A stretch of DNA of 64,000 nt, taken from sequence record MW349128.1; one strand, 5' to 3'. How positions within the stretch are numbered: position 1 is the stretch's first letter; every line of letters begins with the position of its first letter. The translations under genes and the position numbers were made by a program. Positions 1 through 64,000 of the stretch are shown here, one piece after another. The notes beneath the pieces are model-generated. The model did not search any database and had not been told where the DNA came from. It saw nothing but the letters and a program-made list of their open reading frames with translations. The stretch is from Staphylococcus phage Machias.

Positions 1-530
1 ATTCATTAGTAGTCGATTCATTGAATCCTAAAAAAGATTCTATACCATTAATATTCATTACTAATTACCTTAAAGATATTGCAGTAAGTACTAATGAACT
101 TCTTTCAGTGGCGTACAATAATTCATTCAAGATTGATTTTGATTTAACTGACAAGGATTTCTTTATTAATGTTTATAAAGGTAATGGTACTGAATTACAA
201 GACATTAAAGAAGCTTCTCAAGGGGAAACAGCTTTAACTAATATTAGTTTATCATTATCATTATTAAATAAAGTTTCACAAGATTATAATATTCTTTATC
301 TAGATGAAATGGATGCAACATTAGACTCTAATAATCGTAGAAGATTTGTTGATGTTATTGATAAGCAAATTGAATTAATGGGATTAGAACAAGTATTCTT
401 AATTAGTCATAATGATGAATTTTATAGTTCTGATATTGATTTAATTTTGCTTAAAGGATATGAAAATAAGATTGATATTAATGATGAAGAAATGATGCAA
501 GGTAAAAATGTATTGTTTAAATTAAATTAA
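1..530 (+). CDS. SbcC/Rad50-like recombination ATPase, C-terminal fragment (gene starts upstream of window; frame is open to position 3)
   Basis: ABC-ATPase signature-like SQGE, Walker B ILYLDEMD, H-loop ISHN in the order expected for a Rad50/SbcC/T4 gp46 C-terminus; ORF is open to the window edge. Confidence 0.6.
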   Translation, partial: SLVVDSLNPKKDSIPLIFITNYLKDIAVSTNELLSVAYNNSFKIDFDLTDKDFFINVYKGNGTELQDIKEASQGETALTNISLSLSLLNKVSQDYNILYLDEMDATLDSNNRRRFVDVIDKQIELMGLEQVFLISHNDEFYSSDIDLILLKGYENKIDINDEEMMQGKNVLFKLN

Positions 531-551
531 ATTTGAAAAGGATGTTTTAAA

Positions 552-695
552 ATGAATAAAAAAAGACTATTAATATCTACTTTAATGACTATTGCAATTG
601 CTTTACCACTTAACGTATTCTTTGAACATTTAAGAACTAGATATCAGCAAGATGATATAGACACAGTTGATACAGAGAAAGAATTATTCTTATAG
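552..695 (+). CDS. small hydrophobic protein (47 aa), hypothetical
   Basis: ATG at 552 with AAAGGA about 10 nt upstream; predicted N-terminal hydrophobic stretch MNKKRLLISTLMTIAIALPL; below the ORF-track length cutoff, found by reading the sequence. Confidence 0.25.
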   Translation: MNKKRLLISTLMTIAIALPLNVFFEHLRTRYQQDDIDTVDTEKELFL

Positions 696-705
696 TTAAT
701 CAAAC

Positions 706-750
706 ATGCCAAACGATTCTAATCGAGTCGTTTGGCATTATATTTTTAAT
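706..750 (+). terminator. rho-independent terminator (ATGCCAAACGA...TCGTTTGGCAT hairpin plus T-run)
   Basis: Perfect 11-bp inverted repeat followed by TATATTTTTAATTTTTT. Confidence 0.55.
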
Positions 751-813
751 TTTTTACAAAATTGTAATAACTAGCAATTATGAAATAACTTGAATTAGGA
801 GGAATTTTTAGTT

Positions 814-1282
814 ATGGGTCGTTTTATAAAATCAACATATTTGAATAAAAAAGAAACATCTAATAAAAAAGAGAAAGTAGTAATGGTTGTTAAGGAAGAA
901 GATGGAACTAAGAAACATATGGAAATAGTAGATCCTATGATGCATTATTATGTAACTAAAGATGAACATTGGTTACCACCTAATATAGTTGTAGGTTCTA
1001 TGGCTAAAGAAAAAGTTAGAACTGTACACTGTAAACATAAAGATGTTATTAAATCTATAGTTAGAGAAGCAGGTAATGCTCAAGATAAATCAGAATACGA
1101 TAGAATATTATCTTCAGGTAATTATGAAGAGTTTAGAAAATTAAAAGATTTTCATTTAATGAATAATGTTCATGGATCTGATATTAATATTGAAGATTAT
1201 AATATTAATGAGTATATCAAACAAAACTTAGATAGTAAAGTTGGAATTGATATATGTCTATTTGATATAGAGGTAGATGGAT
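814..1282 (+). CDS. family B DNA polymerase, exon 1 (N-terminal domain plus Exo I motif FDIEV)
   Basis: RBS AGGAGG at 797. ...ICLFDIEVDG ends at the proposed 5' splice site after T1282. The spliced junction reads DIEVDG-F-PEPGMAE, which parallels T4 gp43 DIEVTGDKFPDPMKAE. Confidence 0.65.
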
Positions 1283-2070
1283 CGCAAACAGTTGGGTTAA
1301 TTTAGGTAGCTCAATTAAAAAATTATTAATTGCTGAAAAGTTTAAAAATAATCAGCATCACTAATTTAGTGTTCAACGACTAAATATAATAATATAATTC
1401 AAATATACTTCCTTTATAAAAGGAGGAAAATAATGAAAGAAATATGGAAAGACATTAAAGATTTTGAAAATTACTATAAAATATCCAATACTGGTAAAGT
1501 TAAATCGGTTTCAAGATATGTATATAATGATTCTTTAAAAGGTAAAGATAAAAGAATGCTTATTAAAGAAAGAGTATTAAAAACAAGAATAAATAAAAAT
1601 GGTTATGAAGATGTTCAATTATATAGAAATAATAAGAAGCATACAAGAAGAATACACCGTTTAGTTGCAGAGAATTTTATCGAAAATAAAGATATTGATA
1701 AAAATGTAGTTAATCATATTGACGGTAATAAATTAAATAACAATTTATCTAATTTAGAATGGATGTCAGTATTAGAAAATAATTTACATGCTATAGAAAA
1801 TAATCTTCATAAAACTGATAAAATGGAAGAATCATTAAAAAAGAGAAGAAAACCAGTAGCACAAATAGATAAAGAAACAGATAAAATTATAAAAGAATAT
1901 GAAAGTGCTAAATTTGCAGCGGAAGAATTAAATATAGATAGAAAAGGAATACAAGCAGTTGCAAATGGTTATAGAAATAGTAAAACTTACAAAAATTTTA
2001 AATGGAAATATATTTGAATTTAAAAGATATAGTCTAATCTTTATACAATTGTATAAAGTTAATATAAATG
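1283..2070 (+). mobile_element. group I intron 1 of polB (about 788 nt) carrying an HNH ORF in the loop between the R and S elements
   Basis: P element TAATTGCTGAAAAG (1327), Q AATCAGCATC (1352), R GTTCAACGACTAAATAT (1373), S AGATATAGTCTAATCT (2028), terminal ...AATATAAATG with omega-G at 2070. The splice restores the frame (t + tc = TTC Phe). Confidence 0.65.
1433..2017 (+). CDS. intron-encoded HNH homing endonuclease (NUMOD4-like N-terminus plus HNH)
   Basis: Strong RBS AAAGGAGGAAAATAATG. N-terminal WKDIKDFENYYKISNTGKVKS motif. HNH core HRLVAENF...VNHIDGNKLNNNLSNLEW. Confidence 0.85.
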   Translation: MKEIWKDIKDFENYYKISNTGKVKSVSRYVYNDSLKGKDKRMLIKERVLKTRINKNGYEDVQLYRNNKKHTRRIHRLVAENFIENKDIDKNVVNHIDGNKLNNNLSNLEWMSVLENNLHAIENNLHKTDKMEESLKKRRKPVAQIDKETDKIIKEYESAKFAAEELNIDRKGIQAVANGYRNSKTYKNFKWKYI

Positions 2071-2360
2071 TCCCTGAACCAGGAATGGCTGAAATTAATA
2101 TTATAACTGTAGTTGATTGGAGTAAACGTAAATGTTTAACATTTGCATTAAAATATGATACAGATAATTATAATGAAGTTATGACAGATAAAACTAAATT
2201 AATGGAAGATCTAAATAATATTTATAATAATAAAGATAGCGAGATTGGAGAAGATTTAGGTTTAGAATTTGAAATATATGAATTAGATACTGAAATGGAA
2301 ATTATTAAATCATTCTTATACTATATTAATGAAATTAGTAAGCCTGATATATGTACGGCT
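2071..2360 (+). CDS. family B DNA polymerase, exon 2 (region between Exo I and Exo II)
   Basis: Open frame FPEPGMAEINIITVVD... up to ...PDICTA. Joins exon 3 to give ICTA-WNLDFDFATIF, an Exo II-like ITGWNxxxFDxxY context. Confidence 0.6.
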
Positions 2361-3447
2361 TGAGAAACACACTGGGTCGTGTAAAACCTTTTTAATTGCT
2401 GGAACGTCCTTATTGCTTAGTGAGCTACAACGTGACTGGTAACGGTGAGCGTGATATGCTTAAAAATCATTAAGATTGGATAATCAGCAGCGAAGACTCT
2501 ATAAATCCTTTTCAAGAAAGGATGATTAATATGAATTATAAACCGAAAAATAAAAAGAAAATAACCAATGAAGATTGGAAAGAAATTGTCAAAGAATTAG
2601 GTAATGATGAATATGAAGTATTAGGAGATTACCTGGGTACAAAAAACAAAATTGAAATGAAACATAAAATATGTGGAGAGACATTTTTTATGACACCAAA
2701 TAATTTTAAAATAAGTGAAAATCGTTGTCCTATCTGTTCTATAAAGAAAGTTTCAGAAAAACGTAGGAAGAAGACAAAGGAATTAAATGAAAAAATAAAA
2801 GAAGTTCTTGATGATTCTTATGAATTTAAATTGAACGGTAATGAAACTGTTCATAATAAAATAAAAGTAAAACATAAACAATGTGGAAACGAATACAGTG
2901 TTTTAATAAGACATATAATTTATGATAAAAATAAATGTAGTAAATGTCAAGATTTTGTTAATTCAAGAGATGAAAAAGAAATAAATAAATTCCTTATAGA
3001 AATGGGCGTAGATTTCGAAAGACAATATAAATTTGAAGATGACAAAGTAAAAAATCTTAGATTTGACTTTGCAGTTTTTAAAAATAACGAAATCAAACTT
3101 ATAGAATTTGATGGTGAATTTCATTTTAAAGAAAAATTTGGTGGACCAAAAGCATTTGAGAAAGTAGTATACAATGACTATCTCAAAAATAAATTTTGTT
3201 TTGACAATAACATAAAATTACTTAGAATACCTTATTGGGAAAGTAATAATAAAAAAGAAATAATAAAAAGGTTTATAGAGTAACGTTCAACGACTATCGA
3301 AAAGTGAGCATTATGTCGAGAGGACCTATTGCAATATAACTGAGTAGAGTACACTTTTAATTAAGTGGAAAAAGAAGGGTATGTAGAGTAACGTCTATAT
3401 ACAAGATATAGTCTATCTTTCAATAAAATATATTTTATTGAAATTTG
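2361..3447 (+). mobile_element. group I intron 2 of polB (about 1.09 kb) carrying an endonuclease ORF between the Q and R elements
   Basis: P-like TTTAATTGCTGG (2391), Q-like AATCAGCAGC (2478), R GTTCAACGACTA (3288), S AGATATAGTCTATCT (3405), 3' hairpin CAATAAAATAT/ATTTTATTG. The 5' part is near-identical to the intron in the beta gene at 32400-32578 (minus strand). Boundaries are accurate to a few nt. Confidence 0.55.
2522..3283 (+). CDS. intron-encoded homing endonuclease, two zinc-ribbon modules plus an EDxHD/Vsr-like (PD-(D/E)xK-type) nuclease domain
   Basis: HKICGETF...CPICS and HKQCGNEY...CSKCQ modules; C-terminal RFDFAVF...IEFDGEFHF (E-D-x-H pattern). The alternative ATG at 2531 has better SD spacing. 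Confidence 0.55.
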   Translation: MINMNYKPKNKKKITNEDWKEIVKELGNDEYEVLGDYLGTKNKIEMKHKICGETFFMTPNNFKISENRCPICSIKKVSEKRRKKTKELNEKIKEVLDDSYEFKLNGNETVHNKIKVKHKQCGNEYSVLIRHIIYDKNKCSKCQDFVNSRDEKEINKFLIEMGVDFERQYKFEDDKVKNLRFDFAVFKNNEIKLIEFDGEFHFKEKFGGPKAFEKVVYNDYLKNKFCFDNNIKLLRIPYWESNNKKEIIKRFIE

Positions 3448-4389
3448 TGGAATCTAGATTTTGACTTTGCAACTATATTTGAAAGAATTAAAGTTAATGG
3501 AGAAGATCCAGCTGATTATTTCTGTTCTAAAGATTTACAAGATAAAAAAGCTTATTATAGATTAGATAAAAACGCTACAGATGCAGCTAATAGATCATCT
3601 ACGTTCGAAACTAACTCATACACTAACTGGATTGACCAATTAGCTTTATATGCAAATGTAAATAAACCAAATGGTGTTATGGAATCAGTTAAGTTAAATG
3701 ATGTTGGTGAAAAAGAAACTGGTATTAAGAAAGATGTATATGAAGGATCTATCTCTGATTTACATTTTAGAGATTATTATACATTCATTCTTTATAACAT
3801 TAAAGATACTGTATTAACTGCTTTAATAGAAAAGAACACTAATATGTTTGATTTATTATTCTCTATTGTAGATATGACTAGAACTAGACCAAGTAAAGCA
3901 CTTAAGAAAACTATTTGTTTAAGAAATCGTAGTTCTGTCTTCTTTGAAAATCAAGGATATGTATTAAGTAATAATCACTCTAAAATACTATCTGATCCAA
4001 ATGCAGATAAAATACGTGGTGGATTTGTAGCTAATATGACATTAATAGAACGTATGGGTGATATTTTAGTTAAAGGTAGAGATATTAGATCTAATAGATT
4101 ATTTAGTAATGTTTGTGACTTTGACTTGAGTTCACTATATCCTTCTATTATTAGAGGATTTAATATAACACCTGAAGGGCATATAGGTAAAATTCAAATA
4201 CAAGATAAATCTACAATGACAGTTCCTAAGTATGAAGAAGACAAATTAAATTACGACTTTAATACTGAATTTATTAGTAAATTTAACAGTCAAGATAGTG
4301 TAGCATTTGCTCAAGAATTTCATGGTTTACCTCCATTGAATATTGCAGCTAAGAAAGTATCTGATAAAATAAAAAGTAAAGGAGCTTAA
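3448..4389 (+). CDS. family B DNA polymerase, exon 3 (Exo II/III region plus palm motif A DFDLSSLYPSII); gene ends without motifs B/C
   Basis: WNLDFDFA (Exo II-like) and CDFDLSSLYPSIIRGF (motif A, DxxSLYPS). Stop at 4387-4389; no KxxxNSxYG or YGDTDS downstream. Confidence 0.65.
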   Translation, partial: WNLDFDFATIFERIKVNGEDPADYFCSKDLQDKKAYYRLDKNATDAANRSSTFETNSYTNWIDQLALYANVNKPNGVMESVKLNDVGEKETGIKKDVYEGSISDLHFRDYYTFILYNIKDTVLTALIEKNTNMFDLLFSIVDMTRTRPSKALKKTICLRNRSSVFFENQGYVLSNNHSKILSDPNADKIRGGFVANMTLIERMGDILVKGRDIRSNRLFSNVCDFDLSSLYPSIIRGFNITPEGHIGKIQIQDKSTMTVPKYEEDKLNYDFNTEFISKFNSQDSVAFAQEFHGLPPLNIAAKKVSDKIKSKGA

Positions 4390-4392
4390 CCT

Positions 4393-5178
4393 TTGAGTAT
4401 TTTAATTGAAGAAAGTAAAATAGTAAATAAATTAGTCATGACTTTTGAAGAAATTTCTAAATTATTTAATAATATTGAAAATGGAAGTAAATTGATAGAT
4501 TTCAAAAATAATGTATTTACTAATGGTTCTAATTTAGAAACTATACCTAATAATGTTAATGTACAAATTAAAGAAGATAATCCAATTTATGATTATCTTC
4601 TTCCAATTGAATATTGTAGCTTTAATGTAGAAGATTTTATACAGGTTAGAACTAATAAAGCTGATAAAATTATTAAAGTAGAATTCTTTAATGATGAAGA
4701 TAATAAAGGTATTAAGTTTACTAGAGAATCTGATTTAGAAACAATTATTGATGATAAAGATTATTATATTGAAGAGAATATTAATGAAGAATATAATTAT
4801 ACAGAGGATGCTATTAAATTTCTTAAAGAATCAGATCCTTTCTATTCTTTTAATTTAGATGAAAAATCTTTATTATATATTAAAGAATGTAAACCTTCTG
4901 AATTCTTTAAATGTATATTTACTGAAAATGAAATGTTTGTAAGAGAACCGTATTATATTTATAATGAAGATGATTATTTAATTGATTTTAGAACTTCAAA
5001 GAAATATCTATTAGGATTAAAATATAAAACTACAAAAGGAAATATTGTTTGTCCTGAAGTTCATGTAGATATCTTTGCTCCGGAAACAGATGTATATAGT
5101 GAATTTATCTTACTAAAATTTTCAATTTCTCAAGATAAATTTATAGCAAATTTAGATTTTTTGATTTATAATATATAA
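4393..5178 (+). CDS. hypothetical protein (261 aa), TTG start
   Basis: GGAG 10 nt upstream of TTG 4393; no recognisable motifs. Confidence 0.45.
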   Translation: MSILIEESKIVNKLVMTFEEISKLFNNIENGSKLIDFKNNVFTNGSNLETIPNNVNVQIKEDNPIYDYLLPIEYCSFNVEDFIQVRTNKADKIIKVEFFNDEDNKGIKFTRESDLETIIDDKDYYIEENINEEYNYTEDAIKFLKESDPFYSFNLDEKSLLYIKECKPSEFFKCIFTENEMFVREPYYIYNEDDYLIDFRTSKKYLLGLKYKTTKGNIVCPEVHVDIFAPETDVYSEFILLKFSISQDKFIANLDFLIYNI

Positions 5179-5203
5179 TGTAAGGAAAAATTCTAAAAAG
5201 GAG

Positions 5204-7687
5204 ATGAAATGGAATTTGGCTGAAGAAAATAATAAAATAAATAATTCTTTTAATAATTTAGATAAAGACATTATTAAAAGTTTAGATCCTGAAGAAAATC
5301 CTAAAATACTAGGAAATAGTATTAACGATTTTAATAAAAGATTACCTAATATAAGAAGAAAAACTAGTCATAGAGATGAAAATGGTGGAGATTTATTATC
5401 TTTAGGTGCTAAAGTTACTGCCAAAGAAATGAGTAACAGTAGAAAGAATAAAACTGTATCTAAAGATGAGAGACAAAACTTTGTTAATGATTTTATTAAA
5501 GAGAATATAGATGATCAAGATTTTAGTACTGAAGTAGCTAGAATATCTAGATATGACGATTATCGTATTATAGATAAATTTATACCAGAAATTTCTGCTA
5601 GTATAGATGTATTCTCAACTTCAATTATAGCTCCTGATGATACTAGTAAGTTATCATTAATGTATAGATATAAATCTGACATTAATGAAAATAATGAAGA
5701 GAATAGAAAAGTTAAAAGAGAATTAGATCGTATTGTAGAAAAATACGATTTAAATAAATTAATATATCCTTCAGTAAGAGAAGGACTAATGTTAGGTGAT
5801 CTTTTCTATATTATTAAAGATACTAGAAAAGATTTTGAAGAAATACTTACTGAGAACGATGATGTTTTAGGTAGAGAAAGTTCTTCTGTTGATGATGCTA
5901 AAGTTATTAATGAATCATTTTTAGATGAAGAAATTAATAATGAAGACTTGGATATTTTGCTTAAGGAATTAAATAATCATATTGATGAAGGATCAATATA
6001 TAAAGATGAAAAGAATGTTAAATTACAAAAAGAAAATTTTAAAAATGAGATTCTTAAGAGTATTAATGAAAATGTAGAATTCTTTAAAAATTCTTCTGAA
6101 TTGCTTTCTGATGTTGGTAAATATAAAGGATCAAATGACCTTCAATCTTTCTTAGATAAAGCTCAAGGAAGTAACAGAGATAAAAAGATTAAAAGTGGAA
6201 CTACATACTTCCGTAATGTAAATCCTGAAGATATGATTAAATTAGAAGTTGATGGTTTATGTATTGGTTATCTTTATATTGAACCTGATTCTGGTACTGA
6301 TATTAGAGGAGGAGCAAATCCTTTATTAAGTGCTATGAACGGTATTATGGGAGATGGATATCAAAAACAATCCCAAATGGGTTCTATGCCAAATGGAATG
6401 GGAATAACTAATTTAGATCCTGTTACAGGTAATTCAGCTACAGGAGGAACAACTACTAATTCTAAAAATCCAAATGCTGGAATGAATGCTACATCAGGTT
6501 CTTACTTTGAAAATGGTAATACATTGATGGCTTATCAAGGTCTTGTAGACGTAATGGTTAAAGGTATCGCTCAAAAAATCGATATGGATTTTGTAAATAA
6601 AAATGATTCTTTTAAAGATGTTATATATCGTTTAATACGTAAAAATTATATTATTGAAAATGGTATTAAATTGACATACTTAGAACCTGAAGAAGTTGTA
6701 CATCATAAACTTGATAGTCAAAAGACATATGGAGTTTCAAGATTATATAAATCATTATTCTTTGCTAAATTATATTTAAGTACATTAATTACTACTATGA
6801 TGGTTAAAATAAATCAGTCAAGAGACAGACGTGTATTTAGAGTTAAATCTGGATTAGATGATGATTATGAAGGTACTGTAGAAGAAGTTATCCGTAATGT
6901 AAGATCTAGTGAAATGTCTTCTGGTATGTTTGGAGATGGAACATCAGTTCAAACAATGTTTAACCAAGTAGGTAATTTAGAGAACATGTACATTCCTGAG
7001 AATAAAGATGGTAATACACCTTTAGAAATAGATACCATTTCAGGTATTCAAATTGATATTAATGATGAATTCTTAGAATGGCTTAAGAAATCCGTTATTT
7101 CAGGTACAGGAGTACCTTTAAATTATATTGATTCTGAAGCTGAAACTGATTATGCAAGATCATTAGCAATGCAAAATAATGGATTTGTAAGAAAAGTAGT
7201 TAACTATCAAAATTCATTTGGAGATTTCTTTACTAAAGTATTAAGACGTTTATATTATTTAGAAAATAAAGAAACTAATAATGACAAAGATTATGAAGAA
7301 CTATTAGGAACTGTATCAGAAATAGAAGCATATTTCCCACCACCAGTATTTTTAAATTTAGGTAATTTAAATGAAGAAGTTGGTGCAGTAACACAAATGT
7401 TAGATTTCTTAGTTCCTTTATATACTCCAGAAACTGAAGACGAGACTGAAAATGATAAACTTAAGAGATTATTTAGGAAAGAATTAGTAACACAAGAATT
7501 TATGTCTAATTTATCTTATGATAGATTTGAAAATATTATTGAAAATGTTAAAAAAGATATAGAAAAAGATAATAAAGAAGATGAATTATCGAAAAAATCT
7601 GGCGATGATTCATTTGGTTCTGATGACAATGCAGGCGATGATTCATTTGGTTCTGATGATAATTCAGATGATAATAGTGATTTTTAA
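5204..7687 (+). CDS. hypothetical large protein (827 aa) with Gly/Asn/Thr-rich low-complexity segment and acidic DDSFGSDDN repeat tail
   Basis: RBS AAAAGGAG; long ORF; internal GANPLLSAMNGIMGDGYQKQSQMGSMPNGMG... low-complexity region; C-terminal DDSFGSDDNAGDDSFGSDDNSDDNSDF. Confidence 0.5.
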   Translation: MKWNLAEENNKINNSFNNLDKDIIKSLDPEENPKILGNSINDFNKRLPNIRRKTSHRDENGGDLLSLGAKVTAKEMSNSRKNKTVSKDERQNFVNDFIKENIDDQDFSTEVARISRYDDYRIIDKFIPEISASIDVFSTSIIAPDDTSKLSLMYRYKSDINENNEENRKVKRELDRIVEKYDLNKLIYPSVREGLMLGDLFYIIKDTRKDFEEILTENDDVLGRESSSVDDAKVINESFLDEEINNEDLDILLKELNNHIDEGSIYKDEKNVKLQKENFKNEILKSINENVEFFKNSSELLSDVGKYKGSNDLQSFLDKAQGSNRDKKIKSGTTYFRNVNPEDMIKLEVDGLCIGYLYIEPDSGTDIRGGANPLLSAMNGIMGDGYQKQSQMGSMPNGMGITNLDPVTGNSATGGTTTNSKNPNAGMNATSGSYFENGNTLMAYQGLVDVMVKGIAQKIDMDFVNKNDSFKDVIYRLIRKNYIIENGIKLTYLEPEEVVHHKLDSQKTYGVSRLYKSLFFAKLYLSTLITTMMVKINQSRDRRVFRVKSGLDDDYEGTVEEVIRNVRSSEMSSGMFGDGTSVQTMFNQVGNLENMYIPENKDGNTPLEIDTISGIQIDINDEFLEWLKKSVISGTGVPLNYIDSEAETDYARSLAMQNNGFVRKVVNYQNSFGDFFTKVLRRLYYLENKETNNDKDYEELLGTVSEIEAYFPPPVFLNLGNLNEEVGAVTQMLDFLVPLYTPETEDETENDKLKRLFRKELVTQEFMSNLSYDRFENIIENVKKDIEKDNKEDELSKKSGDDSFGSDDNAGDDSFGSDDNSDDNSDF

Positions 7688-7695
7688 GATATAAA

Positions 7696-7736
7696 AATAA
7701 TTGAATAATGGTTTATTACAAATCATTATTCAATTA
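7696..7736 (+). terminator. terminator-like hairpin (AATAATTGAATAATG...CATTATTCAATTAT)
   Basis: 14-bp inverted repeat directly after the stop of the 5204..7687 ORF. Confidence 0.4.
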
Positions 7737-7747
7737 TATATTATAAA
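7735..7747 (+). promoter_or_regulatory. early-type promoter-like motif TATATATTATAAA
   Basis: Member of the recurring TTTAAATATATATTATAAAA family; 47 nt upstream of the 7794 start. Confidence 0.4.
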
Positions 7748-7793
7748 CATGTAACAATATTTGATTTATTTATACTTAAGGAGAGATTAGGAT

Positions 7794-9710
7794 ATGAGTG
7801 AAGAAAAGTTAGTTTTGGATTTAAAATTGGGTAAATATAATAATTATTTACATTCAGATAATTATTATGAAATAATAGAAGAATTAAAGCAGGATATTAT
7901 TAATAACCCTAAAGATAGAATGAATGACTATTTTGAAGATAATATTTCTAAAAGTAATTATTTAACATTATTAATTTTAGGAAAACCTTTTAGAGAAATG
8001 AATAAGAAATTTACAGAAGAGTATTTAGTTAATCCAACTAATATTAATGAATACTATGATTATTTTGATAAAATTGTAGTGAACTTTATTAAAGAAGGAC
8101 ATGATCCTATTAAAATCAGTCAATCAATAGCTTATATCATTGATGAACTTACTATATTCTCAAATGAATATATTCTTCCTGTAGATGGACCTTCTATATC
8201 TTTATATGATATTATGAGATTAGCTAATGAAGATAAAGAAATTGAAAGATTAATTAATTTTGATAATGATGATATTGATCCTAATTTAACTTATCAACAA
8301 ATTATTAATGAAGTTCAAAAACCTAATATGGATAATCTTATTAAACATATTAAGATGGATAAAGAAAATGATTATAAAACTTTCTTAGAGTCAGGAACAG
8401 GTATAAATAAAATACAATTGAATGAGGTATTAAGTTTTGTAGGATTTAAACCTGATATTCGTGGAGATGTTGTTACTGATATTATTGATACTTCATTTAT
8501 GCGTGGATTAAAGAATACAACTCAATTTGCTATTGATGCAGAATCTTCTTTAAATGCATTAATGAACTCTAAGAATAAAGTTAGAGAATCAGGATACTTA
8601 AACCGTAAGATTACATTATTAACTTCAGATTTAAAACTATCAGATAATCATGATTGTGGTAGTAAGCATTTACTTTACTTTAATGTAGATAGTCAAGAAA
8701 AACTAGATCGTATTAATGATAGATATTATTATGATGATAACGATCAAGAATTTAAATTAATTGATAGTAGAAATGATGTTCATTTAATAGGGCAAATTGT
8801 ACCATTAAGATCTCCTATAACATGTGCTGAACCAAATGGTAAAATATGTCAAATGTGTTATGGAAGAAGACTATATGATATTAATAGAAATTTAGCAGTA
8901 GGTATCATAGCTACATTACAGTTAACAGAACCTATGACACAGAAATTACTTTCAACAAAGCATCTTCAAGCTGTTCAACTTTCTGAATTCTCATGGTCAG
9001 ATATATTTAATGAACACTTTGAATTCTCTGGTGATAATATTATTCCTCGTGATGAGAAAACTAAAGTTATTATAGATGATATGATTATTAATGAAGATAT
9101 TGATTATGGAAAATATAAAGCTAAATCATTTAAATTTAAAATAGGTACTAAAGTACATGAAGTTAAATCACCTGTTATTCTTAGAATACCGGATCAGAAA
9201 TTTGATTCAATTGAAAAATTCTACAATGAAGATGAAAATGCTTATGTATTTAATATGAAAGATTTAGGAGAGAATTTCTTATTTAATATTAAAATTAAAA
9301 ATGAAGGTGTCGCAGATCCACTTCTAAAAATTCGTTCTATATTAGAAAGAAGTAATTTTATTAAGAATGATTATGAAGAAAAAGATTATCAAAGAATGTT
9401 TAATGATGTAATGGATCTATTATTAAAATCAGGTACAGATGTTATGTCAGTTCATGTTGAGACTATTATTCGTAATATGGTATTCTTAAATGATACTATA
9501 TATAAAGATAGAGTGAAATATAAAGATCCTGACTTTAATCCTAAAATTACTTTACGTAATGTAGGTAACTCTATATTAAATTCACCTTCACCAGTACATT
9601 CATTGATATTTGAAAATGTTCGTGCTCAGCTTACTACAGATGAAACTAATGGATTCTTCAGTAAAGATGATGAATCTATGTTCGATCCGTTATTTGATTT
9701 TGATATTTAA
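7794..9710 (+). CDS. multisubunit RNA polymerase beta-prime C-terminal-like subunit (unsplit copy)
   Basis: RSPITCAEPNGKICQMCYGRRLYDINRNLAVGIIATLQLTEPMTQKLLSTKHLQAV aligns by eye with bacterial beta-prime region G ([23 protein letters not shown]...[26 protein letters not shown]). Confidence 0.75.
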   Translation: MSEEKLVLDLKLGKYNNYLHSDNYYEIIEELKQDIINNPKDRMNDYFEDNISKSNYLTLLILGKPFREMNKKFTEEYLVNPTNINEYYDYFDKIVVNFIKEGHDPIKISQSIAYIIDELTIFSNEYILPVDGPSISLYDIMRLANEDKEIERLINFDNDDIDPNLTYQQIINEVQKPNMDNLIKHIKMDKENDYKTFLESGTGINKIQLNEVLSFVGFKPDIRGDVVTDIIDTSFMRGLKNTTQFAIDAESSLNALMNSKNKVRESGYLNRKITLLTSDLKLSDNHDCGSKHLLYFNVDSQEKLDRINDRYYYDDNDQEFKLIDSRNDVHLIGQIVPLRSPITCAEPNGKICQMCYGRRLYDINRNLAVGIIATLQLTEPMTQKLLSTKHLQAVQLSEFSWSDIFNEHFEFSGDNIIPRDEKTKVIIDDMIINEDIDYGKYKAKSFKFKIGTKVHEVKSPVILRIPDQKFDSIEKFYNEDENAYVFNMKDLGENFLFNIKIKNEGVADPLLKIRSILERSNFIKNDYEEKDYQRMFNDVMDLLLKSGTDVMSVHVETIIRNMVFLNDTIYKDRVKYKDPDFNPKITLRNVGNSILNSPSPVHSLIFENVRAQLTTDETNGFFSKDDESMFDPLFDFDI

Positions 9711-9721
9711 TAATTGATTTA

Positions 9722-9751
9722 ACCAAACTCTAATTAACTTTAGAGTTTGGT
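9722..9751 (+). terminator. rho-independent terminator (ACCAAACTCTAA/TTAGAGTTTGGT)
   Basis: 12-bp perfect stem followed by a T/A-rich run; overlaps a TATATTATATAAAA promoter-like motif at 9751..9764. Confidence 0.5.
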
Positions 9752-9786
9752 ATATTATATAAAAATTACTAAGGAGGAATTTAAGT

Positions 9787-10080
9787 ATGATTAATGAAGA
9801 AAATATTTTTAATGATAATTTATTAGAGAAGTTTCATTATGATAAAGATGAATTACTAAAGGTGATATTTAAAAATTGTGATGTGGTATTTGACAATATT
9901 AATGACGATGGTGAACGAAATATATATTTAATTTCTGATGCTGATATTAATGATAAATATGTACTTTCATTCTTATTAACTAAAGATGATATACCTGTAT
10001 CTTCACATAGTTTTTCTATTGAAGATATTTATGAGTTTGAAGATTTAAATAAAAAGATAATTAGAGAAATTAATTCGTAA
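9787..10080 (+). CDS. hypothetical protein (97 aa)
   Basis: RBS AAGGAGGAAT; no motifs. Confidence 0.45.
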   Translation: MINEENIFNDNLLEKFHYDKDELLKVIFKNCDVVFDNINDDGERNIYLISDADINDKYVLSFLLTKDDIPVSSHSFSIEDIYEFEDLNKKIIREINS

Positions 10081-10149
10081 AAAATTAAAAATTTATAATA
10101 ACTGATAGATATAAAATTTTAAAATTATATAGAATGGAGAATTTTCAAT

Positions 10150-10608
10150 ATGCTGAAAGTTACTAAATTAAAAGAATTAGAATACCCTAAAGAAGTTACA
10201 ATTGAGTTAAATACAGAAGATAAATACTTAAAAGAGATTAAAGATGCTTTTTTCAATTCAGAAAAAGGTACTTTTTCTATTACTAAATTAATTAATGAAA
10301 ATGTTGAAGATTATTTAAAATACTCAAAAGATGGTATTACATCTAAAGATATTTATAAATTAAATATTATTGTAGATAAAGAAGAAGATCAACAGATTAC
10401 TTTAATTAAAGCTGAAGAAAATAATCAATTCAAAGAAGGTTTATTCTATGTTGTTTCTGATATTTTATTCGGTCCTATGCCTGTATATGTTAATTTAGAA
10501 GATGAAAATGCTACATTTGATCTTTCAGGAATGTTTAAAGCTGATGGACCTGATATCTTTGAAACAATTAGCAACGTATTTTCTTCTACAATTGAAATTA
10601 ATAAATAA
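10150..10608 (+). CDS. hypothetical protein (152 aa)
   Basis: RBS ATGGAGAAT; no motifs. Confidence 0.5.
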   Translation: MLKVTKLKELEYPKEVTIELNTEDKYLKEIKDAFFNSEKGTFSITKLINENVEDYLKYSKDGITSKDIYKLNIIVDKEEDQQITLIKAEENNQFKEGLFYVVSDILFGPMPVYVNLEDENATFDLSGMFKADGPDIFETISNVFSSTIEINK

Positions 10609-10616
10609 GAAAGTAG

Positions 10617-12173
10617 TTGAAAATTATGGTAGTTTTAAATAAAACAAGAAAAATAAAAGTGTCGGTTTATCCGACACGAATTCTTGTTGAAAATTATGAA
10701 CTAGGATATTGTTCAGCAATAGAGAAATATCTATCTGTATGGGATAAAATATACTTTAAACATACGTATAAAGCTTTCGTATATAATGAAGAAGAGAAAA
10801 CTATATCGTTTCCTGCTGGAATAAATATGAAGATACTAATTCAGTCATTACAAAATCATGGAGAAGTAGATTTTCAAGATTTTAGAAAAGTAGACAATTT
10901 ATATTTTAAACCTAAAAAGAATTATGATGTAGAAATGAATTTTAAACCAAGAGATTTATTACAAAAGAAATCTATTGAATTCTTAAACGCTTTTAGTATA
11001 TATGAAGCTTCAACTCAGAAATTTTTATCACTTAAAACTGGTGAAGGTAAAACTTTTTGTGCTTTAAAAAGTGTTATTGATCGTCAGTTAGTTCCTATGA
11101 TATTTGTCAATAATAATAAACTTAAAGAACAATGGTTTGATAAGATTAAAGAATATACCAATATTGATGATGAAAGAATATATATTATTCAAGGTAAATC
11201 AAGTATTAATAAATTATTTAAAATGAAGTCTGATGAACGTAATAAAATAGATTTCTATATAGTTATGTATAAGACATTAAATTCATTTATAGAAGACGAC
11301 ATTGAAAAACTACAAGAACTAATATTTAAAACTAAAGTATCTATTAAGATATTTGATGAAGCACATTTAGACTTTAGAAGTTTAACAAATATAGATATAC
11401 AAACAGATTTACCGTCTATATATCTCTCTGCAACTCCTGAAAGATCTGATAAATCAGAGAACTTTGTATTTAATAATATATTCTTAAATGTTCCTATATT
11501 TAGATCTGACAATTATGATAAACAAATAGCTTCTAATAGAAAGATACCATCTAAATATCATGATGTGTTCATTATACGCTACAATAGTGAACCTAGTGAA
11601 ACAGAGCTAGCAGATTTTGTTTCAGCATCAAGAAGAAATGGTCTTAATGTAAATCATTACAGTAAATATCTTATAGATAAAGATGAGAGAAAAGATAAAT
11701 ATTTTGATATGATATTTAATATCATTAATGAAGTTATTATGAAAAAAGAAATAAGAAAAACTGTCGTTATGTTTAAATTGAAAAATATGATAGATGAGTT
11801 TTATTACTATTTAGAAGAAAAATTAGGTAAAGAAGGATTAGAATTTCTAAACTGTATTCGCTACTATGATGGAATTGATAAAGAAGAAAAATCTAAAGTA
11901 TTAGAATCTAATCTAATAATTACTACAGATTTATCTTTAGGAACAGGTATAGACATACCTGATCTCAAAGCTGTCATTAATACAGTTCCATTATCTTCTG
12001 AAAGTAAAGTTATACAGATAATGGGAAGATTACGCTATATTGAAAATGAAAAATTGATGTATTTTGATTTTGTCGATCATGGTTTTAAAAAACTAGTAAC
12101 GCAAGCTAATAATAGATTAAAAAATGTATTTAAGAAAAAAGCTTTAAACGTTACTGATTTTAAGTTAAAATAA
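10617..12173 (+). CDS. SF2 DEAD/DEAH-box helicase
   Basis: Motif I LKTGEGKTF, motif II IFDEAHL, motif III SATPER, motif VI QIMGRLRY. The alternative ATG at 10626 is equally plausible. Confidence 0.7.
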   Translation: MKIMVVLNKTRKIKVSVYPTRILVENYELGYCSAIEKYLSVWDKIYFKHTYKAFVYNEEEKTISFPAGINMKILIQSLQNHGEVDFQDFRKVDNLYFKPKKNYDVEMNFKPRDLLQKKSIEFLNAFSIYEASTQKFLSLKTGEGKTFCALKSVIDRQLVPMIFVNNNKLKEQWFDKIKEYTNIDDERIYIIQGKSSINKLFKMKSDERNKIDFYIVMYKTLNSFIEDDIEKLQELIFKTKVSIKIFDEAHLDFRSLTNIDIQTDLPSIYLSATPERSDKSENFVFNNIFLNVPIFRSDNYDKQIASNRKIPSKYHDVFIIRYNSEPSETELADFVSASRRNGLNVNHYSKYLIDKDERKDKYFDMIFNIINEVIMKKEIRKTVVMFKLKNMIDEFYYYLEEKLGKEGLEFLNCIRYYDGIDKEEKSKVLESNLIITTDLSLGTGIDIPDLKAVINTVPLSSESKVIQIMGRLRYIENEKLMYFDFVDHGFKKLVTQANNRLKNVFKKKALNVTDFKLK

Positions 12174-12193
12174 AGAAAGGTAGTTGAGGTATT

Positions 12194-12907
12194 GTGACAC
12201 GTATATCTCGTAAAGAGGCAATTGATAATTATCAATACCTCAACGAATTATTTATAAATGTAAGAAGAGATATTAATAAATTTCTATCAGATGAGATATT
12301 TAAAATTAATCATACTAGTTTTAAATCATCTATTATTAAAAATATTAAATCTAATTTTGATATAGTTGAAAATAAGAATAATATATCCCTTTTAATCTTA
12401 AACAAATTTATTGAATTTGATATTTACGAAGGTATTATATTCTTATATGACTTAGAAGAGAATATTGAATTTTTAAAAGAATCAATTAATAATCAAATAA
12501 ATATATTAGAAAATAAAATAGACACTAGAAAAAATACTATCGAAATTATGAATAGAAATAATAAAAAATATAATAGAGAATTAGAAGATAAGAATAATGA
12601 ATTAATTGAAAAAATTAAACTAGGTTCTTTATCTAATGCATTATTAAATCTAGTAGGTATGGATAATTCATTTAAAATTAAAAAAGAAATAAATGAATTA
12701 AAAGAGAGAATCTATAGTAATGAAGAGTTATTAGATAAGAATAATAAAGAATTAAACTCACTTCAAAAAGAAAAAGATACAATTAGTAAATATGACTTCA
12801 GATTTGCTAATAAAGATTTCATTATCAATAAGATAAATGGTTTCTTACAGTATTTTAGAAATGAATATGGTTTTGAATTTTACATTAAATATGAAGGTAG
12901 GTTATAA
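12194..12907 (+). CDS. hypothetical coiled-coil protein (237 aa), GTG start
   Basis: Heptad-rich K/E/N sequence; no enzymatic motifs. Confidence 0.45.
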   Translation: MTRISRKEAIDNYQYLNELFINVRRDINKFLSDEIFKINHTSFKSSIIKNIKSNFDIVENKNNISLLILNKFIEFDIYEGIIFLYDLEENIEFLKESINNQINILENKIDTRKNTIEIMNRNNKKYNRELEDKNNELIEKIKLGSLSNALLNLVGMDNSFKIKKEINELKERIYSNEELLDKNNKELNSLQKEKDTISKYDFRFANKDFIINKINGFLQYFRNEYGFEFYIKYEGRL

Positions 12908-12909
12908 GA

Positions 12910-13515
12910 TTGATAGAATTTGAAGAAAAATTGCCAGCGTTAAATATAATAGTTTCTGCAGTAACTACTTCACCTAAAACTAATACTGAATTTATCAATA
13001 TGACATTTATGGTAGATAGTCCTAAATTTAAAGACTTGTATTTAGAATTCTCAGATATAGATCTAAATGAAGTATTTAAAAATGAAATGCTTAAGGATGC
13101 ATATGAAAAAGGTCAATTGTCTGAATATACTAAGATTGATAAAACGTTAGATGATTATAACTTGAGATTAATTAAAGATGATACAGTTATTCAAGTTCAA
13201 CGTATTAGAGATTATTTTGAAGGTCTTTCTGAATATGCAGATAAATTAGTTTTCTGGATAGATGAAATAACTTTATGGAGTCAATTAATTGAATTGGTAT
13301 ACGGTGGATCTTCAGATAACACTTATGAATTTCCTTCATATATTGATTTCCAACCTATTGATGTGAAATCAGTAGTAAGAATGTCTAGTATTAAAGATGG
13401 TGATTATTCTTATGCAGAAGAATTAATGGGAACAAATGAATCTATGACTGATTCCTCATTATCAATTGCATCATTATTATTGTCATTCATTAAGAAAGCA
13501 AAAATTTTAGATTAA
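12910..13515 (+). CDS. hypothetical protein (201 aa)
   Basis: Translationally coupled to the upstream ORF; no motifs. Confidence 0.45.
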   Translation: MIEFEEKLPALNIIVSAVTTSPKTNTEFINMTFMVDSPKFKDLYLEFSDIDLNEVFKNEMLKDAYEKGQLSEYTKIDKTLDDYNLRLIKDDTVIQVQRIRDYFEGLSEYADKLVFWIDEITLWSQLIELVYGGSSDNTYEFPSYIDFQPIDVKSVVRMSSIKDGDYSYAEELMGTNESMTDSSLSIASLLLSFIKKAKILD

Positions 13516-13517
13516 AA

Positions 13518-13540
13518 ATTTAAATATATATTATATAAAA
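13518..13540 (+). promoter_or_regulatory. early-type promoter-like motif TTTAAATATATATTATATAAAA
   Basis: Best copy of the recurring 20-mer family; 41 nt upstream of the 13581 start. Confidence 0.45.
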
Positions 13541-13580
13541 GTAGTAATACAAAAATTATTTTATTAGGAGAGATTTTATT

Positions 13581-14786
13581 ATGTTAACAAATTTCAAAGA
13601 CCATCTATACCGAGGACAAAATGTTTCAGTTTCAATTTACACACTATTTGCTAGAAAGAATAAAAACACTGGTAATGCTATTAATGGTGAATATATCAAT
13701 ACTTATAAATCAAGTCAATATAACAATATTCCATTTTTAAGTGAAATTGAAAATAACGGTAATCATTATATTTCATTCTCTTACAGTAAATTTCAACAAG
13801 GTCAAGCACCTATCTCAGAGGATGTATTAATTAGTTATCCACATTTACAAGAATTTAATAATTTCTTAAAAGCTACTTACAAGAGTATTGGTGAAAACTT
13901 TAATAGTATTTTCCAAAATAATCAAGTAACTGCTGAGTATCAAAATCATATTTGGCAATCACCTAGTTTAGTTTCAGGTAAAGGTATTGCTTTCGCTCCA
14001 ACTACAATTGTTAATAAACGTACTAATTCAACTGAAATTGGTTTTGCTATTATTGTAAATGATAATAATAAATATGATTTCATTTCAGCAAATGCTTTTA
14101 TTAGTTTAGTTAATTTATTAGTTAGAATTACTAATGATCCTTTAACATTTAGAAATCAATGTGTACAAGCTGAAATGCAAGCTAAAGAAATTGAGAATAA
14201 TCAATTACTTAAAGGATTATTAAGAGCACAAGGTTTACCAACTGATATGTCTAATCACCATATGGATGAGAAAGCTTCATACAATAATGCTCCAAGACAA
14301 CAAAATAACTCAGGTGGATTTAATCAACAAAATAATGGTTTTGGAAATTTCGGTAACAATAATGGAGGATTCAATCAACAACAGAATAATGCTCCTCAAC
14401 AATCAAATAACCAATTTGGTAATTTTAATCAACCTCAACAACAGCAACAATCAAATCCAAATCCTTTCGGTAATGTAAATAATACACCACAAAATCAACA
14501 ACAAAGTACTCCGGAAAATCCTTTTGGTGCAGTGGATAATATTTCTGATGACGATTTACCTTTTGCTGATAAAACAGAAACTAACAATCAACAAGATGAT
14601 AGACAAATTGATAAATCTACAATGTTTAAAGATGCAGATGTTAATAAAGAATCTGGATCTATGGAAGACTTATCAAATAATGTAAATGAAGAAAATGGTG
14701 AAGATCAAGGTAGATCACAATCATTATTAGATAAATTTACAAGTAAAAGTAAAGAATTAGATAAAGATGACGATTTAGGAATTTAA
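13581..14786 (+). CDS. hypothetical protein with Q/N/G-rich prion-like linker and SSB-like acidic DDDLPF motif
   Basis: About 230 aa of ordered N-terminus, then NNSGGFNQQNNGFGNFGNNNGGFNQQQNNAPQQSNNQFGNFNQPQQQQQSNPNPFGN, then ISDDDLPFADK, with C-terminal ...DKDDDLGI. Confidence 0.5.
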   Translation: MLTNFKDHLYRGQNVSVSIYTLFARKNKNTGNAINGEYINTYKSSQYNNIPFLSEIENNGNHYISFSYSKFQQGQAPISEDVLISYPHLQEFNNFLKATYKSIGENFNSIFQNNQVTAEYQNHIWQSPSLVSGKGIAFAPTTIVNKRTNSTEIGFAIIVNDNNKYDFISANAFISLVNLLVRITNDPLTFRNQCVQAEMQAKEIENNQLLKGLLRAQGLPTDMSNHHMDEKASYNNAPRQQNNSGGFNQQNNGFGNFGNNNGGFNQQQNNAPQQSNNQFGNFNQPQQQQQSNPNPFGNVNNTPQNQQQSTPENPFGAVDNISDDDLPFADKTETNNQQDDRQIDKSTMFKDADVNKESGSMEDLSNNVNEENGEDQGRSQSLLDKFTSKSKELDKDDDLGI

Positions 14787-14793
14787 TAAATAA

Positions 14794-14823
14794 GGTATAA
14801 TGTGATTAATTTCACATTATACC
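14794..14823 (+). terminator. terminator hairpin GGTATAATGTGA/TCACATTATACC
   Basis: 12-bp perfect inverted repeat plus an AT run. Confidence 0.45.
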
Positions 14824-14866
14824 AATATTATATTTATTTTTTATATACTGTAAGGAGATTATGTAA

Positions 14867-15715
14867 ATGAAAAACAATAGAGACGTTTCAGATGAATTAG
14901 AAAGAATTATATCTAATGTAGACGAAGTTGATGTTAAATCAGTATTTAAAGATGTCAGATATACTGAATTAAATGATGAAATGGAAGATCAAGAAGAGCA
15001 ATCAAATTCTTCAAAATATCATGGTAGTATACAAGGAATTGTTACTAAAGAAGAATATGATAAATTACCTTATTTAGGTAAAAAGGTAATCCAATTTATG
15101 GAAAATATTGTAGGCGATAAAGAAGGAATGACTTTCGAAGAATATTTTGAAAGATATGCTAAAGTATATGGTGAAGGTGAAATCGATTCATTTAAAAACA
15201 CTATGTATAGATTAAAGAGTAGTAAAGTATTTACTATACATTCATTAATTAGTATTTGTGAAGTAATCGGATATAAAGTTTCATTAGTTTCAGAAGAATT
15301 TAAAGATAAAGATGAATTAACTTTATATAATCCTAAAAGAAAAACTAAGACATCTAAATTTTCAGGTAAACTAGGATTTAAATTAATGCCGGATGTTTTA
15401 TATGAAGAATATATATTAGAATTTGTGGATTTCTTAGAAATATTAGGTAATGAAGGTTATACATTTGAAATGTTATTTGGTGAGCTAGAAAAGAATTCAG
15501 ATGAAGTTAATGTAGTAAGTAAATTAAAATCATCTTTAGATAAAATGATCAAACAAGGAAAATTAACTTGGAAGACTATGGAAACAGTCATCAATTCTTT
15601 AGGAATGAATTTAAAAATAGAATTCATTAAAGAAACAATAGATACAGATGAGATAAATAAAATGGATGCAAGTAATAAAATAGAACTTTCTGATGATGAT
15701 ATTATTAGAGGTTAA
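14867..15715 (+). CDS. hypothetical protein (282 aa)
   Basis: RBS TAAGGAGAT; no motifs. Confidence 0.5.
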   Translation: MKNNRDVSDELERIISNVDEVDVKSVFKDVRYTELNDEMEDQEEQSNSSKYHGSIQGIVTKEEYDKLPYLGKKVIQFMENIVGDKEGMTFEEYFERYAKVYGEGEIDSFKNTMYRLKSSKVFTIHSLISICEVIGYKVSLVSEEFKDKDELTLYNPKRKTKTSKFSGKLGFKLMPDVLYEEYILEFVDFLEILGNEGYTFEMLFGELEKNSDEVNVVSKLKSSLDKMIKQGKLTWKTMETVINSLGMNLKIEFIKETIDTDEINKMDASNKIELSDDDIIRG

Positions 15716-15723
15716 AAATATAA

Positions 15724-15755
15724 TCCCCAATACCTATTAATTTAGGTATTGGGGA
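15724..15755. terminator. bidirectional terminator, conserved hairpin family (TCCCCAATACCT...AGGTATTGGGGA)
   Basis: Between convergent genes (15715 end on plus, 15773 end on minus); T-runs on both sides. Confidence 0.6.
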
Positions 15756-15772
15756 AATTTTATTATTTTTTT

Positions 15773-17692
15773 TTATTCTAAAGATCCTTCATCAGTTGAC
15801 TCTGGAGATTCTTCTACTTGTGATGTAGAAATATTAACATTAATATCTTTACTTACACTATCAGAAACAACTTTAACTTTAGAAGTTCCTTCAGCTTTAG
15901 CAGTTACAAGACCGTTATTGTCAACTGAAGCAAATTCAGATCCTTCAGTAATAGAGTAACTTACAGGGTTTCCTTTAGGATCTGTAGTTACTGTTAATTG
16001 TTGAGTTTCATTATCTTTCATATCAACACTATCAGGAGTAACTGTTAGACTTTTAGTCTTTACTCTAGTTACATTAACGCTAACTGTCTTACTTACACTA
16101 TCAGAAACAACCTTAACTTTAGCAGTTCCTACAGCTTTAGCAGTTACAAGACCACTACTATTAACTGAAGCAAATTCAGATCCTTCAGTAATAGAATAGT
16201 TTACAGGGTTTCCTTTAGGATCTGTAGTTACTGTTAATTTTTGAGTTGATTCTGCATCTATGTTAATTGTTTGTGGATTAACATTTATGCTTTTAGTCTT
16301 TACTCTAGTTACATTAACATTAACTGTCTTACTAATAGAATCAGAACTTACTTTAATTTTAGCAGTTCCTACAGCTTTAGCAGTTACAAGACCGTTATTG
16401 TCAACTGAAACGTATTCAGAGCCTTCAGTAATAGAATAATTTACAGTATTTGTAGATGGTTGAATTTTAACGTCTAACTGTTGATATGATTCTGCATCTA
16501 TGTTAACTTCTTCTGGAGTAACAGTTAGACTTTTAGTCTTTAAACGACTTACATTAACCTTTACATCTTTAGAAACATTATCTGATTTAACTGTAACAGT
16601 TGCAGTTCCTTCAGAAATACCAGTAATATTTCCTTTATTATCTAATGAAGCAAATTCAGAACCGTCTTTTAATTCAAAGCTTACTTTTCTTCCTTCAGGT
16701 TCAGTAGTAACTTCTAATTGTTGAGTTCCTTCAGCTTCAATATTAACTGTTTCTGGAGTAACATTTATACTTTTAGTTTGATTAATGCTTTCAAATTTTC
16801 CATCTTTAGGATTATAAACAGAATATTCAAGTTTTTTATCAATTTCTTTTTGTGCAGTTTCTTCACTTAAAATACGTACATTAAAGTTAATGATATTGTC
16901 TTGAATGTTTCTTTCAATAACTTTAACAACTATTTTTCCTTCTTTACTATAGAAGAATAAGCGATTTTTATTACGTTCAAATTTAGCAAAGCTAGTATCA
17001 CTAACTTCAACTGATAATAATTGTAATAAATTCTCTTTACTTATAGGAGTTACTTCTTTAGAATCAAAGTCTTTATATCCTACAATTTTCTCTAAAGGTA
17101 ATACAGATTCTTTATATACATTAATATCTTGTTGTAATTGAACAAGACGACCTGTAATTTTACCATATTCTTTTACTTGAATAAATACTTCATCATGTAC
17201 TCTTTCAAAAAGATCTTTATGACCTTCAGAAATAGCAATGTCATAATTTTCATCTGCATCTTCAGGGAAGTATAATCTTAATTTGTATTCTTCATCAATT
17301 TCAAGATCAGAAGTAGGTATACTTAATATTTCATTTTTAATATCTTTAACATTATGTGTACTTACAACTGTTTTATCAGATAATTTGATTAAATCAAATT
17401 TAAGTAAACCAAATACATCACGAGCATCAACAGGATTTACATAGAAAGGAACATTAATAAATTTATCTTGTTCTCCTTCAGTTTTGAAATAAATAGTACG
17501 TCTATCATATTTAATTTTTCCAGTTTCAGGTAAAGGTGTAACATCAGTAATAGTCCAACCAGCTTGTTTTAAACTAGCTAAATCACTACCAGAAAGAATA
17601 ACATTTTCTCTAGGACCGTATTCTTTATAACCTAAAAATGGAATTATTTTTTCGTCTAATACTTTCACTTTATAAAAGTTAGTAGTTGCCAT
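15773..17692 (-). CDS. virion-type protein with four tandem bacterial Ig-like (Big_2-like) domains
   Basis: Four repeats of about 85 aa, TVTPEEVNIDAESxQQLxVTTxPxxNxVxYSITEGSEFASVxxxGLVTAKAVGTAKxKVxSDSxSKTVxVNVT. Confidence 0.6.
   Translation of the reverse strand: MATTNFYKVKVLDEKIIPFLGYKEYGPRENVILSGSDLASLKQAGWTITDVTPLPETGKIKYDRRTIYFKTEGEQDKFINVPFYVNPVDARDVFGLLKFDLIKLSDKTVVSTHNVKDIKNEILSIPTSDLEIDEEYKLRLYFPEDADENYDIAISEGHKDLFERVHDEVFIQVKEYGKITGRLVQLQQDINVYKESVLPLEKIVGYKDFDSKEVTPISKENLLQLLSVEVSDTSFAKFERNKNRLFFYSKEGKIVVKVIERNIQDNIINFNVRILSEETAQKEIDKKLEYSVYNPKDGKFESINQTKSINVTPETVNIEAEGTQQLEVTTEPEGRKVSFELKDGSEFASLDNKGNITGISEGTATVTVKSDNVSKDVKVNVSRLKTKSLTVTPEEVNIDAESYQQLDVKIQPSTNTVNYSITEGSEYVSVDNNGLVTAKAVGTAKIKVSSDSISKTVNVNVTRVKTKSINVNPQTINIDAESTQKLTVTTDPKGNPVNYSITEGSEFASVNSSGLVTAKAVGTAKVKVVSDSVSKTVSVNVTRVKTKSLTVTPDSVDMKDNETQQLTVTTDPKGNPVSYSITEGSEFASVDNNGLVTAKAEGTSKVKVVSDSVSKDINVNISTSQVEESPESTDEGSLE
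15830..16780. repeat. tandem repeats of about 255 bp (encode the Ig-like repeats)
   Basis: Near-identical stretches, e.g. CTTACTTACACTATCAGAAACAAC(T/C)TTAACTTTAG... recurring with about 255 bp period. Confidence 0.5.
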
Positions 17693-17712
17693 TATCAGTT
17701 AAACTTCCTTTC

Positions 17713-18237
17713 TTATTTTGAGTTTTCTTTTAATAATTCAATTAAATCTTTTTTACGTGCATTATTTGGATATTCAATGCCTTTTGAATCTAATTCATCT
17801 TTAAGTTCAGCAACAGTGAATTCATTTAAATCTTCTTCACTAATTTCTGATTCTTCTTTAGAATTATCTTCTTGAGGTTCATCTACTTTTTCATCAACTG
17901 ACTGTTCTTCATTACTTCCTTCAGAAACTTCGCTCTCTTCTTTGCTTTCTGAAGAGTCGCTTTCCTCATCTTTCTTTGTCTCAACTGTTGTATCATTATT
18001 TTCTTCAACATTGACTTCTTCATTCTTTTCAGCTTTTTCTTCTTTTTTATTATCTTTATCACTAGGATATTCATAATCTTCATCCACTACTGTTACTTGT
18101 AAACCTAAACGTCTATATAAACGAATTTGAGATCCTGTAGCAATAAATGGTTTAACAAAAGGTCCTTTACCTTTACCAGGAACAAATGCTTTTTCATTAA
18201 TAATAATGAAATTATTATCTTCATTGAAATTTAACAT
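17713..18237 (-). CDS. small acidic protein sharing an N-terminal PxKGxGPxxKPF module with the 22034..23188 fiber-like protein
   Basis: N-terminus FVPGKGKGPFVKPFIATGSQIRLYRRL...DEDYEYP matches YIPNKGMGPINKPFYVDKDILKLYDLM...TEYDYVD of the 22034..23188 ORF. Confidence 0.45.
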   Translation of the reverse strand: MLNFNEDNNFIIINEKAFVPGKGKGPFVKPFIATGSQIRLYRRLGLQVTVVDEDYEYPSDKDNKKEEKAEKNEEVNVEENNDTTVETKKDEESDSSESKEESEVSEGSNEEQSVDEKVDEPQEDNSKEESEISEEDLNEFTVAELKDELDSKGIEYPNNARKKDLIELLKENSK

Positions 18238-18287
18238 ATAATTTTCTTTCCTTTCATCTTTATTATTTTATTATATAAAAAAGTTAA

Positions 18288-18312
18288 AAAGGGATTTTAT
18301 AAAAATCCCTTT
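18288..18312 (-). terminator. terminator hairpin AAAGGGATTT/AAATCCCTTT
   Basis: Perfect 10-bp stem; T-run on the minus strand follows the stop of the CHAP hydrolase gene. Confidence 0.5.
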
Positions 18313-18322
18313 AAGAACTTAA

Positions 18323-19120
18323 TTAACTAAATGTACCCCATGCAGCACCAATACGTTGTCCTTTACCATTTGATTTACCAATTGGTACATAAACATATTG
18401 ACCTTTAAAGTTACCTGATACCCAAATATGTCCATCGAAATCTTGAATTTCATCATATTTAATAGTATCACCTTTCTTCATAAATGGACCTTGAGCCCAT
18501 CCAGTCCATGGACCATTTTTACGAGTAATAATTCCTGAAGAAACATTACATGTGAATTTAGCTTTTTCAGTTTTCCATAGAATACCTGCTGAGTTGCGTT
18601 TCCAAGTATTAGTTGTAGACGCTTTCTTAGGAGCTGCTTTCTTAACTACTTTTTTCTTAGGAGCCGCTTTCTTAGGAGTTGCTTTCTTAGTAGCTGTACT
18701 ACCAAAAGCTGGACGAATTACTCCCCAGAAACCTGTATAATCATGAAATACTTTAGCTGCCGGTGAACCGTTACTTCCTGCATTAAACCAGTTTTGGTCA
18801 ACTGAATAGAAGTTATTTAAGTTAGCTGAAGTAATAATACCTGTATGACCATAAACATCATAAGGTGCATAAGCCCAAATAGCAATATCACCAGGTTGAG
18901 GTAAGAATGATGGAGTATTTTTAATTAATTTCCATCCAGCTGGCATTGTGTTGTCTTTAAGATTAATTGCATTACCCCAAGGACGGAAAGAACCACCTGA
19001 GATGTAATTACAGTAACCTATAGTTAAATCCATACACTGAGCTCCATACCAACCATCAAAATCTAGTCTACGACCAATGCGGTTGTTAACCCAATCAAGA
19101 GCTTGAGTTTTTGTTTTCAT
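18323..19120 (-). CDS. peptidoglycan hydrolase, CHAP domain plus C-terminal SH3b (SH3_5) cell-wall binding domain
   Basis: CHAP Cys/His context (GWYGAQCMDL...YGHTGIIT); SH3b-like WKRNSAGILWKTEKAKF...GHIWVSG...YVYVPIG. Confidence 0.75.
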   Translation of the reverse strand: MKTKTQALDWVNNRIGRRLDFDGWYGAQCMDLTIGYCNYISGGSFRPWGNAINLKDNTMPAGWKLIKNTPSFLPQPGDIAIWAYAPYDVYGHTGIITSANLNNFYSVDQNWFNAGSNGSPAAKVFHDYTGFWGVIRPAFGSTATKKATPKKAAPKKKVVKKAAPKKASTTNTWKRNSAGILWKTEKAKFTCNVSSGIITRKNGPWTGWAQGPFMKKGDTIKYDEIQDFDGHIWVSGNFKGQYVYVPIGKSNGKGQRIGAAWGTFS

Positions 19121-19191
19121 ATAGAATTCAAATCCTTTCTTTATTCCATTTTATATATTTATAATAACCTGTTCTTCTATTAAAGAAATAA

Positions 19192-19220
19192 GTCCTAACG
19201 CTCTATATGAACGTTAGGAC
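19192..19220 (-). terminator. terminator hairpin GTCCTAACG/CGTTAGGAC
   Basis: 9-bp perfect stem downstream (minus sense) of the amidase gene stop. Confidence 0.4.
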
Positions 19221-19235
19221 AATTAAATTAATAAA

Positions 19236-20198
19236 TTAACTAAATGTACCCCATGCTGGCCCTACACGTTTACCATTTCCTGTTGATTTACCAACCGGTA
19301 CATAAACATATTGACCTTTAAAGTTACCTGATACCCAAATATAACCATCAAAATCTTGAATTTCATCATATTTAATAGTATCTCCTTTAGCCATAAATGG
19401 ACCTTGCGGCCATCCAGTCCATGGACCACCTTTACGAGTTTTAATACCTACTGAAACACCACATTTAAATGTAGCTTTTTCAGTTTTCCATAGAATACCT
19501 GCAGAATTACGTTTCCAAGTTTTAGAAGTTACAGTTGAAGTTTTAGCTGGTTTAGCTGGAGCTTTCTTAGCAACTTCTTCTTTAGTAGCAACTTTAGTTG
19601 TTTTACTGTCTTTTGCAGTCGAAGTAACACCAGATTTCATATAAGCTAATACTTTTTTATCTACATTAGAAACACTACGAGACATACCGCACGCAGCTAA
19701 TAAGTTACCTGGATCTTGTTTATCTGCCTGAATATCTTGATGTCCAGGCATATTTGTGCTAGCGTTAATCTTATATGTTTTACATAAATAAGCTAATACA
19801 CGACAGTAATTATCAAATGATTTTAATGAACGATTACGGTCTGAGAAGTAACATCCTTCTACACCGATAGCACCGTCATTAGCATCAATACCGTACCAAG
19901 AGTTATCAGTTGGTGTATTGTACATAACATGCCAAGCTTTTTCATCTAAAGGAACACAAATAATGCATTCTTTATCGTCAACAAAGATATGAGCTGATGC
20001 TGTGTAGTTCCAATCGATATTATATGAATTACGATAGTAATCAACATTATTTTGAGCCGTTGTATTCGGGTTTCCTGTGTCATGAGCAACAATAAATTTA
20101 GGTCCGTTAAGCTTATCTCCAGCTCTACGAGTACCTATTGGTAAAAAATCAGTATATACAGGAACACCGTTCCATGTACCGATATGTTTTTTAGCCAT
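19236..20198 (-). CDS. N-acetylmuramoyl-L-alanine amidase (amidase_2/PGRP-like) plus C-terminal SH3b domain
   Basis: N-terminal amidase_2-like H...T...D/H pattern (FIVAHDTGNPNTTAQNNVDYY...MPGHQDIQADKQDPG). C-terminal SH3b is about 85% identical at DNA level to that of the 18323..19120 hydrolase. Confidence 0.75.
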   Translation of the reverse strand: MAKKHIGTWNGVPVYTDFLPIGTRRAGDKLNGPKFIVAHDTGNPNTTAQNNVDYYRNSYNIDWNYTASAHIFVDDKECIICVPLDEKAWHVMYNTPTDNSWYGIDANDGAIGVEGCYFSDRNRSLKSFDNYCRVLAYLCKTYKINASTNMPGHQDIQADKQDPGNLLAACGMSRSVSNVDKKVLAYMKSGVTSTAKDSKTTKVATKEEVAKKAPAKPAKTSTVTSKTWKRNSAGILWKTEKATFKCGVSVGIKTRKGGPWTGWPQGPFMAKGDTIKYDEIQDFDGYIWVSGNFKGQYVYVPVGKSTGNGKRVGPAWGTFS

Positions 20199-20239
20199 AA
20201 AAAATTTCCTCCATTTATTTTTATTATATTTACTTGTTC

Positions 20240-20473
20240 TTATTCTTCTTCTTTACTAGACCATTCTTCAGTATTCATAATATCTTGGGCTTCAGCTGCA
20301 TCAACAACTAAAACATTTTCTTCCTCTTGAATTCCATTATCTAAAATTTCAGCATATTCTAGATGACAAATAGTTTTATTTCCATCTACAGATTTTCTCC
20401 AATATTTAGTACTATATCCTAATTTCTCAAAAAATTCTACATTTGCAATTACAAATTTCATTACAAGTTCCAC
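20240..20473 (-). CDS. hypothetical small protein (77 aa), no TM segment
   Basis: ORF between the hydrolases and the LamG-like genes; acidic C-terminus; not holin-like. Confidence 0.3.
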   Translation of the reverse strand: MELVMKFVIANVEFFEKLGYSTKYWRKSVDGNKTICHLEYAEILDNGIQEEENVLVVDAAEAQDIMNTEEWSSKEEE

Positions 20474-21300
20474 CTTTCTTTTTCTAAATTATAGTTGTAC
20501 TGAATTTCTTGTTCAGTAAGCACTCTATCGTAAATTTTCATTGAATAGAGTTCATGTTCAAATCTTCTATAATAAGCTGTAGCATCTCCTTGACCTAAAA
20601 ATACTTTAAAATCTGTTTCTTGAGAAGTTGTAATTGTAATATCATTTAAAGGTTTCTCATCCTTTTTTACCCCATTTACATATAATGTAATTTTGTCGTT
20701 TTTATCAACTGTAGATACTAGATGAAATTCATCGCCATATTTATATCCTTCTGATTTACTAAATGAATAGGTACTTCTACCACCTTCAGCTCCATAGTAA
20801 GTAGAAGCAGAAATACTATATTCCTCAGAAGAAACTATATTATTGTCCTTTATAAACTGTAACCAAAATCTACCATATGTTTTACTGGTCATAAAAATTT
20901 CAGATCCTTTTTCTATAAGTTTATCTGACATTTTTAGTGTCATTTCAACTGAAAATTTTTGACCATTGTTAATTTTCTTCATATCTAACTGACTTACCGT
21001 TCCGTCAGGGTGTTTTGCCATAGGTATAATTCTATCATCAATACCATCAAATTTTAATCCTTTATTATAACCACTTTCAGAGTTATATAGGAAATTAAAA
21101 TGTTGTGCGTTTTCAGTAGATCTTCCAGTTAGGTCTTTGGTAACACCTTTATTAGTATCAATATTTTTCATACCATTAAAATCATACCATAAAACTAATC
21201 CATCTTTAATTGGGTTAGGGTATATTAATTTACTACCTTGATAAACAAAAGATATGGGATTATTGCCTAATCTAATTGTATTCATAATTATAACCCCCAT
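20461..21300 (-). CDS. LamG/concanavalin-like domain protein (paralog B)
   Basis: YPNPIKDGLVLWYDF...KFDGIDDRI... shared with the adjacent paralog (21288..22028). Confidence 0.5.
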   Translation of the reverse strand: MGVIIMNTIRLGNNPISFVYQGSKLIYPNPIKDGLVLWYDFNGMKNIDTNKGVTKDLTGRSTENAQHFNFLYNSESGYNKGLKFDGIDDRIIPMAKHPDGTVSQLDMKKINNGQKFSVEMTLKMSDKLIEKGSEIFMTSKTYGRFWLQFIKDNNIVSSEEYSISASTYYGAEGGRSTYSFSKSEGYKYGDEFHLVSTVDKNDKITLYVNGVKKDEKPLNDITITTSQETDFKVFLGQGDATAYYRRFEHELYSMKIYDRVLTEQEIQYNYNLEKERWNL

Positions 21301-22028
21301 CTTTCTTTTTCTAACTGATAATTATGTTTGATTTCTTCTTCAGTAAGAGTTCTGTTATATATTCTAGTTGACATTAAACTTCCTTCTAAATCATTCATAA
21401 TCTCTATATCAAACATTTTTTCATATTGAGGTTTTATTTCTGTAGTGTTTGATCCGTTTTCTTTATAATCTCCATTAATATAACATTTAATTCCATTAGG
21501 ACTGAAAACTGCAGTAAAATGAAAAGCTTCTGAACCAACCTCGAATACATTTCTCGATAGGTAATTTCTATTCCATCCATCTTCCTTTAAAGAATTTTTC
21601 ATGCACAACATCAATTGATTTGAATCATGATAAGTTAAGGACCAACCCATATAATAACCACAATATATTATATGATTTGTTCCACTATTTTCAGTTGCAT
21701 TCATTTTTCCAGTCCATTCTACAGTTAAATTATCTAACATAAATCTACCATCAGAACCATCAACAATTATCTTGTCATCTATTCCGTCAAAATTAAGATT
21801 ATTATTACTATATCCACTTTCACTATTAAAAGCAAAATTATTTAATTTTCCATCATTATCAATATTTATCATATTTTTTGCAATACTTTTATTAGCACTA
21901 TCATTTTTCATGCTTGCAAAATCATACCATAGAATTAAACCATCTTTAATAGGATTCGGATAGATTAAATCTTTACCTTTATATAGAAAAGATGATTTAA
22001 GACTTCCTATATTTATCATTTTAGTCAT
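21288..22028 (-). CDS. LamG/concanavalin-like domain protein (paralog A)
   Basis: YPNPIKDGLILWYDF...NFDGIDDKI...; tandem duplicate of the 20461..21300 gene. Confidence 0.5.
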   Translation of the reverse strand: MTKMINIGSLKSSFLYKGKDLIYPNPIKDGLILWYDFASMKNDSANKSIAKNMINIDNDGKLNNFAFNSESGYSNNNLNFDGIDDKIIVDGSDGRFMLDNLTVEWTGKMNATENSGTNHIIYCGYYMGWSLTYHDSNQLMLCMKNSLKEDGWNRNYLSRNVFEVGSEAFHFTAVFSPNGIKCYINGDYKENGSNTTEIKPQYEKMFDIEIMNDLEGSLMSTRIYNRTLTEEEIKHNYQLEKERWGL

Positions 22029-22033
22029 CCTTT

Positions 22034-23188
22034 CTATATAATAAAGTAAAGAGTATTAGGGTCTTTTTCTTCTAAAGTTTCATACTCTTCTCTAGTAAAA
22101 ACTTTAGGAGGAGCTGAATCACCTTTTTCACCTTTTAAGTTAGATAACTGTCCCTCAGTGAAATCAGAATATTTGAAGGGGTCGCCTTTTTCACCTTTTA
22201 ATTCTTCTTTATCTTTAGTAGTTAAATCATTAAAAGTTAATTTATCTCCTTTTTCACCTTTTAATTCATTTAACTGTTCTTCTGTAAAATCAGAATATTT
22301 GAAGGGGTCGCCTTTTTCACCTTTTAAGTTAGATAACTGTTCCTCTGTAAAATCAGAATATTTGAACGGTTCTCCTTGAGGGCCTTGAGGACCTTGATCA
22401 CCTTCATACATTTCAGCATTTTCTATCATATAATTTTTAAGATTCTCTTTATAATCTAATAAATTATTTTCAAAATCGTTTATTCTATTATTAAATGATT
22501 CTTGTGAAGATTTTAATTCTTCAGATTTATCTTTTATAAGGTTTAATTTTTCTTCAACTTTAATTACACTATTTTCCATATCCTTAATATAATTTGCAGT
22601 TTCACTTAAACTTTGCATTTCATCATTAAGACTCATTGTATTGTTATAATTACTATTGAACTGTTCTTTGACTTTTTCAAAATCAGATAAAGTGGCTTTC
22701 ATATCATTCAACTTAGTATTCATATCTTCTATTGTTGAAATCACATCTTCTTTTTCAGATTGAAGATCTGATTTTTTATTTTCTATGCTGTTTTTAAATT
22801 CATCAAGATCACTTAAGTATGCATCAAGATTATCAGTGTCAATTGAATTTTCTTTAACTTTGTTAAATTTATCTTCCATTTCTTTATTAATCTTTTCACT
22901 GTCATTAGACATAATCTTTATTTGTTTAAGTATTTCATTAACTTGTAGATACTTTAGTTCAATAAATTCTTCTACCGATTTTATTTCTTCAACTTCGTAT
23001 TTCCCATCTTCATTTATATCTACATAATCATATTCAGTTATTCTCTTATATTGTATATTCATTAAGTCATATAATTTTAAAATATCTTTATCAACATAAA
23101 AAGGTTTATTTATTGGTCCCATTCCTTTATTAGGTATATATGTTTTATGGGGAACCGTTATTAAAACTTTACCATCTTCTTTATTCAA
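22034..23188 (-). CDS. fiber-like protein with coiled-coil, short collagen-like GPQGPQGEP segment and tandem KGEKGDPFKYSDFTEEQL repeats
   Basis: N-terminal anchor motif shared with the 17713..18237 ORF. Four 22-aa repeats. DNA-level tandem repeats at 22130..22380. Confidence 0.55.
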   Translation of the reverse strand: MNKEDGKVLITVPHKTYIPNKGMGPINKPFYVDKDILKLYDLMNIQYKRITEYDYVDINEDGKYEVEEIKSVEEFIELKYLQVNEILKQIKIMSNDSEKINKEMEDKFNKVKENSIDTDNLDAYLSDLDEFKNSIENKKSDLQSEKEDVISTIEDMNTKLNDMKATLSDFEKVKEQFNSNYNNTMSLNDEMQSLSETANYIKDMENSVIKVEEKLNLIKDKSEELKSSQESFNNRINDFENNLLDYKENLKNYMIENAEMYEGDQGPQGPQGEPFKYSDFTEEQLSNLKGEKGDPFKYSDFTEEQLNELKGEKGDKLTFNDLTTKDKEELKGEKGDPFKYSDFTEGQLSNLKGEKGDSAPPKVFTREEYETLEEKDPNTLYFII

Positions 23189-23359
23189 AAGGTTTCTCCT
23201 ACTTTCTGTTTAAATTTTTTCAAATAAATCCCCCTAATACACTTTATAAATCGATGATTGTCTCTTATTTTTAAATTGGCTCATCGTTTAGTAATGTATT
23301 AGGGTATTTATTCAAAACAGCGAAAAATAATTAATATTATATAATAATGTTATAAAATT

Positions 23360-25276
23360 CTAACCATTAATAATTTTAAAAATATTTTCGTTCAATAGAT
23401 TTTGTTCTAATCTATCTTCATTCATTAGCATTTCTTTTAATTCTTTTTCACTTTTATCTTCAAAATCAATAGTTTTTCCATTGATAATTAATGATGATTC
23501 ACTAACTTTAATTTCTTTATTGATATTAAGATCATTGATATTTTCACTTAAAGCTTTTTTGAATTTTTCTTCATCTTTATTAGGTACATTTTCATAAGCT
23601 TCAAAAACAATATCTTCATAGAATTCTTCTAAAGACTCTTGATGACCTTCATATAATACTTCATCTTTATTTTTCATTTCAGCATTAATTGATTCTTCTA
23701 ATTGTTCTAGATCAACTTCATTATTATTAAGTTCCTCTTTTACACTATGATCAACTTCATCTAAAGGATTTAAAAAGTTTTCTAAAATTCCATTTAGTGA
23801 TTCATTAGTGACACGTTGTAATAATTGAGTATTGAATTCTTCTTTAAGTGAATCAAAATCAATTTCATTACTAGTGTAAAGTTCTTTAAGTAATTTATTT
23901 CCTTTAGGAGCTACAACAATTACTTTCTTAAATCCTTTACCAAAGTCAACTTTATCTACAAGTAAAGAAGATGGATTATATACAGAAGGAGTTTGTGAAT
24001 AAGATTCTTTAGATACAACTATATCTACACGTTTACCTAATGATTCGGAAATTGTAGTTGCATATCTTAATAAATCTTTAGGTGAAAATTCTTCATTAGT
24101 TTCAAATTCATTAATAACTTTAGTTTTAAATTCAACATCATCAGAACCACAATTTTCACAAACTAATTCAGCTTCATTAACGTTAGGGTCAACTTCTTCT
24201 TGAACACCACACTCATTACAGATAACTTCTCCAATTTCTTTTTCTTGTTTAATCGCTTCATTCATATCTTTGCTACAATTTTCACAGATTAATTCATTGG
24301 ATTCATTAAGAGAAAGTTTACTACCACAATCTTCACAAATTTGTTGACCGTTTTTAATTTTTCCAGTTTCATTTAATAATCCACGCATAGTTTCAATTGA
24401 TTCATTAGTAACAAAAATTTGTTTTCTACTTTTAGATTCTAATTTAAAAGTATTTAAAATGGATTCACTAATTTTCTTAACTTCACCATTAAAAGCTTTT
24501 ACAATAGCAGTATCGTAATTTTCATTTACTTTAACAAAAGGAAATGCTTTATTTTCCTCATCTACGTAAGTTTCATTCGCAACAATATTTTTACTTTGAT
24601 TTTTTACTTCACTAGATTCAGGTGTACCTATTGTATATCCTACTTCGGCATCAGTATCTAACAAAGCATTTTTTAAATCTACAAAAGTAAATTCAGGTTT
24701 AGGGTCTTTATCGTATAAATAAGTTTCAGTAACTGCTCCTCCAACACTAGCTGTACCGTTAGCTGTTGACATTCCTCCATCACTAACAGAAGGTGCTGAA
24801 GTACTTGCACTAGATGTATTAACTCCATAAGTTGAATGAGGACCAAAAGTAGTAGGAACTACCATTTGAGAATCTAAGAATTTAGCTCTTAATTCAGTAT
24901 AACCAGGTTGTGTTTCTTCTTCATCTTCTTTATCATCTTCATTAAATAAAAGATTTTCTTGAACGTCATTATTTGCAGTATCAACATCAATTACTTCATC
25001 TTTATCTAAGATAATAGGATTATCGTATTCAGGATCATCAGAATCAATAATTTTTACATTATCTTCTTCTTCAGCATCTTCTATTTCATCAAGATCATCA
25101 GATTCCTCATCATCAATTTCTTCTTCATTGATTAATTTATTGAAAGTTTCTTCAATTTCTTCATCATCTTCAGGAATATCTCTTTTTAATTCCTCATCAT
25201 TACTATCTAAATCATTTCCTTCATATAAAAACATATCTTCTTCATTTAAATCTGTTTTATTTATTTTTTTAGACAT
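23360..25276 (-). CDS. acidic protein with two CxxC...CxxC zinc-ribbon-like motifs (638 aa)
   Basis: CEDCGSKLSLNESNELICENCS and CNECGVQEEVDPNVNEAELVCENCG; highly acidic N-terminus. Paralogous to the 28340..29383 and 27712..28302 ORFs. Confidence 0.5.
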   Translation of the reverse strand: MSKKINKTDLNEEDMFLYEGNDLDSNDEELKRDIPEDDEEIEETFNKLINEEEIDDEESDDLDEIEDAEEEDNVKIIDSDDPEYDNPIILDKDEVIDVDTANNDVQENLLFNEDDKEDEEETQPGYTELRAKFLDSQMVVPTTFGPHSTYGVNTSSASTSAPSVSDGGMSTANGTASVGGAVTETYLYDKDPKPEFTFVDLKNALLDTDAEVGYTIGTPESSEVKNQSKNIVANETYVDEENKAFPFVKVNENYDTAIVKAFNGEVKKISESILNTFKLESKSRKQIFVTNESIETMRGLLNETGKIKNGQQICEDCGSKLSLNESNELICENCSKDMNEAIKQEKEIGEVICNECGVQEEVDPNVNEAELVCENCGSDDVEFKTKVINEFETNEEFSPKDLLRYATTISESLGKRVDIVVSKESYSQTPSVYNPSSLLVDKVDFGKGFKKVIVVAPKGNKLLKELYTSNEIDFDSLKEEFNTQLLQRVTNESLNGILENFLNPLDEVDHSVKEELNNNEVDLEQLEESINAEMKNKDEVLYEGHQESLEEFYEDIVFEAYENVPNKDEEKFKKALSENINDLNINKEIKVSESSLIINGKTIDFEDKSEKELKEMLMNEDRLEQNLLNENIFKIING

Positions 25277-25314
25277 ATTAAAATTCTCCTTTATTTTCTG
25301 TATTTTACAGTTTA

Positions 25315-26583
25315 TTATTTTTTAAATTTAGATTCAATATTATTTTTTATAATAAATAATATGCATGGTAATAATATATAATCTTCCATATCTAATTCAA
25401 ACTTATCATCATAATACTTAAATATTTTATCAAGAATTTTTTCATCAATATTATCTTTTTGTAAATAAAGTACAATTAATTTATAACGTTCATCAAGATC
25501 AGTTAAACTATTTACACCTTGATAATCTTCATTAATTCTATTAATCTTACTTATATTAGATAATTCGGTGAAATCATTCATATCATTTAATATTTTTGTA
25601 TCATGAAGAACTTTATTCATAAAGTTAATCTCCAAATATTTCTCTCTAAACATCTTTAAAAAGTTATCTTTAGTTTCATTTAAAGTTATTATATTAGGTA
25701 ATTCTTTTCTATCTTTCAATCTTTCATATAAAGAATATTTATAATTCTTTTGGTTTATTCTTTCATTTTTAGGATTTTTATCTTTATAAGGCATTATGTT
25801 TGATAAGTAGGTACTAGACTTTACTAATAAATTATTATCGTATATAAATCTAGATAAATTTAAATCTATATATTTTATATTTGCTACTGCACTAATTTCA
25901 TCTTCATAATAAATGAATGTATTTAATGAAGAATTATAGAAATTATCAATAATTAACGCAGATATTTCATCGGAGTATTTAATACTATTATTAACTTGAT
26001 AGAAATCTTCTTCTAATATTAATGATTTATTATCTGTACCAATATTAGAAAATACAGTTCTATAAGTATTAGAAACTTGTCTTTCAATATCTTCTGTATT
26101 TACATTAAAATTCTGGTAACTTATTTTATAATATGATGAATTTTCTAATGAACTCATTTCTACATTATTTACTCTATATATTCTACTAGTTGCATTTTCT
26201 TTAGATTGATACTGAAATACAATAAAATCATCTGGAAGAGGTTCAATAGTTCCAGGTAATATTACAGCTTCACTTTCTAAATCTTTTTCAGTTCCCCACT
26301 CTTCATCCCATTCTATAGTAGGATTCATTTCAGTAACAGAATATATAGGAAAATCTTTTAATTTATTATATTTAAGTGGAGAATTATCTCCAACAATTTC
26401 TTCAACATTATCTAATGATCTATCTGAGGTTGAGTTCTCATGATCTTTACTGTAATAAGTAACAAAACTAGGAGCTCCAGCTTGGAATTTACTATACTTT
26501 TCAGTACCTGAAAGATATGAAGATACATAACTATTTACAATATCTTTCGGTTGAAGATCATCATTACTAATAAAATAACCCAT
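25315..26583 (-). CDS. hypothetical protein (422 aa)
   Basis: Long ORF with RBS GTGAGGAAA; no motifs. Confidence 0.5.
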   Translation of the reverse strand: MGYFISNDDLQPKDIVNSYVSSYLSGTEKYSKFQAGAPSFVTYYSKDHENSTSDRSLDNVEEIVGDNSPLKYNKLKDFPIYSVTEMNPTIEWDEEWGTEKDLESEAVILPGTIEPLPDDFIVFQYQSKENATSRIYRVNNVEMSSLENSSYYKISYQNFNVNTEDIERQVSNTYRTVFSNIGTDNKSLILEEDFYQVNNSIKYSDEISALIIDNFYNSSLNTFIYYEDEISAVANIKYIDLNLSRFIYDNNLLVKSSTYLSNIMPYKDKNPKNERINQKNYKYSLYERLKDRKELPNIITLNETKDNFLKMFREKYLEINFMNKVLHDTKILNDMNDFTELSNISKINRINEDYQGVNSLTDLDERYKLIVLYLQKDNIDEKILDKIFKYYDDKFELDMEDYILLPCILFIIKNNIESKFKK

Positions 26584-26668
26584 TAATTTTCCTCACTTTC
26601 TTATTATTATTATTATTTATACGATATGTTAATGTTAACATTAAATTTATATAAAAAATAATAATAAA

Positions 26669-27667
26669 ATGAGGGAAGATACTATGTTAGAGATGAAAGA
26701 ATATGAAATAGATTTTGTTAAAGAATCAATTTCTTTTTATGAAGTAATTAATGAAGAAGAATCTTCAAATAAAAATAAAAAGAGTGTATTAGAAAAGATT
26801 AAGAAAATGCTTTTAAAAATTAAAAATTTCTTAGTAAATATTTATAAGAAATTCAAGAAATTTATAGTTAATCTAATTAATAAAATTAAAGATTATTCTA
26901 AGAAAGAGGAAGCATATATAGCTGAAATAGATAAAGTTAAAAAAGAAAATGAAAAAATTAAAAAAGCAAATTCAAGTAATTATATTATTCATGCTTCAGA
27001 GAAAAAAGAAATTAATGATAAAATAATGTCTAAGAAAAAAGCTTTAAGTGAAATTAAAATAAGAGATGGTTATGAAGGATTAATCGAAAAAGGTAATATA
27101 GGATTATTAAAAGAACTTTATACATTAACTGAAATTAAATATTTCTTTATGTCATTAAAAGGTGAAGTTGATATAAACAGTTCAGAAAAAGAAGTTAAAA
27201 AAAGTGTAAAACACTTAGATGAATTAATATCTGATTATAGAAATTATAAGAGTTCTTTAAAAACTATTTCAGCTGAAGAAGCAATTAATGAAACTAATGC
27301 TAGTGATATTAAATATTATAGTATGAAAAAAATTGATAGCTTCACAAATGAATTAAAATTATTCTCTAAAGATATGGATAAAATTTATAAAGAAGTTGAA
27401 GGAGAACTTAATGAGGATTTAGAAAGAGCAGAGTATTGTATTAAAGCAGTTAAGAATCCAGAATCAATTATAACTAAAGAAGACATAGATGAACTTAATA
27501 TGTTTATTGCATCAAATAGAAAGAAATTAACTTATATTAATTTCTTAAATACTGAGATTTCTTATATTATTCCTACAATTGTAACTGAAAGAAAAAATAT
27601 TCTTAAAGCAGTCAAACTAGGTATAGAAATTGAAACGTTACAAAATAAATTAAAATTAATTAAATAA
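26669..27667 (+). CDS. hypothetical protein, member of a four-gene paralog family (N-terminal ...K(K/E)FFxKIxxAxxEAxKKFxTFFV motif)
   Basis: MLEMKEYEIDFVKESISFYEV...KKMLLKIKNFLVNIYKKFKKFIVNL shares the motif with the 54489, 55486 and 56114 ORFs. Confidence 0.5.
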   Translation: MREDTMLEMKEYEIDFVKESISFYEVINEEESSNKNKKSVLEKIKKMLLKIKNFLVNIYKKFKKFIVNLINKIKDYSKKEEAYIAEIDKVKKENEKIKKANSSNYIIHASEKKEINDKIMSKKKALSEIKIRDGYEGLIEKGNIGLLKELYTLTEIKYFFMSLKGEVDINSSEKEVKKSVKHLDELISDYRNYKSSLKTISAEEAINETNASDIKYYSMKKIDSFTNELKLFSKDMDKIYKEVEGELNEDLERAEYCIKAVKNPESIITKEDIDELNMFIASNRKKLTYINFLNTEISYIIPTIVTERKNILKAVKLGIEIETLQNKLKLIK

Positions 27668-27674
27668 TAATAAT

Positions 27675-27706
27675 ATCCCAATACCTATTAATTTAGGTAT
27701 TGGGAT
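27675..27706. terminator. bidirectional terminator, conserved hairpin family (ATCCCAATACCT...AGGTATTGGGAT)
   Basis: Between convergent genes 26669..27667 (plus) and 27712..28302 (minus). Confidence 0.6.
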
Positions 27707-27711
27707 AATTT

Positions 27712-28302
27712 TTATAAACCGAATTCTTTATCTAAAGATTCTTCTAAAGAATCTAATTCTTTTTTATTATCATTTTCTTCTTTATTTTCTTCAGATAAAA
27801 TTTGCTCTGTAACGCCTTCTAAATATTCAAATAATTTGTCTTCAAAATCTTCATTAATACCTAATTCTTCCATACTTTCATTAACTGATTTAGATTTCTT
27901 AGGTTTTTTATCTGCTTTAGTTGTTTTAAATATTTTTAATAAATCTTTTCCATGTTTATTTTGGAATGATACAGCTTCTTGCATTGTTCCGAAACGATTA
28001 TAAATAAAAACGCTTCTATCAAAGAAACTCTGCTTACCATTAGGTTTAGTAAAAGAAAATACTAAACTTAATTCGTAATCTATAGTATGAGAATCCTTAC
28101 GTGTAGTAGCATGTGTAAATAATTTAGCGTCAGAATAATTTATCTTATAGCCTTTTTTAACTTCAATACTGTATTTCTTTTTAGCTACACGTACAGCAAA
28201 TTTTTCTTTAATTTCTTCAGGAGTTAATCCTATAAAAATTTTTCTAGCTACTTTTTTAGCTTTATCTAATTTTTTACCTTCTTGAATGTAAATATCTTCC
28301 AT
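27712..28302 (-). CDS. hypothetical protein paralogous to the C-terminal half of the 28340..29383 ORF
   Basis: KHGKDLLKIFKTTKADKKPK matches SNGNKFISIFKKAPDKKPK. The C-terminal ...SLEESLDKEFGL is identical to residues 10-21 of the 28340..29383 product (about 30 nt identical DNA). Confidence 0.45.
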   Translation of the reverse strand: MEDIYIQEGKKLDKAKKVARKIFIGLTPEEIKEKFAVRVAKKKYSIEVKKGYKINYSDAKLFTHATTRKDSHTIDYELSLVFSFTKPNGKQSFFDRSVFIYNRFGTMQEAVSFQNKHGKDLLKIFKTTKADKKPKKSKSVNESMEELGINEDFEDKLFEYLEGVTEQILSEENKEENDNKKELDSLEESLDKEFGL

Positions 28303-28339
28303 AATTTATTTCCTACCTTTTTTTTATTTTTAATAATTA

Positions 28340-29383
28340 TTAGTTTAAAAAGAATTCTTCATTCAATTTATTTTCTAATTCTTCTACCACTTTATCATCT
28401 TCATCAATTTTAGGTTTTTTATCGGGAGCTTTCTTAAAGATAGAAATAAATTTATTTCCATTACTTTGAGCCCATTTTTGTGCTTCTTTGAAACGGTCTG
28501 CAACTATTCCAATAGGTATTCTTCTAATTTTATCTTTACCTTTATATTTAATAGGTACCTCTAAAGCGGCATTTTTACCACCAGTACGTTTGGCTACAAC
28601 TACAGCATTACCTGAATCAATTCTAATGCCTTTACTTTTAGCTTTTATTTTAAAATTCATACAAGCTTTAGCAAAATCCGCTTCAAGAGTATCAGGTTCA
28701 ACAATTCCTTCTTGAACTGCAACATCGGAAGTGTTACCACATTCTTCGCATACTAATTGACCTGATTCATTTGGAGACATTTTAGACCCACATTCTTCAC
28801 AAATAGGTTCTTCTTTATCAGTATCAATATCACGATTTAATTCTTCATTTAATTTTTTCTTACTATTTTTCAATTTTTCTTTATATTCTTTAAGCTTTCT
28901 TTTTTTCTCTTTTCTATCTTTAGTATTTCTAATATCCTCAATATCTTTTTGAAGTTCTAGTTTTAATTTATCTTTCTTAATTCTACTTTCAGCAGCTTTT
29001 TTAGCTTCATCTGAAGGTTTCATTTTTTTAAGTTCAGGGAATACAGATGATTTATTTCTATTCATTAAGCTTTCATATTGTCCGCCAGATGCAATATTTC
29101 TATTAACTCTAATTACAGCAAAGTCTCTTTCTGTGTTTTCTCCACTAACTAGGTTTTTACATTTTACTTCTAAGTTTATATTAACTCCCGCATAAACAAA
29201 TTTACTAGGTTGAAAGTTAGCATAACCTTGTTTAGTTAATCTATCAATTCCTTTTTGATATTGATTTATAATAACGCCTTTTAAATCATTAAAAAGGTTT
29301 TGTTCTGGGTTTTCATTAACTAATCCAAATTCTTTATCTAAAGATTCTTCTAAAGATTTTAAATTCATATTTAATTTCCTCAT
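28340..29383 (-). CDS. zinc-ribbon protein (CEECGSKMSPNESGQLVCEECG), hypothetical; immediately downstream of the RNAP beta-like gene
   Basis: CxxC...CxxC motif shared with the 23360..25276 ORF; basic, K-rich middle; C-terminal ...EELENKLNEEFFLN. Confidence 0.5.
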   Translation of the reverse strand: MRKLNMNLKSLEESLDKEFGLVNENPEQNLFNDLKGVIINQYQKGIDRLTKQGYANFQPSKFVYAGVNINLEVKCKNLVSGENTERDFAVIRVNRNIASGGQYESLMNRNKSSVFPELKKMKPSDEAKKAAESRIKKDKLKLELQKDIEDIRNTKDRKEKKRKLKEYKEKLKNSKKKLNEELNRDIDTDKEEPICEECGSKMSPNESGQLVCEECGNTSDVAVQEGIVEPDTLEADFAKACMNFKIKAKSKGIRIDSGNAVVVAKRTGGKNAALEVPIKYKGKDKIRRIPIGIVADRFKEAQKWAQSNGNKFISIFKKAPDKKPKIDEDDKVVEELENKLNEEFFLN

Positions 29384-29422
29384 TTCTTTAATATTTATAA
29401 TAATATTGTGTTAAATAATAAT

Positions 29423-29451
29423 ATCCCAATGATCAATATAATCATTGGGAT
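29423..29451 (-). terminator. terminator, hairpin family variant (ATCCCAATGAT...ATCATTGGGAT)
   Basis: 11-bp perfect stem directly after the stop (29459) of the beta-like gene. Confidence 0.5.
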
Positions 29452-29458
29452 ATGTGAA

Positions 29459-32400
29459 TTAAATCATATCTTTTACTTTACGTTTTAATTCTATTAAAGC
29501 TTTATTTGTGAATAGCATCATATAAATATCAACTGTCATACGAGAGACAATACTTAATGGAGAGAATACAGCTTCGATTTCCTCATCAGGTCTATATTCC
29601 GCATAAGGAGATTCATTTGGAGGAGTTACATCAGCAACTACAGTTTTACAAGCTCCATAGAAACTAATTTTATCTCCAACACTCATATCATCTTCATACT
29701 CAGTGAAGATTTCAATAAGAACTCCATCAACTTTTTCTCCTTTAATTTTCTCTGTATTAATTTTATCAACTGCAGCGATATCTACATCAATACCAGGTAA
29801 AGTTTCTTTATTATTTTTAATTCCAGATTTATACTCTTTATATTTATCATTTGATTTTTTAATGTAATTATTAACTAATTTAGCTAAACTATCAGTCATA
29901 TTTTCAATATCATCATTATAATAAATATTAATCTTTTTAATATTACCTGTATATTTACTTCTAACAGCTCGGTTAGCTATATCTTGAATATCTTGTTCAA
30001 ATTCACTACCAATTTTATCTAATAAAGAACCAATACCTTCTTCATCGAATGAAGTTTCAAATATCATTAAAGGATCTCCTGTACGTACTTTCTGACCTTC
30101 TTTAACTATATATTGAATATTTGTGTTTGATGGAATATTTACTGTTTTCTTCATAGTAACTTTAGTAGACATTGCTTCAGACATACTACTAGAAATAATA
30201 GAACTATCTTCATAAGTCATTTATATTAGCTATTATATTTTTATAATAGATTAGACTATATCAAATTCATTAGTATTAATGAATAATCATATTTAGTCGT
30301 TGAACTCTATAAATGTAGAGATGCTGATTAATTTAATATTTCTCAGCAATTAATAATTTTTTGACATTACATTACTATAATGAAAGGCATTTATAATACC
30401 ATATGAGCTAGCTACAGATACTTTAGATAATTTACCTGAAGTGAATTGAATATCATTATTTTTACCAGATCCAGCAAAGAAATTATTATTTTTAGCAAGT
30501 ATTTGACCTTTATTAAAAGTGTCATCTACATTAAATTGTGGATCAAGTTTATTAGATTGATAAAAACCTGAGTTAGAGTTTTTGGCTAATTTTTCAGATA
30601 TATCAACAATATCTTTTTCACCATTGATATATTCCACTGTCATTAAACCAGTTTTCTCGTTAATTTTTAATACTTTACCATCTTGTTTAGCTTTAAAAGC
30701 AAATGTATCTGATAATTGATAAGCTAAAGATTTATCAACACCAGATCCAACTAATGGTTTACTATTAGTTTTTGTTGGAATTACGTGCTTGGCTTGAGTC
30801 AGATTATCTTAATACACTTTGTTTATTGTGTATTAGTTCTTAATGAACTTCTTTAAAATAAATTAAAGCTGAGACTATATCAAATACCATTTAGGTATAA
30901 TCTTATTTAGTCGTTGAACAATTTGATTGATGCTGATTAATTTAATTATTATTTTCTCAGCAATTAAAGATTTTTCTATTATTATATTACTATAATAAAG
31001 GGCATTCATATACCAGTCATTCCTATACGTGGACTATCTGCATGTTTTGAGCTGAATGGGTTGAGCAATTCTAATGGAGTGTATAGAGATGTATCACTCG
31101 CATCTTTCTTACCGCCATCTGTATAACCTCTAGTGGATTTAATTAGTGAATCATATGAAAGCTGTCTGACCACTCCTCAAATATCTTCAATAATGGGCGT
31201 TAACCATTACCAGTTCTCTTATGAACTTCTTTAGGATTTCCCTAAAAGTTGAGACTATATCAAATACCATCAATTAATGGTATAGTTCTTTTTCCACTCA
31301 CTTGAGTGTACTCTACTTCATCAAATATATCTTTGAAATAATTTTTATTAAAATCAGTGTAATAATCTTTTTCATTTAATATTTTTTTATTTCTTATAAT
31401 GAGTATATTTGATTTTTCGATAGTCGTTGAACTATTTAAAATATCATGAAAGTTATCTAAAAAGAAATTGATATTATTTTTATTTATACGAATTAAAGTT
31501 AAATTATTTTTTAAACAAAAGTCATTTTTTATGTGGTCTTTTAGTGCATTTTCTTTGACATTTTCTAATTTTTGATATTTAGAATTATTTCTATACTTAA
31601 AATGTTGAACCCCATCAAATTCCAAAAGTATATTTTCGTTATTTAATGTAAATAAGAAATCAAATCTAAATCTATTAGTATTTTTAGAATAATAAAAATC
31701 ATTAAAAGACTTTTCTCTTTCATAATTTATATTATTTTCATCAAAGAATTTTCTAATTGATATTTCACCATTAGACTTAATAGCACAAATAGGACATCTG
31801 TGCCCTGCACTTACAAAACTGTTTGCACGCATCTCAAATACTTTACCACACTTATGATGTAATATTTTCATTTTAGTGAATAGATTAGTATATGTTTGTC
31901 CATCAATAAGAGAGTATTCATTTTTGCCTAAATATTCTATTTCTTTTTTAAAACTTTCAATTGTTCTTTTTTTTATATTTAGAACATTTAGGACACTTCT
32001 TATAATATAACAAATTATTTGGAGTGGATTTAAATGTTTCATTGCATAGTGTATGTCTAAAATTTATTTTTATTTTACTCCCTTTATATCTTTCTAAAGG
32101 TATAAACAAATCATAGATATTCTCATTTTTTAAACTATAAATAAAATCTTCATGATTTTTATTTATACCGCCTACACATTTGACACATTTATTTTTTCCT
32201 TCAAACATTTGTTTAGGTTTTCGTTTAAATTTAAAACCACAATTATGTTTTAAATTTATTTCAGTATCATAGTCTACGTATTCTTCATAAAAAATTTCGT
32301 ATTCTTTAAATTTCTCATAATTATCATTTACTTTCTTTTTAAAACTTTCTTTATCAATTTTTCTCACATTATCACCCCAGATTATAATAAAATTATGTTA

Positions 32401-35400
32401 AAGGGGAATGTGATAAAAATAATATTTTAAACAGCTGCTGATTGTCCAATCTTAATGATTTTTAAGCATATCACGCTTACTGTTGCCAGTTACGTTGTAG
32501 CTCATTAAGCTCTAAGGATCTCCCAGCAATTAAGAACTTTTCGACATTACATCACTGTAATGAAGGGCAGTATTATTTACCTTGTTTGAGTCAGGCGTGC
32601 TTATTCCTAATACACCTTGCATACTTTCACTGTATGAACGAATATCAGGTTCATATGATTGTTCATTATTACGTCCAGCAGGACCTTTAAATGTAACAGA
32701 AGTCATCTTATCAATCTCTAAAGATGGATTAAGATCAGATACTTCATCTACAGTAGGTTGTTCCATTATAGTTTTGATTAATTGGTCTTGCTTAACAGAA
32801 ATATTCTTAGGATTCTTATTATTGTAAGAGTCTGAATATTCTTTATATGCGTTTGCAATCATTTTATATATTAAAGCATTAACTTGTTCTGGACCACGTA
32901 CACGATATATTCCCATGTCATTGTGTTCTCTAGCAGTTACATCTTCTAGCATAGTATTAGCTAAGAGTAATAATTCCACCATAGTTTCCGGTAATTTTAA
33001 ATCTCTTAATACATCTTCTGTAATTGGATCCATTGCTAAATCTAATGCATTTTTAATTCCTTTACCAACATTACGACTATAGAATTTATCATTAAAGTAT
33101 TCTAAGTAAGGTGTCTCACTATTAAATTCTTCAAAGTCATATTGTGAAGTAGGAATAGTATTTAATCCTGATAATAATAAATCATATCTTAATTTATCTG
33201 TTGAATAAATAAGATAACCATCTTGGAATTTAATTTTATTCTTCTTATCTTTAATAGTTATTCTTTCATTTTCTTTAACAAACTTATAATCAACTTCATA
33301 GAGATCAAGAATACTAGTTAAACCTTTATAGAAACCTAATAACACTATTGTAGGGATTAATTTATTAGTAATTTTAACACGAGAGAATGCCATTGTTTTA
33401 CTAGCTTGAATATTTTTACTGAATTTTTTATCTATTAGACTAAAATCAATATTATCTTCAAGTTGTTCAATAATATAATCTGTGATATTAATATTCATAG
33501 ATTCTATATTACTTTTAGTAGCTTTAAAAATAATAGATTCTGTAGTATTTGATAATATTAATTTAGATTTGTTTGAATTATAACCGATAGGATAGTATTT
33601 ATCTTTATCGTAATCAATCTCACTTAAAGTTTTACTTTCTGAAATAACTTTTTTAAGATTTCTTTGATTAAAATCAATTATCAAATCATCTTTAGAGAAT
33701 CTTAATATATTTTTAGATAAATTATTATACAACACAGAAGTTAAATATTCTTTATTAATTAAAGATGAATTACCTTTTTGAATACTAATATCATTTTTAT
33801 CTTTAATGTATTCTAGTACTTGTTTATCTTCAATAACTTTTTTAAGCCATTCAGTTTCAGAATTTTCTTTGCTACCAAATTTTTCAATGATGAATTTATT
33901 ATAGTTAGTTGTAATCCAAACTGTATCCGGTCTATATTTAACAATAGGATACATCATTAATTGTTTAGTTAGTACCTTTTTACCACCATTTAATTTTAAA
34001 TATTTACCATCAATAATTTTAGGTACATCAAATTTTACATTATGATTAATCCCATCAGGACTCTTAAATTGAACTTTTACAGTATTCTTTAATGATTGAG
34101 AATCTGAATTATCTTCTACATTCATTTTGCTAATGAATACAGGTATTTCTTCATTATCATTAAAACTCTTCATAATATTTACAAAGTCTTTATTAAATGT
34201 CTTTTTCATATAAGATAAGTCAAAATCATTCGAAGATACATTGTTAATTGCTTCATCATTAATACTATTAACATTTTCATTAATTTCTCTATCAATAACA
34301 TTATCTTCAGAAAAACTAAAATCTTCTAATTTTTCAAGATATTCATCTTGATTTTTAGCTAATGATAATATCTTTTTAGAATTCTTTAATGCAGTGTCTC
34401 CAATATATGATTTATTTTTAATATCTCTTTTAATTGATTTAAATGAATCATTCTTATCAAGTACATCATTATATAATGTATCTTCATCAATATCAATAAG
34501 ATCATTATTATCATTTAATTCTTTTTCAATTATCATTGCAATATTGTATTCATCATTAATATCCATATCAATATTATCATTAGATTTAATATATCTTAAT
34601 GTATCATCTATTTTCTTAGATATTTTTTCCATCTTAGAATCTTCAATGTCTTGATTAATTTCATCTTTATCATTATCTTGTAATTCAACTGGATCAATAT
34701 CTTTAACATTATTAAATGATTTCTTTTTAATAGTTGAATCTATAGCTTCTGTATTATCATCATCTTCAACATTAGAAATTTCATCTGTATCCATTTGTTG
34801 AGTATTTAAATCAATAGCTCTTCTTAATCTTTGTCTTAATCTATTATTCAATTTATTATAATCTTTAAAATCAAATTTAAACATTATACCGTTCTCAATA
34901 GAAACAAATAAAGCTACTACATTTTGATTTTCTTTGTGAGGTAATTCTTCCTGATTCTTAATCATCATAAATAAACTTGACATAAAATCTTTTGTATTTG
35001 GTCTAATAGCTTCTTGAGAAGATTTATTGTATCCATCTACATTAATTACATATAATAAATTTTCATATTCTTCTGGATTATTTAAATTATTATAAGTATT
35101 TTTAATTGAATCTAATACAGTTTTAAAATTCTTAGTCATTAACGATTTATTTTCAAGATTGATAAATTTACTTGAATCAACTATATAATTTCTACCTTTA
35201 AATAATTTCTCATTTCTTTCTACTCTATAAGATTTAATTGATTTACTTTTAATTTCTTGTTGATAATCTGAAATATTAGTAATTAATCTTGATTTTCTAT
35301 TTGTTGTTCTATATATTCTAGGAGTATAAATATTCTTGAAATTTTGATAATATAATATACCACTATTTAAGAATTCTATAAATGAATTTTCTTTAAAACC

Positions 35401-35517
35401 TTTATAAATTATTAATTGGTTTTTCTTTTGATCCTTAATATTTTCATCTATAGCTTTAATCTTATATCCTGAAATTGAATAGAATTTTAAATTCTTTAAT
35501 CTATTAAGATACTTCAC
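29459..35517 (-). CDS. multisubunit RNA polymerase beta-like subunit. Proposed exons (minus strand) 35517..32579, 31177..31012, 30799..30398, 30217..29459, interrupted by three group I introns.
   Basis: GTG start with AAAGGA RBS. ...FKGPAGRNNEQSYEPDIRSYSESMQGVLGISTPDSNKV | GVVRQLSY... parallels RpoB GPGGL...[39 protein letters not shown] parallels NPLGVPSRMNIGQ. VDD...AGSGKNNDIQF...ASSYG parallels the C-terminal VDDK...GGQRFGEMEVW..EAYGAAY. The proposed junctions give 4266 nt (1422 codons) in one frame. Confidence 0.65.
30218..30397 (-). mobile_element. ORF-less minimal group I intron (about 180 nt) in the beta-like gene
   Basis: P TTAATTGCTGAGAA, Q AATCAGCATC, R GTTCAACGACTAAATAT, S TTGATATAGTCTAATCT, terminal ...AATATAAATG whose ATG is picked up by the ORF tracker as the start of 29459..30220. 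The 5' end follows ...SSYG ggt. Confidence 0.55.
30800..31011 (-). mobile_element. ORF-less minimal group I intron (about 212 nt) in the beta-like gene
   Basis: 5' end ggt|ATATGAATGCCCTTTATTATAGTAAT is identical to the first intron of the second beta-prime gene. P/Q/R/S elements present. 3' end ...TAATCTG|ACTCAAGCC. Confidence 0.55.
31178..32578 (-). mobile_element. group I intron (about 1.4 kb) in the beta-like gene carrying a frameshifted homing-endonuclease gene
   Basis: 5' part (read on the minus strand from 32578) TTAATTGCTGGGAGATCCTTAGAGCTTAATGAGCTACAACGTAACTGGCAACAGTAAGCGTGATATGCTTAAAAATCATTAAGATTGGACAATCAGCAGC is near-identical to polB intron 2. S-like TTTGATATAGTCTCAACTTT lies at the 3' side. 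Confidence 0.5.
31260..32367 (-). pseudogene. intron-encoded EDxHD-type homing endonuclease split into two overlapping ORFs in different frames (31957..32367 and 31260..32042)
   Basis: The upstream ORF has two Zn modules (HNCGFKF...CVKCV; LCNETF...CPKCS). The downstream ORF has a third module (HHKCGKVF...CPICA) plus RFRFDFLF...LLEFDGVQHF. The frames differ (coordinates mod 3 = 0 versus 2). Confidence 0.45.
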
Positions 35518-35833
35518 TTATTATTCAATTCCTTTCATTTAATAAATTTTATATATGTACTTGTTTTCTTTATCTTTTTTATGTAATTTAAGGAGAAATA
35601 ATTTATTAGATTTTGATATAATCAAAATCTAAATATACCCCCTCTAATATTATATTTTTTATATATTAAAATATTTTATATTTTAATATATTATAATAAT
35701 TATATTATTATATAAATATAATATTCCGGAGGTTTTCAAATTTTTTACGAGATATTTTTATAAATTACAAAAATATAAAATTGATGATAACATTCAAATA
35801 TTACAAATAATATATGAAAGAAGTGAAACTAAA

Positions 35834-37387
35834 TTGGTTAATATGATTTATGATAAAAAAGATTTATCTGAGAAAGAAGTATCAACTTTATTAAGTATAA
35901 AAAAAGAAGATATTACTCTTGATAAACTTAAAGAATTATTTGCATTTAGACAAAATACACAACCAATGTTTAACCCTAGCGATAGATTTAAACTTAAAAA
36001 AGATTTAGTTTATAATAGTAAAGATGAGAGAACAACAGTTGGAAGATATATATTTAATAAATTTATATTAGACAATAAAATAGGACCTATTATAGGATAT
36101 ATGAATAAAGATATGGGAGGATCAGGTGTAGGAAATCTACAATCTGAACTATCTAGTTTATTACTTAATGATGTTATTACAACTAAAGATATGAATATGT
36201 ATATTGATAAACTTCAATGGCTCGGTTTCTCCATAGCAGGATTTATTAATTCTAGCTTAACAACTACAATGATGGTTGCTCCCGATAAAGTTAAACAAAA
36301 GAAAGAAGAATTACTAGAGAAATATGGTAAAGCATTAAATACTCCTGGTGAAGAATTGAATGCTATTAGTGCTATTGAAAAAGAATTAATTAAGTTAAGT
36401 AAGGAAGAATTAGAAGGTTTAGCAGATCTTGATATTTATGATAGTGGATCAAGAGGTAGTTTTGGAAATAACTTCAAGTTAACAGCTCTTATTCGTGGAG
36501 CAAATAAAAACTTTGCTGATCCTAGTAAAATACGTATTGCTAAGAGTTCTTTAGCTGATGGAATTGATCCAGAAGAATTATATATGTTTGGTGATATTAT
36601 GACAGCTGGTTCAGCTGGACGTGCTTTAGGTATATGAATGCCCTTTATTATAGTAATATAATAATAGAAAAATTATTAATTGCTGAGAAGATATAAACTT
36701 AATCAGCATCAATCAGAATGATTGTTCAACGACTAAATATAATTAAACTCATAAAGAGTTTTTGATATAGTCTGATCTATATTAAATTAATATAGATTAA
36801 CATAAATGACTCAAGAAGGTGGGTAAATTAGATGCTCACAATAAATTCTATTAATTGCTAGAATGTTAAAACTAACTAGCATCAACTTTATTAAGTTGTT
36901 CAACGACTAAATATAGAAATGATTAAATTCATAAGATATAGTCTAATCTATAATAAAATATAGATAATAAAATGATCAAGCTAAAAAACTTATGTCCGCT
37001 TTCCAAACAACTGTATTAGATAAACAAGGTTCTGATTGTAGAACAAAACATACATTAAAATTAACATTAACTAAAGATAATGCGAGTCTTTTATTATATA
37101 GATATTTTGAAGATACTTCAGGAAGAAAAGGTCAATTAATACTATTAACGCCTGAAAATGTGGATGAACACATGGGTAAAGTATTGAACTTCAGAAGTCC
37201 TATGTATTGTGCAAGTGAAGATATTTGTAGTAAATGTGCAGGAGAACTCCCTTACAAACTAGGTATAGAAAATATTGGACTATTGGTTAACCAAGTGGCT
37301 CAAGCAATTGTAACAAGCTCCATGAAGTCTTTCCATGATATGACAATTAAACAAAATGAAATAGATATCGAAGATTATATTTATTAA
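35834..37387 (+). CDS. second multisubunit RNA polymerase beta-prime C-terminal-like subunit; proposed exons 35834..36631, 36809..36824 (16-nt micro-exon), 36975..37387
   Basis: ...MTAGSAGRALG + TQEGG(Y) + QAKKLMSAFQTTVLDKQGSDCRTKHT parallels beta-prime [95 protein letters not shown] parallels region G. The exon lengths 798+16+413 = 1227 nt are in frame. Confidence 0.65.
36632..36808 (+). mobile_element. ORF-less minimal group I intron A (177 nt) in the second beta-prime gene
   Basis: ATATGAATGCCCTTTATTATAG..., P TTAATTGCTGAGAAG, Q AATCAGCATC, R GTTCAACGACTAAATAT, S TTGATATAGTCTGATCT, ends CATAAATG. Confidence 0.55.
36825..36974 (+). mobile_element. ORF-less minimal group I intron B (150 nt) in the second beta-prime gene
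   Basis: AAATTAGATGCTCACAATAAATTCTA..., P TTAATTGCTAGAATG, Q AACTAGCATC (compensatory GCUAG/CUAGC versus GCUGA/UCAGC), R GTTCAACGACTAAATAT, S AAGATATAGTCTAATCT, ends ATAAAATG (omega-G 36974). Confidence 0.5.
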
Positions 37388-37434
37388 AAGCGTAATATAT
37401 TGAAATATAAACATATATTATAATAATGAAGAAA

Positions 37435-37504
37435 GTTTATCTAGCTCAGTTGGTAGAGCAATGATTTTCATCATGTGTCCGGGGTTCGATCCCTCGGATA
37501 AGCT
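37435..37504 (+). tRNA. tRNA-like gene with a 4-nt anticodon loop (probable tRNA pseudogene/degenerate tRNA)
   Basis: Acceptor GTTTATC/GATAAGC, D arm GCTC-AGTTGGTA-GAGC, T arm CGGGG-TTCGATC-CCTCG, variable GTGTC. The anticodon stem ATGAT/ATCAT encloses only TTTC. Confidence 0.35.
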
Positions 37505-37857
37505 TTTTTTGGTCTAAAATTCTTATTTATTAAAAAATTTTATTTAAAAATATTAATTAACTATATAGTATAAATCTATAATGATCCTCGTCAAATTATT
37601 ATAGATTTTTTTTTTAGTTTTTGATTTAACTAAAAAATATAATAGATTAAATTCTATTATAACTTACTTTGTCGTTTGTTGTTGCTTTAAAAATGTTCCT
37701 TTGATTTCTTGTTTCTATTTTTAATATGTCATGGTTTTAAATAGAAATCCATACGCCTCCTTACGTATAATTAAAAATGAATAGATATTATTATATATTT
37801 ATTTACTTAAAAGAGTGCATAGATGATAAATGTACTCTTTTATTTTTTTTTTATTAA

Positions 37858-37929
37858 TGCTCTATAATTCAATGGTAGAATGCTTGACTGTTAATCAAGA
37901 GGTTGTTTGTTCGAATCAAACTAGAGCAG
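37858..37929 (+). tRNA. tRNA-Asn (anticodon GTT)
   Basis: Acceptor TGCTCTA/TAGAGCA (7/7), TA at positions 8-9, D arm ATTC-AATGGTA-GAAT, anticodon arm CTTGA-CTGTTAA-TCAAG, variable AGGTT, T arm GTTTG-TTCGAAT-CAAAC, discriminator G. Preceded by a terminator-like hairpin plus T-run. Confidence 0.8.
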
Positions 37930-37936
37930 TTTCTAT

Positions 37937-38039
37937 GTTCCTATAGCTCAATGGTCAGAGCGTACGGATTTCATGAATTATACCTGGATAGGATAATTTA
38001 TGGATCTGTAGGTTATGAGTTCGAATCTCATTAGGAACA
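37937..38039 (+). tRNA. tRNA-like gene (103 nt) with canonical acceptor/D/T arms and a 38-nt anticodon loop; reads as tRNA-Glu(TTC) carrying a 31-nt insertion at the canonical 37/38 intron position
   Basis: Acceptor GTTCCTA/TAGGAAC, D arm GCTC-AATGGTCA-GAGC, T arm ATGAG-TTCGAAT-CTCAT, anticodon stem TACGG/CTGTA (one G-U). The loop ATTTCA + 31 nt + T contains its own AATTAT/ATAATT hairpin. Confidence 0.4.
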
Positions 38040-38554
38040 ACCCTATAGGATTAATCATCCTTATAGCTTGGCTGCAGACTTGCTATAAATAAAATATAAA
38101 TTGAGTGATATGCCAAACTTAATTTATTAGATTCAACTAAAGTTAAGGCATATCTTTAGTTGTAAAAAAAATAGCACATATATTTAATCTGTCAAATTAA
38201 ATATATGTATCACAACAATCATTACAGTTTTAGGTCTAATTTACGTTTAGTTATTAGATCGGAGTATTAAAGAGGACTTATTTTACATTAATTTGTGATA
38301 AGTATCTGACTTTAATACATTTTAGGTTTTCTAGTTTCTTAGTCCCTAATATAAGAAAAACTAGACTATTAAATCGCTACAAGATTCCTAATATGTTCCA
38401 TGCATATATTGGTTTCTTTAATCCTTCTTATGCTTTATGGGATATAAAAAATTATTAAAGCAACTTTATACTTTTTTCGTAAAAGTAACTATAACCCTAA
38501 CCTACAGATTGATTCCAAATTAGTCGAAGAGGTTAGGGTTATTTTATACATATT

Positions 38555-38584
38555 TCCCAATATCTAATTTAATAGATATTGGGA
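38555..38584 (+). terminator. terminator, conserved hairpin family (TCCCAATATCT...AGATATTGGGA)
   Basis: 11-bp stem plus T-run after the tRNA region; a preceding AACCCTAACCT/AGGTTAGGGTT hairpin lies at about 38472..38527. Confidence 0.5.
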
Positions 38585-38600
38585 TTATTTTTATTTTACG

Positions 38601-38620
38601 TTTTAAATATATATTATAAA
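38601..38620 (+). promoter_or_regulatory. early-type promoter-like motif TTTTAAATATATATTATAAA
   Basis: 54 nt upstream of the 38674 start. Confidence 0.45.
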
Positions 38621-38673
38621 TTTGAGATTATTAAAATATAATCTTAATATTATAATATGGAGATGAATGCGAT

Positions 38674-40878
38674 ATGCTAGGTAAAAAATTAAGAGAAAGT
38701 TTTAAAGAAAAATTAGGTAATGACTATACATTTAATATAGATAATGATAAAGATTATCAAATAAATGAAGACAAAGTAAAAGTAACTTATAAAGGAAAAA
38801 TATCTGAAGAATTTAAGATAAGAATGATTAAATATACTAAAAGCAAAGAATGGCTTGATAATTATTTTGAAAGCTGTTTAAGAATAATTGACTCAGGAGA
38901 AAATGAAAATAAAGTTAACGCTGAGAAATTTTTAAAAAATAAAGAAAGAACTAAGAGACTTGAATCTCCTATGGTAGAAAACGCTAATGAATCTTTAGAA
39001 CCTTATACATTTTTCTTAAATAGCTCTACTAAAATGAAAGATAAAGTTAGATATTTAAAGAATAAAAGTAAAGAAGAAAAATATTTATTCTTCTATAATG
39101 CTACAATAGCTAAATATGGACTATATTCTCCTTATGATGTATCTAATTTTAAACCGAATAGTATAAATACTAAACAAAATATAGTATGTGAAAAACATGG
39201 TAGCTTTAAAAGTTCAGTTAAAAATTTTCTTATGAATGATCTTGATGGTTGTCCAGGTTGTAAGAAAGATGGAGAAGTGGCAACTACTGAAGATATCTTT
39301 AATAATTTAAAAGATATAGATCCTGATTTATTTTTAGAATTGACTAAAGATTACACAGAAGATGAAAAAGATCATATTTATGATTTAGCTCTAAATAAAG
39401 CTAATAATACAAACTATGATTTTTCTAAATTTAGACCCATTAACGAAAAAGATATTCAACCAATTATATGTGAAAAACATGGTGAATTTAAAACATCTAT
39501 ACATGAAATGTTATTTGATAAAAAATTAGCTTGTCCTAAATGTGAAGAAGAAAAACTTAGTATAGATAAAGACTGGGAAAAGATTGTAGAAAATAATAAA
39601 AAGAAACGTGAAGAAGAAACTGAGAAATTACTTAAGGGTATAAAGAAAACACCAAAAGCTAAAAAGAATATGAAGAAAGAAAGTATAGAAAGAGAAATTT
39701 CTAATAATTTTAATATTGATCAAGTTAATAATGTTATTAAAAGTTCAAATAAAGAACAAAAAGAAATAATTCCAGAACCAATACCAAAAATAAAGAATAA
39801 GAGAAAATATTCAGTTCAAGAATTAAAAGAGTATAAACGTATAAAGTCACTTAATACTAAGATTAAAAATCTTAATAACTTTGATTATACTGAAGAAGAA
39901 AAGACTGAAGTATATCAAACACTTGCAAATATTAAACATGGTAAAGATAAATATAATATGAGTAAATTTAGACCTAGCGATAAATATGAAAAATCAATAG
40001 TAATATGTAAAGACCATGGTGAATTTAAAATAAATGCAAATGAATTAATAGAAAAAGGTATTAATTGTCCGTCATGTAGTAATGGAAAATCATCTATTGC
40101 TGAATCAAAAGTATCTGATGAAATGAAATATTTAGGTTTTGAAATAGAAAGACAGAATAGAGATTTGTTAGATGGTAAAGAAATTGATATACTCTCTGAA
40201 GAACATAAATTGGCTATTGAAGTTAATGGAGTTAAATATCATTCTAATGAAACTAAATCTGATATAAATGCTAAGTATCATCAACTTAAGAAATACAATG
40301 AACTTAAAGAAAAGGGATACCATCTTCTTAATTTATTTGATGATGATATTCGTAATGAAACTAAAAGAATTGATGGTAAGAATTATGCTAAATTCTTACA
40401 TCAATTGTTACTATTTAAAGATGATTATTCCGTATTAGACTATGGTGGTATAAAAATTAAATCTATGGGATTCTTTACATTTAAAGATTTCTTTGAAAAT
40501 CATTCAACAGAAGACTTTTATGGAAAAGATTCTGACTTCTTCGCTCTTTATTATAAAGGTTATATTATTTGTGCATTTTCTTTTAATAATAAGACTAATG
40601 TATCACATAATTTTATTTCACTTTTAAATACAGACGCAGATTTAATTAAAATTAAGAAGGTATTTCCAGGTTTAACTTTTAACGTAAAATCTGATTCATA
40701 TACATGTTATAAATTTGAAAAATTTGGAATGTATAAAGTAGGTAATGAATTACCTATTGAAAAGACTTTCTTAAAAGGTACAAGTAATGATAGCTATATA
40801 AGAAATAAGATTGATAAAAATAAAACTTATATAAATAAAGTATATGATACAGGTTCGACTAATTTTATATTTGAATGA
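38674..40878 (+). CDS. free-standing homing-endonuclease-like protein, three CxHG...CPxC modules plus an EDxHD/Vsr-like nuclease domain
   Basis: CEKHGSFKSSV...GCPGCK, CEKHGEFKTSIH...ACPKCE, CKDHGEFKINAN...NCPSCS; LGFEIERQNRDLLDGKEIDILSEEHKLAIEVNGVKYH. No intron core elements flank it. Confidence 0.55.
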   Translation: MLGKKLRESFKEKLGNDYTFNIDNDKDYQINEDKVKVTYKGKISEEFKIRMIKYTKSKEWLDNYFESCLRIIDSGENENKVNAEKFLKNKERTKRLESPMVENANESLEPYTFFLNSSTKMKDKVRYLKNKSKEEKYLFFYNATIAKYGLYSPYDVSNFKPNSINTKQNIVCEKHGSFKSSVKNFLMNDLDGCPGCKKDGEVATTEDIFNNLKDIDPDLFLELTKDYTEDEKDHIYDLALNKANNTNYDFSKFRPINEKDIQPIICEKHGEFKTSIHEMLFDKKLACPKCEEEKLSIDKDWEKIVENNKKKREEETEKLLKGIKKTPKAKKNMKKESIEREISNNFNIDQVNNVIKSSNKEQKEIIPEPIPKIKNKRKYSVQELKEYKRIKSLNTKIKNLNNFDYTEEEKTEVYQTLANIKHGKDKYNMSKFRPSDKYEKSIVICKDHGEFKINANELIEKGINCPSCSNGKSSIAESKVSDEMKYLGFEIERQNRDLLDGKEIDILSEEHKLAIEVNGVKYHSNETKSDINAKYHQLKKYNELKEKGYHLLNLFDDDIRNETKRIDGKNYAKFLHQLLLFKDDYSVLDYGGIKIKSMGFFTFKDFFENHSTEDFYGKDSDFFALYYKGYIICAFSFNNKTNVSHNFISLLNTDADLIKIKKVFPGLTFNVKSDSYTCYKFEKFGMYKVGNELPIEKTFLKGTSNDSYIRNKIDKNKTYINKVYDTGSTNFIFE

Positions 40879-40889
40879 TTAAAAATATA

Positions 40890-40919
40890 TCCCCTAACCT
40901 AAATTAATAGGTTAGGGGA
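40890..40919. terminator. bidirectional terminator, conserved hairpin family (TCCCCTAACCT...AGGTTAGGGGA)
   Basis: Between convergent genes 38674..40878 and 40936..41628. Confidence 0.6.
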
Positions 40920-40935
40920 ATTTTATTATTTTTTT

Positions 40936-41628
40936 TTATTGTATTATCTTATTTGGTTTAACTTCATTCTTCATCTTGATTTCAGTTTTAACTTTATCAA
41001 GAACTTCTGATTCATATAAAGAAGGATCTTCTTCATATTTCTTAGTCATTTTCTTAACTGCTTCTATTTTATTTTCTAAAGGAGCTTCTAACTCAATTTG
41101 ATTAAAAAGACCTTCAAAATTACCAAAAACAAATTCTTCATTTAATGGAATAAATAGATCACCATTATGAGCTAGTTCATGTGCAGTATATGATAATGGT
41201 ACAATACCTATATTACCTTCAAAATGCATTTTAATAACATCTTCAGCTACAGTAAAACTTTCATATGATTTTTTATATTCATAATTAGTTTTTAATTTTT
41301 CACGATAGCTAGAAACGATATCATACAATGATAGTGGATAGTGGTGCATCTCAATAGTAAGTTTTTTATCATCATTAATATCAACTTCTGGTATAAACTT
41401 ACATTTAGTTAGATCCATTTCAGTTTTCAAAGCTTTAATAAATGATTTGTATTCATATGAGCTTCTAATTATTTTTTCTACATATTTATTAAAAGTCTCT
41501 TCAGACTTGATTTCGTCTTCAGTATTGTACATATCAAATTTTTTAGTTTCATCTACATTTAACTCTATTGTTTCTATTAATTTTGGCAGGTCTTTTTTAT
41601 CTACTTTTGGCATTTGCATAGATTTCAT
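40936..41628 (-). CDS. hypothetical protein (230 aa)
   Basis: ORF only. Confidence 0.45.
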   Translation of the reverse strand: MKSMQMPKVDKKDLPKLIETIELNVDETKKFDMYNTEDEIKSEETFNKYVEKIIRSSYEYKSFIKALKTEMDLTKCKFIPEVDINDDKKLTIEMHHYPLSLYDIVSSYREKLKTNYEYKKSYESFTVAEDVIKMHFEGNIGIVPLSYTAHELAHNGDLFIPLNEEFVFGNFEGLFNQIELEAPLENKIEAVKKMTKKYEEDPSLYESEVLDKVKTEIKMKNEVKPNKIIQ

Positions 41629-41725
41629 GACCTTCTTTCCGAATAATTTTGTTTACATTATTATAATAATATGTTACCATAATATTTTAAACTATATGAA
41701 TTTCATATTACCGTTTTATATCAAT

Positions 41726-41746
41726 TTTTAAATATATATTATAAAA
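41726..41746 (+). promoter_or_regulatory. early-type promoter-like motif TTTTTAAATATATATTATAAAA
   Basis: 61 nt upstream of the 41807 start. Confidence 0.45.
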
Positions 41747-41806
41747 GTGAAGTACTAATTGGCTAATAGTATTTCATAAAAATTATACTAGGAGAGTGAA
41801 TCGGAT

Positions 41807-43879
41807 ATGAGTAGAATAATACTAAAGAAAAACAATTTGTCAGAAGGTAATATCAGTTTAAAGGAAGTTAAACGTTGGTTTAAGAAAGAAATAGATGTTA
41901 ATCAACCATCTAAAATGGTAAATGATAAAGATTATGTAAATAATGTAAATAATCTTTTTGATGGTGTTATTAACATTATGAAAGATAATAAAATAACAGA
42001 TACAATGTTTAGATTTATTTCTAATGATAATAATGAAGAATCTAGAAATATTTTTATCGTTTATTCAATTGATAGTATTCCTTTTGTTACTAGGGTATAC
42101 GGTCCAAAAATGAATATTAAAGATAAACACAGCGATGTAAATGTAGATGCATTATTAAAATTTGTCAAATCAAGTATAATTGACAATTTAATGATTTATA
42201 AATTTTATAAAACTGGAAATTTTAGTTTCCATAAAAAACTAAGCAGTTTTGGTAATTATGAAAGAAATACATTATACGATTTAATTGCTGAAATTAATAA
42301 AGATTCTATTATGACAGCGTATAAAGAATTAAGTGTAGACAATTTAGGTAGTTATTTAATCTCACTAAACAGTGAGGAACTATTAAATAAATCTTATGAC
42401 GCAATTAATTATTTTGATTTACTAATGGATGCTAACCTAAATGTTAGAAGTAAAGAAGGTAAATTAATTGAAAAGATTGAAAGAAATGATATATTTTCAC
42501 AGAGAACATATTCTGAAGTGTTTACATTTAGTCAACGCTCAGATTATTATTTCGCTAGCAATCCATTATTCAATATTCCAAAAGTAAGCGATGTAAGAGA
42601 TGATACTAGAGTAGATTTATTTATATGCACAAATGGAAAAGAACAAAAGATAAGAGATACAAGTATCTTAACTAGAGAAAATTTGTATTTCAATCCATTT
42701 AGACAACGTTTCTTATCAGTTAGTTATGACCATCCTATTAGAGAGACATTGATATATGATTTATTCTTAAGTTTCTTAGGTATAGAAAATATTGAAAATA
42801 CTTTAAAGAGATTTACTTTTGAACTTCTTCAAGGGGTTTATTCAGGAATATATTCTAAAGGTAATGTTAATGAATTCACATCAAAATCATATTTATTGAA
42901 TTCAGAAAATAAACGTGGTTATATTAAGAAGAAGAAAAATGAGTATCCATTAAAAATGAATATATTAGAAACATCAAGTACTAGCACTCATATAGTAGGT
43001 TATACTTTATTCAATAACTTCTTATTTGAATATATACAGTCAAGTAATCAAACTATAAAACTTGATGATTTCAATGTTATAAAATTAATGAAATTCATTA
43101 CTTTTGAAAATAATAACACTGATTTTAATGAAGATATTAAAGATGTCTTCACTTCAAGAAAAGATATATTTGATAGTAGTAAACGTATTAAAACATCTTC
43201 AACTAGATATACAAATCTAAAACTAAGTTTAGAATCTTCATTAAAGGCAATATTCAATGAAGATAAAAATTACGTTGATGCATTTACCAATCAATATCGA
43301 AATATAATTGAAGAAAAATATGCAATTTCTAAACCTGAAAAAGAAAGTATTATTGAAATTAATAATGAAGATGAATTAAAACAAGTACAGGAAGAAATTA
43401 AATCAAAAGAAACTACTTTAGAATATGTAAAAGAAACTAAAAATGATAACAAAGAGGAGAAATTAAATATGACATACCAAATTATTAAAGAAAATAAATT
43501 CACTAAGGATGTATCATTTAAATATGCAGGAGCTACACATAGAATTGATAAAATTCGTAAAGGTGATATTGAATTAGAAATTGCTAAACGTAAATTATTT
43601 ATCAACAAGTTAATTAATGATAATACTAAATTTGCTTTTGTAGATAGTGTAGAGTTCTCTGATAGTCACACTATTAAAGTTACTAATATTGATGGTGAAG
43701 TTCAATTTGTTAGTGATTATATTGATGTTCTTGAAGGAACAGATACTTTAGAAGATATCAGAATTAAAGTTACTAATAAAGATTTAGATAGTGATGAAGA
43801 TTTAGTAAATTTAATTGCTGGTGAGAAAACTGATATCAATTCTTTAGATGAAGAAGTTTTAGATTCATTTATGGTTTAA
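41807..43879 (+). CDS. hypothetical protein (690 aa)
   Basis: RBS CTAGGAGAG; long ORF; no motifs. Confidence 0.5.
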   Translation: MSRIILKKNNLSEGNISLKEVKRWFKKEIDVNQPSKMVNDKDYVNNVNNLFDGVINIMKDNKITDTMFRFISNDNNEESRNIFIVYSIDSIPFVTRVYGPKMNIKDKHSDVNVDALLKFVKSSIIDNLMIYKFYKTGNFSFHKKLSSFGNYERNTLYDLIAEINKDSIMTAYKELSVDNLGSYLISLNSEELLNKSYDAINYFDLLMDANLNVRSKEGKLIEKIERNDIFSQRTYSEVFTFSQRSDYYFASNPLFNIPKVSDVRDDTRVDLFICTNGKEQKIRDTSILTRENLYFNPFRQRFLSVSYDHPIRETLIYDLFLSFLGIENIENTLKRFTFELLQGVYSGIYSKGNVNEFTSKSYLLNSENKRGYIKKKKNEYPLKMNILETSSTSTHIVGYTLFNNFLFEYIQSSNQTIKLDDFNVIKLMKFITFENNNTDFNEDIKDVFTSRKDIFDSSKRIKTSSTRYTNLKLSLESSLKAIFNEDKNYVDAFTNQYRNIIEEKYAISKPEKESIIEINNEDELKQVQEEIKSKETTLEYVKETKNDNKEEKLNMTYQIIKENKFTKDVSFKYAGATHRIDKIRKGDIELEIAKRKLFINKLINDNTKFAFVDSVEFSDSHTIKVTNIDGEVQFVSDYIDVLEGTDTLEDIRIKVTNKDLDSDEDLVNLIAGEKTDINSLDEEVLDSFMV

Positions 43880-43979
43880 TAAAATTAATAAATGATGAAA
43901 ACTTTTTAATTATATAAAGGATGAAGAGAGATCTAATCTCTCTTCATTTATTTTTTTTTTATAAATTCTAGGACGGTGT

Positions 43980-44591
43980 ATGAATTTGATAGACTTTAAG
44001 AAATATTTAAATGAAAATAGTGATAAAGTAACAATATATTGTGATGGTGCAATAAAAGGTGTTAAATCTAAAGGAACTAAATATGGTGGACTAGGTATAT
44101 ATTTACCTGAAGAAAATAGACCTTTTGAGTCTATGGGAATACCGGTAATGGATGAAAAATTAACTAATAACAATTTAGAAATACTATCATTTATATTTTC
44201 TGCTCTATTTGCTATAGAAACTTATAAGGGTGATAGAAAATTGAATATAAATATTAAAACTGATTCTAGATATGTTGTTGATGGTTTTAATGAATATCTC
44301 TTAAAATGGTCAGAAAATGGTTGGTTAACAAATACAGGAACTCCTATAAAAAATAAAGAATTATGGTTATTAGTGGATGATATAAAACATAATTTAGGAA
44401 TGAAGTTTAATATAAATTTATCATGGACAAAAGGACATAATAAATCAATTGATCAAGATTCAAAATATAATGAAATAGCTGATGAATATGCAAATAAAGG
44501 AAAATTACTTGCTTATGAAAATAATGATGAAGCTTATTCATATGATTATATTATAGAGAAAATAACTGAATTTGTTAATAATTTAAAATAA
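43980..44591 (+). CDS. rnhA: ribonuclease H (RNase HI family)
   Basis: IYCDGA, TNNNLEILS, IKTDSRYVVDG, W..NGW, KNKELW, WTKGH and NE.AD.YA residues match the E. coli RNase HI catalytic and structural motifs. Confidence 0.8.
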   Translation: MNLIDFKKYLNENSDKVTIYCDGAIKGVKSKGTKYGGLGIYLPEENRPFESMGIPVMDEKLTNNNLEILSFIFSALFAIETYKGDRKLNINIKTDSRYVVDGFNEYLLKWSENGWLTNTGTPIKNKELWLLVDDIKHNLGMKFNINLSWTKGHNKSIDQDSKYNEIADEYANKGKLLAYENNDEAYSYDYIIEKITEFVNNLK

Positions 44592-44600
44592 AAGGAGAAT

Positions 44601-45155
44601 ATGGATTTAATTATGACTACAAAAATAGATTTTAATGATAATGAATTTAATAATTTTTATGAAATTAGTAAATGGAACATATTATGTATGAAATACTGTA
44701 AAGAAGCTTCTGAGTTAAGTAAATGTGCAGCTAAAAAAGTTAGTGCAATTATTGCAGATAATTCTTCAATATATTCTATAGGAGTAAATGGATCATTTCC
44801 TGGTAAAGTTAATTGTAATGAAATATTTAAGAAAAAAGATAATATTTGGTATGAAATTAATGGAGATGAGTTAATAGAATGCAAAGATCAAGAATTACAT
44901 CATAAATGGTCATTACTTAATGAAGTTCATGCAGAAATAAATGCATTGACTAAGATGAGTAAAAAAGGAATATCTACAGAAGGACTTGATTTATATTGCA
45001 CACATTCACCATGTTACAATTGTGCTAAGAATATCATAGCTTCAGGAATAAAAACAGTTTACTTTAATGAACTCTATGATGATTATGAACCTGTTATGGA
45101 TTTATTAATAGAGAATAATGTTAATTTCATTAGAATTAAGGATGATGAACTGTAA
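44601..45155 (+). CDS. dCMP deaminase (cytidine/deoxycytidylate deaminase fold)
   Basis: Zinc-binding HAEINAL and SPCYNCAKNIIASGIKTVYF, as in ComEB/T4 Cd-type dCMP deaminases. Confidence 0.7.
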   Translation: MDLIMTTKIDFNDNEFNNFYEISKWNILCMKYCKEASELSKCAAKKVSAIIADNSSIYSIGVNGSFPGKVNCNEIFKKKDNIWYEINGDELIECKDQELHHKWSLLNEVHAEINALTKMSKKGISTEGLDLYCTHSPCYNCAKNIIASGIKTVYFNELYDDYEPVMDLLIENNVNFIRIKDDEL

Positions 45156-45319
45156 TGATTTATATTGTAACGGTTTTCATAATAAGTTTATTATTATTTA
45201 TATTACCAACTCTTTTATATGATATTCCTAAAAAAGAATATAATGAAAAAATTAAAATTAGGAATAAAAGAAAAAGATTTAATAATTTAAGAAGAATAAA
45301 AAGGAAGTGAAATGAATAA

Positions 45320-45790
45320 ATGTGGTTTTTAGTTACAGCTTTAATATTTATATGTGTACTTCTAGGTATATTCATAGGACATTATTATTATAAATATAAG
45401 CAAAGCTTAAAGAATATTAATCAACTTCAATATAAAGTAAAAGATATGGAAGACAAATTTGATGGTAAAAGTATCATTGATGATTTAGATTATTCTATTG
45501 ATAACTTCTTAAAACCTACTTATGATATAACAATAGAAGAAATATATCTAGATGTATATTTAGAAAATCCATCTATGAAATTTTCTAATGTAAGTATTAC
45601 GGAACAAAGAAAGAATACAATATTAGAAGATGTTTATAATAGATACATGAATTATATATCTGAAGATTTTAAGAAAAAACTCTATAAAGTTTATGACAAT
45701 GAAGAATTACCAAATATCATATTAGATATAATGTACTACAAATTAACACTATATGTAAAAGAAAGAAATGACTATCAAAAATCTATTTAA
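45320..45790 (+). CDS. hypothetical membrane protein (single N-terminal TM)
   Basis: MWFLVTALIFICVLLGIFIG followed by a charged coiled region. Confidence 0.4.
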   Translation: MWFLVTALIFICVLLGIFIGHYYYKYKQSLKNINQLQYKVKDMEDKFDGKSIIDDLDYSIDNFLKPTYDITIEEIYLDVYLENPSMKFSNVSITEQRKNTILEDVYNRYMNYISEDFKKKLYKVYDNEELPNIILDIMYYKLTLYVKERNDYQKSI

Positions 45791-45798
45791 AAATATAA

Positions 45799-45830
45799 TC
45801 CCCAATACCTAAATTAATAGGTATTGGGGA
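45799..45830. terminator. bidirectional terminator, conserved hairpin family (TCCCCAATACCT...AGGTATTGGGGA)
   Basis: Between convergent genes; long T-run. Confidence 0.6.
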
Positions 45831-45849
45831 AATTTTATTATTTTTTTTT

Positions 45850-46830
45850 TTATTCTTCGTTTAATTGAACTTTTCCTGATTTTGGTTTATTTTCATTATC
45901 TCTAACTCTAGGTTTTACACCATCACCAGATGGTTTAGTAGAACCATTCTCAGGATTTACTTTAGAAGATTGAGATGTATTAACTTTCAATGATCCATTT
46001 TTAATAGATTTTTGAACTTCTGACATATCAAATGTGCTTAATTTAGCTGTATGAACTAATTCCATAATAGTATAGTCTAAAACAGCTTCAGTTAACGCAT
46101 TCATATTAACTTCTTCAGCAGAAATTTCTTCTTTAAGATATTCTTCATTATTTACAATATCATTAATTGCCATTTCATGTAATGTACGGAAAAATGTTTT
46201 ACTTTGTTTTTTATGAGTATCAGCAATACCTTCATTTAATTTTTCACGTACTTCAACTAGTTCTGATTCTCTGATTACTGCAGATTCAATTTTCTTAGCA
46301 ACTACATTTACTAAGTAGTCAAATTCAGTACTACCTTTTTTATAAACTACTTTAGCTCCTTTAATTGAGTCTTTAGGATCAATAACTCCATGAGCATCTT
46401 TAGCATAAGCTGCAGCATTGAATTTTGCATTTTTAAATACTTCACTACCTTGATAATCAGCTAATTCAGCATCAATTGCTTCATTAAAGAAAACACGACT
46501 CTTACTTACAATATGGTCACGTAATTTACTTTTATCAGCAATTTTGTTAGGGAAAGTATTAAATACTAATGCTGAGAATAAAGTAGTCATGATAGTTTGA
46601 GTGTTTAATGATAATAAATCTCTATCATTTTTATTTTTAGCGTTATCTATAGCTCTTTTATTTGTAGCCTTGATTTGGTTATTTCTTCCTGAAATTAAAT
46701 CTTTTTCTTTCGAAACTTGTAATTCTTCATTAACCATATCGTTGTATTTCTTTTGTTCTAAAGCTTTATTAGCTTTTTTATTTAAGTCAGCTTGACTTTG
46801 ACGATATTTTGAGATGAATGGTTTAGACAT
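45850..46830 (-). CDS. hypothetical protein (326 aa)
   Basis: ORF only. Confidence 0.45.
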   Translation of the reverse strand: MSKPFISKYRQSQADLNKKANKALEQKKYNDMVNEELQVSKEKDLISGRNNQIKATNKRAIDNAKNKNDRDLLSLNTQTIMTTLFSALVFNTFPNKIADKSKLRDHIVSKSRVFFNEAIDAELADYQGSEVFKNAKFNAAAYAKDAHGVIDPKDSIKGAKVVYKKGSTEFDYLVNVVAKKIESAVIRESELVEVREKLNEGIADTHKKQSKTFFRTLHEMAINDIVNNEEYLKEEISAEEVNMNALTEAVLDYTIMELVHTAKLSTFDMSEVQKSIKNGSLKVNTSQSSKVNPENGSTKPSGDGVKPRVRDNENKPKSGKVQLNEE

Positions 46831-46858
46831 AAGTTTAAATTCTCCTTTTTATTTTATA

Positions 46859-49849
46859 TTAAGAAACTGAATAAGTAACATTTACAACATCATCATAAGT
46901 TAATCCTAAATCTATAACTGTAGTTCCTGTTGAATTATCTTCATTTTCAATTTCTACTTTATTTTCTCTAAGATTCTTTTTAATATTTATATATTCTGGA
47001 ACATATTCGATAATTTCTTGTTTATTTAGATCATTATAACCTAAATTAGTGTTAAGAAGTTTTTGATAGTGATTATCAACTTTCTCTGCATATTTACCTG
47101 AAATTCCATTAAATACAATATATTTAATAATATCAAAATTTTGTTCTAATAATCTTATTAAATTAGATATAGGTATAATACCATTTTCATTACATGCTTC
47201 AATAAAATCTGATATATATCTTTTAATTTCTTTATCTAAGAAATCATTAATTGGAGCATATAATGTTATATTTAGATCTAGTAATATATCAGTTCTAGAG
47301 ATATATTTATTTTCTACATTATCATCATTTAATTTAGTATCTAAATAATAATTATTAGAAGGACCTTTTGTATTATACAGTTTCATATCTATACTAGTAT
47401 TATTTTGTAATCTAGGAATAGCATCTTCTAGTATACCTTTATAACCATCTAATACTTTATATACTTCTTCATAATTATTCATAAAGTAACCTAATGAAAA
47501 CATTGGTATTAATTCTACTCTACATTTAGAATCATCCATGGATATTGTACTATTCATTACATTTGACATATCTTTATAGATAGATACACCTTCAAAAGTT
47601 TCCATAGAACAAGCTAATGTATAATCATTAATTTCATTATCTTCATGATTAGGAAAAGCATCTTTAAAGAAATTCATTTCATCAGAATAATCTAATTCAT
47701 TAAAATATCTCATATCTTCATCTTTATACATAATTCCAATTTTGACTACAAATTTCTCATCTATAAATACATTATCTTGTACAATACCTTTTGAATCATA
47801 TAATGAATCTGTGATTGCTAGTTTTCCTTCATGGAAAGATCTATTTGTAGATATCATACCTGTATATAGTGAAGATTTATCAACACTACTATCACTGTCA
47901 TCAATAATATTATTTTCAGATTCAATATTTTCTTCTGGTTTTAATTCAAAGTAACCATACTTCTCTCCAGTTTCTTGAGATAATAGAACTGCTCTAACAC
48001 TTAATAAATCTTTCATTTCTTGTAATGATGTATCCATACCAATTTCTACACTAAATTTAAATGTATCTGACTCTAATGTATTTTTGAAATCATTTAATTT
48101 TTCTACATATAAATCAGTTGTAGTTATATTACTAGGTATTAAATCATTAATGTATTTATATTCAGTTGAGAATAAATCATTTACATGAAGTTTATAATAG
48201 TTGGAAGATAAGAAAGGATACTTATTAATCTTGATTAAGAAAGGATTTACATAATATAAAGAATCCTTATCTTTTTCAAATTTTTCTTTTTCATCTTTAT
48301 CATCTAAACCATCAGGTATATGGATATATTCTTTTTCTTCATGATCGTATTTAAATAGACTATTTTCTGGAATAACATAACCGTCTTCTTCATTTCCTAG
48401 AGATGTATTTCCAATAAAATAGTCTTTAGGGAAATCTAAATAAGGTGCAGTGTTTGTAGGCATAACCTTATTATCACTATCTCTTAATAATAAGAATGCA
48501 TTGTACATACGTGTATATAGATCATTACGTTTCTTAACGAAATTAATAAATGAATTATTAATATTATTACTATCATTAACTTCATTAAAATAATTTTTAA
48601 TATCAAAATCTGTAATAATATTATCTCTAGTTATAGCTTTATTAATAATACGTCTTTTCTCTGAGTTTACTGTAGGTTTATTTCTACCGTTAACAGAATT
48701 TCCTTTAGGTAATACTGTAACAGGTATTTTTTCAAATGTACTAACTCCAGATTCTAATGATACATTTAATGTATCATTATAATTAAAGTTACCTTGTTCA
48801 CCTCTAGTAGTTAAAGTTTCAATTATAACTCTACTATTTGCTTTAGGTCTAAATGAATTAGCAATATTAGAGAAAGATATTTCTAGTTTATTTTCCTCTT
48901 TAAAATTATAATAACAGAAAGGATTATCTGTATCTGGAGTAAATGTATTATTGAAATAAGTTTCCATAGGGATTCTTTCACCCATATATTCATAAAATAC
49001 ATTAAACCCGGCTAATTGACCTTCATAACTACTATCTAGATAAATATTTTCTGCAATATCATTACTTGTAATATTAAATTCTTTTTCAACTCTATCAATT
49101 TGATATAGATCTAGACTAAAGAATAAATAATCTATTCCATTAGAAATATTTTTAGTTACTTTAACATTATTGTCTAGTATAGATGAGAATTTAAATAAGT
49201 TGTTATCTATATTATAATTAGCTGATATTTTATAATCAATTAATTCTTTACCATCTTTAGTAACTGGATATTGTTTTAATATAATAGAAACATCATAAGG
49301 TAAGCTATATTTAAAGTTACCTATAGTGAAATCTTGTTTTTTAGATATAGTTGCTTCATATGTTTTTAAAGATTTTTCTTTATCAATAGTTTTAGTGGAT
49401 ATAATCTCTTTAGTTGGAAGTTTTAATATATCCTCTTTTCTAACTACTAAATCTACTTTAAAATTAGCAGGAGTAGCCATTTGAATAGGTACGTTATATA
49501 ATTTAGCAAAGTTATAAATTGACATCGGTATTGATGCTGTATTTAAGAATAATTCATCATACAAAACATTTCTGTGATAAATAGCATTTTTAACTTCATG
49601 AGAATTAATTTCATTAATATAACCAAATAAGCCTGCTTTAAGCAAACTAATAAGTTCTTCATTTTCATTATCATCAATAGGAGTATTTTCAGTATCAATT
49701 TCAAAGAATTTACTAGCCATATTAAACCATTTTTCTTTAACATCATATGAAGTACTTCCTATTTTAATAACACTATCCGTATCTATCTTAGCATTATTTA
49801 AAAAATCTAATTTCTCTTGTTCGTTAGAGAAATACTGTGTTATAGCCAT
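46859..49849 (-). CDS. hypothetical large protein (996 aa), possibly structural
   Basis: Long ORF translationally coupled with its neighbours. Confidence 0.5.
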   Translation of the reverse strand: MAITQYFSNEQEKLDFLNNAKIDTDSVIKIGSTSYDVKEKWFNMASKFFEIDTENTPIDDNENEELISLLKAGLFGYINEINSHEVKNAIYHRNVLYDELFLNTASIPMSIYNFAKLYNVPIQMATPANFKVDLVVRKEDILKLPTKEIISTKTIDKEKSLKTYEATISKKQDFTIGNFKYSLPYDVSIILKQYPVTKDGKELIDYKISANYNIDNNLFKFSSILDNNVKVTKNISNGIDYLFFSLDLYQIDRVEKEFNITSNDIAENIYLDSSYEGQLAGFNVFYEYMGERIPMETYFNNTFTPDTDNPFCYYNFKEENKLEISFSNIANSFRPKANSRVIIETLTTRGEQGNFNYNDTLNVSLESGVSTFEKIPVTVLPKGNSVNGRNKPTVNSEKRRIINKAITRDNIITDFDIKNYFNEVNDSNNINNSFINFVKKRNDLYTRMYNAFLLLRDSDNKVMPTNTAPYLDFPKDYFIGNTSLGNEEDGYVIPENSLFKYDHEEKEYIHIPDGLDDKDEKEKFEKDKDSLYYVNPFLIKINKYPFLSSNYYKLHVNDLFSTEYKYINDLIPSNITTTDLYVEKLNDFKNTLESDTFKFSVEIGMDTSLQEMKDLLSVRAVLLSQETGEKYGYFELKPEENIESENNIIDDSDSSVDKSSLYTGMISTNRSFHEGKLAITDSLYDSKGIVQDNVFIDEKFVVKIGIMYKDEDMRYFNELDYSDEMNFFKDAFPNHEDNEINDYTLACSMETFEGVSIYKDMSNVMNSTISMDDSKCRVELIPMFSLGYFMNNYEEVYKVLDGYKGILEDAIPRLQNNTSIDMKLYNTKGPSNNYYLDTKLNDDNVENKYISRTDILLDLNITLYAPINDFLDKEIKRYISDFIEACNENGIIPISNLIRLLEQNFDIIKYIVFNGISGKYAEKVDNHYQKLLNTNLGYNDLNKQEIIEYVPEYINIKKNLRENKVEIENEDNSTGTTVIDLGLTYDDVVNVTYSVS

Positions 49850-49872
49850 TTTATTAATTTCAACTCACTTTC

Positions 49873-50862
49873 TTATAAAAATCTTAATCTATATTTATTT
49901 TGTGATCCGTCTTCACTTCTTGATCCCATCGCAATATAAGGATTACCTGTATTAATAGGATACATTTCATCGTATTTAAGTTTAACACCCATTGTTACTG
50001 CATTTATATTAGCTCTTATAGGAGAAGCACCTGAAGCATTTGTAACTGAACTTCCCATTGTTGATACTGTATTAAAATCAACTAAAGTATCTGGATTCAT
50101 ATCTTCTTTATACGAATAAGCAAAGTTAACTGATACATGTGGAACGTCTACATCTTCACCAACATTTTGAGAAAAAATATCATATGGTACATTAATAGGG
50201 AAACATCCTGTGTATTTAGAATAATGTAAAACAGTTTCTCCATCAAAATCTAGTAAGAAATAATAAATAGAACTAGTATAATCTATATATCTTTTACTTT
50301 TCGCATCGTCTGAAGGATACATGTAACCTCTAGTAACACCTTCAATATATTCGCTCCAAGCTTTTATTAAATGTATAATATCTATATTTTTATTTTCTTC
50401 AAAGTCAACAGCAATTTCCCCACCAGCAATTGAATTAACTGTTCCTACCGGTAAGTGTTGTTTATATCCGTAGAATGTTTCATGGAATTCTTTCATTGTA
50501 GTTTGTGTATCAGGTATAGATATACCCATAAATCTATTTGAAAGGATTGGAATAAAAGGTTTACCTGAACTTATAGCATTTAAATTACTAAAATTTAAAG
50601 TTTCTAATAATTTTGGTTTAACACTTTTAAGATATGAAAAGAAACTATCTCTATTTATATTACCATCTACTAAATTTAAACGAGGAGCAGTAAAGAAAAT
50701 ATAAGGTAATCCTTTATTAAATATTTCTGAATTTTTATCCTTCATTCTATAAGGGTTAAAGGATTCTATTTCTTTTACATTACCTTCTTTTTTAAGTTCT
50801 TCCTTAAAAGAAGTTTCTAAGCTTTTATCATCTTCAGCCAATCTTTCTTCACCACCATTCAT
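49873..50862 (-). CDS. hypothetical protein (329 aa)
   Basis: ORF only. Confidence 0.5.
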   Translation of the reverse strand: MNGGEERLAEDDKSLETSFKEELKKEGNVKEIESFNPYRMKDKNSEIFNKGLPYIFFTAPRLNLVDGNINRDSFFSYLKSVKPKLLETLNFSNLNAISSGKPFIPILSNRFMGISIPDTQTTMKEFHETFYGYKQHLPVGTVNSIAGGEIAVDFEENKNIDIIHLIKAWSEYIEGVTRGYMYPSDDAKSKRYIDYTSSIYYFLLDFDGETVLHYSKYTGCFPINVPYDIFSQNVGEDVDVPHVSVNFAYSYKEDMNPDTLVDFNTVSTMGSSVTNASGASPIRANINAVTMGVKLKYDEMYPINTGNPYIAMGSRSEDGSQNKYRLRFL

Positions 50863-50916
50863 TTTCTTAAAATTTTAATAAGTACATGTTAAAGCACATT
50901 TATTATTTTAATTTAA

Positions 50917-50943
50917 TTTTTAAATTTATATTATAATAATGGA
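50917..50943 (+). promoter_or_regulatory. early-type promoter-like motif TTTTAAATTTATATTATAATAATGG upstream of a non-coding region
   Basis: Close variant of the recurring 20-mer. Confidence 0.35.
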
Positions 50944-50945
50944 AG

Positions 50946-51560
50946 AGAGAATGTCATCTTTCTTCGCTCTTATAACTAGTCTATAAATATGCCTGACTCT
51001 TTAATTCACCCTTATAATTAAAGAGCAGAAGGTCTGGGACCTCCCAGTTATCGAATAGGAAATAAATGCTAATTGTAGACAAAATGAGTTAAATAAAAAA
51101 GATTATTAATTAAAATCAAAAAGTCGTACTGTTATATTTGGGTGTATTGATCTTATTATAAGATTAATATAGTCTACACATATTTATAAGATAGCGTAAG
51201 AGATATGCTGCTCGTATAGGGGAATAAAAATAAATGACATTAGAAGAAATAATAAAGAAGGAAGAAAATTATAAAAAAGAAAATATATATCAAGATAATG
51301 GCAAAAGAAATAAAGAAAAGTGTATGAATTTAAATGATTTCATTTTAAATGAAGTGTTGTATACACCAAAAATATAGAAACTCAGTAATTAATAAAAATA
51401 GAAATAAATTTAATGAACGGAACTGTATCGGAAAACAGGAAAGTAGTCATATACGTATTTTATCGCTTCTAGTATATGGCAGGCGAAAGCCTAAAGCGAT
51501 AACCTTCTTAAATATAACAGTACTTAAAAAACAACTCATTTCATATTATGATAATCATTG
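50946..51560 (+). ncRNA. candidate structured non-coding RNA region (about 600 nt), function unknown
   Basis: No credible ORF (51349..51573 is C/H/R/K-rich junk; the 47-codon ORF at 51234..51377 is very K/E-biased). Several strong hairpins (CTCTTTAATT/AATTAAAGAG; CTGGG-ACCT-CCCAG; TATCGCTT...AAGCGATA enclosing a GNRA-capped AGGC-GAAA-GCCT). Promoter-like motif upstream, terminator downstream. Confidence 0.3.
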
Positions 51561-51605
51561 TCGATCTCTTTAATTAGAGATCGATGATGGTTATTTTTTT
51601 TTTAC
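51561..51605 (+). terminator. rho-independent terminator TCGATCTCT/AGAGATCGA plus T-run
   Basis: 9-bp perfect stem followed by TTATTTTTTTTTTACTTTTTTT. Confidence 0.55.
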
Positions 51606-51671
51606 TTTTTTTACTAAAAATCATCATCAAACATAATTTTATAAAAATCTTAATAAAAATAAGGAAAGGCA

Positions 51672-53219
51672 GTGAAAGTTTTGGTTAAAAAATTAAATAT
51701 ACTTTCAGATGTTATTGATTTACTTAAGGATTCCACTACAGGTAATGTAAAAAATAACTATAAAAATAACAGTAGACGTAAAAGACCATTCGATAGAACA
51801 CTAAGAGGAAAAGCTGGAGATTTTATTTTACAATTTCCATTAGTGACTTCTGATGCTTTAGATAATGATACTGTAGAATTAATGAGAAATCAATTAGAAT
51901 TAGAAAGAGCATATGAATTTGAATATATTTTAACAAATACTCCAATTCAAGAATATAATCCAAAAGATCCAAATTCATTTATGGGAGACTTACATCAAAA
52001 TATTAATTTTAATGAAAGTACTAAGCAAGATATTAAACGTGTTAATGATTATTTAACTGAGTCACCAGACGAAAAATTTAATAAAACTTCAATTAATGAT
52101 ATGTCAATTACTAAAGAAGAAATGGATTTATTAAATGAAGAAACAATTGATTTTGAGGATTCAAGAAAGATTAAAGGTTATATTGAATTTGACGTTAAAG
52201 AATTCTTAAAGGCTAATAATCCTGATACTAAGGATACTTATACTGCAACAGTATATATAATTAAACCGAATTCTAACGGTGAACAACTGGAATTTTTATT
52301 TAATAATTTGAAAGAGGTTAAATATAGAGGTGGAGAAGATAATTCAAGATCGTTATATGATATCTTGAAAACATCAAGTAATGAAGGAACTTTATCTGAT
52401 AATGGTATGAAATTCTTATATGGTTCTATGGAAATTGCTGAAGCATTTAGTTCATATATTAAAAATATTATAGGAGTAAAACCTGATATACAAACGAATC
52501 AATATGATAATTATGGAACTACTACTACAATTCAAAAAGATAAATTAAATTCATCTATACCAACTATGGTTAATACGAATGTTACTTTCTTAATTACAGA
52601 TTCTAAAGGTGAACCAGTTTCAGGAATTAATCATCCTAGTAAACCAGTTAAATTTGGTGTAAAAACTGTAGTACATCCTGTTAAAACAGAAGATGTAGTA
52701 TTCTATTTATCTGATAAATCTAGAAAATCTAATCTTGTAACTAAATTAGTTAAATTTACTACAGGTGAATTAAGATTATTTAGAGATTTATTATTAGATA
52801 CAGAAAGAACTAAGAAAATTGCTAGAGATTCTAAAAAAGGACGTACAGGTGCTATTTGGAATAAATTAAATTCTATTTATACTGTAGATAGAGCTGGTAG
52901 TATTACTAGATCTAAATCCGGAAATTATATTCCTACAACAGCTTTAATGATTAGCATTGATGAAACTCAAGAAGTTAAACGTAAAACTGGCGTTGATTTA
53001 TTAAATGATAGACGTGCTGTAGATAAAGTTTATAAAGAATTCTTCTTATTAGAATTTATTGTAATTGATGAAGCTAGAGAATTGGTTTACAAATATCTTC
53101 CAGAACATCGCAAATTTGAAATTATAAAACAAAATAAATTAGGTGCTTTGAAAGTAAGCAGTGATAGTAAAAAAGGTGACATTGATTCTAAAGATTTAGC
53201 TAAATTATTAAAACGATAA
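51672..53219 (+). CDS. hypothetical protein (515 aa), GTG start
   Basis: RBS AAGGAAAGG; no motifs. Confidence 0.5.
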   Translation: MKVLVKKLNILSDVIDLLKDSTTGNVKNNYKNNSRRKRPFDRTLRGKAGDFILQFPLVTSDALDNDTVELMRNQLELERAYEFEYILTNTPIQEYNPKDPNSFMGDLHQNINFNESTKQDIKRVNDYLTESPDEKFNKTSINDMSITKEEMDLLNEETIDFEDSRKIKGYIEFDVKEFLKANNPDTKDTYTATVYIIKPNSNGEQLEFLFNNLKEVKYRGGEDNSRSLYDILKTSSNEGTLSDNGMKFLYGSMEIAEAFSSYIKNIIGVKPDIQTNQYDNYGTTTTIQKDKLNSSIPTMVNTNVTFLITDSKGEPVSGINHPSKPVKFGVKTVVHPVKTEDVVFYLSDKSRKSNLVTKLVKFTTGELRLFRDLLLDTERTKKIARDSKKGRTGAIWNKLNSIYTVDRAGSITRSKSGNYIPTTALMISIDETQEVKRKTGVDLLNDRRAVDKVYKEFFLLEFIVIDEARELVYKYLPEHRKFEIIKQNKLGALKVSSDSKKGDIDSKDLAKLLKR

Positions 53220-53360
53220 TTTAGAAACTTTTAGTTATAATGTATATATAAAATCTTAAGATGAAGAAAATTAAGGTTTATTTAATTTAAACATTTATTT
53301 ATAAAATATAAAATTAGAAAAATTATATTAGCGTGTAGTGATTCTATATTTTTATTTTAT

Positions 53361-54449
53361 TTGTATATTAACTCTAGAAAGGAAGTGGAATTCTCTGTGG
53401 AACTTGAACGTAAACATCTTTTAAATGAAGATGCAATGTCTCAAAAAGTTTTACAGGAATTCTCTTTACCCTTCAGACCTTTTAAACGTTTATCACCTGA
53501 AGAGCAAGTGGAAGCTCTTGGTTTAAGCGTAGCTAAAATGTCTGATAAACTGTTGAAAAAATCTGGAAATAAAAACTTAAAATCAATTCTTTCTAGTAAG
53601 GGTGATTTTAAGAAAATCAAAGCGTATAAAGATTTTGAGAAAACTTTTAATTACATAAAAGCTCAAAAATCTAAAGGCTTTGACAAAACACTTATTTTCG
53701 CTTTTGACACTATTGAGAATTCTGTAAAATTGCTTGAAAAAGAAAAACAAAATTTTAAAAAATGTTTTACAAATGATAATGAAGTAGGTCAATTGACTTA
53801 TACAACTATAGCTGCTTCTGTTATGTCAGCTACAGTACAACTTTTCTTCTTAGGATTTGAAAAAGATCTTAATGGAAATTTAAAATTCACTGATAAAAAA
53901 TTAAGTAAAAAAGATTCAATAGAGCTTAAAACTTTAGATAATCTTTTAAAAACATATAAAGCTGGAAAACTAAAAGAAATTTTTAAAATTGATGGCTCAT
54001 TTGTTTCTACAAATGAAGAATTTGATTTTAAAAAACTTGCAGACGATGCTAGTGAAGCATATAAAGATGGTGCTTTAGGAACTATCATGAATAAATTAAA
54101 ATCATTAAATAAAGGAACTAAAGTGGCTGCAGGTGGAATACTTGTTATTGCCTTAGCTCCAATGGTATTATTAATGATTAAACAAGCTTATATTTATTTT
54201 ATTAAAAAACGTTCAGATTTTGCTGAATATTTACGTGATGCTGTTAGTATTATTGAAGGTGAAAAAGATAATGATATTAGTGATTCAGCACGTAAGAAAC
54301 AGGAAAAAATGGCTGAAAGATTAAATAAATTAGCTGATAAAATAGATATTGAAGATGGTGTAGCTGAAGTTCAGTCTAGATCAGAATCAGAATCTATTGA
54401 CGTTGAAATTGGAAAAGAATTAGAAAATGATTTTAATATTAGATTCTAA
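53361..54449 (+). CDS. hypothetical protein with one TM segment (AGGILVIALAPMVLLMI)
   Basis: ORF plus hydrophobic segment. Confidence 0.45.
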   Translation: MYINSRKEVEFSVELERKHLLNEDAMSQKVLQEFSLPFRPFKRLSPEEQVEALGLSVAKMSDKLLKKSGNKNLKSILSSKGDFKKIKAYKDFEKTFNYIKAQKSKGFDKTLIFAFDTIENSVKLLEKEKQNFKKCFTNDNEVGQLTYTTIAASVMSATVQLFFLGFEKDLNGNLKFTDKKLSKKDSIELKTLDNLLKTYKAGKLKEIFKIDGSFVSTNEEFDFKKLADDASEAYKDGALGTIMNKLKSLNKGTKVAAGGILVIALAPMVLLMIKQAYIYFIKKRSDFAEYLRDAVSIIEGEKDNDISDSARKKQEKMAERLNKLADKIDIEDGVAEVQSRSESESIDVEIGKELENDFNIRF

Positions 54450-54488
54450 ATATTAAAATAAATTAAAAATAAATGGAGGAAAAATATA

Positions 54489-55280
54489 ATGTTGCAAAAT
54501 CAATCATTTGAAATGTCTTTCTTACAAGAAGAACTTTCTGCATCTCAAACAGAACTTTTTGTTTTAGAAAGTGTTAATGCTTTAAACGAAGCTGATGAAG
54601 AAGAAAAAGGAGCTTCAAAAGCAGGAGAACTTGCTAAGAAAGCTAAAGATTTCTTTATTAAAATTGCTAAAGCTGTTGCAGAAGCATTTAAAAAATTCAC
54701 TACTTTCTTTGTAGAAATGTATAAAAAATTAGAATCTCGTGTAGTTAACGTTCAAAAATATATTAGTGGAGTTAAATCTAGTGCTAAATTAAGTGAAGCT
54801 AGAGAATATTCTTTATTAGCTCCAAGTGCTTTGAAAAACTTACAAGAATTAGCTAAAGCTGATAGTCCTAATTTTGATCGTGGATTTGAACGTGCTAAGT
54901 CTGGTCTTAATGATGAGAAAAATATTGTAAAAGGTTCAATTAAAACAATCTCTGAAGCTGATAAGGCTGCTAAATCTGCTGCCGGTTCAGTTAAACAAGT
55001 TAAGGCTGCAGCTAGCGTAGTTTCTCAAACTAATAAATCTGCTCAACAAGCTGCTAAAGATGGTGTATCTGCTTCTGCTAAAGGAGATAAAGAAGCTATT
55101 AATGAGAAAAAACGTGTAGCATCTAATGCTAGTAAAGCTAACTCATTATCTCGTACAGCTGTATCTAAATCAATTAAACTTTCTAACCAAACTTTAGCTA
55201 CTGCATTTTCTGCTGCTAAAGCTATCAATGCTGCTGGGAAAAAAAGTGATAAAAAAGCACCTAAACCAGCAAATGCATAA
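54489..55280 (+). CDS. Ala/Lys-rich protein, paralog family member (with the 26669, 55486 and 56114 ORFs)
   Basis: N-terminal FEMSFLQEELSA...AKKAKDFFIKIAKAVAEAFKKFTTFFVEMYKK matches the 56114..56935 product. Confidence 0.5.
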   Translation: MLQNQSFEMSFLQEELSASQTELFVLESVNALNEADEEEKGASKAGELAKKAKDFFIKIAKAVAEAFKKFTTFFVEMYKKLESRVVNVQKYISGVKSSAKLSEAREYSLLAPSALKNLQELAKADSPNFDRGFERAKSGLNDEKNIVKGSIKTISEADKAAKSAAGSVKQVKAAASVVSQTNKSAQQAAKDGVSASAKGDKEAINEKKRVASNASKANSLSRTAVSKSIKLSNQTLATAFSAAKAINAAGKKSDKKAPKPANA

Positions 55281-55294
55281 TAAATAATTTTTAT

Positions 55295-55327
55295 TGACCT
55301 AATACCTTTAAATTGGGTATTAGGTCA
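55295..55327 (+). terminator. terminator (GACCTAATACC...GGTATTAGGTC), related to the conserved hairpin family
   Basis: 11-bp stem plus TATATTTTTAT. Confidence 0.5.
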
Positions 55328-55485
55328 ATATATTTTTATAAGAAAGGGGTATTAAAATTTTATTATCTAATAAAAATTATAAGGAAGATATTCTTAAAGA
55401 AGAAATTAATATAGTTAATGAATCAATATTATTTAATGAAAATATAAATTCTTTAAACGAATCCCCTGTTGGTAATTTCTTTGAA

Positions 55486-56094
55486 ATGGTTAAAGAATTC
55501 TTTCTAAATATACTATCACTTATTAAGAATGCACTAGTTAAATTTATGAAATTCTTTAATACGCATTTTAATAGAACTACACTAAAAACAAAAAGTATAC
55601 TTAAGAAAATAGAAAAGAATAAAGAAAATATAAATGTTGCAATGAGTAATTTATCTGGTTCAGCATCTATATTTTATATATGGAAAGCTAAAGATCTTAA
55701 GAAATACGAAGATGTATTAAAACATGCAGGTAAGACTAGTTTTGATTTAAAATACAAAGAATTTGAAATGGATCTAAATGAGAATAATCATTATTTAGAA
55801 ATACCTTTAACAATGTCATTAGATTTAAAATATGTAGTTGAAAAATCATTTGAACAGTTTAATGCTTCAAAGAATTTCGCTAAATCTTTTAAAATATCTT
55901 CAGACACTATGAAAGGTGCTTCCGAAACTTCAATTAAATTTGCTACTAAAGAAATTGAAGCTGAGAAGATAAAAGAAAATCAAAGACTTGTTAATGACTT
56001 GAACAAATTAAATATACTATATAGAAAAGTCATTAATAATTCATTAAAAAGTCATAATGAATTATTAAATAAAGTTGAAGAATATATAAAATAA
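55486..56094 (+). CDS. hypothetical protein, probable distant member of the same paralog family
   Basis: MVKEFFLNILSLIKNALVKFMKFFN repeats the KEFF...KF.KFF motif. Confidence 0.45.
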   Translation: MVKEFFLNILSLIKNALVKFMKFFNTHFNRTTLKTKSILKKIEKNKENINVAMSNLSGSASIFYIWKAKDLKKYEDVLKHAGKTSFDLKYKEFEMDLNENNHYLEIPLTMSLDLKYVVEKSFEQFNASKNFAKSFKISSDTMKGASETSIKFATKEIEAEKIKENQRLVNDLNKLNILYRKVINNSLKSHNELLNKVEEYIK

Positions 56095-56113
56095 AAAAGG
56101 GTGGAAATATAAA

Positions 56114-56935
56114 ATGATTGAAAATATCAGTATTGAAGAAAGTTTTTTAAATGAAGAATTAGAAATCGTTACAGAAGCAATTTCTATGAATGAAGCAGTT
56201 CAAGAAGTTGTTAAAGATAAGAAAGATTCTAATATTAAGAAAACAGTTAAAAAATTAAAAGAATTCTTTGTTAAGATTGTTAGAGCAATCCAAGAAGCTA
56301 TGAAAAAATTCTCTACTTTCTTTGTAGCAAATTTTGGTAAAGTGACTAAATTACATGATTTAGCTGCAACAGTTCTAGCTAAACTTAAAAAAGATAAAAA
56401 ATTAATTGCAGATTTTGTCGCATCTAGAGCAGAAATGAAGATACCTGTTGGTAAATTAGCTAAATCAGAAAATTATAAAAAATTAGCTGATTTAAGAAAT
56501 AAGATCTATTCAGATGATTTTGACAAAGAATACGGTGAATTAAGAAGTAACAGTGCGAGTGAAGCAGATGATCGCATCGCTTTAGGTAATTTAGCAAATG
56601 TTGAAACATTATTGAAACAAAGTGAACAACTTGTAAAATTCTCTAAAGAATCTGCTAGATCATGTAAACAATTAAAAGATGATATCCAAAAAGATAGTAA
56701 AACTGCTATTAGTGAAATCAAAGAATTAGAAAAAGGAAAAACTGACAGAAAAGAAAAAATAAACGAACAAAAAACTTACGTTACTAGAGCAAATAAACTA
56801 TTCAGTATGAATCGTCAAGCTTCAACACAATTCTTAAAACAAGACTACATTCTAAGTAACATTATTGTTAACTTTGGCGTAAGTGTAAAATTAGTAGAAA
56901 CTGAAAATGCTCAAAGAAATAAAGCGTTTCAATAA
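56114..56935 (+). CDS. paralog family member (closest to the 54489..55280 product)
   Basis: IEESFLNEELEIVTEA...KKLKEFFVKIVRAIQEAMKKFSTFFVANFGK. Confidence 0.5.
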   Translation: MIENISIEESFLNEELEIVTEAISMNEAVQEVVKDKKDSNIKKTVKKLKEFFVKIVRAIQEAMKKFSTFFVANFGKVTKLHDLAATVLAKLKKDKKLIADFVASRAEMKIPVGKLAKSENYKKLADLRNKIYSDDFDKEYGELRSNSASEADDRIALGNLANVETLLKQSEQLVKFSKESARSCKQLKDDIQKDSKTAISEIKELEKGKTDRKEKINEQKTYVTRANKLFSMNRQASTQFLKQDYILSNIIVNFGVSVKLVETENAQRNKAFQ

Positions 56936-56940
56936 TTTAA

Positions 56941-56976
56941 ATCCCAATACCTTTAATTAAAATTAGGTATTGGGAT
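56941..56976. terminator. bidirectional terminator, conserved hairpin family (ATCCCAATACCT...AGGTATTGGGAT)
   Basis: Between convergent genes; overlaps the last codons of the minus-strand gene. Confidence 0.55.
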
Positions 56977-58255
56977 TATTTTTTGTAAAAGAATGATCTG
57001 ATACTTTTCTTAAAGTTATAAAGCTACTTAAGACTAATGCTTTACTAGCATTTTTAAACTCTTGATTAATTCCAAGAAGTTCATATATTCCATTATAGTG
57101 TTTATAGTAATCATTGAAGAATTCTATGTCAAATTGTTTAAATGTATCGTCTAATGTTATGTCTACATCATTTAATTGCATTCTTAATATTATATCTTTA
57201 CTATTATTAAATTCTTTCTTTAAACTGTAATCGTTATCAAATATATCATCATATACTTTAACTTTATTAATTTCTCCATTACGATCTTCTATTTTTCTTC
57301 TGTATGTAGATAACTTTGTTCCTTCATTTTCATTATCTATTCCAAACAGATTTATTTCAGATCCAACTAGTTCATTAAATAATCTTGTATTATCTACTAA
57401 ACTAACATTATTAATTTTAGTTATTATATTTTTATTTCTTATAGTATCATCTAATTGATTTATCTGTTCGTAACTACCCTCTATTATTTCTTCATCAGTT
57501 TGATTTGATGGAAACCTAACTTGTATATTAACTTTACCAATTGTATTAGGATCAAATCCTGACATGGGTAATATATTTAAACCTGTATGGTGATTAAATA
57601 ATTTTATTTCTCTGTCATATATTCCATAAACATCATCTATGAATTTAAGATTATCATATATATTTGCAGGTAATAACATTATCTGTTCATATATTTTATT
57701 ATTATCAACTTCATGAAAATATATATCTCTATTATTAAATTGAGATAACAAATCAGTAACTACTTCACTTACAGTACAATTATTGTATATACCAGATACT
57801 ATAGGTTTATTTGTTTTTAATATCTCTTCTGATATTGCAACCATTTCATATCTATCAAATAGATTTTTACGATTATCATCATCTTTAGTAATTCTATCAT
57901 CATAATCAATAATATTATTTAAATCCATTAAGGGTTTTAAAATTATTTCTTCATGAAAAGGAACATCTAATTTAACGTCTTCTGTATCATTAGTTGTCAT
58001 ATTAGAACTAAATGAAAATACAACTTTTTCTCTATCCGTATTTATTTTTATAATAGTCTCTTTAGGAGGTCTTAATATAAATCTATAATAAGGCATAATA
58101 TATTCTTGGAAGTTCATTTCAATTCTAGAACGTTTAACATATTGAGAAATATCTTCAGTTGTTCCATCAGAATATAATGCTATAAGTTTTATATTAAACA
58201 ATTTCTTACTTACTAAACTTTCTATCAACTCTTTTTCACCGACTTTCTTCTTCAT
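56963..58255 (-). CDS. hypothetical protein (430 aa)
   Basis: ORF only. Confidence 0.5.
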   Translation of the reverse strand: MKKKVGEKELIESLVSKKLFNIKLIALYSDGTTEDISQYVKRSRIEMNFQEYIMPYYRFILRPPKETIIKINTDREKVVFSFSSNMTTNDTEDVKLDVPFHEEIILKPLMDLNNIIDYDDRITKDDDNRKNLFDRYEMVAISEEILKTNKPIVSGIYNNCTVSEVVTDLLSQFNNRDIYFHEVDNNKIYEQIMLLPANIYDNLKFIDDVYGIYDREIKLFNHHTGLNILPMSGFDPNTIGKVNIQVRFPSNQTDEEIIEGSYEQINQLDDTIRNKNIITKINNVSLVDNTRLFNELVGSEINLFGIDNENEGTKLSTYRRKIEDRNGEINKVKVYDDIFDNDYSLKKEFNNSKDIILRMQLNDVDITLDDTFKQFDIEFFNDYYKHYNGIYELLGINQEFKNASKALVLSSFITLRKVSDHSFTKNNPNT

Positions 58256-58320
58256 ATCATTAATAAAATGATGTTATTGCTATACATGGATTTTTATAAA
58301 TTTACAAATGAATAATTAAT

Positions 58321-58334
58321 TATATATTATAATA
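58321..58334 (+). promoter_or_regulatory. early-type promoter-like motif TATATATTATAATA
   Basis: 22 nt upstream of the 58356 start. Confidence 0.35.
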
Positions 58335-58355
58335 CTGAAAGGATGTAGATAATCA

Positions 58356-59498
58356 ATGGATGTAGAAATAATTGAAAGAATAATAAATTCTAAAAAATTA
58401 AATTACAATAAAATGACGGAATTGGTTAGACCTTATATAGAGGGAGGAAGATTTAGAGGAAATACTAATAATAATAATGTAACCATTTATATAGACATTA
58501 ATAACGTTATTAAGCAATTATATTCACCTCAAGTTTCAGAGAATTTTACTCATTTAAAAACTAAAAATAGATTGAATTTAGTTGTTGAATTAGTAAATAT
58601 TATAGGACATTATAGACATTTCTTTGCAAGTAGATTAAATATGCATTCTAGATTCTTTTTATTCTATTCAGATAAAGAATCAATATATCACACTTCAGTT
58701 GATCCTGATTATAAAAAAGAATATTACAAGAAAATGAATGAAGATAATATAACTTATAGAGATATAAATAAGACTATATCAATAACATTAGAATTAGTTA
58801 AAACAATCGTAAAGTATATACCTAATGCATATTATATTGATACTTATAAAATAGAACCTACTATATTACCTTATTATATTATGGAAAAAACAACTATAGA
58901 TAATGAAAATGATTATTCTTTAATTGTAAGTAATGATAAAATATATAGACAATTATTAGATTATAAAGATAGACTACTACTTTTAGAATTAAGAGGATCT
59001 GAGAAGAGTAAAGTTATTTCCAAAGAAAATATAAAAGGAGAAATATTTAGTTCTAGCACAAAGAAAGATATTAATGATTTTATGAATATTGATTCTGGGA
59101 TCATAGATATTTTTAACTTATTTTCAGATCATAAGGATCAAGAATACAAATCTATATCTGGATATGGACCAGTAACTACAATTAAACTATTAGATAGAAT
59201 GATAGAAGATACAAAATTATCTCCTTTAAAAGAATATAATAATGAAACACTGTTAAGAGATACTTTTAAAGATTATTTAAAAGAAGAAAAATTAGAAGAG
59301 TTAATCAAACGCTTTAAGTTATTTGATCAAAAACACATTGTTGATGAAATTGATGGAAGTAAGATACAAAATATTTTATCTTCTCAAATAATAGATTTTA
59401 ATGACCCTTTAGAAATAAAAAGACTTAATGATGAATTATTTATAAATTCATTTATAAATATAGATTATTTATTTGAAGGAGAAATTAATAGAAACTAA
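58356..59498 (+). CDS. hypothetical protein (380 aa)
   Basis: RBS GAAAGGATG; no motifs. Confidence 0.5.
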   Translation: MDVEIIERIINSKKLNYNKMTELVRPYIEGGRFRGNTNNNNVTIYIDINNVIKQLYSPQVSENFTHLKTKNRLNLVVELVNIIGHYRHFFASRLNMHSRFFLFYSDKESIYHTSVDPDYKKEYYKKMNEDNITYRDINKTISITLELVKTIVKYIPNAYYIDTYKIEPTILPYYIMEKTTIDNENDYSLIVSNDKIYRQLLDYKDRLLLLELRGSEKSKVISKENIKGEIFSSSTKKDINDFMNIDSGIIDIFNLFSDHKDQEYKSISGYGPVTTIKLLDRMIEDTKLSPLKEYNNETLLRDTFKDYLKEEKLEELIKRFKLFDQKHIVDEIDGSKIQNILSSQIIDFNDPLEIKRLNDELFINSFINIDYLFEGEINRN

Positions 59499-59514
59499 AA
59501 AAAAAAACAAAAAT

Positions 59515-59547
59515 ATCCCATACACTCAATTATAGAGTGTATGGGAT
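59515..59547. terminator. bidirectional terminator, conserved hairpin family variant (ATCCCATACACTC...GAGTGTATGGGAT)
   Basis: 13-bp stem; A-run upstream and T-run downstream. Confidence 0.55.
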
Positions 59548-59567
59548 TTAAAATTATTTTTTTTTTT

Positions 59568-61313
59568 TTAATAATTTGATATAAATTGTGATACTTCAGA
59601 AATGAAATATTTTTTATCAATATCAGCAATTACTTCTTCTTCAGAATTTAAATCTTCAGGAGTATAACTAAACTTGTAACCATTAACTAATGCAATTCTT
59701 AATATGAAATTATCTTTTTCAGTAATATCATTAATAAATTTATATTTATCCCAAGCAGATACATAGTATTTGTCCGCAATAACATCTAATGATAATTTAC
59801 CCACATTCTTAGCTTTAGTTCCAGAAACTACTTTTGAAGCAACTATCTTACCTAAAGTATCCATATTATTTTCAATTAATTCTTTAGACATGATTGCTAA
59901 TAAAGATACAATACTCTTTCTATCATTTGTATTAACATCAAAATGCTCAGCAAAATAAACTTTAATTAAATGAGATTGTAAATCATTTATATAATCAAAT
60001 TTGTCATATAAATGCTTAATATATTCTTCACTGATATTTAATTCTTTTAATTTTTCAGTGATATAACGATCAATAGTTATTTTATTAGCAATATCTAATC
60101 TTTCATTTTGCTTAAAGAAATTATTCATTTGGAATTTATCAAAACCATCTTCATCATCGTCATCATCTGTAGTTAATTTAATTGATCTGAACTTAATAGG
60201 ATATTTGAATTGGAATTCATAATCTATTGAGAATTTGATAACAGAAGTGAAATAAGATACTGCAGAAGTATCAACTAATAATTTACATACAATTTGTCTA
60301 ATGATTTTATCCATTATTTTATTGATTACAGTGTCTGGATCTATAGAACGTAAATCTAAAAACTTCCACATAACTCTATCATTATATTTTGTTTTAATTA
60401 CTTTAGGTTCTACTATCTTATAAAGTTTATTATTATTAGCTACATTATAATCTAAAGATGTAATACACATACAGTAATTAAATGCTTTAAAATATCCATT
60501 CTTAGTTCTCTCTTTATCTTCATCTGTATTTTTACAATGATATTTATTAGTAAGAACATAGTACTGATTAATAAAAGGTATAATAAATCTTTGCAATAAT
60601 GCAGTTGCTAAAAATGATTTGTTAACTTGGTCCGTAACTTGTAAATCTTTTTTAATGATTTTTTTGCTTTGTAACATTGCTTCTGCATTTGTCTTATCTA
60701 AATCAATGGTATAATTATCATTAACGATAGTACAAACAACATTTCTTAAATCTTCATCTTCAATTAAATCTTGAATATCTTGAAAGAATTCTTCTTCACT
60801 ATATTCATCTTTTTTACTAAATATTTTTTGACAAATATTAGCACATTTTAATATGATATGTGGTATTTCATTAAATATAAAATTCATGTCATTAACAATA
60901 TACTCTAATATACTCTTATAAGAACGTTGTTTGATTTGGATTGTAAATATGTCATTAATATAATCAGTATTCAAATTAGGTTTGTTTAATATCTTATGTA
61001 CATTAATGAATAATGTGTCATTAGTATTATCAGCAAATTTTATTAATTCTTCAATATCATCTCGCTGAATGATTTTAGTTTCAATCTTCTTATTACCATT
61101 TTTCTGAGTAACTTCTTTCTCATAAGTTTCTAAGTCTATTGAATTGATATACTTATTTGTAAACTCAAAATTACCTTTAACCGGTTTTAATTTAAAAACA
61201 TTACTAGATAATAAAGGTGTTTCTTTCTTTTCTTCTACCTTTTCTTCTATTTCATTCAAATTTAAATCTTCTTCGCTTAAATCTTTTCTCTCTATGACTT
61301 TATTGTTTTCCAA
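59568..61313 (-). CDS. hypothetical protein (581 aa), TTG start
   Basis: RBS AAGGAGAG 8 nt upstream of TTG; early-type promoter motif upstream. Confidence 0.5.
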   Translation of the reverse strand: MENNKVIERKDLSEEDLNLNEIEEKVEEKKETPLLSSNVFKLKPVKGNFEFTNKYINSIDLETYEKEVTQKNGNKKIETKIIQRDDIEELIKFADNTNDTLFINVHKILNKPNLNTDYINDIFTIQIKQRSYKSILEYIVNDMNFIFNEIPHIILKCANICQKIFSKKDEYSEEEFFQDIQDLIEDEDLRNVVCTIVNDNYTIDLDKTNAEAMLQSKKIIKKDLQVTDQVNKSFLATALLQRFIIPFINQYYVLTNKYHCKNTDEDKERTKNGYFKAFNYCMCITSLDYNVANNNKLYKIVEPKVIKTKYNDRVMWKFLDLRSIDPDTVINKIMDKIIRQIVCKLLVDTSAVSYFTSVIKFSIDYEFQFKYPIKFRSIKLTTDDDDDEDGFDKFQMNNFFKQNERLDIANKITIDRYITEKLKELNISEEYIKHLYDKFDYINDLQSHLIKVYFAEHFDVNTNDRKSIVSLLAIMSKELIENNMDTLGKIVASKVVSGTKAKNVGKLSLDVIADKYYVSAWDKYKFINDITEKDNFILRIALVNGYKFSYTPEDLNSEEEVIADIDKKYFISEVSQFISNY

Positions 61314-61381
61314 TTAAGACACACTCTCCTTAGATAATTAATAAAATGATAAGTATATTTAAAATTATTATATTAAATACA

Positions 61382-61401
61382 TTTTTATAATATATATTTA
61401 A
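61382..61401 (-). promoter_or_regulatory. early-type promoter-like motif (minus strand) GTTAAATATATATTATAAAAAT
   Basis: Reverse complement of 61381..61402 matches the family 20-mer; about 65 nt upstream of the 61313 start. Confidence 0.4.
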
Positions 61402-61403
61402 CT

Positions 61404-62234
61404 TTATTTTCTCTTTTTGGTAGTCTTTACCTTTTTAACTTTTCCAATAGGTTTGGATTTACGATTGATTGGTTTTGTTTTCCTCTGCTGTTCTTGTCGT
61501 CTTTTATCTAATTGATTACTTATTTGCTTAGTTACAATATTTCTATTCTTTTCTTTTTGAGTATTTTGTTTTTTAATTCTATTGTATTCTTTTAACTTTA
61601 AATCTGAAGGCATAAAAGTTTTCTTAATTCTTTGTCTATTCGGTAATGTTAAATGTAAAGGATTTTTTAATGCTTTAGGATTTGTTTCTAAATACAATAG
61701 TGCAAAATAAACTGATTTTTCAAAACCGTATTCATGTCTAGGGTTTCTAACAACTGGAGCTTGAGTTAAAGCTTTTTTACCTAATTTATAACTCAACCAG
61801 CTAATAAGTAAATCATCTTTATTATATAAGTAACCGTATGTAAACATAAAGTTTGGAGAGTTACTTATAAATCTTATTAAATAATTATTAAGATCTTTAG
61901 TTTTAGCTGCTTTTTCATTAGGTGGTCTAAATTCTATGATTACGTCATAATGTAATCCATCTTTAAAGTAATCTTCTGAAGGTATTTGAAAATAGAAATA
62001 ATAGTTTTCTTGATGAAGAAATATCTTTAATTTAAAACTTCTTTTATTTTTCTTATATAAATAAGAAAATCTTGTTCTCATATCTAAAATAATACGATCA
62101 CGTCTAGCTACAGTGGCTGATCCCTTTCCTGTAGGGTTTTTAAGGAATTGAGAAGCTGTCATATTAACCAATAAAAATTCCTCCTTATTTTCTACTACAT
62201 TTTTAATTATAACAAAACTTTTATAAAAAAGCAA
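61404..62234 (-). CDS. hypothetical protein with a strongly basic C-terminal tail
   Basis: ...RRQEQQRKTKPINRKSKPIGKVKKVKTTKKRK; RBS AAGGAGGAAT. Confidence 0.45.
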   Translation of the reverse strand: MLFYKSFVIIKNVVENKEEFLLVNMTASQFLKNPTGKGSATVARRDRIILDMRTRFSYLYKKNKRSFKLKIFLHQENYYFYFQIPSEDYFKDGLHYDVIIEFRPPNEKAAKTKDLNNYLIRFISNSPNFMFTYGYLYNKDDLLISWLSYKLGKKALTQAPVVRNPRHEYGFEKSVYFALLYLETNPKALKNPLHLTLPNRQRIKKTFMPSDLKLKEYNRIKKQNTQKEKNRNIVTKQISNQLDKRRQEQQRKTKPINRKSKPIGKVKKVKTTKKRK

Positions 62235-62300
62235 GTAAAAGTTTAATAAAAATCAAAATTTTAAAAATGTATATAATTTTAATTGATTTGCAAAAATAAA

Positions 62301-62334
62301 CCGAAACCATTAATTAAATTCATAATGGTTTCGG
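62301..62334 (-). terminator. terminator CCGAAACCATTA/TAATGGTTTCGG
   Basis: 12-bp perfect stem; T-run on the minus strand after the chaperonin gene stop. Confidence 0.5.
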
Positions 62335-62347
62335 TAGAGTTTAAATT

Positions 62348-64000
62348 TTAATCTTGTGGAATAATTAAAGAATTAGTTAAGAATTGGTTACTTAATGAAA
62401 TTAATCCAATAATACTAATTGTAGTTTCTAGTATTTTAATATCTGTTTCTACAGAGTTTATAATATCAGTTTCTGTATCATCTTCATATTCAGCAGTTTT
62501 AATATTATAAATTGCATCTTTACTAATACAAGTCTGAGTCATAGATTCTATTTCAGGTTTTTTAAATCTATTGAAGTTTTCTAATACTTTATGATATACT
62601 TCACGAGAAGAAATATCAATTAAGTCTAAGACTAATCTATCTAAATCAGATAATTTTTCTGTATCAATATTTTTGATAACTTTATTTACTGATAAATTTC
62701 CTCCAGATACATAACCAAATTTCAATGCTGATTTAGAAGCATGTACTGAATCCTCTACTAAATATTTACGAGAGATTTTTTCTGCTTGAGAAGATCCACC
62801 AACATATAACTTAGCAATTGCACTATTTAAAGAATTAGCTCTACGTTGTAATGTAGTAATTTCTCCAATAGCTTGTTCTGAATTCATATCTGCAAAATAA
62901 CTAATTTCATTATTTATTTCTGCAATACGATCTTTCAATCTTCTAGCACCAGTTTCAGTTTTATTACCATGACCTTCAATGATTTGAGTTTTAAAAGAAT
63001 CAATTAGAAATCTTTCAGTACGACCTACGTATTGTTGTTGGAATTCCATCCAATTTAATGGATTACTTCTAGAATCTTCTAATTTATCAACAATATTCTT
63101 TTTAAAATCTTCTGGATCAATTGTCATATCAATAACATTTGAACCTACATATATTGCAAGATCTTCTAATTCTTCAGGGTCTTTACTATAAGATGCTACA
63201 GATAATTCAAATTCAGCTTCAGCTGCCTTTAAACCTCCATTATTACGGTTAGCATTTAATAATACTTTTACCCAACTAATAAATTCTTTAGAAAAGCTAG
63301 GTGCAACAAATACTAAACCTTTACTAGAGAAAGGTTGTAAAGAAGTAACAATCTCACTACACCATTTAATGTCTTCTTCTTTTAGTTTATCATTAACTAC
63401 TACTACATGAGGTTTATTAAAATCAACTGAATGATTTTCTTTATCATTAATTAATTTATTATCTAATAACGCATTATTTTTCTCAATACCTTTAGTTAAT
63501 GAGTAGTAATCTTCTTCATTGTCTGAAATTTCAGGTGTAATAAAACCATTTTTACCTATTTGAGAAAAGATTTCGTAAACCATCTCACCTAATTTTTCAT
63601 CATTGTTGTTTGATACTGTAGCAATATTTTTTAATTTATAGAAATTGTCTTCATTAATTTCTATAGATTTATCTTTTAAACCTTCTGTAATTAAATCTTT
63701 CATGTTATTTAATGAATCGGAAATTTCTTTACGAGAGAAACCACCTAAATCATCTTTTTCTTTTAATCTAGCATTAATTTCTTTAAACATAGCTTGAGAA
63801 TTAATTACTGAAGAAGTAGATCCATCGCCTACAGTTTTAACTAGTGATAATGAAACTTCTTTAATGAAGTTTAATATCGCTGCAGCAATAGTATCTTGAA
63901 ATCTAATATTTTTTAAAATATTATATCCGTCTTTAGTCACAAATCTACTAATACCATCATCAAATATTGTAGTAGAACCATAATAACCTAAAGATTTCAT
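62348..64000 (-). CDS. GroEL-like chaperonin, C-terminal about 550 aa (N-terminus beyond window end)
   Basis: KTVGDGSTSSVINSQAM parallels the GroEL GDGTTTATVLA motif. GSTTIFDDGISRFVTKDGYNIL parallels [20 protein letters not shown], implying about 30 missing N-terminal residues. Confidence 0.6.
   Translation of the reverse strand: MKSLGYYGSTTIFDDGISRFVTKDGYNILKNIRFQDTIAAAILNFIKEVSLSLVKTVGDGSTSSVINSQAMFKEINARLKEKDDLGGFSRKEISDSLNNMKDLITEGLKDKSIEINEDNFYKLKNIATVSNNNDEKLGEMVYEIFSQIGKNGFITPEISDNEEDYYSLTKGIEKNNALLDNKLINDKENHSVDFNKPHVVVVNDKLKEEDIKWCSEIVTSLQPFSSKGLVFVAPSFSKEFISWVKVLLNANRNNGGLKAAEAEFELSVASYSKDPEELEDLAIYVGSNVIDMTIDPEDFKKNIVDKLEDSRSNPLNWMEFQQQYVGRTERFLIDSFKTQIIEGHGNKTETGARRLKDRIAEINNEISYFADMNSEQAIGEITTLQRRANSLNSAIAKLYVGGSSQAEKISRKYLVEDSVHASKSALKFGYVSGGNLSVNKVIKNIDTEKLSDLDRLVLDLIDISSREVYHKVLENFNRFKKPEIESMTQTCISKDAIYNIKTAEYEDDTETDIINSVETDIKILETTISIIGLISLSNQFLTNSLIIPQD

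Follow-up and report, generated by a model that had tools for sequence, protein, structure and literature searches.

Whether the AT-rich 20-mer TTTAAATATATATTATAAAA, which recurs upstream of genes in this phage genome and is represented at the present locus by the copy at 13519-13541, acts as an early promoter for the RNA polymerase carried in the virion (vRNAP), as the original prediction proposed, was examined in the window, i.e. the whole stretch of 64,000 nucleotides. The window belongs to a Staphylococcus jumbo phage of the AR9/S6-like type with about 25% G+C and about 75% A+T. Over bases 12000-20000 its identity to Staphylococcus phage vB_StaM_PB50, on which no paper was found in a literature search, is 97.7%, and that to S6, MarsHill, Madawaska, DC4, PALS_2, LY01 and SA1 is about 81%. 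All of these are AR9/PBS1-like jumbo phages of staphylococci, and each has genes for two multisubunit RNA polymerases, a virion and a non-virion one. The DNA of AR9-like phages contains uracil; the replacement of thymine by uracil was reported for S6 and is presumed for the MarsHill group, and the window contains a dCMP deaminase gene (44601-45155). According to a 2026 review, AR9 stands outside the nucleus-forming Chimalliviridae.

In AR9 the early promoter consensus is AAATATATATTAT-(6N)-G(+1). By dRNA-seq 41 such promoters were located, and they were attributed to the virion RNAP (Lavysh et al., 2017, PMC5312081), an attribution that was itself inferred ('must be'), and AR9 early transcripts accumulate with chloramphenicol present (PMC5312081). 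The AR9 late promoter consensus is AACA-(6N)-TA/G (PMC5312081). For Staphylococcus phage MarsHill a MEME motif with a TATATTAT core was described in 2020 before 29 genes and read as the vRNAP early promoter, whereas a late promoter could not be identified. MarsHill belongs to the same clade as the window phage and has the same motif with the same reading; the passages of that paper used here give a logo and a gene count, and neither assign a +1 nor mention orthology to AR9 start sites or an A-tract further upstream. Because the motif and its interpretation were published for AR9 in 2017 and for MarsHill in 2020, the finding pursued here is correct but already known. The transcriptome of a Staphylococcus jumbo phage was not found in the literature searched.

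Occurrence of the motif and its sites in the window

When up to three mismatches were allowed, the 20-mer matched the window nine times, where 1.7 matches were expected, and in 100 shuffles that preserve dinucleotides this number was never reached. This bears out the claim that a 20-mer of such conservation is not due to chance. The 9-mer TATATTATA occurs 16 times, ten of them intergenic (binomial p = 8.5e-7), while intergenic DNA makes up 10.7% of the window. The spacing to a downstream G separates the intergenic copies from the others: TATATTAT-N6-G is present nine times, eight of which are intergenic, whereas TATATTAT lacking a G at that spacing is present 28 times with just five intergenic occurrences. 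Likewise, a G placed 7 nt after TATTAT, which the original prediction had not drawn upon, accompanies 8 of the 13 intergenic TATATTAT copies and one of the 24 that lie in coding sequence (Fisher p = 2.5e-4).

The window was also scanned with a weight matrix of 25 columns that was trained solely on the 34 early promoters annotated in the AR9 GenBank record. Exactly eight intergenic sites were obtained, with scores of 19.0-25.1 and all co-oriented with the downstream gene; AR9's own promoters reach a median of 21.3 and a maximum of 25.1 under this matrix. In first-order Markov shuffles the maximum score averaged 13.5 and sites above 15 averaged 0.28. Random placement of all eight sites in the intergenic 10.7% has a probability of 1.7e-8. 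Each site shows the complete AR9 architecture, AAATATATATTAT-N6-G(+1), with the G present in 8/8 window sites:

7729-7751, plus strand: predicted early promoter, core AATTATATATTAT at 7732-7744, +1 G at 7751 (matrix match at 7728+, score 20.3)
13519-13541, plus strand: predicted early promoter, the site under study, core AAATATATATTAT at 13522-13534, +1 G at 13541 (13518+, score 21.9)
37406-37428, plus strand: predicted early promoter, missed at first, core AAACATATATTAT at 37409-37421, +1 G at 37428 (37405+, score 23.0)
38602-38624, plus strand: predicted early promoter, core at 38605-38617, +1 G at 38624 (38601+, score 23.4)
41727-41749, plus strand: predicted early promoter, exact copy of the 20-mer, core at 41730-41742, +1 G at 41749 (41726+, score 25.1)
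50919-50941, plus strand: predicted early promoter, core AAATTTATATTAT at 50922-50934, +1 G at 50941 (50918+, score 19.0)
58315-58337, plus strand: predicted early promoter, core AATTATATATTAT at 58318-58330, +1 G at 58337 (58314+, score 20.9)
61380-61402, minus strand: predicted early promoter, core at 61387-61399, +1 G (C on the plus strand) at 61380 (61403-, score 21.8)

The published AR9 consensus is thus present in full, as the original prediction, with its AR9-like core in the motif, had anticipated. Seven of the eight copies originally listed are true full-length copies, although their start coordinates were off by 0-6 nt because some had been given for the core and not for the 20-mer. 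The eighth, at 9751, had to be abandoned: it consists only of the 9-nt core TATATTATA, has no upstream AAATA and no +1 G, and stays below a score of 6 under the AR9 matrix. The supposed copy belongs to a terminator, as the T-rich tail of a 12-bp hairpin (9722-9751) directly after the RNAP beta-prime gene; the hairpin together with the tail ATATTATATAAAAATTACT (9722-9770, plus strand) was rejected as a promoter, with A and not G at +1. The list was not complete either, as the copy at 37406-37428 had been overlooked.

The core carries no or one substitution at all eight sites, and the variants (AATTAT.., AAACAT.., AAATTT..) are also found among AR9's annotated promoters. The predicted promoter of AR9 g057 is silent, and the AR9 authors consider the enzyme sensitive to single deviations (PMC5312081). 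For this reason the sites with a substituted core (7732, 37409, 50922 and 58318) could be weak or inactive.

Other candidates were set aside. The best remaining match of the AR9 matrix in the window (59452-59476, plus strand, score 17.0) lies in coding sequence, within the 3' end of gene 58356-59498 just before a terminator; it was treated as chance because of this position and because the corresponding PB50 gene has no site above 14. Coding sequence also holds the sites at 11469 (minus strand, score 11.2) and 25364-25378 (minus strand, score below 6). Within the divergent, AT-rich stretch 35518-35833, TATATTAT is present twice, both times with neither the G nor the upstream half of the motif; this region carries late-type motifs for both virion RNAP genes.

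Correspondence with AR9 and conservation among phages

The genes behind the sites were compared with AR9 by tblastn of all window ORFs, in combination with the AR9 annotation and AR9 Table S2. Six of the eight sites are orthologous in position to AR9 early promoters whose start sites (TSSs) were mapped by dRNA-seq:

7729-7751, plus strand: AR9 early TSS 127757, before g154
13519-13541, plus strand: AR9 early TSS 133407, heading g159-g161
38602-38624, plus strand: AR9 early TSS 222051, before g265 and after g264 as in the window
41727-41749, plus strand: AR9 early TSS 207106, between the g242 homolog (40936-41628, minus strand) and the RNase H (g241) homolog
50919-50941, plus strand: AR9 early TSS 181724, between the g213 and g214 homologs
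61380-61402, minus strand: AR9 early promoter 195846-195858, between g227 and g226

From the start predicted at 7751 a 43-nt leader runs to the gene for the C-terminal part of the non-virion RNAP beta-prime subunit (7794-9710, AR9 g154 homolog), and from 13541 a 40-nt leader runs to gene 13581-14786 (AR9 g161 homolog). The leader from 38624 has 50 nt and ends at a free-standing homing endonuclease gene (38674-40878, PHROG homing endonuclease match), the product of which is partially similar to AR9 g265, a Hef-like endonuclease. At 41749 the leader is 58 nt long and precedes a gene for a 690-aa protein of unknown function (41807-43879), which is followed by the RNase H and dCMP deaminase genes; this 690-aa gene is additional to what AR9 has behind the corresponding promoter. 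The 58337 start gives a 19-nt leader to gene 58356-59498 (AR9 g220 homolog), whose product shows a weak, sub-threshold similarity (Pfam/PHROG) to the C-terminal part of TubZ. Finally, a 67-nt leader separates 61380 from gene 59568-61313 (minus strand), encoding the non-virion RNAP specificity subunit (AR9 g226 homolog) and annotated in PB50 as 'non-viral RNA polymerase specificity subunit'. Thus, the non-virion beta-prime C-terminal gene, the free-standing homing endonuclease and a non-coding region had rightly been named as served by the motif. The proposed distance of 20-60 nt to the gene applies to six sites, where the predicted +1 is 19-67 nt from the start codon; it does not apply to the 50941 start, which 294 nt separate from a 47-codon ORF and about 730 nt from the large gene that comes next.

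No AR9 counterpart exists for the sites before the g220 homolog and before the tRNA cluster. In AR9 no promoter is annotated for g220 itself, which is located downstream of g226 on the same strand, whereas the g220 homolog in the window has one. The single tRNA of AR9 is late, with no reads at 5 min, whereas the tRNA cluster of the window stands behind an early-type promoter whose predicted +1 (37428) is 6 nt before the first tRNA (37434-37505). This site is present in PB50; in the stretches of MarsHill and SA1 an early-type site was not found at the equivalent position. The cluster (37434-37505, 37858-37929 and 37937-38039) forms a unit of its own, from the 37406 promoter to the terminator at 38555-38584.

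To follow the motif through an entire genome, that of PB50 was assembled, scanned with the AR9 matrix and compared with the PB50 CDS tables. The scores are bimodal, 36 sites reaching at least 17.5 and a single site falling between 14 and 17.5. All 36 sites are intergenic and co-oriented, a few overlapping the last 6 nt of the upstream gene, so the motif is not equally frequent in coding DNA; the G(+1) is present in 36/36. The number of sites per genome is similar in AR9 (34 annotated, 41 mapped). In alignments with MarsHill and SA1, which are about 81% identical, the motif is the longest invariant block of each orthologous intergenic region while the flanks diverge. At 13519-13541 the motif block is invariant between diverging flanks, the 7729-7751 promoter is conserved in both phages and the 41727-41749 promoter is invariant in both. 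In the MarsHill stretches four window sites have a direct counterpart in the syntenic block and one more is found before the g214 homolog. Promoter features are absent from the GenBank records of PB50, MarsHill, SA1, S6, AH12, LY01 and Madawaska in the stretches compared.

The Staphylococcus early promoter consensus is TTTAAATATATATTATAAAAATGA. It has in common with AR9 the 13-nt core, the 6-nt spacing to the initiating G, a preference for T at -1 and A at +2, an A-tract at -31 to -29, and the intergenic, co-oriented placement. The start sites are mapped in AR9 and predicted in the window phage. The Staphylococcus consensus is longer and tighter than that of AR9, with TTT at -22 to -20 and an A-rich spacer, in which positions -6 to -2 are A in 23-32 of the 36 PB50 sites versus 14-21 of 35 in AR9. 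The A-tract, with T-rich positions just upstream, has A at -31, -30 and -29 in 21, 30 and 25 of the 36 PB50 sites and in 27, 28 and 22 of 34 AR9 promoters. It lies outside the matrix by which the sites were selected (p about 4e-7 at -30, in PB50 and in AR9). In the window, position -30 is A at five of the eight sites and T at three; examples of the tract are 7720-7722 and 58306-58308. Under the terms looked for, this upstream element is not mentioned in the text of the AR9 paper (PMC5312081).

The promoter is therefore nearly identical in Bacillus and Staphylococcus phages though their proteins are only 30-50% identical, which indicates that the specificity of the virion RNAP is very stable in this clade. 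Outside the isolated phages, IMG/VR was scanned with AAATATATATTATNNNNNTG. Most of the matches listed are single and are probably chance occurrences in AT-rich contigs. Among the matches listed there are at least four loci with 3-4 strong sites within about 10 kb; they include contigs of about 265 and 287 kb, and one locus has 39% G+C. These multi-site uncultivated contigs suggest that the promoter type is used beyond the isolated Bacillus and Staphylococcus phages.

Polymerase, transcription units and alternative readings

The enzyme presumed to read the early motif is encoded partly in the window itself:

32530-35517, minus strand: virion RNAP beta-subunit gene, AR9 g189 homolog (tblastn against AR9)
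29459-30220, minus strand: further virion RNAP piece (tblastn against AR9; PB50 annotation)
35834-36637 and 36992-37387, plus strand: g264 homolog, virion RNAP (tblastn against AR9)

In PB50, pieces of the virion RNAP genes are annotated as 'viral RNA polymerase beta / beta-prime subunit'. Virions of a relative, phage DC4, were found to contain a vRNAP subunit (PMC10638138). These genes are preceded in the window by late-type AACA-N6-TA motifs and not by the early motif. Such late-type motifs occur within 120 nt upstream of 14 of the 56 window genes against 5.0 expected (Poisson p = 7.5e-4), and the antisense control gave 5. Thirteen of the 14 are located 8-59 nt before the start codon and the remaining one at 107 nt. 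Among the genes concerned are those for subunits of the virion RNAP, for lysin and amidase, and for homologs of virion proteins known from AR9. Loci of this type include:

35518-35833: late-type motifs of both virion RNAP genes
18323-20198, minus strand: late-type motif locus
49873-50862, minus strand: late-type motif locus
51631-51642, plus strand: late-type motif

At the g213, g214, g242 and g264 homologs they agree in position with late start sites that were mapped in AR9. By contrast, none of the seven protein-coding genes behind an early motif has AACA-N6-TA/G within 120 nt upstream.

Terminator-like hairpins are likewise enriched in the window (11 versus 2.0 and 12 versus 2.1 expected), and several flank the predicted early units, among them the following:

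9722-9751: terminator
14794-14823: terminator
38555-38584: terminator
40890-40919: terminator
43919-43949: terminator
51550-51595: terminator
59515-59547: terminator

A terminator stands directly upstream of the 38602-38624 promoter, its stem showing compensatory changes among phages. The bidirectional hairpins at 15724-15755, 45799-45830, 40890-40919 and 38555-38584 have nearly the same stem. Two copies have the stem TCCCCAATACCTA...TAGGTATTGGGGA, closely similar stems are present at other places, and the substitutions across phages are compensatory, which suggests a repeated terminator module.

What the sequence itself establishes is the motif, with the statistics behind it, its intergenic position, the degree to which it is conserved and its positional correspondence to AR9 promoters with mapped starts; the enzyme, the timing and the start site in the window phage we infer: the eight sites are very probably AR9-type early promoters that are read by the virion RNAP. 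In support of this proposal, which had been made from the motif, stand the match to the AR9 matrix, the G(+1) and the orthology, all of them properties of the sequence. The promoter would consist of the AT-rich core AAATATATATTAT from -19 to -7, a 6-nt spacer that is rich in A and closes with T(-1), and a G(+1) that never varies and at which transcription would start. The multisubunit virion RNAP, with its split beta/beta-prime homologs, would be carried in the particle and enter the cell by injection along with the DNA; it would recognise the element and initiate at the G in the first minutes of infection, with no need for newly made protein. The resulting early transcription units are predicted to be short and mostly bounded by intrinsic terminators. 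They would encode two subunits of the non-virion RNAP, i.e. the C-terminal part of beta-prime and the promoter-specificity subunit, together with the homing endonuclease, the g220-like protein, the 690-aa protein ahead of RNase H and dCMP deaminase, the tRNA cluster and a structured RNA. The non-virion RNAP would then read the AACA-N6-TA late promoters before the virion, lysis and virion-RNAP genes.

This scheme resembles that of the phiKZ-like jumbo phages; according to reviews, an early motif of this kind is present in every jumbo phage that encodes an RNAP (PMC7598289). In the phiKZ-like phages, an AT-rich, highly conserved element of about 10 nt centred near -10 lies upstream of early operons as in the window, the injected multisubunit RNAP has no sigma homolog, and the early genes include subunits of the non-virion RNAP, whereas the sequence of the motif varies from phage to phage (PMC7598289).

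The sites could alternatively be promoters for host sigma-A, or dual-use promoters, with TATTAT at -12 to -7 as the -10 element and the T-rich/AAA stretch at -35 to -29 as a degenerate -35 element. The likeness to bacterial sigma-A/sigma-70 promoters consists in an AT-rich element at about -10, a weak T/A-rich signal at -35 to -29 and a compatible spacing: TATTAT resembles TATAAT, and a TTWAAA-like upstream signal is 16 nt away, as is usual for sigma-70. The mean best mismatch to TTGACA is slightly below that of slid controls (2.9 versus 3.3 in PB50, 2.8 versus 3.4 in AR9), and the AR9 authors did not fully exclude a minor role of the host RNAP (PMC5312081). However, only 1 of 36 PB50 sites is within one mismatch of TTGACA (mean 2.94). 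The best -35 of the eight window sites has 1-3 mismatches, a single mismatch being reached at 58315 only, where TTTACA-18-TATTAT provides the one fair sigma-A-like -35 among them. Position -30 is never G or C, which implies that the upstream signal is the A-tract and not TTGACA. Bacterial promoters of this class also differ from the window sites, which have no TTGACA-like -35 but a 13-nt block and an obligatory +1 G, and near-invariance over 13 nt plus this G is far more than a -10 hexamer would give. Over about 43 kb of the window, sigma-70-type matches are not enriched (130 versus 132, 118 versus 137 and 86 versus 94 expected). AR9 progeny is produced with rifampin present (PMC5312081), and phages of Bacillus and of Staphylococcus have retained one and the same element. 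Reading by sigma-A is accordingly held to be improbable.

Still less credence is given to recognition of the motif by a DNA-binding protein of the phage, be it a regulator or a factor for replication or packaging, or to a recombination or mobile-element repeat. A long and nearly invariant intergenic repeat, with homing endonuclease genes frequently nearby, might be expected of either. Against both, all copies point at the downstream gene (8/8 in the window, 36/36 in PB50), a fixed G lies 19-67 nt before a start codon with a Shine-Dalgarno sequence at six window sites, mapped AR9 5' ends coincide with that G, and the copies have no repeat flanks, the motif alone being conserved. Chance recurrence of low-complexity AT-rich sequence, for which a genome of about 75% A+T with short cores like ATATTATA common also in coding sequence would offer the opportunity, is refuted by the motif and matrix statistics (nine versus 1.7 with 0/100 shuffles; eight matrix sites of at least 19 against a null mean of 0.28 for those above 15), by the restriction of all eight sites to the intergenic 10.7% (1.7e-8) and by their conservation across diverged phages, and its probability is considered negligible.

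With the eight sites read as vRNAP early promoters, the result is confidently regarded as a base-precise map of the predicted early regulon in this part of the genome. It leaves the understanding of the system unchanged, and is useful for annotation, for engineering of these transducing phages and for the design of templates in studies of promoters of sigma-less RNAPs; how a sigma-less virion RNAP recognises its promoters is described in a review as still unsolved.

The unit predicted to start at 50941 and further observations

The 50919-50941 promoter is predicted not to drive the downstream virion gene. This gene, the g214 homolog (51672), has a late-type motif of its own, and the early unit ends before that late promoter. 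The unit is composed as follows:

50941-51605, plus strand: predicted early transcript of about 660 nt, ending with terminator 51550-51595 plus a T-run
50941-51234, plus strand: structured leader of about 270-294 nt, fold z-score -4.28
51235-51378, plus strand: 47-codon ORF, poorly conserved
about 51412-51530, plus strand: highly conserved non-coding block
51550-51595, plus strand: 20-bp terminator, stem kept through compensatory changes relative to AH12

In comparison with AH12 the non-coding blocks of the unit are more conserved than the 47-codon ORF, and a promoter is kept at this spot in 6/6 Staphylococcus phages, including AH12, MarsHill, S6, LY01 and Madawaska. In the RNAalifold consensus 20 of 52 pairs show compensatory changes, to which no more than 2-3 independent lineages contribute. 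Rfam, searched with 50860-51700 at E<=1, gave no match. AR9 has a matching layout, with the early TSS 181724, a terminator-like hairpin plus T-run recognisable in the sequence, the late TSS 182012 and a g214 that is expressed late. As blastn detected no significant similarity between the unit and its AR9 counterpart, it is just the layout that the two have in common. The transcript 50941-51605 is a candidate for a new early structured RNA.

A wider reading, which combines this unit with the upstream element, is put forward tentatively and is more doubtful than the assignment of the eight sites: the promoter may be bipartite, with the A-tract at -31 to -29 as a second contact of the virion RNAP, and the 50941 promoter may exist solely for the structured early RNA, in the same layout as in AR9.

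A degenerate early-type motif was observed within the span of the virion RNAP beta gene, at 29910-29934 in the window (minus strand, score 10.9), at 29491-29515 in SA1 (minus strand, 18.5) and at 31178-31202 in MarsHill (minus strand, 13.9). The situation is reminiscent of AR9, in which the homologous late gene g189 has an intron that contains the early g190 together with an early promoter.

In PB50 (OR770614.1) an early motif was noticed at 153500-153524 (minus strand); the gene for the reverse transcriptase (150938-152491, minus strand) lies about 1 kb downstream of it, and the gap between the two contains no annotated gene. The interval 152492-153588 is a candidate for the non-coding RNA partner of the retron-like reverse transcriptase that is noted in the MarsHill paper.

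Follow-up and report, generated by a model that had tools for sequence, protein, structure and literature searches.

A family of sequence-related, terminator-type hairpins at convergent gene junctions of Staphylococcus phage Machias and its jumbo phage relatives

Introduction

Conserved intergenic repeats that combine a promoter with a stem-loop, termed PeSL cassettes, are found in T4-type phages; the stem-loop terminates transcription, and the copies recombine and reshape the genome (PMC2839356, PMC4122927). The cassettes have a sigma-70-type early promoter at the core and are clustered in hyperplastic regions beside ORFans, where they give rise to indels, replacements and mini-circles (PMC2839356, PMC4122927). 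PeSL cassettes are the closest precedent for the hairpin repeat described here, termed family A, which is a variant of the kind and not a member of it. Repetition is common to both, and so, by prediction for family A, are terminator function and recombination between copies. Family A, however, is a promoter-less, perfect and two-way palindrome located at conserved convergent junctions, it is found in phages with their own multisubunit RNA polymerases, and the rearrangement associated with it is an inversion. No promoter motif is present in the convergent-junction repeats, and only the copy at 38555 is followed by one (Table 1).

REP/BIME and MITE elements are likewise short GC-containing palindromes that are found intergenically, often at operon ends, and that can act as terminators, mRNA stabilisers or recombination sites (PMC3184786). 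These elements are mobilised by transposases and their presence or absence at a given site is polymorphic, whereas family A copies are fixed in position.

The related Bacillus jumbo phage AR9 encodes the same two polymerase types as the phages studied here and has long-stem hairpins at operon ends, and RNA-seq displays strong termination at the predicted terminators there (PMC5312081). In the 50 kb of AR9 examined, however, the stems are mutually unrelated, the loops are mostly 4 nt and no family is found.

Ordinary intrinsic bidirectional terminators also consist of a stem-loop past the stop codon, with an A-tract before it and a U-tract after it, between convergent genes. Such terminators share shape only, whereas the ~22-25 copies of family A in a genome share stem, loop and flanks, and differ further in their long perfect stems of 12-17 bp, hexaloop and interrupted U-tracts. 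In chloroplast non-coding DNA, hairpin loops flip between close relatives by arm recombination or template switching. Loop flips of a similar type are described below, here in the predicted terminators of a phage genome.

Genomes compared

The window, i.e., the whole stretch of DNA analysed, comprises 64,000 nt of Staphylococcus phage Machias and has a G + C content of 25%. The relatives of Machias are AR9/PBS1-like jumbo phages that, according to the genome annotations, encode both a virion and a non-virion multisubunit RNA polymerase. Identity to the window is 97% for vB_StaM_PB50 (PB50), ~92% for AH12 and ~81% for S6, MarsHill, Madawaska, PALS_2, SA1, LY01 and DC4. Complete genomes were compared for PB50 and MarsHill, and 50-kb syntenic stretches for S6, SA1 and LY01, together with 90 kb of Listeria phage LPJP1. 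Stretches of 50 kb each from AR9 and from Staphylococcus phage K served as controls.

The hairpin family in the window

Family A is represented in the window by nine hairpins and one long-loop variant (Table 1). The nine are those cited in the initial annotation, and each is present at its position with the stem ascribed to it. A further site, described there as a degenerate variant at ~23236..23310, does have a family-like outer stem, but this belongs to a longer, composite hairpin. The 5′ arm reads [A/T]TCCC(C)AATACCTA or a close variant, the stems are perfect over 12-17 bp and the loops are mostly 6 nt, TTAATT or AATTAA. The copies include the CCCAATACC type and the CCCTAACC type.

Table 1. 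Positions of the family A hairpins and the related composite hairpin in the window
Position	Strand	Stem and loop	Flanking genes	Remarks
15724..15755		TCCCCAATACCTA-ttaatt-TAGGTATTGGGGA	convergent; between the stops of 14867..15715 (+) and 15773..17692 (-)	within a ~62 bp repeat, ~15713-15775: TAAAAATATAA-hairpin-AATTTTATTATTTTTTTTT
27675..27706		ATCCCAATACCTA-ttaatt	convergent, 27667/27712	MarsHill ortholog (153195) has co-directional genes on either side
29423..29451	-	variant ATCCCAATGAT-caatata	co-directional minus-strand genes on either side	predicted to be a one-way terminator; orthologs have stems CCCAATG or CCCTAACCA
38555..38584	+	variant TCCCAATATCTA-atttaa	downstream of tRNA cluster 37434-38039	early-promoter motif 38605-38618 begins 21 nt downstream
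40890..40919		sub-variant TCCCCTAACCTA-aattaa	convergent, 40878/40936	flanks same as at 15724 and 45799; SA1 ortholog CCCCTAATACTA
45799..45830		TCCCCAATACCTA-aattaa	convergent, 45790/45850	one of the two breakpoints of the 23-kb inversion
55295..55328	+	family-A-like TGACCTAATACC-tttaaattg	co-directional plus-strand genes on either side	MarsHill ortholog GGACCTAATAC
56941..56976		ATCCCAATACCT, 12-nt loop	convergent, 56935/56963; 3′ arm overlaps the stop of the minus-strand gene	MarsHill: same stem, different loop
59515..59547		variant ATCCCATACACTC-aattata	convergent, 59498/59568; the minus-strand one encodes the specificity subunit of the non-virion RNA polymerase	stem kept in MarsHill
23223..23312	-	composite; outer stem CCCUAAUACA/UGUAUUAGGG family-like, second stem-loop inside	co-directional minus-strand genes	-30.7 kcal/mol, z -6.4

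When up to one mismatch is allowed, the sequence CCCAATACCT is found 14 times in the window, compared with 1.43 ± 1.08 times in shuffled controls, none of which (0/100) reached 14. Twelve of these 14 matches fall in the 10.7% of the window that lies outside open reading frame calls. A count against shuffled controls had been proposed in the initial annotation, and its outcome upholds the claim made there that the terminator-type hairpins form a single sequence family, well in excess of chance.

All six convergent junctions of the window have a family A copy, and main use as a two-way terminator of convergent genes, as had been suggested, is what these positions predict. The copies at 29423, 38555 and 55295 and the variant at 23223 are between co-directional genes. 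The copies are at a distance of 2-20 nt from stop codons. Predicted RNA folding energies are between -16.5 and -27 kcal/mol (z -3.6 to -8), and this holds for either strand of those copies that were folded in both directions; the six copies at convergent junctions give -17.8 to -27 kcal/mol on both strands, with the same range of z. The copy at 15724 was also called terminator-like on both strands by a scanner run over positions 1-20000. A-rich and T-rich flanks are found on either side of the hairpins as first described, but not the contiguous T-runs: the T-rich tails on both sides are interrupted and often begin 2-4 nt past the stem, and the minus-strand tail of 56941 is weak. At 15724, 40890 and 45799 similarity extends over ~62 bp and comprises a TAA stop, AAATATAA, the hairpin, AATTTTATTATTTTTTTTT and the stop of the opposing gene.

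Among 12 distinct stems, standard pairs are formed in 144 of 144 cases, compared with an average of 101 in column shuffles, and at least two pair types occur at 9 of the 12 positions; as the stems were preselected as hairpins, perfect pairing is partly built in and the count mainly displays that variants differ by paired changes. Pairs were counted by a script on a gap-free register, since MAFFT alignments misplaced the 3′ arms of the shorter variants. A known RNA family was ruled out, as no hairpin has an Rfam match at gathering score: the search of the window returned three tRNAs only, and the best scores around 15724 were 13-28 bits against cut-offs of 43-175.

Orthologous sites and exchange between copies

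Every copy in the window that can be anchored by its flanks in other genomes has a hairpin there too, and no empty site was found. The sites are therefore old and do not represent recent insertions of a mobile element. At 27675, 55295, 56941 and 59515 the stem is the same or nearly so despite a divergence of ~20% in the flanks.

The initial annotation had considered the spread of a small repeat element. The part of this proposal that stands is that the copies are paralogous and exchange sequence; the insertion of a mobile unit does not, as positions are the same in six genomes. A miniature element of the REP or MITE type entering intergenic DNA would account for many near-identical short palindromes with a purely intergenic location. 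Nevertheless, with a hairpin at every anchored orthologous position, neither terminal repeats nor target duplications seen around the copies, no transposase annotated in PB50 or MarsHill (only homing endonucleases) and no copies in host genomes in a scan of one genome per species, this origin is highly improbable and, with the copies fixed in position, largely refuted.

Stems at orthologous sites are not constant. The stem at 15724 and 45799 is CCCCAATACCTA in the window and PB50 and CCCCTAACCTTA in MarsHill, S6, SA1 and LY01. Exchanges of this type replace the whole variant, both arms together, and at least three stem sub-variants that differ at four or more positions replace one another at orthologous sites. 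Within the lineage of the window and PB50, the hairpins at 15724, 45799 and PB50 174202 share an identical 32-nt sequence and the same flanks, and the MarsHill ortholog of PB50 174202 is CCCCTAATACTA. Intergenic arm counts of three variants are 23, 4 and 4 in PB50 and 12, 14 and 10 in MarsHill. Paralogs are closer to one another than to their orthologs, which is the signature that concerted evolution by gene conversion would leave.

The loops also change as units. At 40890 (AATTAA/TTAATT) and at 59515 (AATTATA/TATAATT) the window and PB50 have the loop in opposite orientations, as do MarsHill and S6 at the ortholog of 45799. Exchange between the two arms of a hairpin can invert a loop, and point mutation cannot.

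Gene content next to the hairpins was compared as well. In the window and PB50 an extra plus-strand gene, 26669..27667, runs into the 27675 hairpin; it enters this predicted terminator from the opposite side, so that a one-way junction becomes a convergent one. This gene and 56114..56935 adjoin family hairpins and have no DNA match at the syntenic MarsHill position in a DNA-level comparison, and both gene indels have a family copy on one side only. The product of 26669..27667 has a weak match, under the Pfam cut-off, to a phiKZ internal head protein. Gene replacement at hairpins was considered for the genes to the left of 40890 and 55295, which are without DNA match in MarsHill, and was rejected, since their proteins are still 36% and 49% identical, respectively, to diverged MarsHill orthologs. 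Nor are family A copies the sites of the larger indels between the window and PB50, which lie elsewhere; one small indel adjoins an unrelated hairpin at 706.

The 23-kb inversion

Over their whole length, the genomes of PB50 and MarsHill depart from collinearity only through an inversion (PB50 174192-197401) and a small translocation. Both ends of the inversion map to hairpins, one at PB50 174202 and one at PB50 197357 (window 45799), and the flanks swap partners exactly there. The two copies are identical over the hairpin and ~10 and ~20 nt of flank and are in inverted orientation, which is what homologous recombination needs to invert a segment. One arrangement is found in the window, PB50 and AH12 and the other in PALS_2, S6, SA1, LY01, DC4, Madawaska and MarsHill; these seven genomes split at window position 45786, which is the start of the repeat. 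An inversion between two-way terminators would keep operons intact, however, and selection alone would favour such breakpoints; as a viable inversion has to break outside operons, convergent junctions are in part the expected sites even if the hairpins do not recombine. The inversion is therefore suggestive of recombination between copies and is not proof of it.

The translocation, the only other break in collinearity, is a segment of ~1.3 kb with a glycosyltransferase gene (PB50 144456-145794, MarsHill 247159-248497).

It is conceivable that the palindromes act mainly as DNA, as recombination, cruciform or nuclease-entry sites in recombination-dependent replication or programmed rearrangement, with termination secondary. 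The loop flips, the switching of sub-variants and an inversion bounded by two copies are in keeping with such a role, and a UvsX-like recombinase, a RusA resolvase and SbcCD/Mre11-like proteins are phage-encoded according to annotation. On the other hand, the copies are placed strictly just past stop codons together with A/T tracts and do not occur in coding DNA, the loop has a strand bias at one-way sites (see below) that fits a role in RNA, and with one large rearrangement among ten genomes recombination looks like a by-product. A primarily DNA-level function is thus rather improbable. A packaging or partition motif, which had also been put forward, finds no support; there are ~22-25 copies, and nearly all are directly after stop codons.

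Distribution among phages

PB50 has ~22-25 family A members, all intergenic except for three weak matches inside genes. A member is present at ~12 of 13 real convergent junctions in PB50 and at ~10 of 13 in MarsHill. Gene-internal hairpins with an alignment score of at least 7 against the family consensus number zero in the window, three in PB50 and zero in MarsHill. At score 8, the fraction of strong hairpins assigned to the family is 8/23 in the window, 5/15 in S6, 6/10 in SA1 and 6/15 in LY01, and, besides the window, five genomes of Staphylococcus jumbo phages have family A hairpins at the orthologous positions. The initial annotation had tied its proposal to the fate of the stem in related genomes; the stem is present in these and confined to gene ends, which leaves the proposal standing.

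In LPJP1, 6 of 26 strong hairpins reach score 8, and the similarity is looser; the TTAATT loop recurs there, as do stems of a related type, CCC[A/T]A[A/T]A.... One family-like hairpin of LPJP1 (MZ422438), CTCCCATAACCTA-aattaa, is located at a convergent junction. Further family-like hairpins are AACCCAATAGATAT and TTCCCTAATACAAGA, and a GAGGTAA-like one is AGGTAACGATCA-ttaatt; the sites are ~91913-91983 of the record (20004-20043 of one sampled stretch) and 4585, 11545, 21192 and 41029 in the numbering of a second stretch. When a 1151-bp query was compared with LPJP1, the hairpin module was the sole stretch that matched at the DNA level. The family A and GAGGTAA-like themes may predate the split between the Staphylococcus and Listeria jumbo phages.

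None of the strong hairpins in the 50-kb samples of AR9 (0/19) and phage K (0/15) belongs to family A at score 8. A scan for CCCAATACCT-N4-14-AGGTATTGGG in one genome each of 185,579 bacterial and archaeal species returned 35 singletons, all of them outside Staphylococcus and in unrelated taxa, which rules out a host origin of the family. An IMG/VR scan returned seven singletons in unrelated contigs with different flanks. The GenBank record of MarsHill labels family A sites as terminators on both strands; the MarsHill, DC4 and SA1 papers mention neither a terminator or hairpin repeat nor the inversion.

Small terminator sequence families are not unique to jumbo phages: in the first 50 kb of phage K (KF766114) the stem CACCTAT...ATAGGTG is found in 3 of 20 annotated terminators, at 12672, 13644 and 32909.

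Loop conservation and recognition by a factor

Loops of 6 nt are present in 36 of 93 intergenic hairpins of PB50, compared with 16 of 144 hairpins inside genes. The hexaloop is more conserved than the stems among paralogous terminators. Unrelated stems that share an A-T-closed TTAAYT hexaloop on the transcribed strand are found at window 9722-9751, 14794-14823 and 51561-51584 and at many PB50 sites. In one-way contexts the loop TTAANT is on the transcribed strand in a ratio of 13:1 in PB50 and 12:3 in MarsHill, and at convergent junctions both orientations are found. The combination of frequent flips with a one-way strand bias points to selection at the RNA level.

An energy model offers a source of this bias. 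UUAAUU is 0.9 kcal/mol more stable than AAUUAA (27665, 45790), and the conserved loop positions are 1 and 6, both U, with position 5 varying; the bias can thus result from the bonus for a U-U first mismatch. It fits a terminator better than a protein site, and the constant UAA core is left unexplained by it.

The initial annotation also raised recognition of the hairpin sequence by a factor, for example as a signal for the polymerases that the phage encodes. In that case the hairpin would be, at the RNA or the DNA level, a sequence-specific signal read by a phage-encoded factor, either a termination or 3′-end signal for the virion or non-virion RNA polymerase or the site of an RNA-stabilising or processing protein, and the CCC base of the stem, the upper ACC and the hexaloop would be conserved through contact. 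Family A, the GAGGTAATGA stem of the early region and the TTAANT loop do recur across sites with unrelated stems and across the Staphylococcus jumbo phages, and more loosely in LPJP1, where the hairpin module alone has retained a DNA match; the 13:1 and 12:3 ratios reflect strand-specific selection, and phage K terminators have stems of about half the length. AR9, however, has homologous polymerases and yet, in the 50 kb sampled, unrelated stems, no family and mostly tetraloops. Furthermore, at least three sub-variants four or more stem positions apart interchange at orthologous sites, loops at convergent sites occur both ways and flip freely, the U-U bonus accounts for the loop bias, a CCC base beside the U-tract is needed by any intrinsic terminator, and no candidate factor has been identified. 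This evidence speaks against recognition by a factor, and the proposal as a whole, contacts and candidates included, is doubtful.

A narrower form, in which a factor limited to this Staphylococcus/Listeria jumbo phage lineage recognises the sequence of both stem families and of the UUAAYU hexaloop, is also unlikely, and slightly more so. The signal might be one for polymerase termination or 3′-end formation; alternatively, a protein that binds the hairpin might determine where mRNAs end and how stable they are. If true, it would be the first sequence-defined termination signal for the virion/non-virion class of RNA polymerase.

Early promoters and a second hairpin family

Motifs of the AR9 early-promoter type (AAATATATATTAT-6N-G) are found at 13522, 38605, 41730, 58318 and 61386, upstream of operons that end at family A copies. 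A division in which family A marks late operons and a family B early ones was ruled out by these operons. The opposing genes at the copies include lysins and structural genes, so one and the same element would probably be required to stop both types of phage polymerase.

PB50 also has another hairpin family, GAGGTAATGACA-loop-TGTCATTACCTC, with ~20 copies in the all-minus-strand region at 50-155 kb; examples in PB50 are 95874, 103061, 125226, 140165 and 251097, and it is not found in the window. One sub-type reads AAATATATATTAT-AAAAAT-G and matches the AR9 early promoter, with the +1 G as the first base of the hairpin. Early transcripts would therefore have a conserved 12-bp stem-loop at their very 5′ end, ahead of the ribosome-binding site. 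From its layout this 5′ stem-loop looks like a putative 5′-end stabiliser; AR9 early promoters are without such a hairpin.

The same GAGGTAATGA stem is also found as a terminator, in which case the loop is TTAATT or TTAACT and a T-run is present, in PB50 at 51617, 85987, 130165, 137993 and 273542 and in MarsHill at 42623 and 93048. Two or three of these are at convergent junctions. As the stem is present at both types of site, one stem family appears to have two roles.

At window 41730-41776 an early-promoter motif, AAATATATATTATA, is followed directly, near the predicted +1, by the hairpin TGAAGTACTA-attggctaa-TAGTATTTCA. The layout is the same as that of the PB50 leader hairpins, but the stem is unrelated.

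Proposed function and evolution of the family

The reading that we consider probable is that family A consists of paralogous, two-way, factor-independent terminators that are kept alike by common descent and by recombination between copies. Each copy is a perfect palindrome of 12-17 bp with a C-run at its base, close behind a stop codon, and has an A-rich tract on one side and a T-rich one on the other. RNA made from either strand would thus carry the same stem and a U-rich tail, and these are expected to stop and release the polymerase. The phage would place one copy at essentially every head-on meeting of operons and others at some one-way operon ends. That the hairpins terminate transcription, and which polymerase they stop, we infer from structure and position, and by analogy with the operon-end terminators of AR9.

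The shared sequence could have two sources. One is common ancestry, with a perfect stem that would tolerate few changes. The other is recombination of the copies as DNA, together with their A/T flanks of ~10 and ~20 nt, by gene conversion or by template switching within and between palindromes. The predicted outcome is homogenised copies in each lineage, flipped loops and an occasional genome rearrangement between two copies. The switching of sub-variants, the loop flips, the inversion breakpoints and the recombinase, resolvase and SbcCD/Mre11-like proteins of the phage favour this second source.

Two observations count against this explanation. The U-tracts are broken up and frequently set in 2-4 nt past the stem, unlike those of the host-type terminators of phage K, a phage that relies on the host polymerase, in which stems of 6-9 bp, about half the length of family A stems, are followed by T7-8. 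In addition, the conservation of sequence, as seen in the LPJP1 stems and in the occurrence of the loop on unrelated stems, exceeds what drift and conversion obviously predict.

Concerted evolution, loop flips and the inversion bounded by two copies are new points of the present analysis. The family provides a testable consensus for two-way transcription ends in jumbo phages with their own multisubunit RNA polymerases, and suggests that terminators can evolve in concert, much as a small multigene family does. Through it, a 23-kb inversion that sets phage lineages apart is linked to a pair of copies of a ~60-bp regulatory repeat, and the view of regulatory cassettes as joints for recombination, known from T4-type phages, is carried over to AR9-like jumbo phages. 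The hairpin repeat and the inversion may be of use to genome annotators and phage engineers.

Other features of the window

Relative to PB50, the window has insertions of ~1.0 and ~1.6 kb at 2405-3446 and 30976-32601, in the DNA polymerase and virion RNA polymerase beta regions, respectively. The open reading frames within them, 2522..3283 and 31260..32042, are without Pfam match. These insertions are probably of the intron or homing-endonuclease type, which is common in these genes of related phages.

The cluster at 37434-38039 has an early-promoter-like motif before it, at 37409, and is closed by the family hairpin at 38555. Rfam detects three tRNAs in it, one of which is 103 nt in length (37937-38039); ARAGORN detects two and gives an odd two-base anticodon call for 37434-37505.

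Gene 15773..17692, which adjoins the 15724 hairpin, contains a tandem repeat at 15833-16777 (240 bp × 3.9 copies, 76% matches) that encodes four Big_2 Ig-like domains.

Follow-up and report, generated by a model that had tools for sequence, protein, structure and literature searches.

A Virion RNA Polymerase β-Like Gene of Staphylococcus Phage Machias Very Probably Interrupted by Three Group I Introns, Two of Them Miniature and ORF-Less

Results

Within the 64,000-nucleotide stretch of the Staphylococcus phage Machias genome analyzed here (record MW349128.1; the window), a single gene on the minus strand very probably encodes the N-terminal and middle part of a virion RNA polymerase (vRNAP) β-like subunit and is interrupted by three spliced group I introns at catalytic-center motifs. 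The source phage is a Staphylococcus jumbo phage of the AR9-like type, featuring approximately 97% identity to AH12 and PB50. A gene of four exons and three group I introns with an RpoB-like product had been put forward in the original prediction and is now backed by intron-less alleles, covariation, Rfam alignments, and an RpoB profile match.

Exon 1 (32579..35517, minus strand, 2939 nt) begins with a GTG codon at 35517, the start position also annotated for the coding sequences of S6, Madawaska, and AH12, is colinear with S6, and ends with ..ACAAGGT, the T at 32579 being the U at position −1. As deduced from the spliced translation and the alignment with S6, it is followed on the same strand by exon 2 (31012..31177, 166 nt; ..V|GVVRQLSY...), exon 3 (30398..30799, 402 nt; TQAKHVIPT...VASSYG), and exon 4 (29459..30217, 759 nt including the stop codon; TYEDSSIIS...SPLSIVSRMTVD...), which holds FEDS-like and RMN-like RpoB motifs. 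Taken together, the exons (2939 + 166 + 402 + 759 = 4266 nt) encode 1421 aa followed by a single terminal stop, and the junctions lie in the stretches ..STPDSNKVGVVR.., ..IGMTGTQAK.., and ..VSVASSYGTYEDSS... Comparison of this product with the uninterrupted S6 orthologue (1417 aa) revealed 1144 identities in 1421 positions and no gaps at or near any of the three junctions. Since no other register restores colinearity with S6, this agreement is far beyond chance, and the predicted exon and intron coordinates proved to be exact. Precise removal of the inserts would accordingly yield a continuous frame in the same register as in S6, DC4, and SA1, in which the rpoB-like orthologue is uninterrupted. 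As claimed beforehand, a T at position −1 (32579, 31012, and 30398) and an intron-terminal G (31178, 30800, and 30218) were seen at all three inserts, and the sequence shows that the ATG assigned to the ORF 29459..30220 constitutes the final three nucleotides of intron 3 (..aaATG|ACTTATGAA).

The prediction had been made dependent on RpoB similarity of the spliced product, and such similarity was detected at several levels. A phmmer search with the single spliced sequence against the PDB recovered RpoB (E = 8e-6) over three colinear stretches, and a profile of the orthologues matched Thermus RpoB with E = 5e-23 and the AR9 nvRNAP chain 7s00_C with E = 1e-10. Furthermore, tblastn yielded matches in 248 records of jumbo phages, in many cases annotated as RNAP β subunit, and the RpoB motifs ETPEG..G, HDDANR..MQRQAVP, NFEDS, and GDK...NPLG.PSRMN are arranged colinearly in the product. 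The Pfam search with the single spliced sequence returned no RNAP family, RNA_pol_Rpb2 included, at E ≤ 0.1, a result reflecting divergence and not missing homology, because the AR9 orthologue carries a pfam00562 annotation and the profile is strongly positive. The junction motifs are RpoB-like, as proposed, except that junction 2 had been equated with RMNIGQ: it aligns with a different bacterial RpoB motif, and the RMNIGQ-like SPLSIVSRMTVD is located about 360 aa downstream, in exon 4.

Comparison with the β-like subunits of AR9 and the phiKZ group, which had been recommended, identified the gene, as judged from protein sequence, as an orthologue of AR9 g189, phiKZ gp178, and PhiPA3 gp211/209. 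AR9_g189 is annotated in GenBank as a virion RNAP subunit encoded by a join of six pieces, and the DC4 orthologue UFVDC4_00067 was found in virions by LC-MS (PMC10638138). Orthology therefore suggests that the Machias product is packaged in the virion, i.e., that it belongs to the vRNAP rather than to the nvRNAP set.

Each of the three inserts features the core motifs TAATTGCTG...TCAGC...TTCAACGACTA...GATATAGTC of a group I ribozyme. An eighth GATATAGTC motif at 58780 (minus strand), antisense to a coding ORF, was rejected as a chance match. The J6/7-P7 sequence 'UUCAACGACUAAAU' and the J8/7-P7′ sequence 'GAUAUAGUC' are invariant in all members of the intron family and match the consensus of Rfam RF00028 ('GUUCAaAGACUAAA' and 'AAGAUAUAGUCu'), and the terminal G (omega-G) is present in 13 out of 13 family introns. 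Covariation was counted in an alignment of 13 small introns, produced with MAFFT from sequence alone, and pairs were scored on the stated structure because RNAalifold is unable to represent the P3/P7 pseudoknot; the program independently recovered P4, P7, and P8. The P3/P4/P7/P8 core was paired to 98.8%, compared to 25–46% in slid registers. Double changes occurred in 11 of the 20 core pairs (P3, 5/6; P8, 4/4) and the observed covariation score was reached by none of 500 shuffles, part of these counts being inherited and not independent, since the 13 introns are related. Hairpins P6 and P8 were present in every member (mean of 5.0 bp versus 0.6 bp in shuffled sequence for P6, and 6.2 versus 1.9 for P8). 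P7 is uninformative regarding covariation because it is invariant, and the P5 stems of the small introns showed no advantage over shuffled sequence. Compensatory changes argue for the predicted P3/P7 pseudoknot, the P4–P6 stack, and P8.

The 5′ exons of introns 1–3 all end with GGU, and a GCC partner follows 9–16 nt into the intron, extended by one to three further intron pairs. In all three introns, U-1 is accordingly predicted to form a U.G wobble in P1 with the internal guide sequence. The exon part of P1 comprises 3 bp (GGU/GCC) in introns 1–3, and family members residing at other sites have a P1 of 6 bp; at site 2a, exon and guide covary (GCGGAU/GUUCGC versus GCCGAU/GUCGGC). A P10 pairing was sought, and none was convincing.

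Rfam searches at the gathering score over the 64-kb window and at E ≤ 10 over positions 29000–36000 detected no group I intron. In an 851-nt stretch, the RF00028 model (Intron_gpI) aligned on the correct strand with intron 2 (25.1 bits, E = 3.8e-4) and with intron 3 (15.9 bits, E = 0.23). The two alignments cover the full length of the model (positions 1–253), and neither reaches the gathering score of 50. Intron 1 is not scorable with RF00028, its core being divided by a 1.1-kb ORF. With a covariance model built in the present analysis, introns 2 and 3 achieved 98.6 and 87.2 bits, respectively; representing the small-intron core, this model did not detect the large-type introns. Rfam at default thresholds thus misses every intron of the window, and this may be the reason that no introns at all were reported from a published Rfam scan of the DC4 genome.

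As predicted, introns 2 and 3 are small, ORF-less, and equipped with a group I core. Intron 2 (30800..31011, minus strand, 212 nt) can be folded into P1 (GGU|AU/AUGCC), P2, P3 (AAUCUU/AAGAUU), P4 (GCUGA/UCAGC), P6 (CAAU/AUUG), P7, and P8 (AUACC/GGUAU), and its three 3′ hairpins resemble those of intron 1. For intron 3 (30218..30397, minus strand, 180 nt), the corresponding helices are P1 (GGU|AUU/AAUGCC), P2 (CAUUAU/GUAAUG), P3 (AAUUAU/AUGAUU), P4, P6 (CUCUA/UAGAG), P7, P8 (AUUCAUUA/UAAUGAAU), and P9. Both have a GC content within the 0.22–0.24 of the small introns, which carry neither an extended P5, this helix being just 3 bp long, nor an insert between P7 and P3′. It is mildly notable that members of this family measure 150–212 nt, occur in AH12, PB50, and LY01 at 18–28 BLAST-detected places per genome, and, where arranged in tandem, leave micro-exons of 16–24 nt between them. 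The β′ introns have lengths of 177 and 150 nt.

The 5′ ends of both small introns had been described as identical to those of intron A in the β′ gene and had been taken to indicate recent intron spread between RNAP genes. This holds for intron 2, which has its first 42 nt and the insertion context GGT|ACTCAAG in common with β′ intron A, whereas intron 3 is similar in 42 of 50 positions. Related introns do reside in β and β′; however, recent spread of a whole intron is too strong a conclusion, since the introns diverge after these 42 nt in P3, P5, P6, and P8.

Intron 1 (31178..32578, minus strand, 1401 nt) is of the large type and comprises P1–P2, P3 (AGUUCU/AGAACU), P4, an extended P5 domain, P7 (GACUA/UAGUC), P8 (AUACCAU/AUGGUAU), an insert between P7 and P3′ resembling P7.1/P7.2, and three 3′ hairpins. 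Its P6 is a long-range helix of 13 bp (approximately 32434–32422 with 31444–31432) enclosing the ORF. In two related introns, one at window positions 2361–3447 and one in PALS_2, the sequences of P3, P6, and P8 have changed and complementarity has been kept. The P4–P5 domain is 83–88% identical to a 96-nt segment of several Staphylococcus siphophages and an Alicyclobacillus phage.

The reading frame within P6 (31260..32367, minus strand) is divided by a frameshift within an A8 run (31974–31967) into the ORFs 32367..31957 and 32042..31260, which match neighboring parts of phrog_559 (121–246 and 247–437; E = 1e-34 and 6e-17), with further matches to phrog_9084 ('homing endonuclease') and phrog_7140 ('intron encoded nuclease'). 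If one A of the run is deleted, an ORF of 368 aa results, which is colinear with that of the PALS_2 intron (E = 2e-41). The coding region spans P6′, P7, P3′, and P8, its stop codon being located in J8/7. Pfam yielded a weak treble-clef zinc-finger match; a nuclease domain was not recognized in this ORF by Pfam and NCBIfam searches, and NCBIfam returned no match for any of the intron ORFs. Location in a peripheral loop and family similarity mark the frame as an intron-encoded homing endonuclease gene, the activity of its product being doubtful because of the frameshift.

Presence of the introns varies from strain to strain. Counting introns 1, 2, and 3 as sites 1, 2b, and 3, six insertion sites were found among nine relatives, and the series includes alleles with 0, 1, 2, 3, and 5 introns over a span of about 1.9 kb. 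Intron 1 is missing in AH12 and PB50, in spite of their approximately 97% identity, as well as in S6, DC4, and SA1, and LY01 carries a 180-nt ORF-less intron at site 1. The intron 2 site is empty in S6, DC4, SA1, PB50, and Madawaska. Intron 3 is 100% identical in AH12 and absent in S6, DC4, SA1, Madawaska, MarsHill, and PALS_2. The combination of sites 1, 2b, and 3 was absent from all other records searched. A TnpB-carrying insert is also located within the rpoB-like gene of LY01.

Discussion

The intron-split RNAP gene of Machias adds one more case to an arrangement known from earlier descriptions of AR9-like jumbo phages; introns have previously been recognized in its orthologues from AR9, PBS1, PhiPA3, and MarsHill-like phages. 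Korn and colleagues reported intron-disrupted RNAP subunit genes in the present clade, with exon number and boundaries varying by strain, and predicted the introns by AR9 protein alignment alone, without ribozyme structure analysis (Korn et al. 2020, bioRxiv 10.1101/2020.12.14.422802). In that study, the same gene is represented by the two-exon joins CPT_Madawaska_160 and CPT_MarsHill_161, each interrupted by one intron at another position (site 2a or 2c). AR9 g189 and PBS1 gp80-gp78 (virion RNAP β, N-terminal part; Lavysh et al. 2016) are orthologous to the Machias gene and share about 50% identity with it over the 480 C-terminal aa. AR9 g189, the six-exon join, contains an HNH homing endonuclease gene (g190) in one intron. 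One of its interruptions coincides with site 1 (STPDS..|..VRQL) or lies a few codons away from it, another is located five codons 3′ of site 2b, and the intron 3′ domains resemble those of intron 1. However, the AR9 gene differs by its five introns (with extra ones following aa ~950 and ~1117, and with site 3 empty), by longer ORF-less introns (about 290–390 nt, deduced from tblastn piece spacing, compared to 180–212 nt here), and by an endonuclease of the HNH-AP2 type instead of the phrog_559 zinc-finger type. In the more distant PhiPA3 (approximately 25% identity), the homologous vRNAP β gene of the phiKZ gp178 family is organized as gp211-[gp210 endonuclease]-gp209, and gp209 resumes at aa 1030 of the Machias protein (R-I/V-G), adjoining sites 2a–2c. 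The gp210 endonuclease was reported to provide a competitive advantage over an intron-less co-infecting phage (Birkholz et al. 2024, Science; review, PMC12908238). PhiPA3 has one intron with a functional endonuclease, whereas in Machias the endonuclease gene is frameshifted and two out of three introns are ORF-less.

The classical phage introns (T4 td/nrdB/sunY, SPO1/SP82, and those of Staphylococcus phages Twort and K) and the Azoarcus tRNA-Ile intron belong to the same ribozyme class. Group I introns of phages occupy conserved motifs of essential genes, optionally carry a homing endonuclease gene in a peripheral loop, and occur as intron-plus and intron-minus alleles. T4 has three of them, far fewer than the 18–28 places in each of the genomes of AH12, PB50, and LY01, and, unlike the classical phage introns, the present family includes tandem copies separated by micro-exons. 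The Azoarcus intron is usually quoted as having about 205 nt, and the present family reaches down to 150–180 nt; other compact bacterial group I introns self-splice.

According to the reading preferred here, each intron of the transcript would fold into a group I core (P1 with the U.G wobble, P3/P7 pseudoknot, P4–P6, and P8) and would be excised, probably autocatalytically, by two guanosine-initiated transesterifications, resulting in the 4266-nt mRNA and the 1421-aa protein. Intron 1 would represent a mobile-type intron with its endonuclease gene in the P6 loop, here broken by a homopolymer frameshift, and introns 2 and 3 would be miniature ORF-less members of a multicopy family that presumably spread among co-infecting phages by recombination or trans-acting endonucleases, or occasionally through reverse splicing into sites matching the short guide sequence. 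It is conceivable, and we propose it only tentatively, that the small introns represent a burst of miniature self-splicing ribozymes, among the smallest in nature, which spread in a MITE-like manner among essential genes of Staphylococcus jumbo phages, their ectopic insertion via reverse splicing or borrowed endonucleases being directed to sites that match a very short guide. This idea derives from the identical 42-nt P1–P2 module in two unrelated genes with the target GGT|ACTCAAG, and from the micro-exons.

A competing view accepts removal of the introns in vivo and regards those of 180–212 nt as non-autonomous, requiring a phage or host protein or unusual ions. Introns of such small size may indeed need a protein cofactor: peripheral stabilizing domains are missing (no extended P5 and no P7–P3′ insert), the 3-bp P5 does not exceed shuffled sequence, the exon contributes 3 bp to P1, the GC content is 0.22–0.24, and Rfam scores are low. 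Nevertheless, we consider this view rather unlikely, as the small introns keep all elements of the catalytic core, covarying at that (P3/P7, P4, P6, P8, J8/7, the P7 bulge, the terminal G, and the U.G wobble), and the mature mRNAs of related AR9 introns are said, as quoted by Korn et al. (bioRxiv 10.1101/2020.12.14.422802), to have been determined experimentally.

Separate translation of the four pieces as a further-split subunit, or decay into a pseudogene with the inserts as unspliced dead relics, would be in line with the natural division of jumbo-phage RNAP subunits into several polypeptides (PMC7598289), with the separate coding sequences annotated for the pieces in AH12, PB50, and LY01, and with the already frameshifted endonuclease gene. 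Both are very improbable: a start codon is missing from the 5′ end of exon 3, the sole 5′ starts of exons 2 and 4 (GTG 31173 and ATG 30220) are located at or within the 3′ ends of introns and are not preceded by an RBS at proper spacing, and the exons share one frame, with about 80% protein identity to intact orthologues and no junction gaps. Moreover, the ribozyme cores are intact, conserved between strains, and show compensatory changes, the interruptions are located within invariant motifs of catalysis, which would probably not tolerate a split, and the orthologue is a virion protein required for early transcription (PMC10638138; PMC7598289). Group II introns and inteins also occur in AR9-like phages, and LY01 has its TnpB insert in this very gene; yet an assignment of the Machias inserts to these classes, or to insertion-sequence or MITE-type elements, can practically be dismissed. 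In-frame stops within the inserts mean that they are not inteins, they encode no reverse transcriptase, Rfam scans gave no group II match, the boundaries feature neither terminal inverted repeats nor target duplications, and the group I core, the U at −1, and the terminal G were found throughout.

Interruption of one vRNAP gene by spliced group I introns implies that the 'hypothetical proteins' and partial rpoB fragments listed for AH12, PB50, LY01, and PALS_2 represent a single gene for a virion RNAP subunit. Because of their very small size, the ORF-less introns of the multicopy family would be handy minimal ribozymes for experiments. The series of alleles adds to the picture that mobile introns target catalytic motifs of jumbo-phage vRNAP genes, where they may mediate competition between co-infecting phages.

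Gene Structure and Identity of the Split vRNAP Beta-Like Gene

The original prediction had divided the virion RNA polymerase (vRNAP) beta-like gene into four exons on the minus strand, and its coordinates proved to be exact. Joining of exon 1 (35517..32579, 2939 nt), exon 2 (31177..31012, 166 nt), exon 3 (30799..30398, 402 nt), and exon 4 (30217..29459, 759 nt) yielded a 4266-nt reading frame with one stop codon at its end, encoding 1421 amino acids. The inserts, introns 1 (32578..31178), 2 (31011..30800, 212 nt), and 3 (30397..30218, 180 nt), also follow the proposed boundary rule, with T ending every 5′ exon and G ending every insert, and the ATG of the six-frame ORF 29459..30220 indeed represents the final three bases of the third insert. 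The locus is uninterrupted in the phages S6, DC4, and SA1, each featuring a continuous CDS. The spliced product shares 1144/1421 identities with the S6 protein, gaps being confined to an acidic N-terminal stretch. The DNA is flush with S6 at junctions 1 (AAGGT/AGGAGTG vs. AAAGT AGGTATA), 2 (ACTGGT/ACTCAAG vs. ACAGGT ACCCAAG), and 3 (TATGGT/ACTTATG vs. TATGGC ACGTACG; slashes mark insertion points). These boundaries are unambiguous, because a one-base shift would violate the rule of U at position −1 and terminal G.

The beta-gene region has approximately 97% identity with two Staphylococcus jumbo phages, AH12 and PB50, against approximately 82% with S6, Madawaska, MarsHill, PALS_2, DC4, and LY01. 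Searching by tblastn gave homologues in 248 jumbo-phage records, and an RNA polymerase beta subunit annotation is frequent among these. For the single spliced sequence, Pfam returned no RNAP match, and comparison with bacterial RpoB chains gave a weak match (E = 8e-6) in three colinear stretches. A profile of nine orthologues, spanning all three junctions, matched Thermus RpoB with E = 5e-23, bearing out the predicted RpoB similarity of the spliced product, and also the AR9 non-virion RNAP chain 7s00_C (1e-10). The orthologues are AR9_g189 in AR9 (annotated ‘beta subunit, N-terminus; virion RNAP subunit’), gp80/gp78 in PBS1, and gp211/gp209 in PhiPA3, where GenBank notes relate these to phiKZ gp178. 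The uninterrupted DC4 orthologue UFVDC4_00067 has been detected in virions by LC-MS (PMC10638138). The motif originally assigned to junction 2, NPLGVPSRMNIGQ, had to be corrected: this junction falls in a different RpoB motif, and the NPLGVPSRMNIGQ-type motif, here SPLSIVSRMTVD, sits in exon 4 close to the C-terminus.

Group I Fold of the Small Introns

Rfam at default settings reported no group I intron in the region. Applied to an 851-nt stretch, model RF00028 aligned introns 2 (25.1 bits, E = 3.8e-4) and 3 (15.9 bits, E = 0.23) on the correct strand over model positions 1–253. Since these values lie below the gathering score of 50, the fold was examined directly. Thirteen small introns from five sites (the window supplied four; Madawaska, AH12, PB50, and LY01 together nine) were aligned from sequence only, the core being P4, P8, and P3 pseudoknotted with P7. 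This core was paired in 98.8% of cells, compared to 25–46% with one strand slid by 1–3 columns, and both-sided changes occurred in 11 of 20 pairs (P3 5/6, P8 4/4). None of 500 shuffles matched the observed covariation score, and P4, P7, and P8 were recovered independently by RNAalifold. All 13 introns parse as P3-UAAUU-P4-P5-P4′-AU-P6-UUCAAC-GACUA-AAU-P3′-P8-nnGAUA-UAGUC-P9...G, with mean stems of 5.0 bp for P6 (0.6 shuffled) and 6.2 bp for P8 (1.9 shuffled); their P5 stems were not above shuffled sequence. P7 is invariant and therefore uninformative for covariation, but does agree with the Rfam consensus. P1 of introns 1–3 is short, GGU/A(U)(U) being paired with (A)(A)UGCC. In family members at other sites, P1 comprises 6 bp and the guide covaries with the exon (GCGGAU with GUUCGC in Madawaska and LY01 vs. 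GCCGAU with GUCGGC in AH12 and PB50).

Insertion Sites and Intron Relationships

Beta-gene introns of related phages occupy six sites, given as positions in the window’s spliced CDS: 1593/1594 (LY01), site 1 at 2939/2940 (window, LY01), site 2a at HAD/SPR (Madawaska, LY01, AH12, PB50), site 2c at RIGM (PALS_2, MarsHill), site 2b at 3105/3106 (window, AH12, LY01), and site 3 at 3507/3508 (window, AH12, PB50, LY01). Sites 2a and 2b are both filled in AH12 and LY01, leaving between them a 24-nt micro-exon encoding SPRIGMTG (3929–3952 and 5696–5719 of the respective retrieved loci). With site 2c of PALS_2 and MarsHill, this conserved motif has three distinct insertion points in a span of 24 nt. 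The E. coli RpoB equivalents of the three window sites are presumably about I569/G570, A683/N684, and Y810/N811, which we take to be in or adjoining rifampicin cluster II, cluster III, and the E813/D814 metal-binding motif. Insertion at catalytic motifs fits the usual targeting of invariant sequence in essential genes by mobile introns (reviewed in PMC12908238).

At position 1593/1594, LY01 carries an extra insertion of approximately 1650 nt (~2213–3862 of the retrieved locus), absent from the window, with a small group I core followed by a 400-aa TnpB ORF (HTH_OrfB_IS605, OrfB_IS605, and Cas12f1-like TNB domains). It constitutes an IStron-like chimera of group I intron and IS605 family in a phage RNAP gene.

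The adjacent virion RNAP beta′-mid gene (35834–37387, plus strand) contains two tandem ORF-less group I introns, A (36632–36808, 177 nt) and B (36825–36974, 150 nt), with a 16-nt micro-exon (36809–36824, ACTCAAGAAGGTGGGT) between them. Its joined exons (1227 nt) align gap-free with the uninterrupted S6 CDS S6_1010 (350/408 aa identical). Intron B, lacking P2 and featuring a 6-bp P1, is the shortest family member observed. Identity of the 5′ ends of both small beta introns with beta′ intron A had been claimed; it applies only to intron 2 (42 nt identical, common GGT/ACTCAAG context), whereas intron 3 is similar at 42/50 positions. Likewise, of the recent spread proposed between RNAP genes, a P1–P2 module common to intron 2 and beta′ intron A stands, but not recent copying of whole introns; P3, P5, P6, P8, and the 3′ domain differ. 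The 3′ domain of intron 2 (30800–30880, minus strand) forms three hairpins (..CUUUAAUUUAUUUUAAAG AAGUUCAUUAAGAAC ..) and resembles that of the large intron 1, the other small introns having a single P9 hairpin. Intron 2 thus looks like a mosaic of the first 42 nt of beta′ intron A and an intron 1-like 3′ domain. BLAST with intron 3 revealed 26 places in AH12, 28 in LY01, and 18 in PB50; motif and model searches found seven group I introns in the 64-kb window.

Intron 1 and Further Features of the Window

Intron 1 (1401 nt) represents a larger type with an extended P5 domain and three 3′ hairpins; the ORF is enclosed by its 13-bp P6, whose two strands are separated by approximately 1 kb. Its insert between P7 and P3′ appears to resemble P7.1/P7.2 of subgroup IA. 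In two related introns (window 2361–3447 and PALS_2), P3, P6, and P8 differ in sequence with complementarity kept. The overlapping ORFs 32367..31957 and 32042..31260 match adjoining halves of the endonuclease family phrog_559 (121–246 and 247–437). With one A removed from an A8 run (31974–31967, minus strand), they become a single 368-aa ORF that is colinear with that of the PALS_2 intron (E = 2e-41); therefore, the homing-endonuclease gene is frameshifted, which could reflect decay, sequencing error, or slippage.

The 96-nt P4–P5 domain of intron 1 (32436–32531, minus strand) is 83–88% identical to unannotated or ‘hypothetical protein’ segments of ~86–93-kb Staphylococcus epidermidis/CoN phages and Alicyclobacillus phage KKP_3916, suggesting that these hold related, unannotated group I introns.

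A further gene on the plus strand (814–4389) appears to consist of three exons (814–1297, 2071–2360, 3448–4389), whose reading frames agree by arithmetic. Its small-type intron (1298–2070) carries an HNH/NUMOD4 endonuclease ORF (1433–2017) between P7 and P7′, and its large-type intron (2361–3447; P1 ACGGCU/GGUCGU) a phrog_559 endonuclease ORF (2522–3283). Also on the plus strand, Rfam detected a tRNA at 37937–38039 (54.7 bits, 34-nt insertion in the anticodon-loop region), for which ARAGORN made no call, and ARAGORN a tRNA at 37434–37505 with an abnormal two-base anticodon; both could be phage tRNAs that contain an intron or are atypical in another way.

Splicing and Relation to Known Systems

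Judging from the sequence, the primary transcript would very probably be spliced via the standard group I pathway into an mRNA for a single 1421-aa subunit. Separate translation of the gene pieces is highly improbable: the 5′ end of exon 3 has no start codon, exons 2 and 4 have starts only at or inside the ends of introns, with no ribosome-binding site at suitable spacing, and the breaks are located within invariant motifs. A less probable alternative is that the miniature introns are not autonomous ribozymes. Alongside the observed structure, junctions, and allelic polymorphism, we infer catalysis and mobility.

Group I introns are documented in the AR9 virion RNAP beta gene (six-exon join). 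In AR9 and PBS1, one interruption coincides with site 1 or lies a few codons from it, and another falls five codons beyond 2b; PhiPA3 gp209 resumes adjoining site 2a. Korn et al. (bioRxiv 10.1101/2020.12.14.422802) predicted introns in this gene of MarsHill, Madawaska, and Machias from protein alignment, with exon number and boundaries differing among strains, and the intron endonuclease of the PhiPA3 homologue has been studied functionally (reviewed in PMC12908238). An intron-split vRNAP beta gene is therefore already known in kind; what may be new in detail is how small the ORF-less introns are (150–212 nt), how abundant they are per genome, and the occurrence of tandem introns with micro-exons between them.

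Follow-up and report, generated by a model that had tools for sequence, protein, structure and literature searches.

Evidence for two independently acquired, ORF-less group I introns 16 nt apart in a virion RNA polymerase beta-prime fragment gene of a Staphylococcus jumbo phage

What interrupts the beta-prime gene of Staphylococcus phage Machias over the 343 nt between positions 36631 and 36975, and how might one protein be made across it? The DNA analysed, hereafter the window, is a stretch of 64,000 nt (MW349128.1) whose source is an AR9/PBS1-like Staphylococcus jumbo phage, and the interrupted gene encodes a virion RNA polymerase beta-prime fragment bearing the bridge helix. A first-pass annotation had read the interruption as two complete miniature group I introns, here A and B, separated by a coding micro-exon. 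The analysis leads us to regard it as very probable that the gene carries two independently acquired, ORF-less group I introns, 16 nt apart (Table 1). Exon 1 starts with TTG, following the annotation in relatives, is covered by the ORF 35834..36637 of the ORF list and ends in ...GCTTTAGGT; the micro-exon codes for T-Q-E-G-G and with its last base begins the codon of Y (Tyr), the codon being completed (T↓AT) in exon 3, which opens with ATCAAGCT.... The predicted in-frame sum of 798 + 16 + 413 = 1227 nt is correct, and it is also the length of the uninterrupted 1227-nt orthologue of phage S6 (LC680885, 111462..112688), with which exon 1 is colinear. The suggested parallel to the beta-prime bridge helix was likewise borne out, the product being aligned by HMMER to solved bacterial beta-prime chains in such a way that the interrupted region is the code for this helix.

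Table 1. Coordinates of the exons, the two introns with their structural elements, and sister-intron ORFs in the window
Feature	Position	Strand	Remarks
Exon 1, virion RNA polymerase beta-prime fragment	35834..36631	+	798 nt
Micro-exon	36809..36824	+	16 nt, ACTCAAGAAGGTGGGT
Exon 3	36975..37387	+	413 nt including stop codon
Intron A	36632..36808	+	177 nt, group I
Intron A P1	36629-36633 / 36638-36642	+	
Intron A internal guide sequence	36638..36642	+	AUGCC
Intron A P2	36644-36652 / 36657-36664	+	GUAA loop
Intron A P3	36671-36676 / 36739-36744	+	
Intron A P4	36681-36686 / 36703-36708	+	
Intron A P5	36688-36690 / 36698-36700	+	
Intron A P6	36710-36715 / 36719-36724	+	
Intron A P7	36731-36735 / 36768-36772	+	
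Intron A P8	36746-36750 / 36756-36760	+	
Intron A P9	36774-36785 / 36787-36798	+	
Intron A terminal G	36808	+	
Intron B	36825..36974	+	150 nt, group I, no P2
Intron B P1	36819-36825 / 36833-36839	+	
Intron B internal guide sequence	36833..36839	+	UGCUCAC
Intron B P3	36846-36851 / 36913-36918	+	
Intron B P4	36856-36861 / 36876-36881	+	
Intron B P5	within 36865-36872	+	vestigial, 2 bp
Intron B P6	36883-36888 / 36893-36898	+	
Intron B P7	36905-36909 / 36939-36943	+	
Intron B P8	36919-36922 / 36929-36932	+	4 bp
Intron B P9	36946-36952 / 36959-36965	+	
Intron B terminal G	36974	+	
P/P4 element	36678 (A), 36853 (B)		AATTGCTGAG (A), AATTGCTAGA (B)
Q/P4' element	36703..36708 (A), 36876..36881 (B)		TCAGCA (A), CTAGCA (B)
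R element	36724 (A), 36898 (B)		GTTCAACGACTA, exact in both
S element	36764 (A), 36935 (B)		GATATAGTCT, exact in both
Sister-intron ORF	1433..2017		HNH/NUMOD
Sister-intron ORFs	2522..3283, 31260..32367		phrog_559

The allele states of relatives fix the anatomy of the locus. DNA alignment with S6, PB50, LY01 and AH12 places the borders at 36631/36632, 36808/36809, 36824/36825 and 36974/36975, with a 1-nt A/A ambiguity per intron that is settled by the rule that the upstream exon ends in U and the intron in G; each intron directly follows a U, and both end in ...AAATG ahead of the exon sequence of the intron-less alleles. Phage S6 has no introns and reads ...GRALG-TQEGGY-QAKQ... over the same junctions, PB50 contains intron B alone (97.3% identical), with the 16 nt adjoining exon 1 directly, and AH12 and LY01 contain both introns, so that A is exactly missing from S6 and PB50, and B from S6. 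Because S6 has neither intron, PB50 only B, and AH12 and LY01 both, A and B are independent insertions; the intron-less and single-intron alleles thereby uphold two separate introns with a 16-nt coding exon between them, exactly at the coordinates first proposed. A single 343-nt intron is ruled out by the PB50 and S6 alleles, as is a nested twintron, since PB50 has B alone in an exon context and the 16 nt are coding in S6 and PB50. The word "twin", as applied to these introns, means side by side and does not denote a twintron. The beta-prime fragment gene is uninterrupted in MarsHill, Madawaska, S6, PALS_2, DC4 and SA1, and a search of IMG/VR with the spliced protein for related loci found nothing. 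The micro-exon is identical at 15 of 16 positions to S6, where it is uninterrupted, position 12, which pairs with the intron B guide, being A instead of U; in LY01 it is 100% identical, compared with 80% for the exons and 88% and 69% for the introns.

GenBank records of AH12, LY01 and PB50 (S. aureus is named as host, which is taken to mean propagated isolates) annotate the gene as two CDS of 267 and 131 aa, the second being only an internal-ATG ORF equivalent to 36992..37387. Taken at face value, this annotation would mean a gene that is truly split, the introns being decayed relics and the products two polypeptides of 267 and 131 aa, a reading that agrees with the frequent division of jumbo-phage RNA polymerase genes into separate genes (PMC7598289) and with the in-frame ATG at 36992. 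We consider it very unlikely, since such a split would remove TQEGGYQAKKL from the bridge helix, and the 16 nt are perfectly conserved and in frame as an exon only; moreover, no Shine-Dalgarno-like motif is evident, as read from the sequence, just upstream of 36992. Comparison of the window copies with those of LY01 shows compensatory changes retained in the intron helices, which indicates selection on the structure of the intron RNA and also argues against a decayed relic.

Assignment of both introns to group I rests on several lines of evidence. The core elements P, Q, R and S of both sets are located where they had been annotated, and R (J6/7-P7) and S (J8/7-P7') of both introns agree with the RF00028 consensus positions. 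The composite pattern AATTGC-N30-60-GTTCAACGACTA-N15-45-GATATAGTC matches four times in the window and in none of 100 dinucleotide-preserving shuffles. An additional S-element match at 58771 on the minus strand, having neither an R or P4 partner nor an RF00028 match, is attributed to chance. When the two halves were searched separately with RF00028, as the first-pass annotation had proposed, significant full-model matches (model 1-253; 801-nt search) were obtained for 36602..36795 (26.3 bits, E 1.6e-4) and 36802..36964 (27.2 bits, E 8.7e-5), but both scores are only about half of the gathering score of 50 bits. That the scores are low is due to P2, P5 and P8 being absent or reduced in length and to AT-richness, both introns having about 21% G+C. 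Whole-window Rfam scans at either the gathering or an E-value threshold found no group I intron, a miss that is explained by the search filters and not by the sequence. Inside 36632..36974 there is no ORF of at least 40 aa, in accordance with the introns having been described as lacking one.

The change noted between the P/Q helices of the two introns is a genuine compensatory one, the P4 pairs 5 and 6 being G-C and A-U in A, and A-U and G-C in B. For a wider assessment, 15 distinct mini introns (window, LY01 and IMG/VR) were used, from each of which the helix strands were cut out at fixed offsets; a MAFFT alignment of whole introns was not used for the pair counts, its variable loops being misaligned. 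In this set 96.7% of the helix cells are paired, compared with 25-54% when the partners are slid, 11 pairs differ on both sides, and the observed covariation score was reached in 0 of 500 shuffles. The covarying helices are P3, P4, P6 and the P1 guide pairing; P7 (GACUA/UAGUC) is complementary and invariant, and, being fixed by the search pattern, is silent on covariation. The fixed-offset strands form P3, P4, P6 and P7 in the P3/P7 pseudoknot topology expected of a group I core. Minimum-free-energy (MFE) folding gave P1, P2 and P4-P9 for intron A (z = -4.19) and a fold including P1 for intron B (z = -3.23); both folds show the helices that a group I intron should have. Over 24 insertion sites, guide-to-exon pairing averages 4.5 bp for cognate and 3.2 bp for non-cognate combinations (0 of 5000 permutations).

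Pairing of the guides with the exons, which the earlier reading had left to be worked out by hand, was found on both sides, P1 occurring in both MFE folds and P10 pairs existing for A (four of five) and B. In intron A, GCC of the guide is matched to GGU at the end of exon 1, the pair at the splice site being a U.G wobble, and UGAAU before the guide is able to form four of five pairs with ACUCA, where the micro-exon begins, the remaining one being a C.A mismatch; this P10 covaries in the paralogous intron C, where inspection of the letters gives exon ACUUAU opposite guide AUAAAU. In intron B, GCUCAC of the guide pairs with the micro-exon end GUGGGU, and GAU before the guide with the exon-3 start AUC, the corresponding P10 in LY01 being a perfect 6-bp helix (AUCAAG/CUUGAU). 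Because A may take the first five and B takes the last six bases, 11 of the 16 micro-exon bases are able to serve splice-site recognition without overlap.

The sequences thus show the layout of the locus, its precise junctions, the separate origin of the two insertions and the covariation; what we infer from here on concerns splicing itself, its independence of proteins and the order in which the introns exit. Each intron would fold into its own compact ribozyme, A with P1, P2 and P3-P9, and B with P1 and P3-P9 but lacking P2 and nearly all of P5, and would remove itself through the usual two transesterifications. The guide of A would grip the exon 1 end (GGU) and could grip the micro-exon start (ACUCA), and that of B would grip the last six micro-exon bases (GUGGGU) and the exon 3 start (AUC); some mis-splicing is conceivable, the 3-bp guide of A (GCC) fitting the GGU at the micro-exon end equally well. 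Removal of both introns would yield a 1227-nt mRNA and a 408-aa protein, containing the stretch ...ALGTQEGGYQAK... and having the same layout as the intron-less orthologues, whereas the unspliced, A-only-removed and exon-skipped RNAs each meet stop codons or a frameshift.

Given how little peripheral structure they have, the introns might be removed in vivo but not autonomously, one or both depending for folding on the neighbouring intron or on a maturase-like or chaperone protein of phage or host. The stand-alone catalytic competence of intron B is uncertain because its P5 has 2 bp and its P8 only 4 bp; the absence of P2 from B, the low G+C content of both introns and the observation that four of eight spliced Bastillevirinae genes are spliced in infected cells only (PMC11878797) point in the same direction. 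Set against this are the core helices and junction strings, all of them intact, the covariation of the helices, the GNRA-capped P2 kept in intron A, and the PB50 allele, in which B occurs without A and is thus independent of it. Assisted splicing is accordingly possible, yet on the unlikely side.

Another conceivable outcome is that the stretch of 343 nt acts as a single composite unit, with the 5' site of A joined to the 3' site of B and the 16 nt skipped; this could be the main product or a regulated splicing alternative that yields a truncated protein. Skipping of this kind has been seen, according to PMC10136302, for the 23-nt exon of Twort orf142 and a 34-nt exon of Coxiella, and the R, S and P7 strings are identical between A and B. 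At Machias, however, it would shift the frame, the predicted 280-aa product being truncated inside the bridge helix, and the 16 nt are present in the intron-less alleles. A and B do not complement each other in P3, P4, P6 or the guides, which disfavours a hybrid ribozyme, and engineered introns with differing splice-site recognition elements gave exclusive inclusion (PMC10136302). We therefore judge skipping extremely improbable; two separately folding introns remain the preferred reading, in which the differing P3, P4, P6 and guides should keep the folds apart and favour inclusion of the micro-exon.

Phage Twort and organelles already provide examples of such an arrangement, of which the present case is a short one. 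A micro-exon between group I introns had been called very unusual at first, and it is indeed rare, but such exons are documented at 23 nt between introns 2 and 3 (group IA2) of Twort orf142 (Landthaler and Shub 1999, as presented in PMC10136302), at 34 nt in Coxiella 23S rRNA (PMC10136302) and at 1 nt in placozoan cox1 (PMC5436844); an 18-nt spacer in Ophiostoma cob has been read as a pseudoexon (PMC12308204). The Machias locus, with its 16-nt exon, belongs to the Twort orf142 I2/I3 type, namely two group I introns with an exon of at most a few tens of nt between them. Both cases concern a protein gene of a staphylococcal phage in which two related group I introns enclose a very short internal exon required for the frame. 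The Machias introns (150 and 177 nt) are far smaller than the Twort ribozymes of about 250 nt, the exon is 16 instead of 23 nt, the two introns differ in the presence of P2 and are orthogonal in P3, P4 and P6, skipping was demonstrated for Twort and at Machias has a predicted frameshift as its consequence, and Machias is an unrelated AR9-like jumbo phage. The placozoan, Coxiella and Ophiostoma cases resemble the present one in having independent group I introns a few nt apart in a conserved coding or rRNA segment, but those introns are large, often contain a homing endonuclease gene and are organellar or bacterial, whereas the Machias pair consists of ORF-less miniatures in a phage mRNA.

As to size, the view that the introns are among the smallest of group I has to be restricted to introns whose P3-P9 core is complete, since group I introns of 56-81 nt, putative or degenerate, were reported from fungal rDNA, with splicing in vitro for one of them (PMC3160393); a literature search gave no usable statement on the "smallest group I intron". 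A benchmark small self-splicing intron is that of Azoarcus pre-tRNA-Ile (205 nt), also a natural group I intron that is compact, combining an entire P3-P9 core with short peripheral elements, but of subgroup IC3, in a tRNA gene, G+C-rich and thermostable. The Machias introns are 25-55 nt shorter and, in contrast, AT-rich, located in an mRNA and putative in their ribozyme activity.

Introns A and B belong to an unannotated family, of which about 30 mini introns (144-212 nt) occur in AH12, the smallest sister introns there having 144 nt and the micro-exons going down to 6 nt; outside very large phage contigs the family is nearly absent. The spliced-alignment catalogue was clean at most sites, and five low-scoring ones with artefactual splits were left out (window 1283-2087; AH12 263569, 153927, 135021 and 11272). 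Passages of the preprint by Korn et al. (bioRxiv 10.1101/2020.12.14.422802) describe introns in AR9, MarsHill, Madawaska and Machias, that is, in the same phage group, with targets that include virion and non-virion RNA polymerase subunits, DNA polymerase, gyrase and terminase, and with exon numbers predicted by protein alignment. Intron content differs between close relatives there as well, but those passages hold no intron RNA structures, mini-intron family or micro-exons.

A homing endonuclease ORF is missing from A and B, whereas sister introns in the window carry ORFs of this kind (Table 1). Paralogous introns lie in different genes at sites with 10-15 nt in common, A and D both at GGT↓ACTCAAG, and the AH12 introns at 118834 and 166996 both at GCCGAT↓(T/G)ATGATGG. 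The occupancy pattern at the beta-prime locus (A and B, B only, none) departs from the exon phylogeny, and the LY01 exons resemble those of S6 as far as the two splice sites themselves, except for micro-exon position 12 and exon-3 position 5, both of which pair with the B guide, and a synonymous difference 24 nt before the splice site of A. This flank pattern fits old homing, reverse splicing and P1/P10 selection alike and does not discriminate between them. A proliferating, endonuclease-free mini-intron family that reaches new sites by guide complementarity, through reverse splicing into RNA and subsequent copying to DNA, is rather doubtful; the route is conceivable because the clade of MarsHill, Madawaska and Machias encodes a reverse transcriptase, and the target strings shared between paralogues, the guide-target covariation and the LY01 flanks lacking a co-conversion tract beyond the guide-paired bases leave room for it. 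Micro-exons of 6-24 nt in the active-site motifs of enzymes would then be a by-product.

The finding bears on how these genomes are read. In the records of AH12, LY01 and PB50, an essential RNA polymerase subunit is listed as two unrelated "hypothetical" or partial proteins, and standard Rfam thresholds miss every intron of the mini-intron family; from the split annotation and the Rfam misses it follows that gene models in the AR9-like phage group are systematically wrong at mini-intron sites. Rfam was reported in the DC4 paper to give no introns in that genome, and blastn with queries containing mini introns found no extra copies in DC4. If self-splicing, natural introns of 144-180 nt that retain the whole P3-P9 core would lend themselves to use as minimal ribozymes, and the 16-nt exon, 11 bases of which are claimed by two ribozymes, offers a natural test bed for the avoidance of exon skipping by tandem ribozymes, as does the 6-nt exon of AH12. 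Finally, the occupancy pattern together with the shared target strings makes this family a tractable system for the spread of endonuclease-free introns.

The intron-less reference phage S6 carries the gene encoding the beta-prime fragment of the virion RNA polymerase as a single uninterrupted 1227-nt CDS, which reads ...GCACTAGGT ACTCAAGAAGGAGGGT ATCAGGCT... over the sites of introns A and B in the window, and Staphylococcus phage vB_StaM_PB50 (PB50) reads ...TTAGGT ACTCAAGAAGGTGGGT, intron B, and ATCAAGCT... at the same place. These two alleles rule out one 343-nt intron as well as a nested twintron. The same four boundaries were obtained from an independent spliced alignment against S6, the 1-nt A/A ambiguity of each intron being resolved by the rule that U stands at position -1 and G closes the intron. 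Judged from the alleles and the matching boundaries, A and B are two independent insertions; the 16-nt exon that they flank is genuine, as the first-pass annotation had proposed. Joining 35834..36631, 36809..36824, and 36975..37387 gives 1227 nt and a 408-aa product that is colinear with S6 through ...GSAGRALGTQEGGYQAKKLMSAFQ..., with intron A in phase 0 after Gly (GGT) and intron B in phase 1 within a Tyr codon. In a phmmer search against PDB chains, the product aligned with bacterial beta-prime (8i23_D, 8x6f_D, and others), bearing out the resemblance recognized earlier; its segment ...agsagralgtqeggyqakklmsafqttvl..sdc, which we take to be the beta-prime bridge helix, lies over a bacterial beta-prime segment ending in ..tDC. 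No Pfam match was found for the divergent 408-aa product.

The reading frame depends on the removal of both introns with retention of the micro-exon, in agreement with the earlier claim: unspliced RNA meets a stop at 36637, removal of A only leaves a stop two codons into intron B, and skipping of the micro-exon shifts the frame so that the protein ends at 280 aa. Staphylococcus aureus is named as the host in the records of AH12, LY01, and PB50, which we take to be propagated isolates (the literature searched contains no mention of the three), and the beta-prime fragment gene presumably encodes part of the polymerase that transcribes early genes in AR9-type phages. From these considerations together, we infer that correct double splicing of A and B occurs.

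The group I core strings P, Q, R, and S were found in the window sequence where the first-pass annotation had placed them. Four matches to the composite pattern AATTGC-N30-60-GTTCAACGACTA-N15-45-GATATAGTC lie in the window, versus none in 100 shuffles, and the 12-nt R string has seven exact copies. In the proposed separate comparison of the two halves with the Rfam group I intron model (RF00028), each matched over the full length of the model, one half scoring 27.2 bits (E 8.7e-5) and the other 26.3 bits (E 1.6e-4), both under the gathering score of 50; whole-window Rfam scans reported neither half. Each intron was folded unconstrained with a few exon bases attached, yielding P1, P2 (with a GUAA loop), P4/P5, P6, P7, P8, and P9 for intron A (z = -4.19) and P1, P4 with a 2-bp P5, P6, P7, P8, and P9, without P2, for intron B (z = -3.23). 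P3 is not obtainable from a nested fold; for A its strands read AAUUAU/AUAAUU, and for B they read UUCUAU/AUAGAA. Neither intron contains an ORF of at least 40 aa, as had been noted.

Covariation was examined in the 15 distinct cores from the window, LY01, and IMG/VR that do not exceed 104 nt, with the P3, P4, P6, and P7 strands cut at fixed offsets from invariant anchors. Paired cells amounted to 96.7%, versus 25-54% with slid partners; 11 pairs had changed on both sides (P3, five; P4, two; P6, four), and the covariation score was reached in 0 of 500 shuffles. The compensatory change first seen between P and Q corresponds to P4 pairs 5 and 6; P7 is invariant in this set because the search pattern fixed it.

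Intron A has P1 between exon GGU and GCC, plus two intron pairs, and can form P10 between ACUCA and UGAAU (4/5 pairs). Intron B has P1 between exon GUGGGU and GCUCAC and P10 between AUC and GAU, extending in the window to 5/6 pairs (AUCAAG/UUAGAU) and in LY01 to a perfect 6 bp. On the basis of these pairings, the micro-exon may be divided into ACUCA (P10 of A), a spacer AGAAG, and GUGGGU (P1 of B). Its position 12, a guide-paired base, is U in the intron-B-bearing alleles and A in S6. At 24 distinct sites of insertion, catalogued in the window and AH12 from junctions set against intron-less S6, guide-exon pairing averaged 4.5 bp for cognate versus 3.2 bp for non-cognate combinations, a mean reached in 0 of 5000 permutations. 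Two AH12 mini introns, at 11725 and 11529 (-), appear to follow C, not U (...TTGGC| and ...GATGGC|), according to spliced alignment only; if so, their P1 would contain a C-A or other non-wobble pair.

A blastn search of a phage collection with 35800..37400 matched AR9/PBS1-like jumbo phages only: the Staphylococcus phages AH12 (96.6% identity), PB50 (93%), and LY01, S6, PALS_2, DC4, Madawaska, MarsHill, and SA1 (~81-82%), and, more remotely, the Bacillus phages AR9 and PBS1. The gene is named 'viral RNA polymerase beta-prime subunit' in the annotated matches; AR9/PBS1-like phages have virion and non-virion multisubunit RNA polymerases with subunits spread across several genes (PMC7598289). Match lengths differed stepwise from the query, pointing to zero, one, or two introns per record, which was confirmed at the fetched loci. 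In locus alignments, both introns are present in the window, AH12, and LY01, only B in PB50, and neither in S6; by blastn, MarsHill and Madawaska have an intact gene. The exons of the window, AH12, and PB50 are mutually ~96% identical, those of LY01 and S6 92%, and the two groups ~80%. Between LY01 and the window, intron A is 87.7%, intron B 69%, and the micro-exon 100% identical. With both introns in LY01, neither in S6, and no A in PB50, the gain or loss of A and B is, as read from these alleles, discordant with exon phylogeny. Downstream of the gene lie a tRNA whose anticodon loop is abnormal (37434..37505, +; RF00005, 45.8 bits; ARAGORN 'tRNA-???' with a 2-nt anticodon) and a tRNA-like element (37937..38039, +; 54.7 bits versus RF00005; not called by ARAGORN), in which the anticodon arm, lengthened by a 34-nt insertion, forms a long hairpin.

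Seven introns in the window have an A/B-type core.

Introns of the A/B family in the window
Intron	Coordinates	Length (nt)	Strand	Host gene	Remarks
A	36632..36808	177	+	virion RNAP beta-prime fragment	
B	36825..36974	150	+	virion RNAP beta-prime fragment	
C	30397..30218	180	-	virion RNAP beta	junctions vs S6
D	31011..30800	212	-	virion RNAP beta	junctions vs S6
E	32578..31178	1401	-	virion RNAP beta	junctions vs S6
1	~1298..2070	773		gene starting at 814	HNH/NUMOD ORF
2	2361..3447	1087		gene starting at 814	phrog_559 ORF

The adjacent virion RNA polymerase beta gene (35517..29459, -), split by E, D, and C, is uninterrupted in S6. Intron 1, whose boundaries were set by P1 and terminal-G rules only, spliced alignment being poor there, holds an HNH_3 and NUMOD4 endonuclease ORF (1433..2017) in P8; without this ORF it would measure ~146 nt, and it resembles intron B. 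The ORF of intron 2 (2522..3283) is Vsr/EDxHD-like. The endonuclease ORF of intron E (32367..31260, -) consists of two overlapping frames with a break near an A8 run, 31957..32367 covering phrog_559 profile positions 121-246 and 31260..32042 positions 247-437; it may be either a frameshifted pseudogene or the product of a programmed shift. Its downstream ORF crosses the R element of the intron (31421..31432).

The family is larger in AH12, where a motif scan of the 265-kb genome found 30 P4/R/S triplets, 29 of them with mini spacing; the mini introns (ORF-less, A/B type) cleanly resolved by spliced alignment measure 144-212 nt. Tandem pairs in AH12 enclose exons of 6, 11, 15, 16, 20, and 24 nt. 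The shortest, GCCGAT, lies between introns of 182 and 180 nt in the non-virion beta-prime gene (OR455461, 119022..118655, L128) and codes for Ala-Asp in ...GMG-AD-YDGD..., which presumably corresponds to the catalytic NADFDGD motif; GCTGAC stands at the position of this exon in S6. By blastn place counts, S6, PALS_2, DC4, and SA1 have no family copies, MarsHill and Madawaska ~7-12, and PB50 and LY01 ~20-28. When IMG/VR was scanned for the composite pattern, at least 120 loci (L005-L124) were obtained, mostly on 200-400-kb viral contigs, and among the matches listed there are 49 distinct cores of 82-132 nt, the smallest measuring 82 nt between P4 and P7'; tandem pairs with exons of ~100 nt recur among them, and L007 8116..8496 and L010 1537..1618 exemplify the mini core loci. 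The pattern matched once among 185,579 species genomes of bacteria and archaea.

Paralogous introns in different genes share flanks: A (36632) and D (31011, -) both lie at GGT|ACTCAAG, and the AH12 introns 118834 and 166996 at GCCGAT|(T/G)ATGATGG. The length of these flanks and the nearly identical first 45 nt of A and D suggest that the mini introns may have spread by guide-directed or target-specific transposition.

Short exons or spacers between group I introns have precedents in Twort (23-nt exon, with exon skipping; PMC10136302), Coxiella (34 nt; PMC10136302), placozoan cox1 (1 nt; PMC5436844), and Ophiostoma cob (18-nt spacer, interpreted as a pseudoexon; PMC12308204). According to a preprint (bioRxiv 10.1101/2020.12.14.422802), S. 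aureus jumbo phages and AR9 have group I introns in their genes for RNA polymerase and replication, with exon numbers predicted via protein alignments. Most group I introns of phages are far larger, the non-coding part in Bastillevirinae being 350 +/- 108 nt; putative or degenerate fungal introns of 56-81 nt are on record (PMC3160393). The twin introns are real and were correctly interpreted, and the A/B pair is an unusually compact case of an arrangement already known; the wider mini-intron family with its micro-exons is the more interesting lead.
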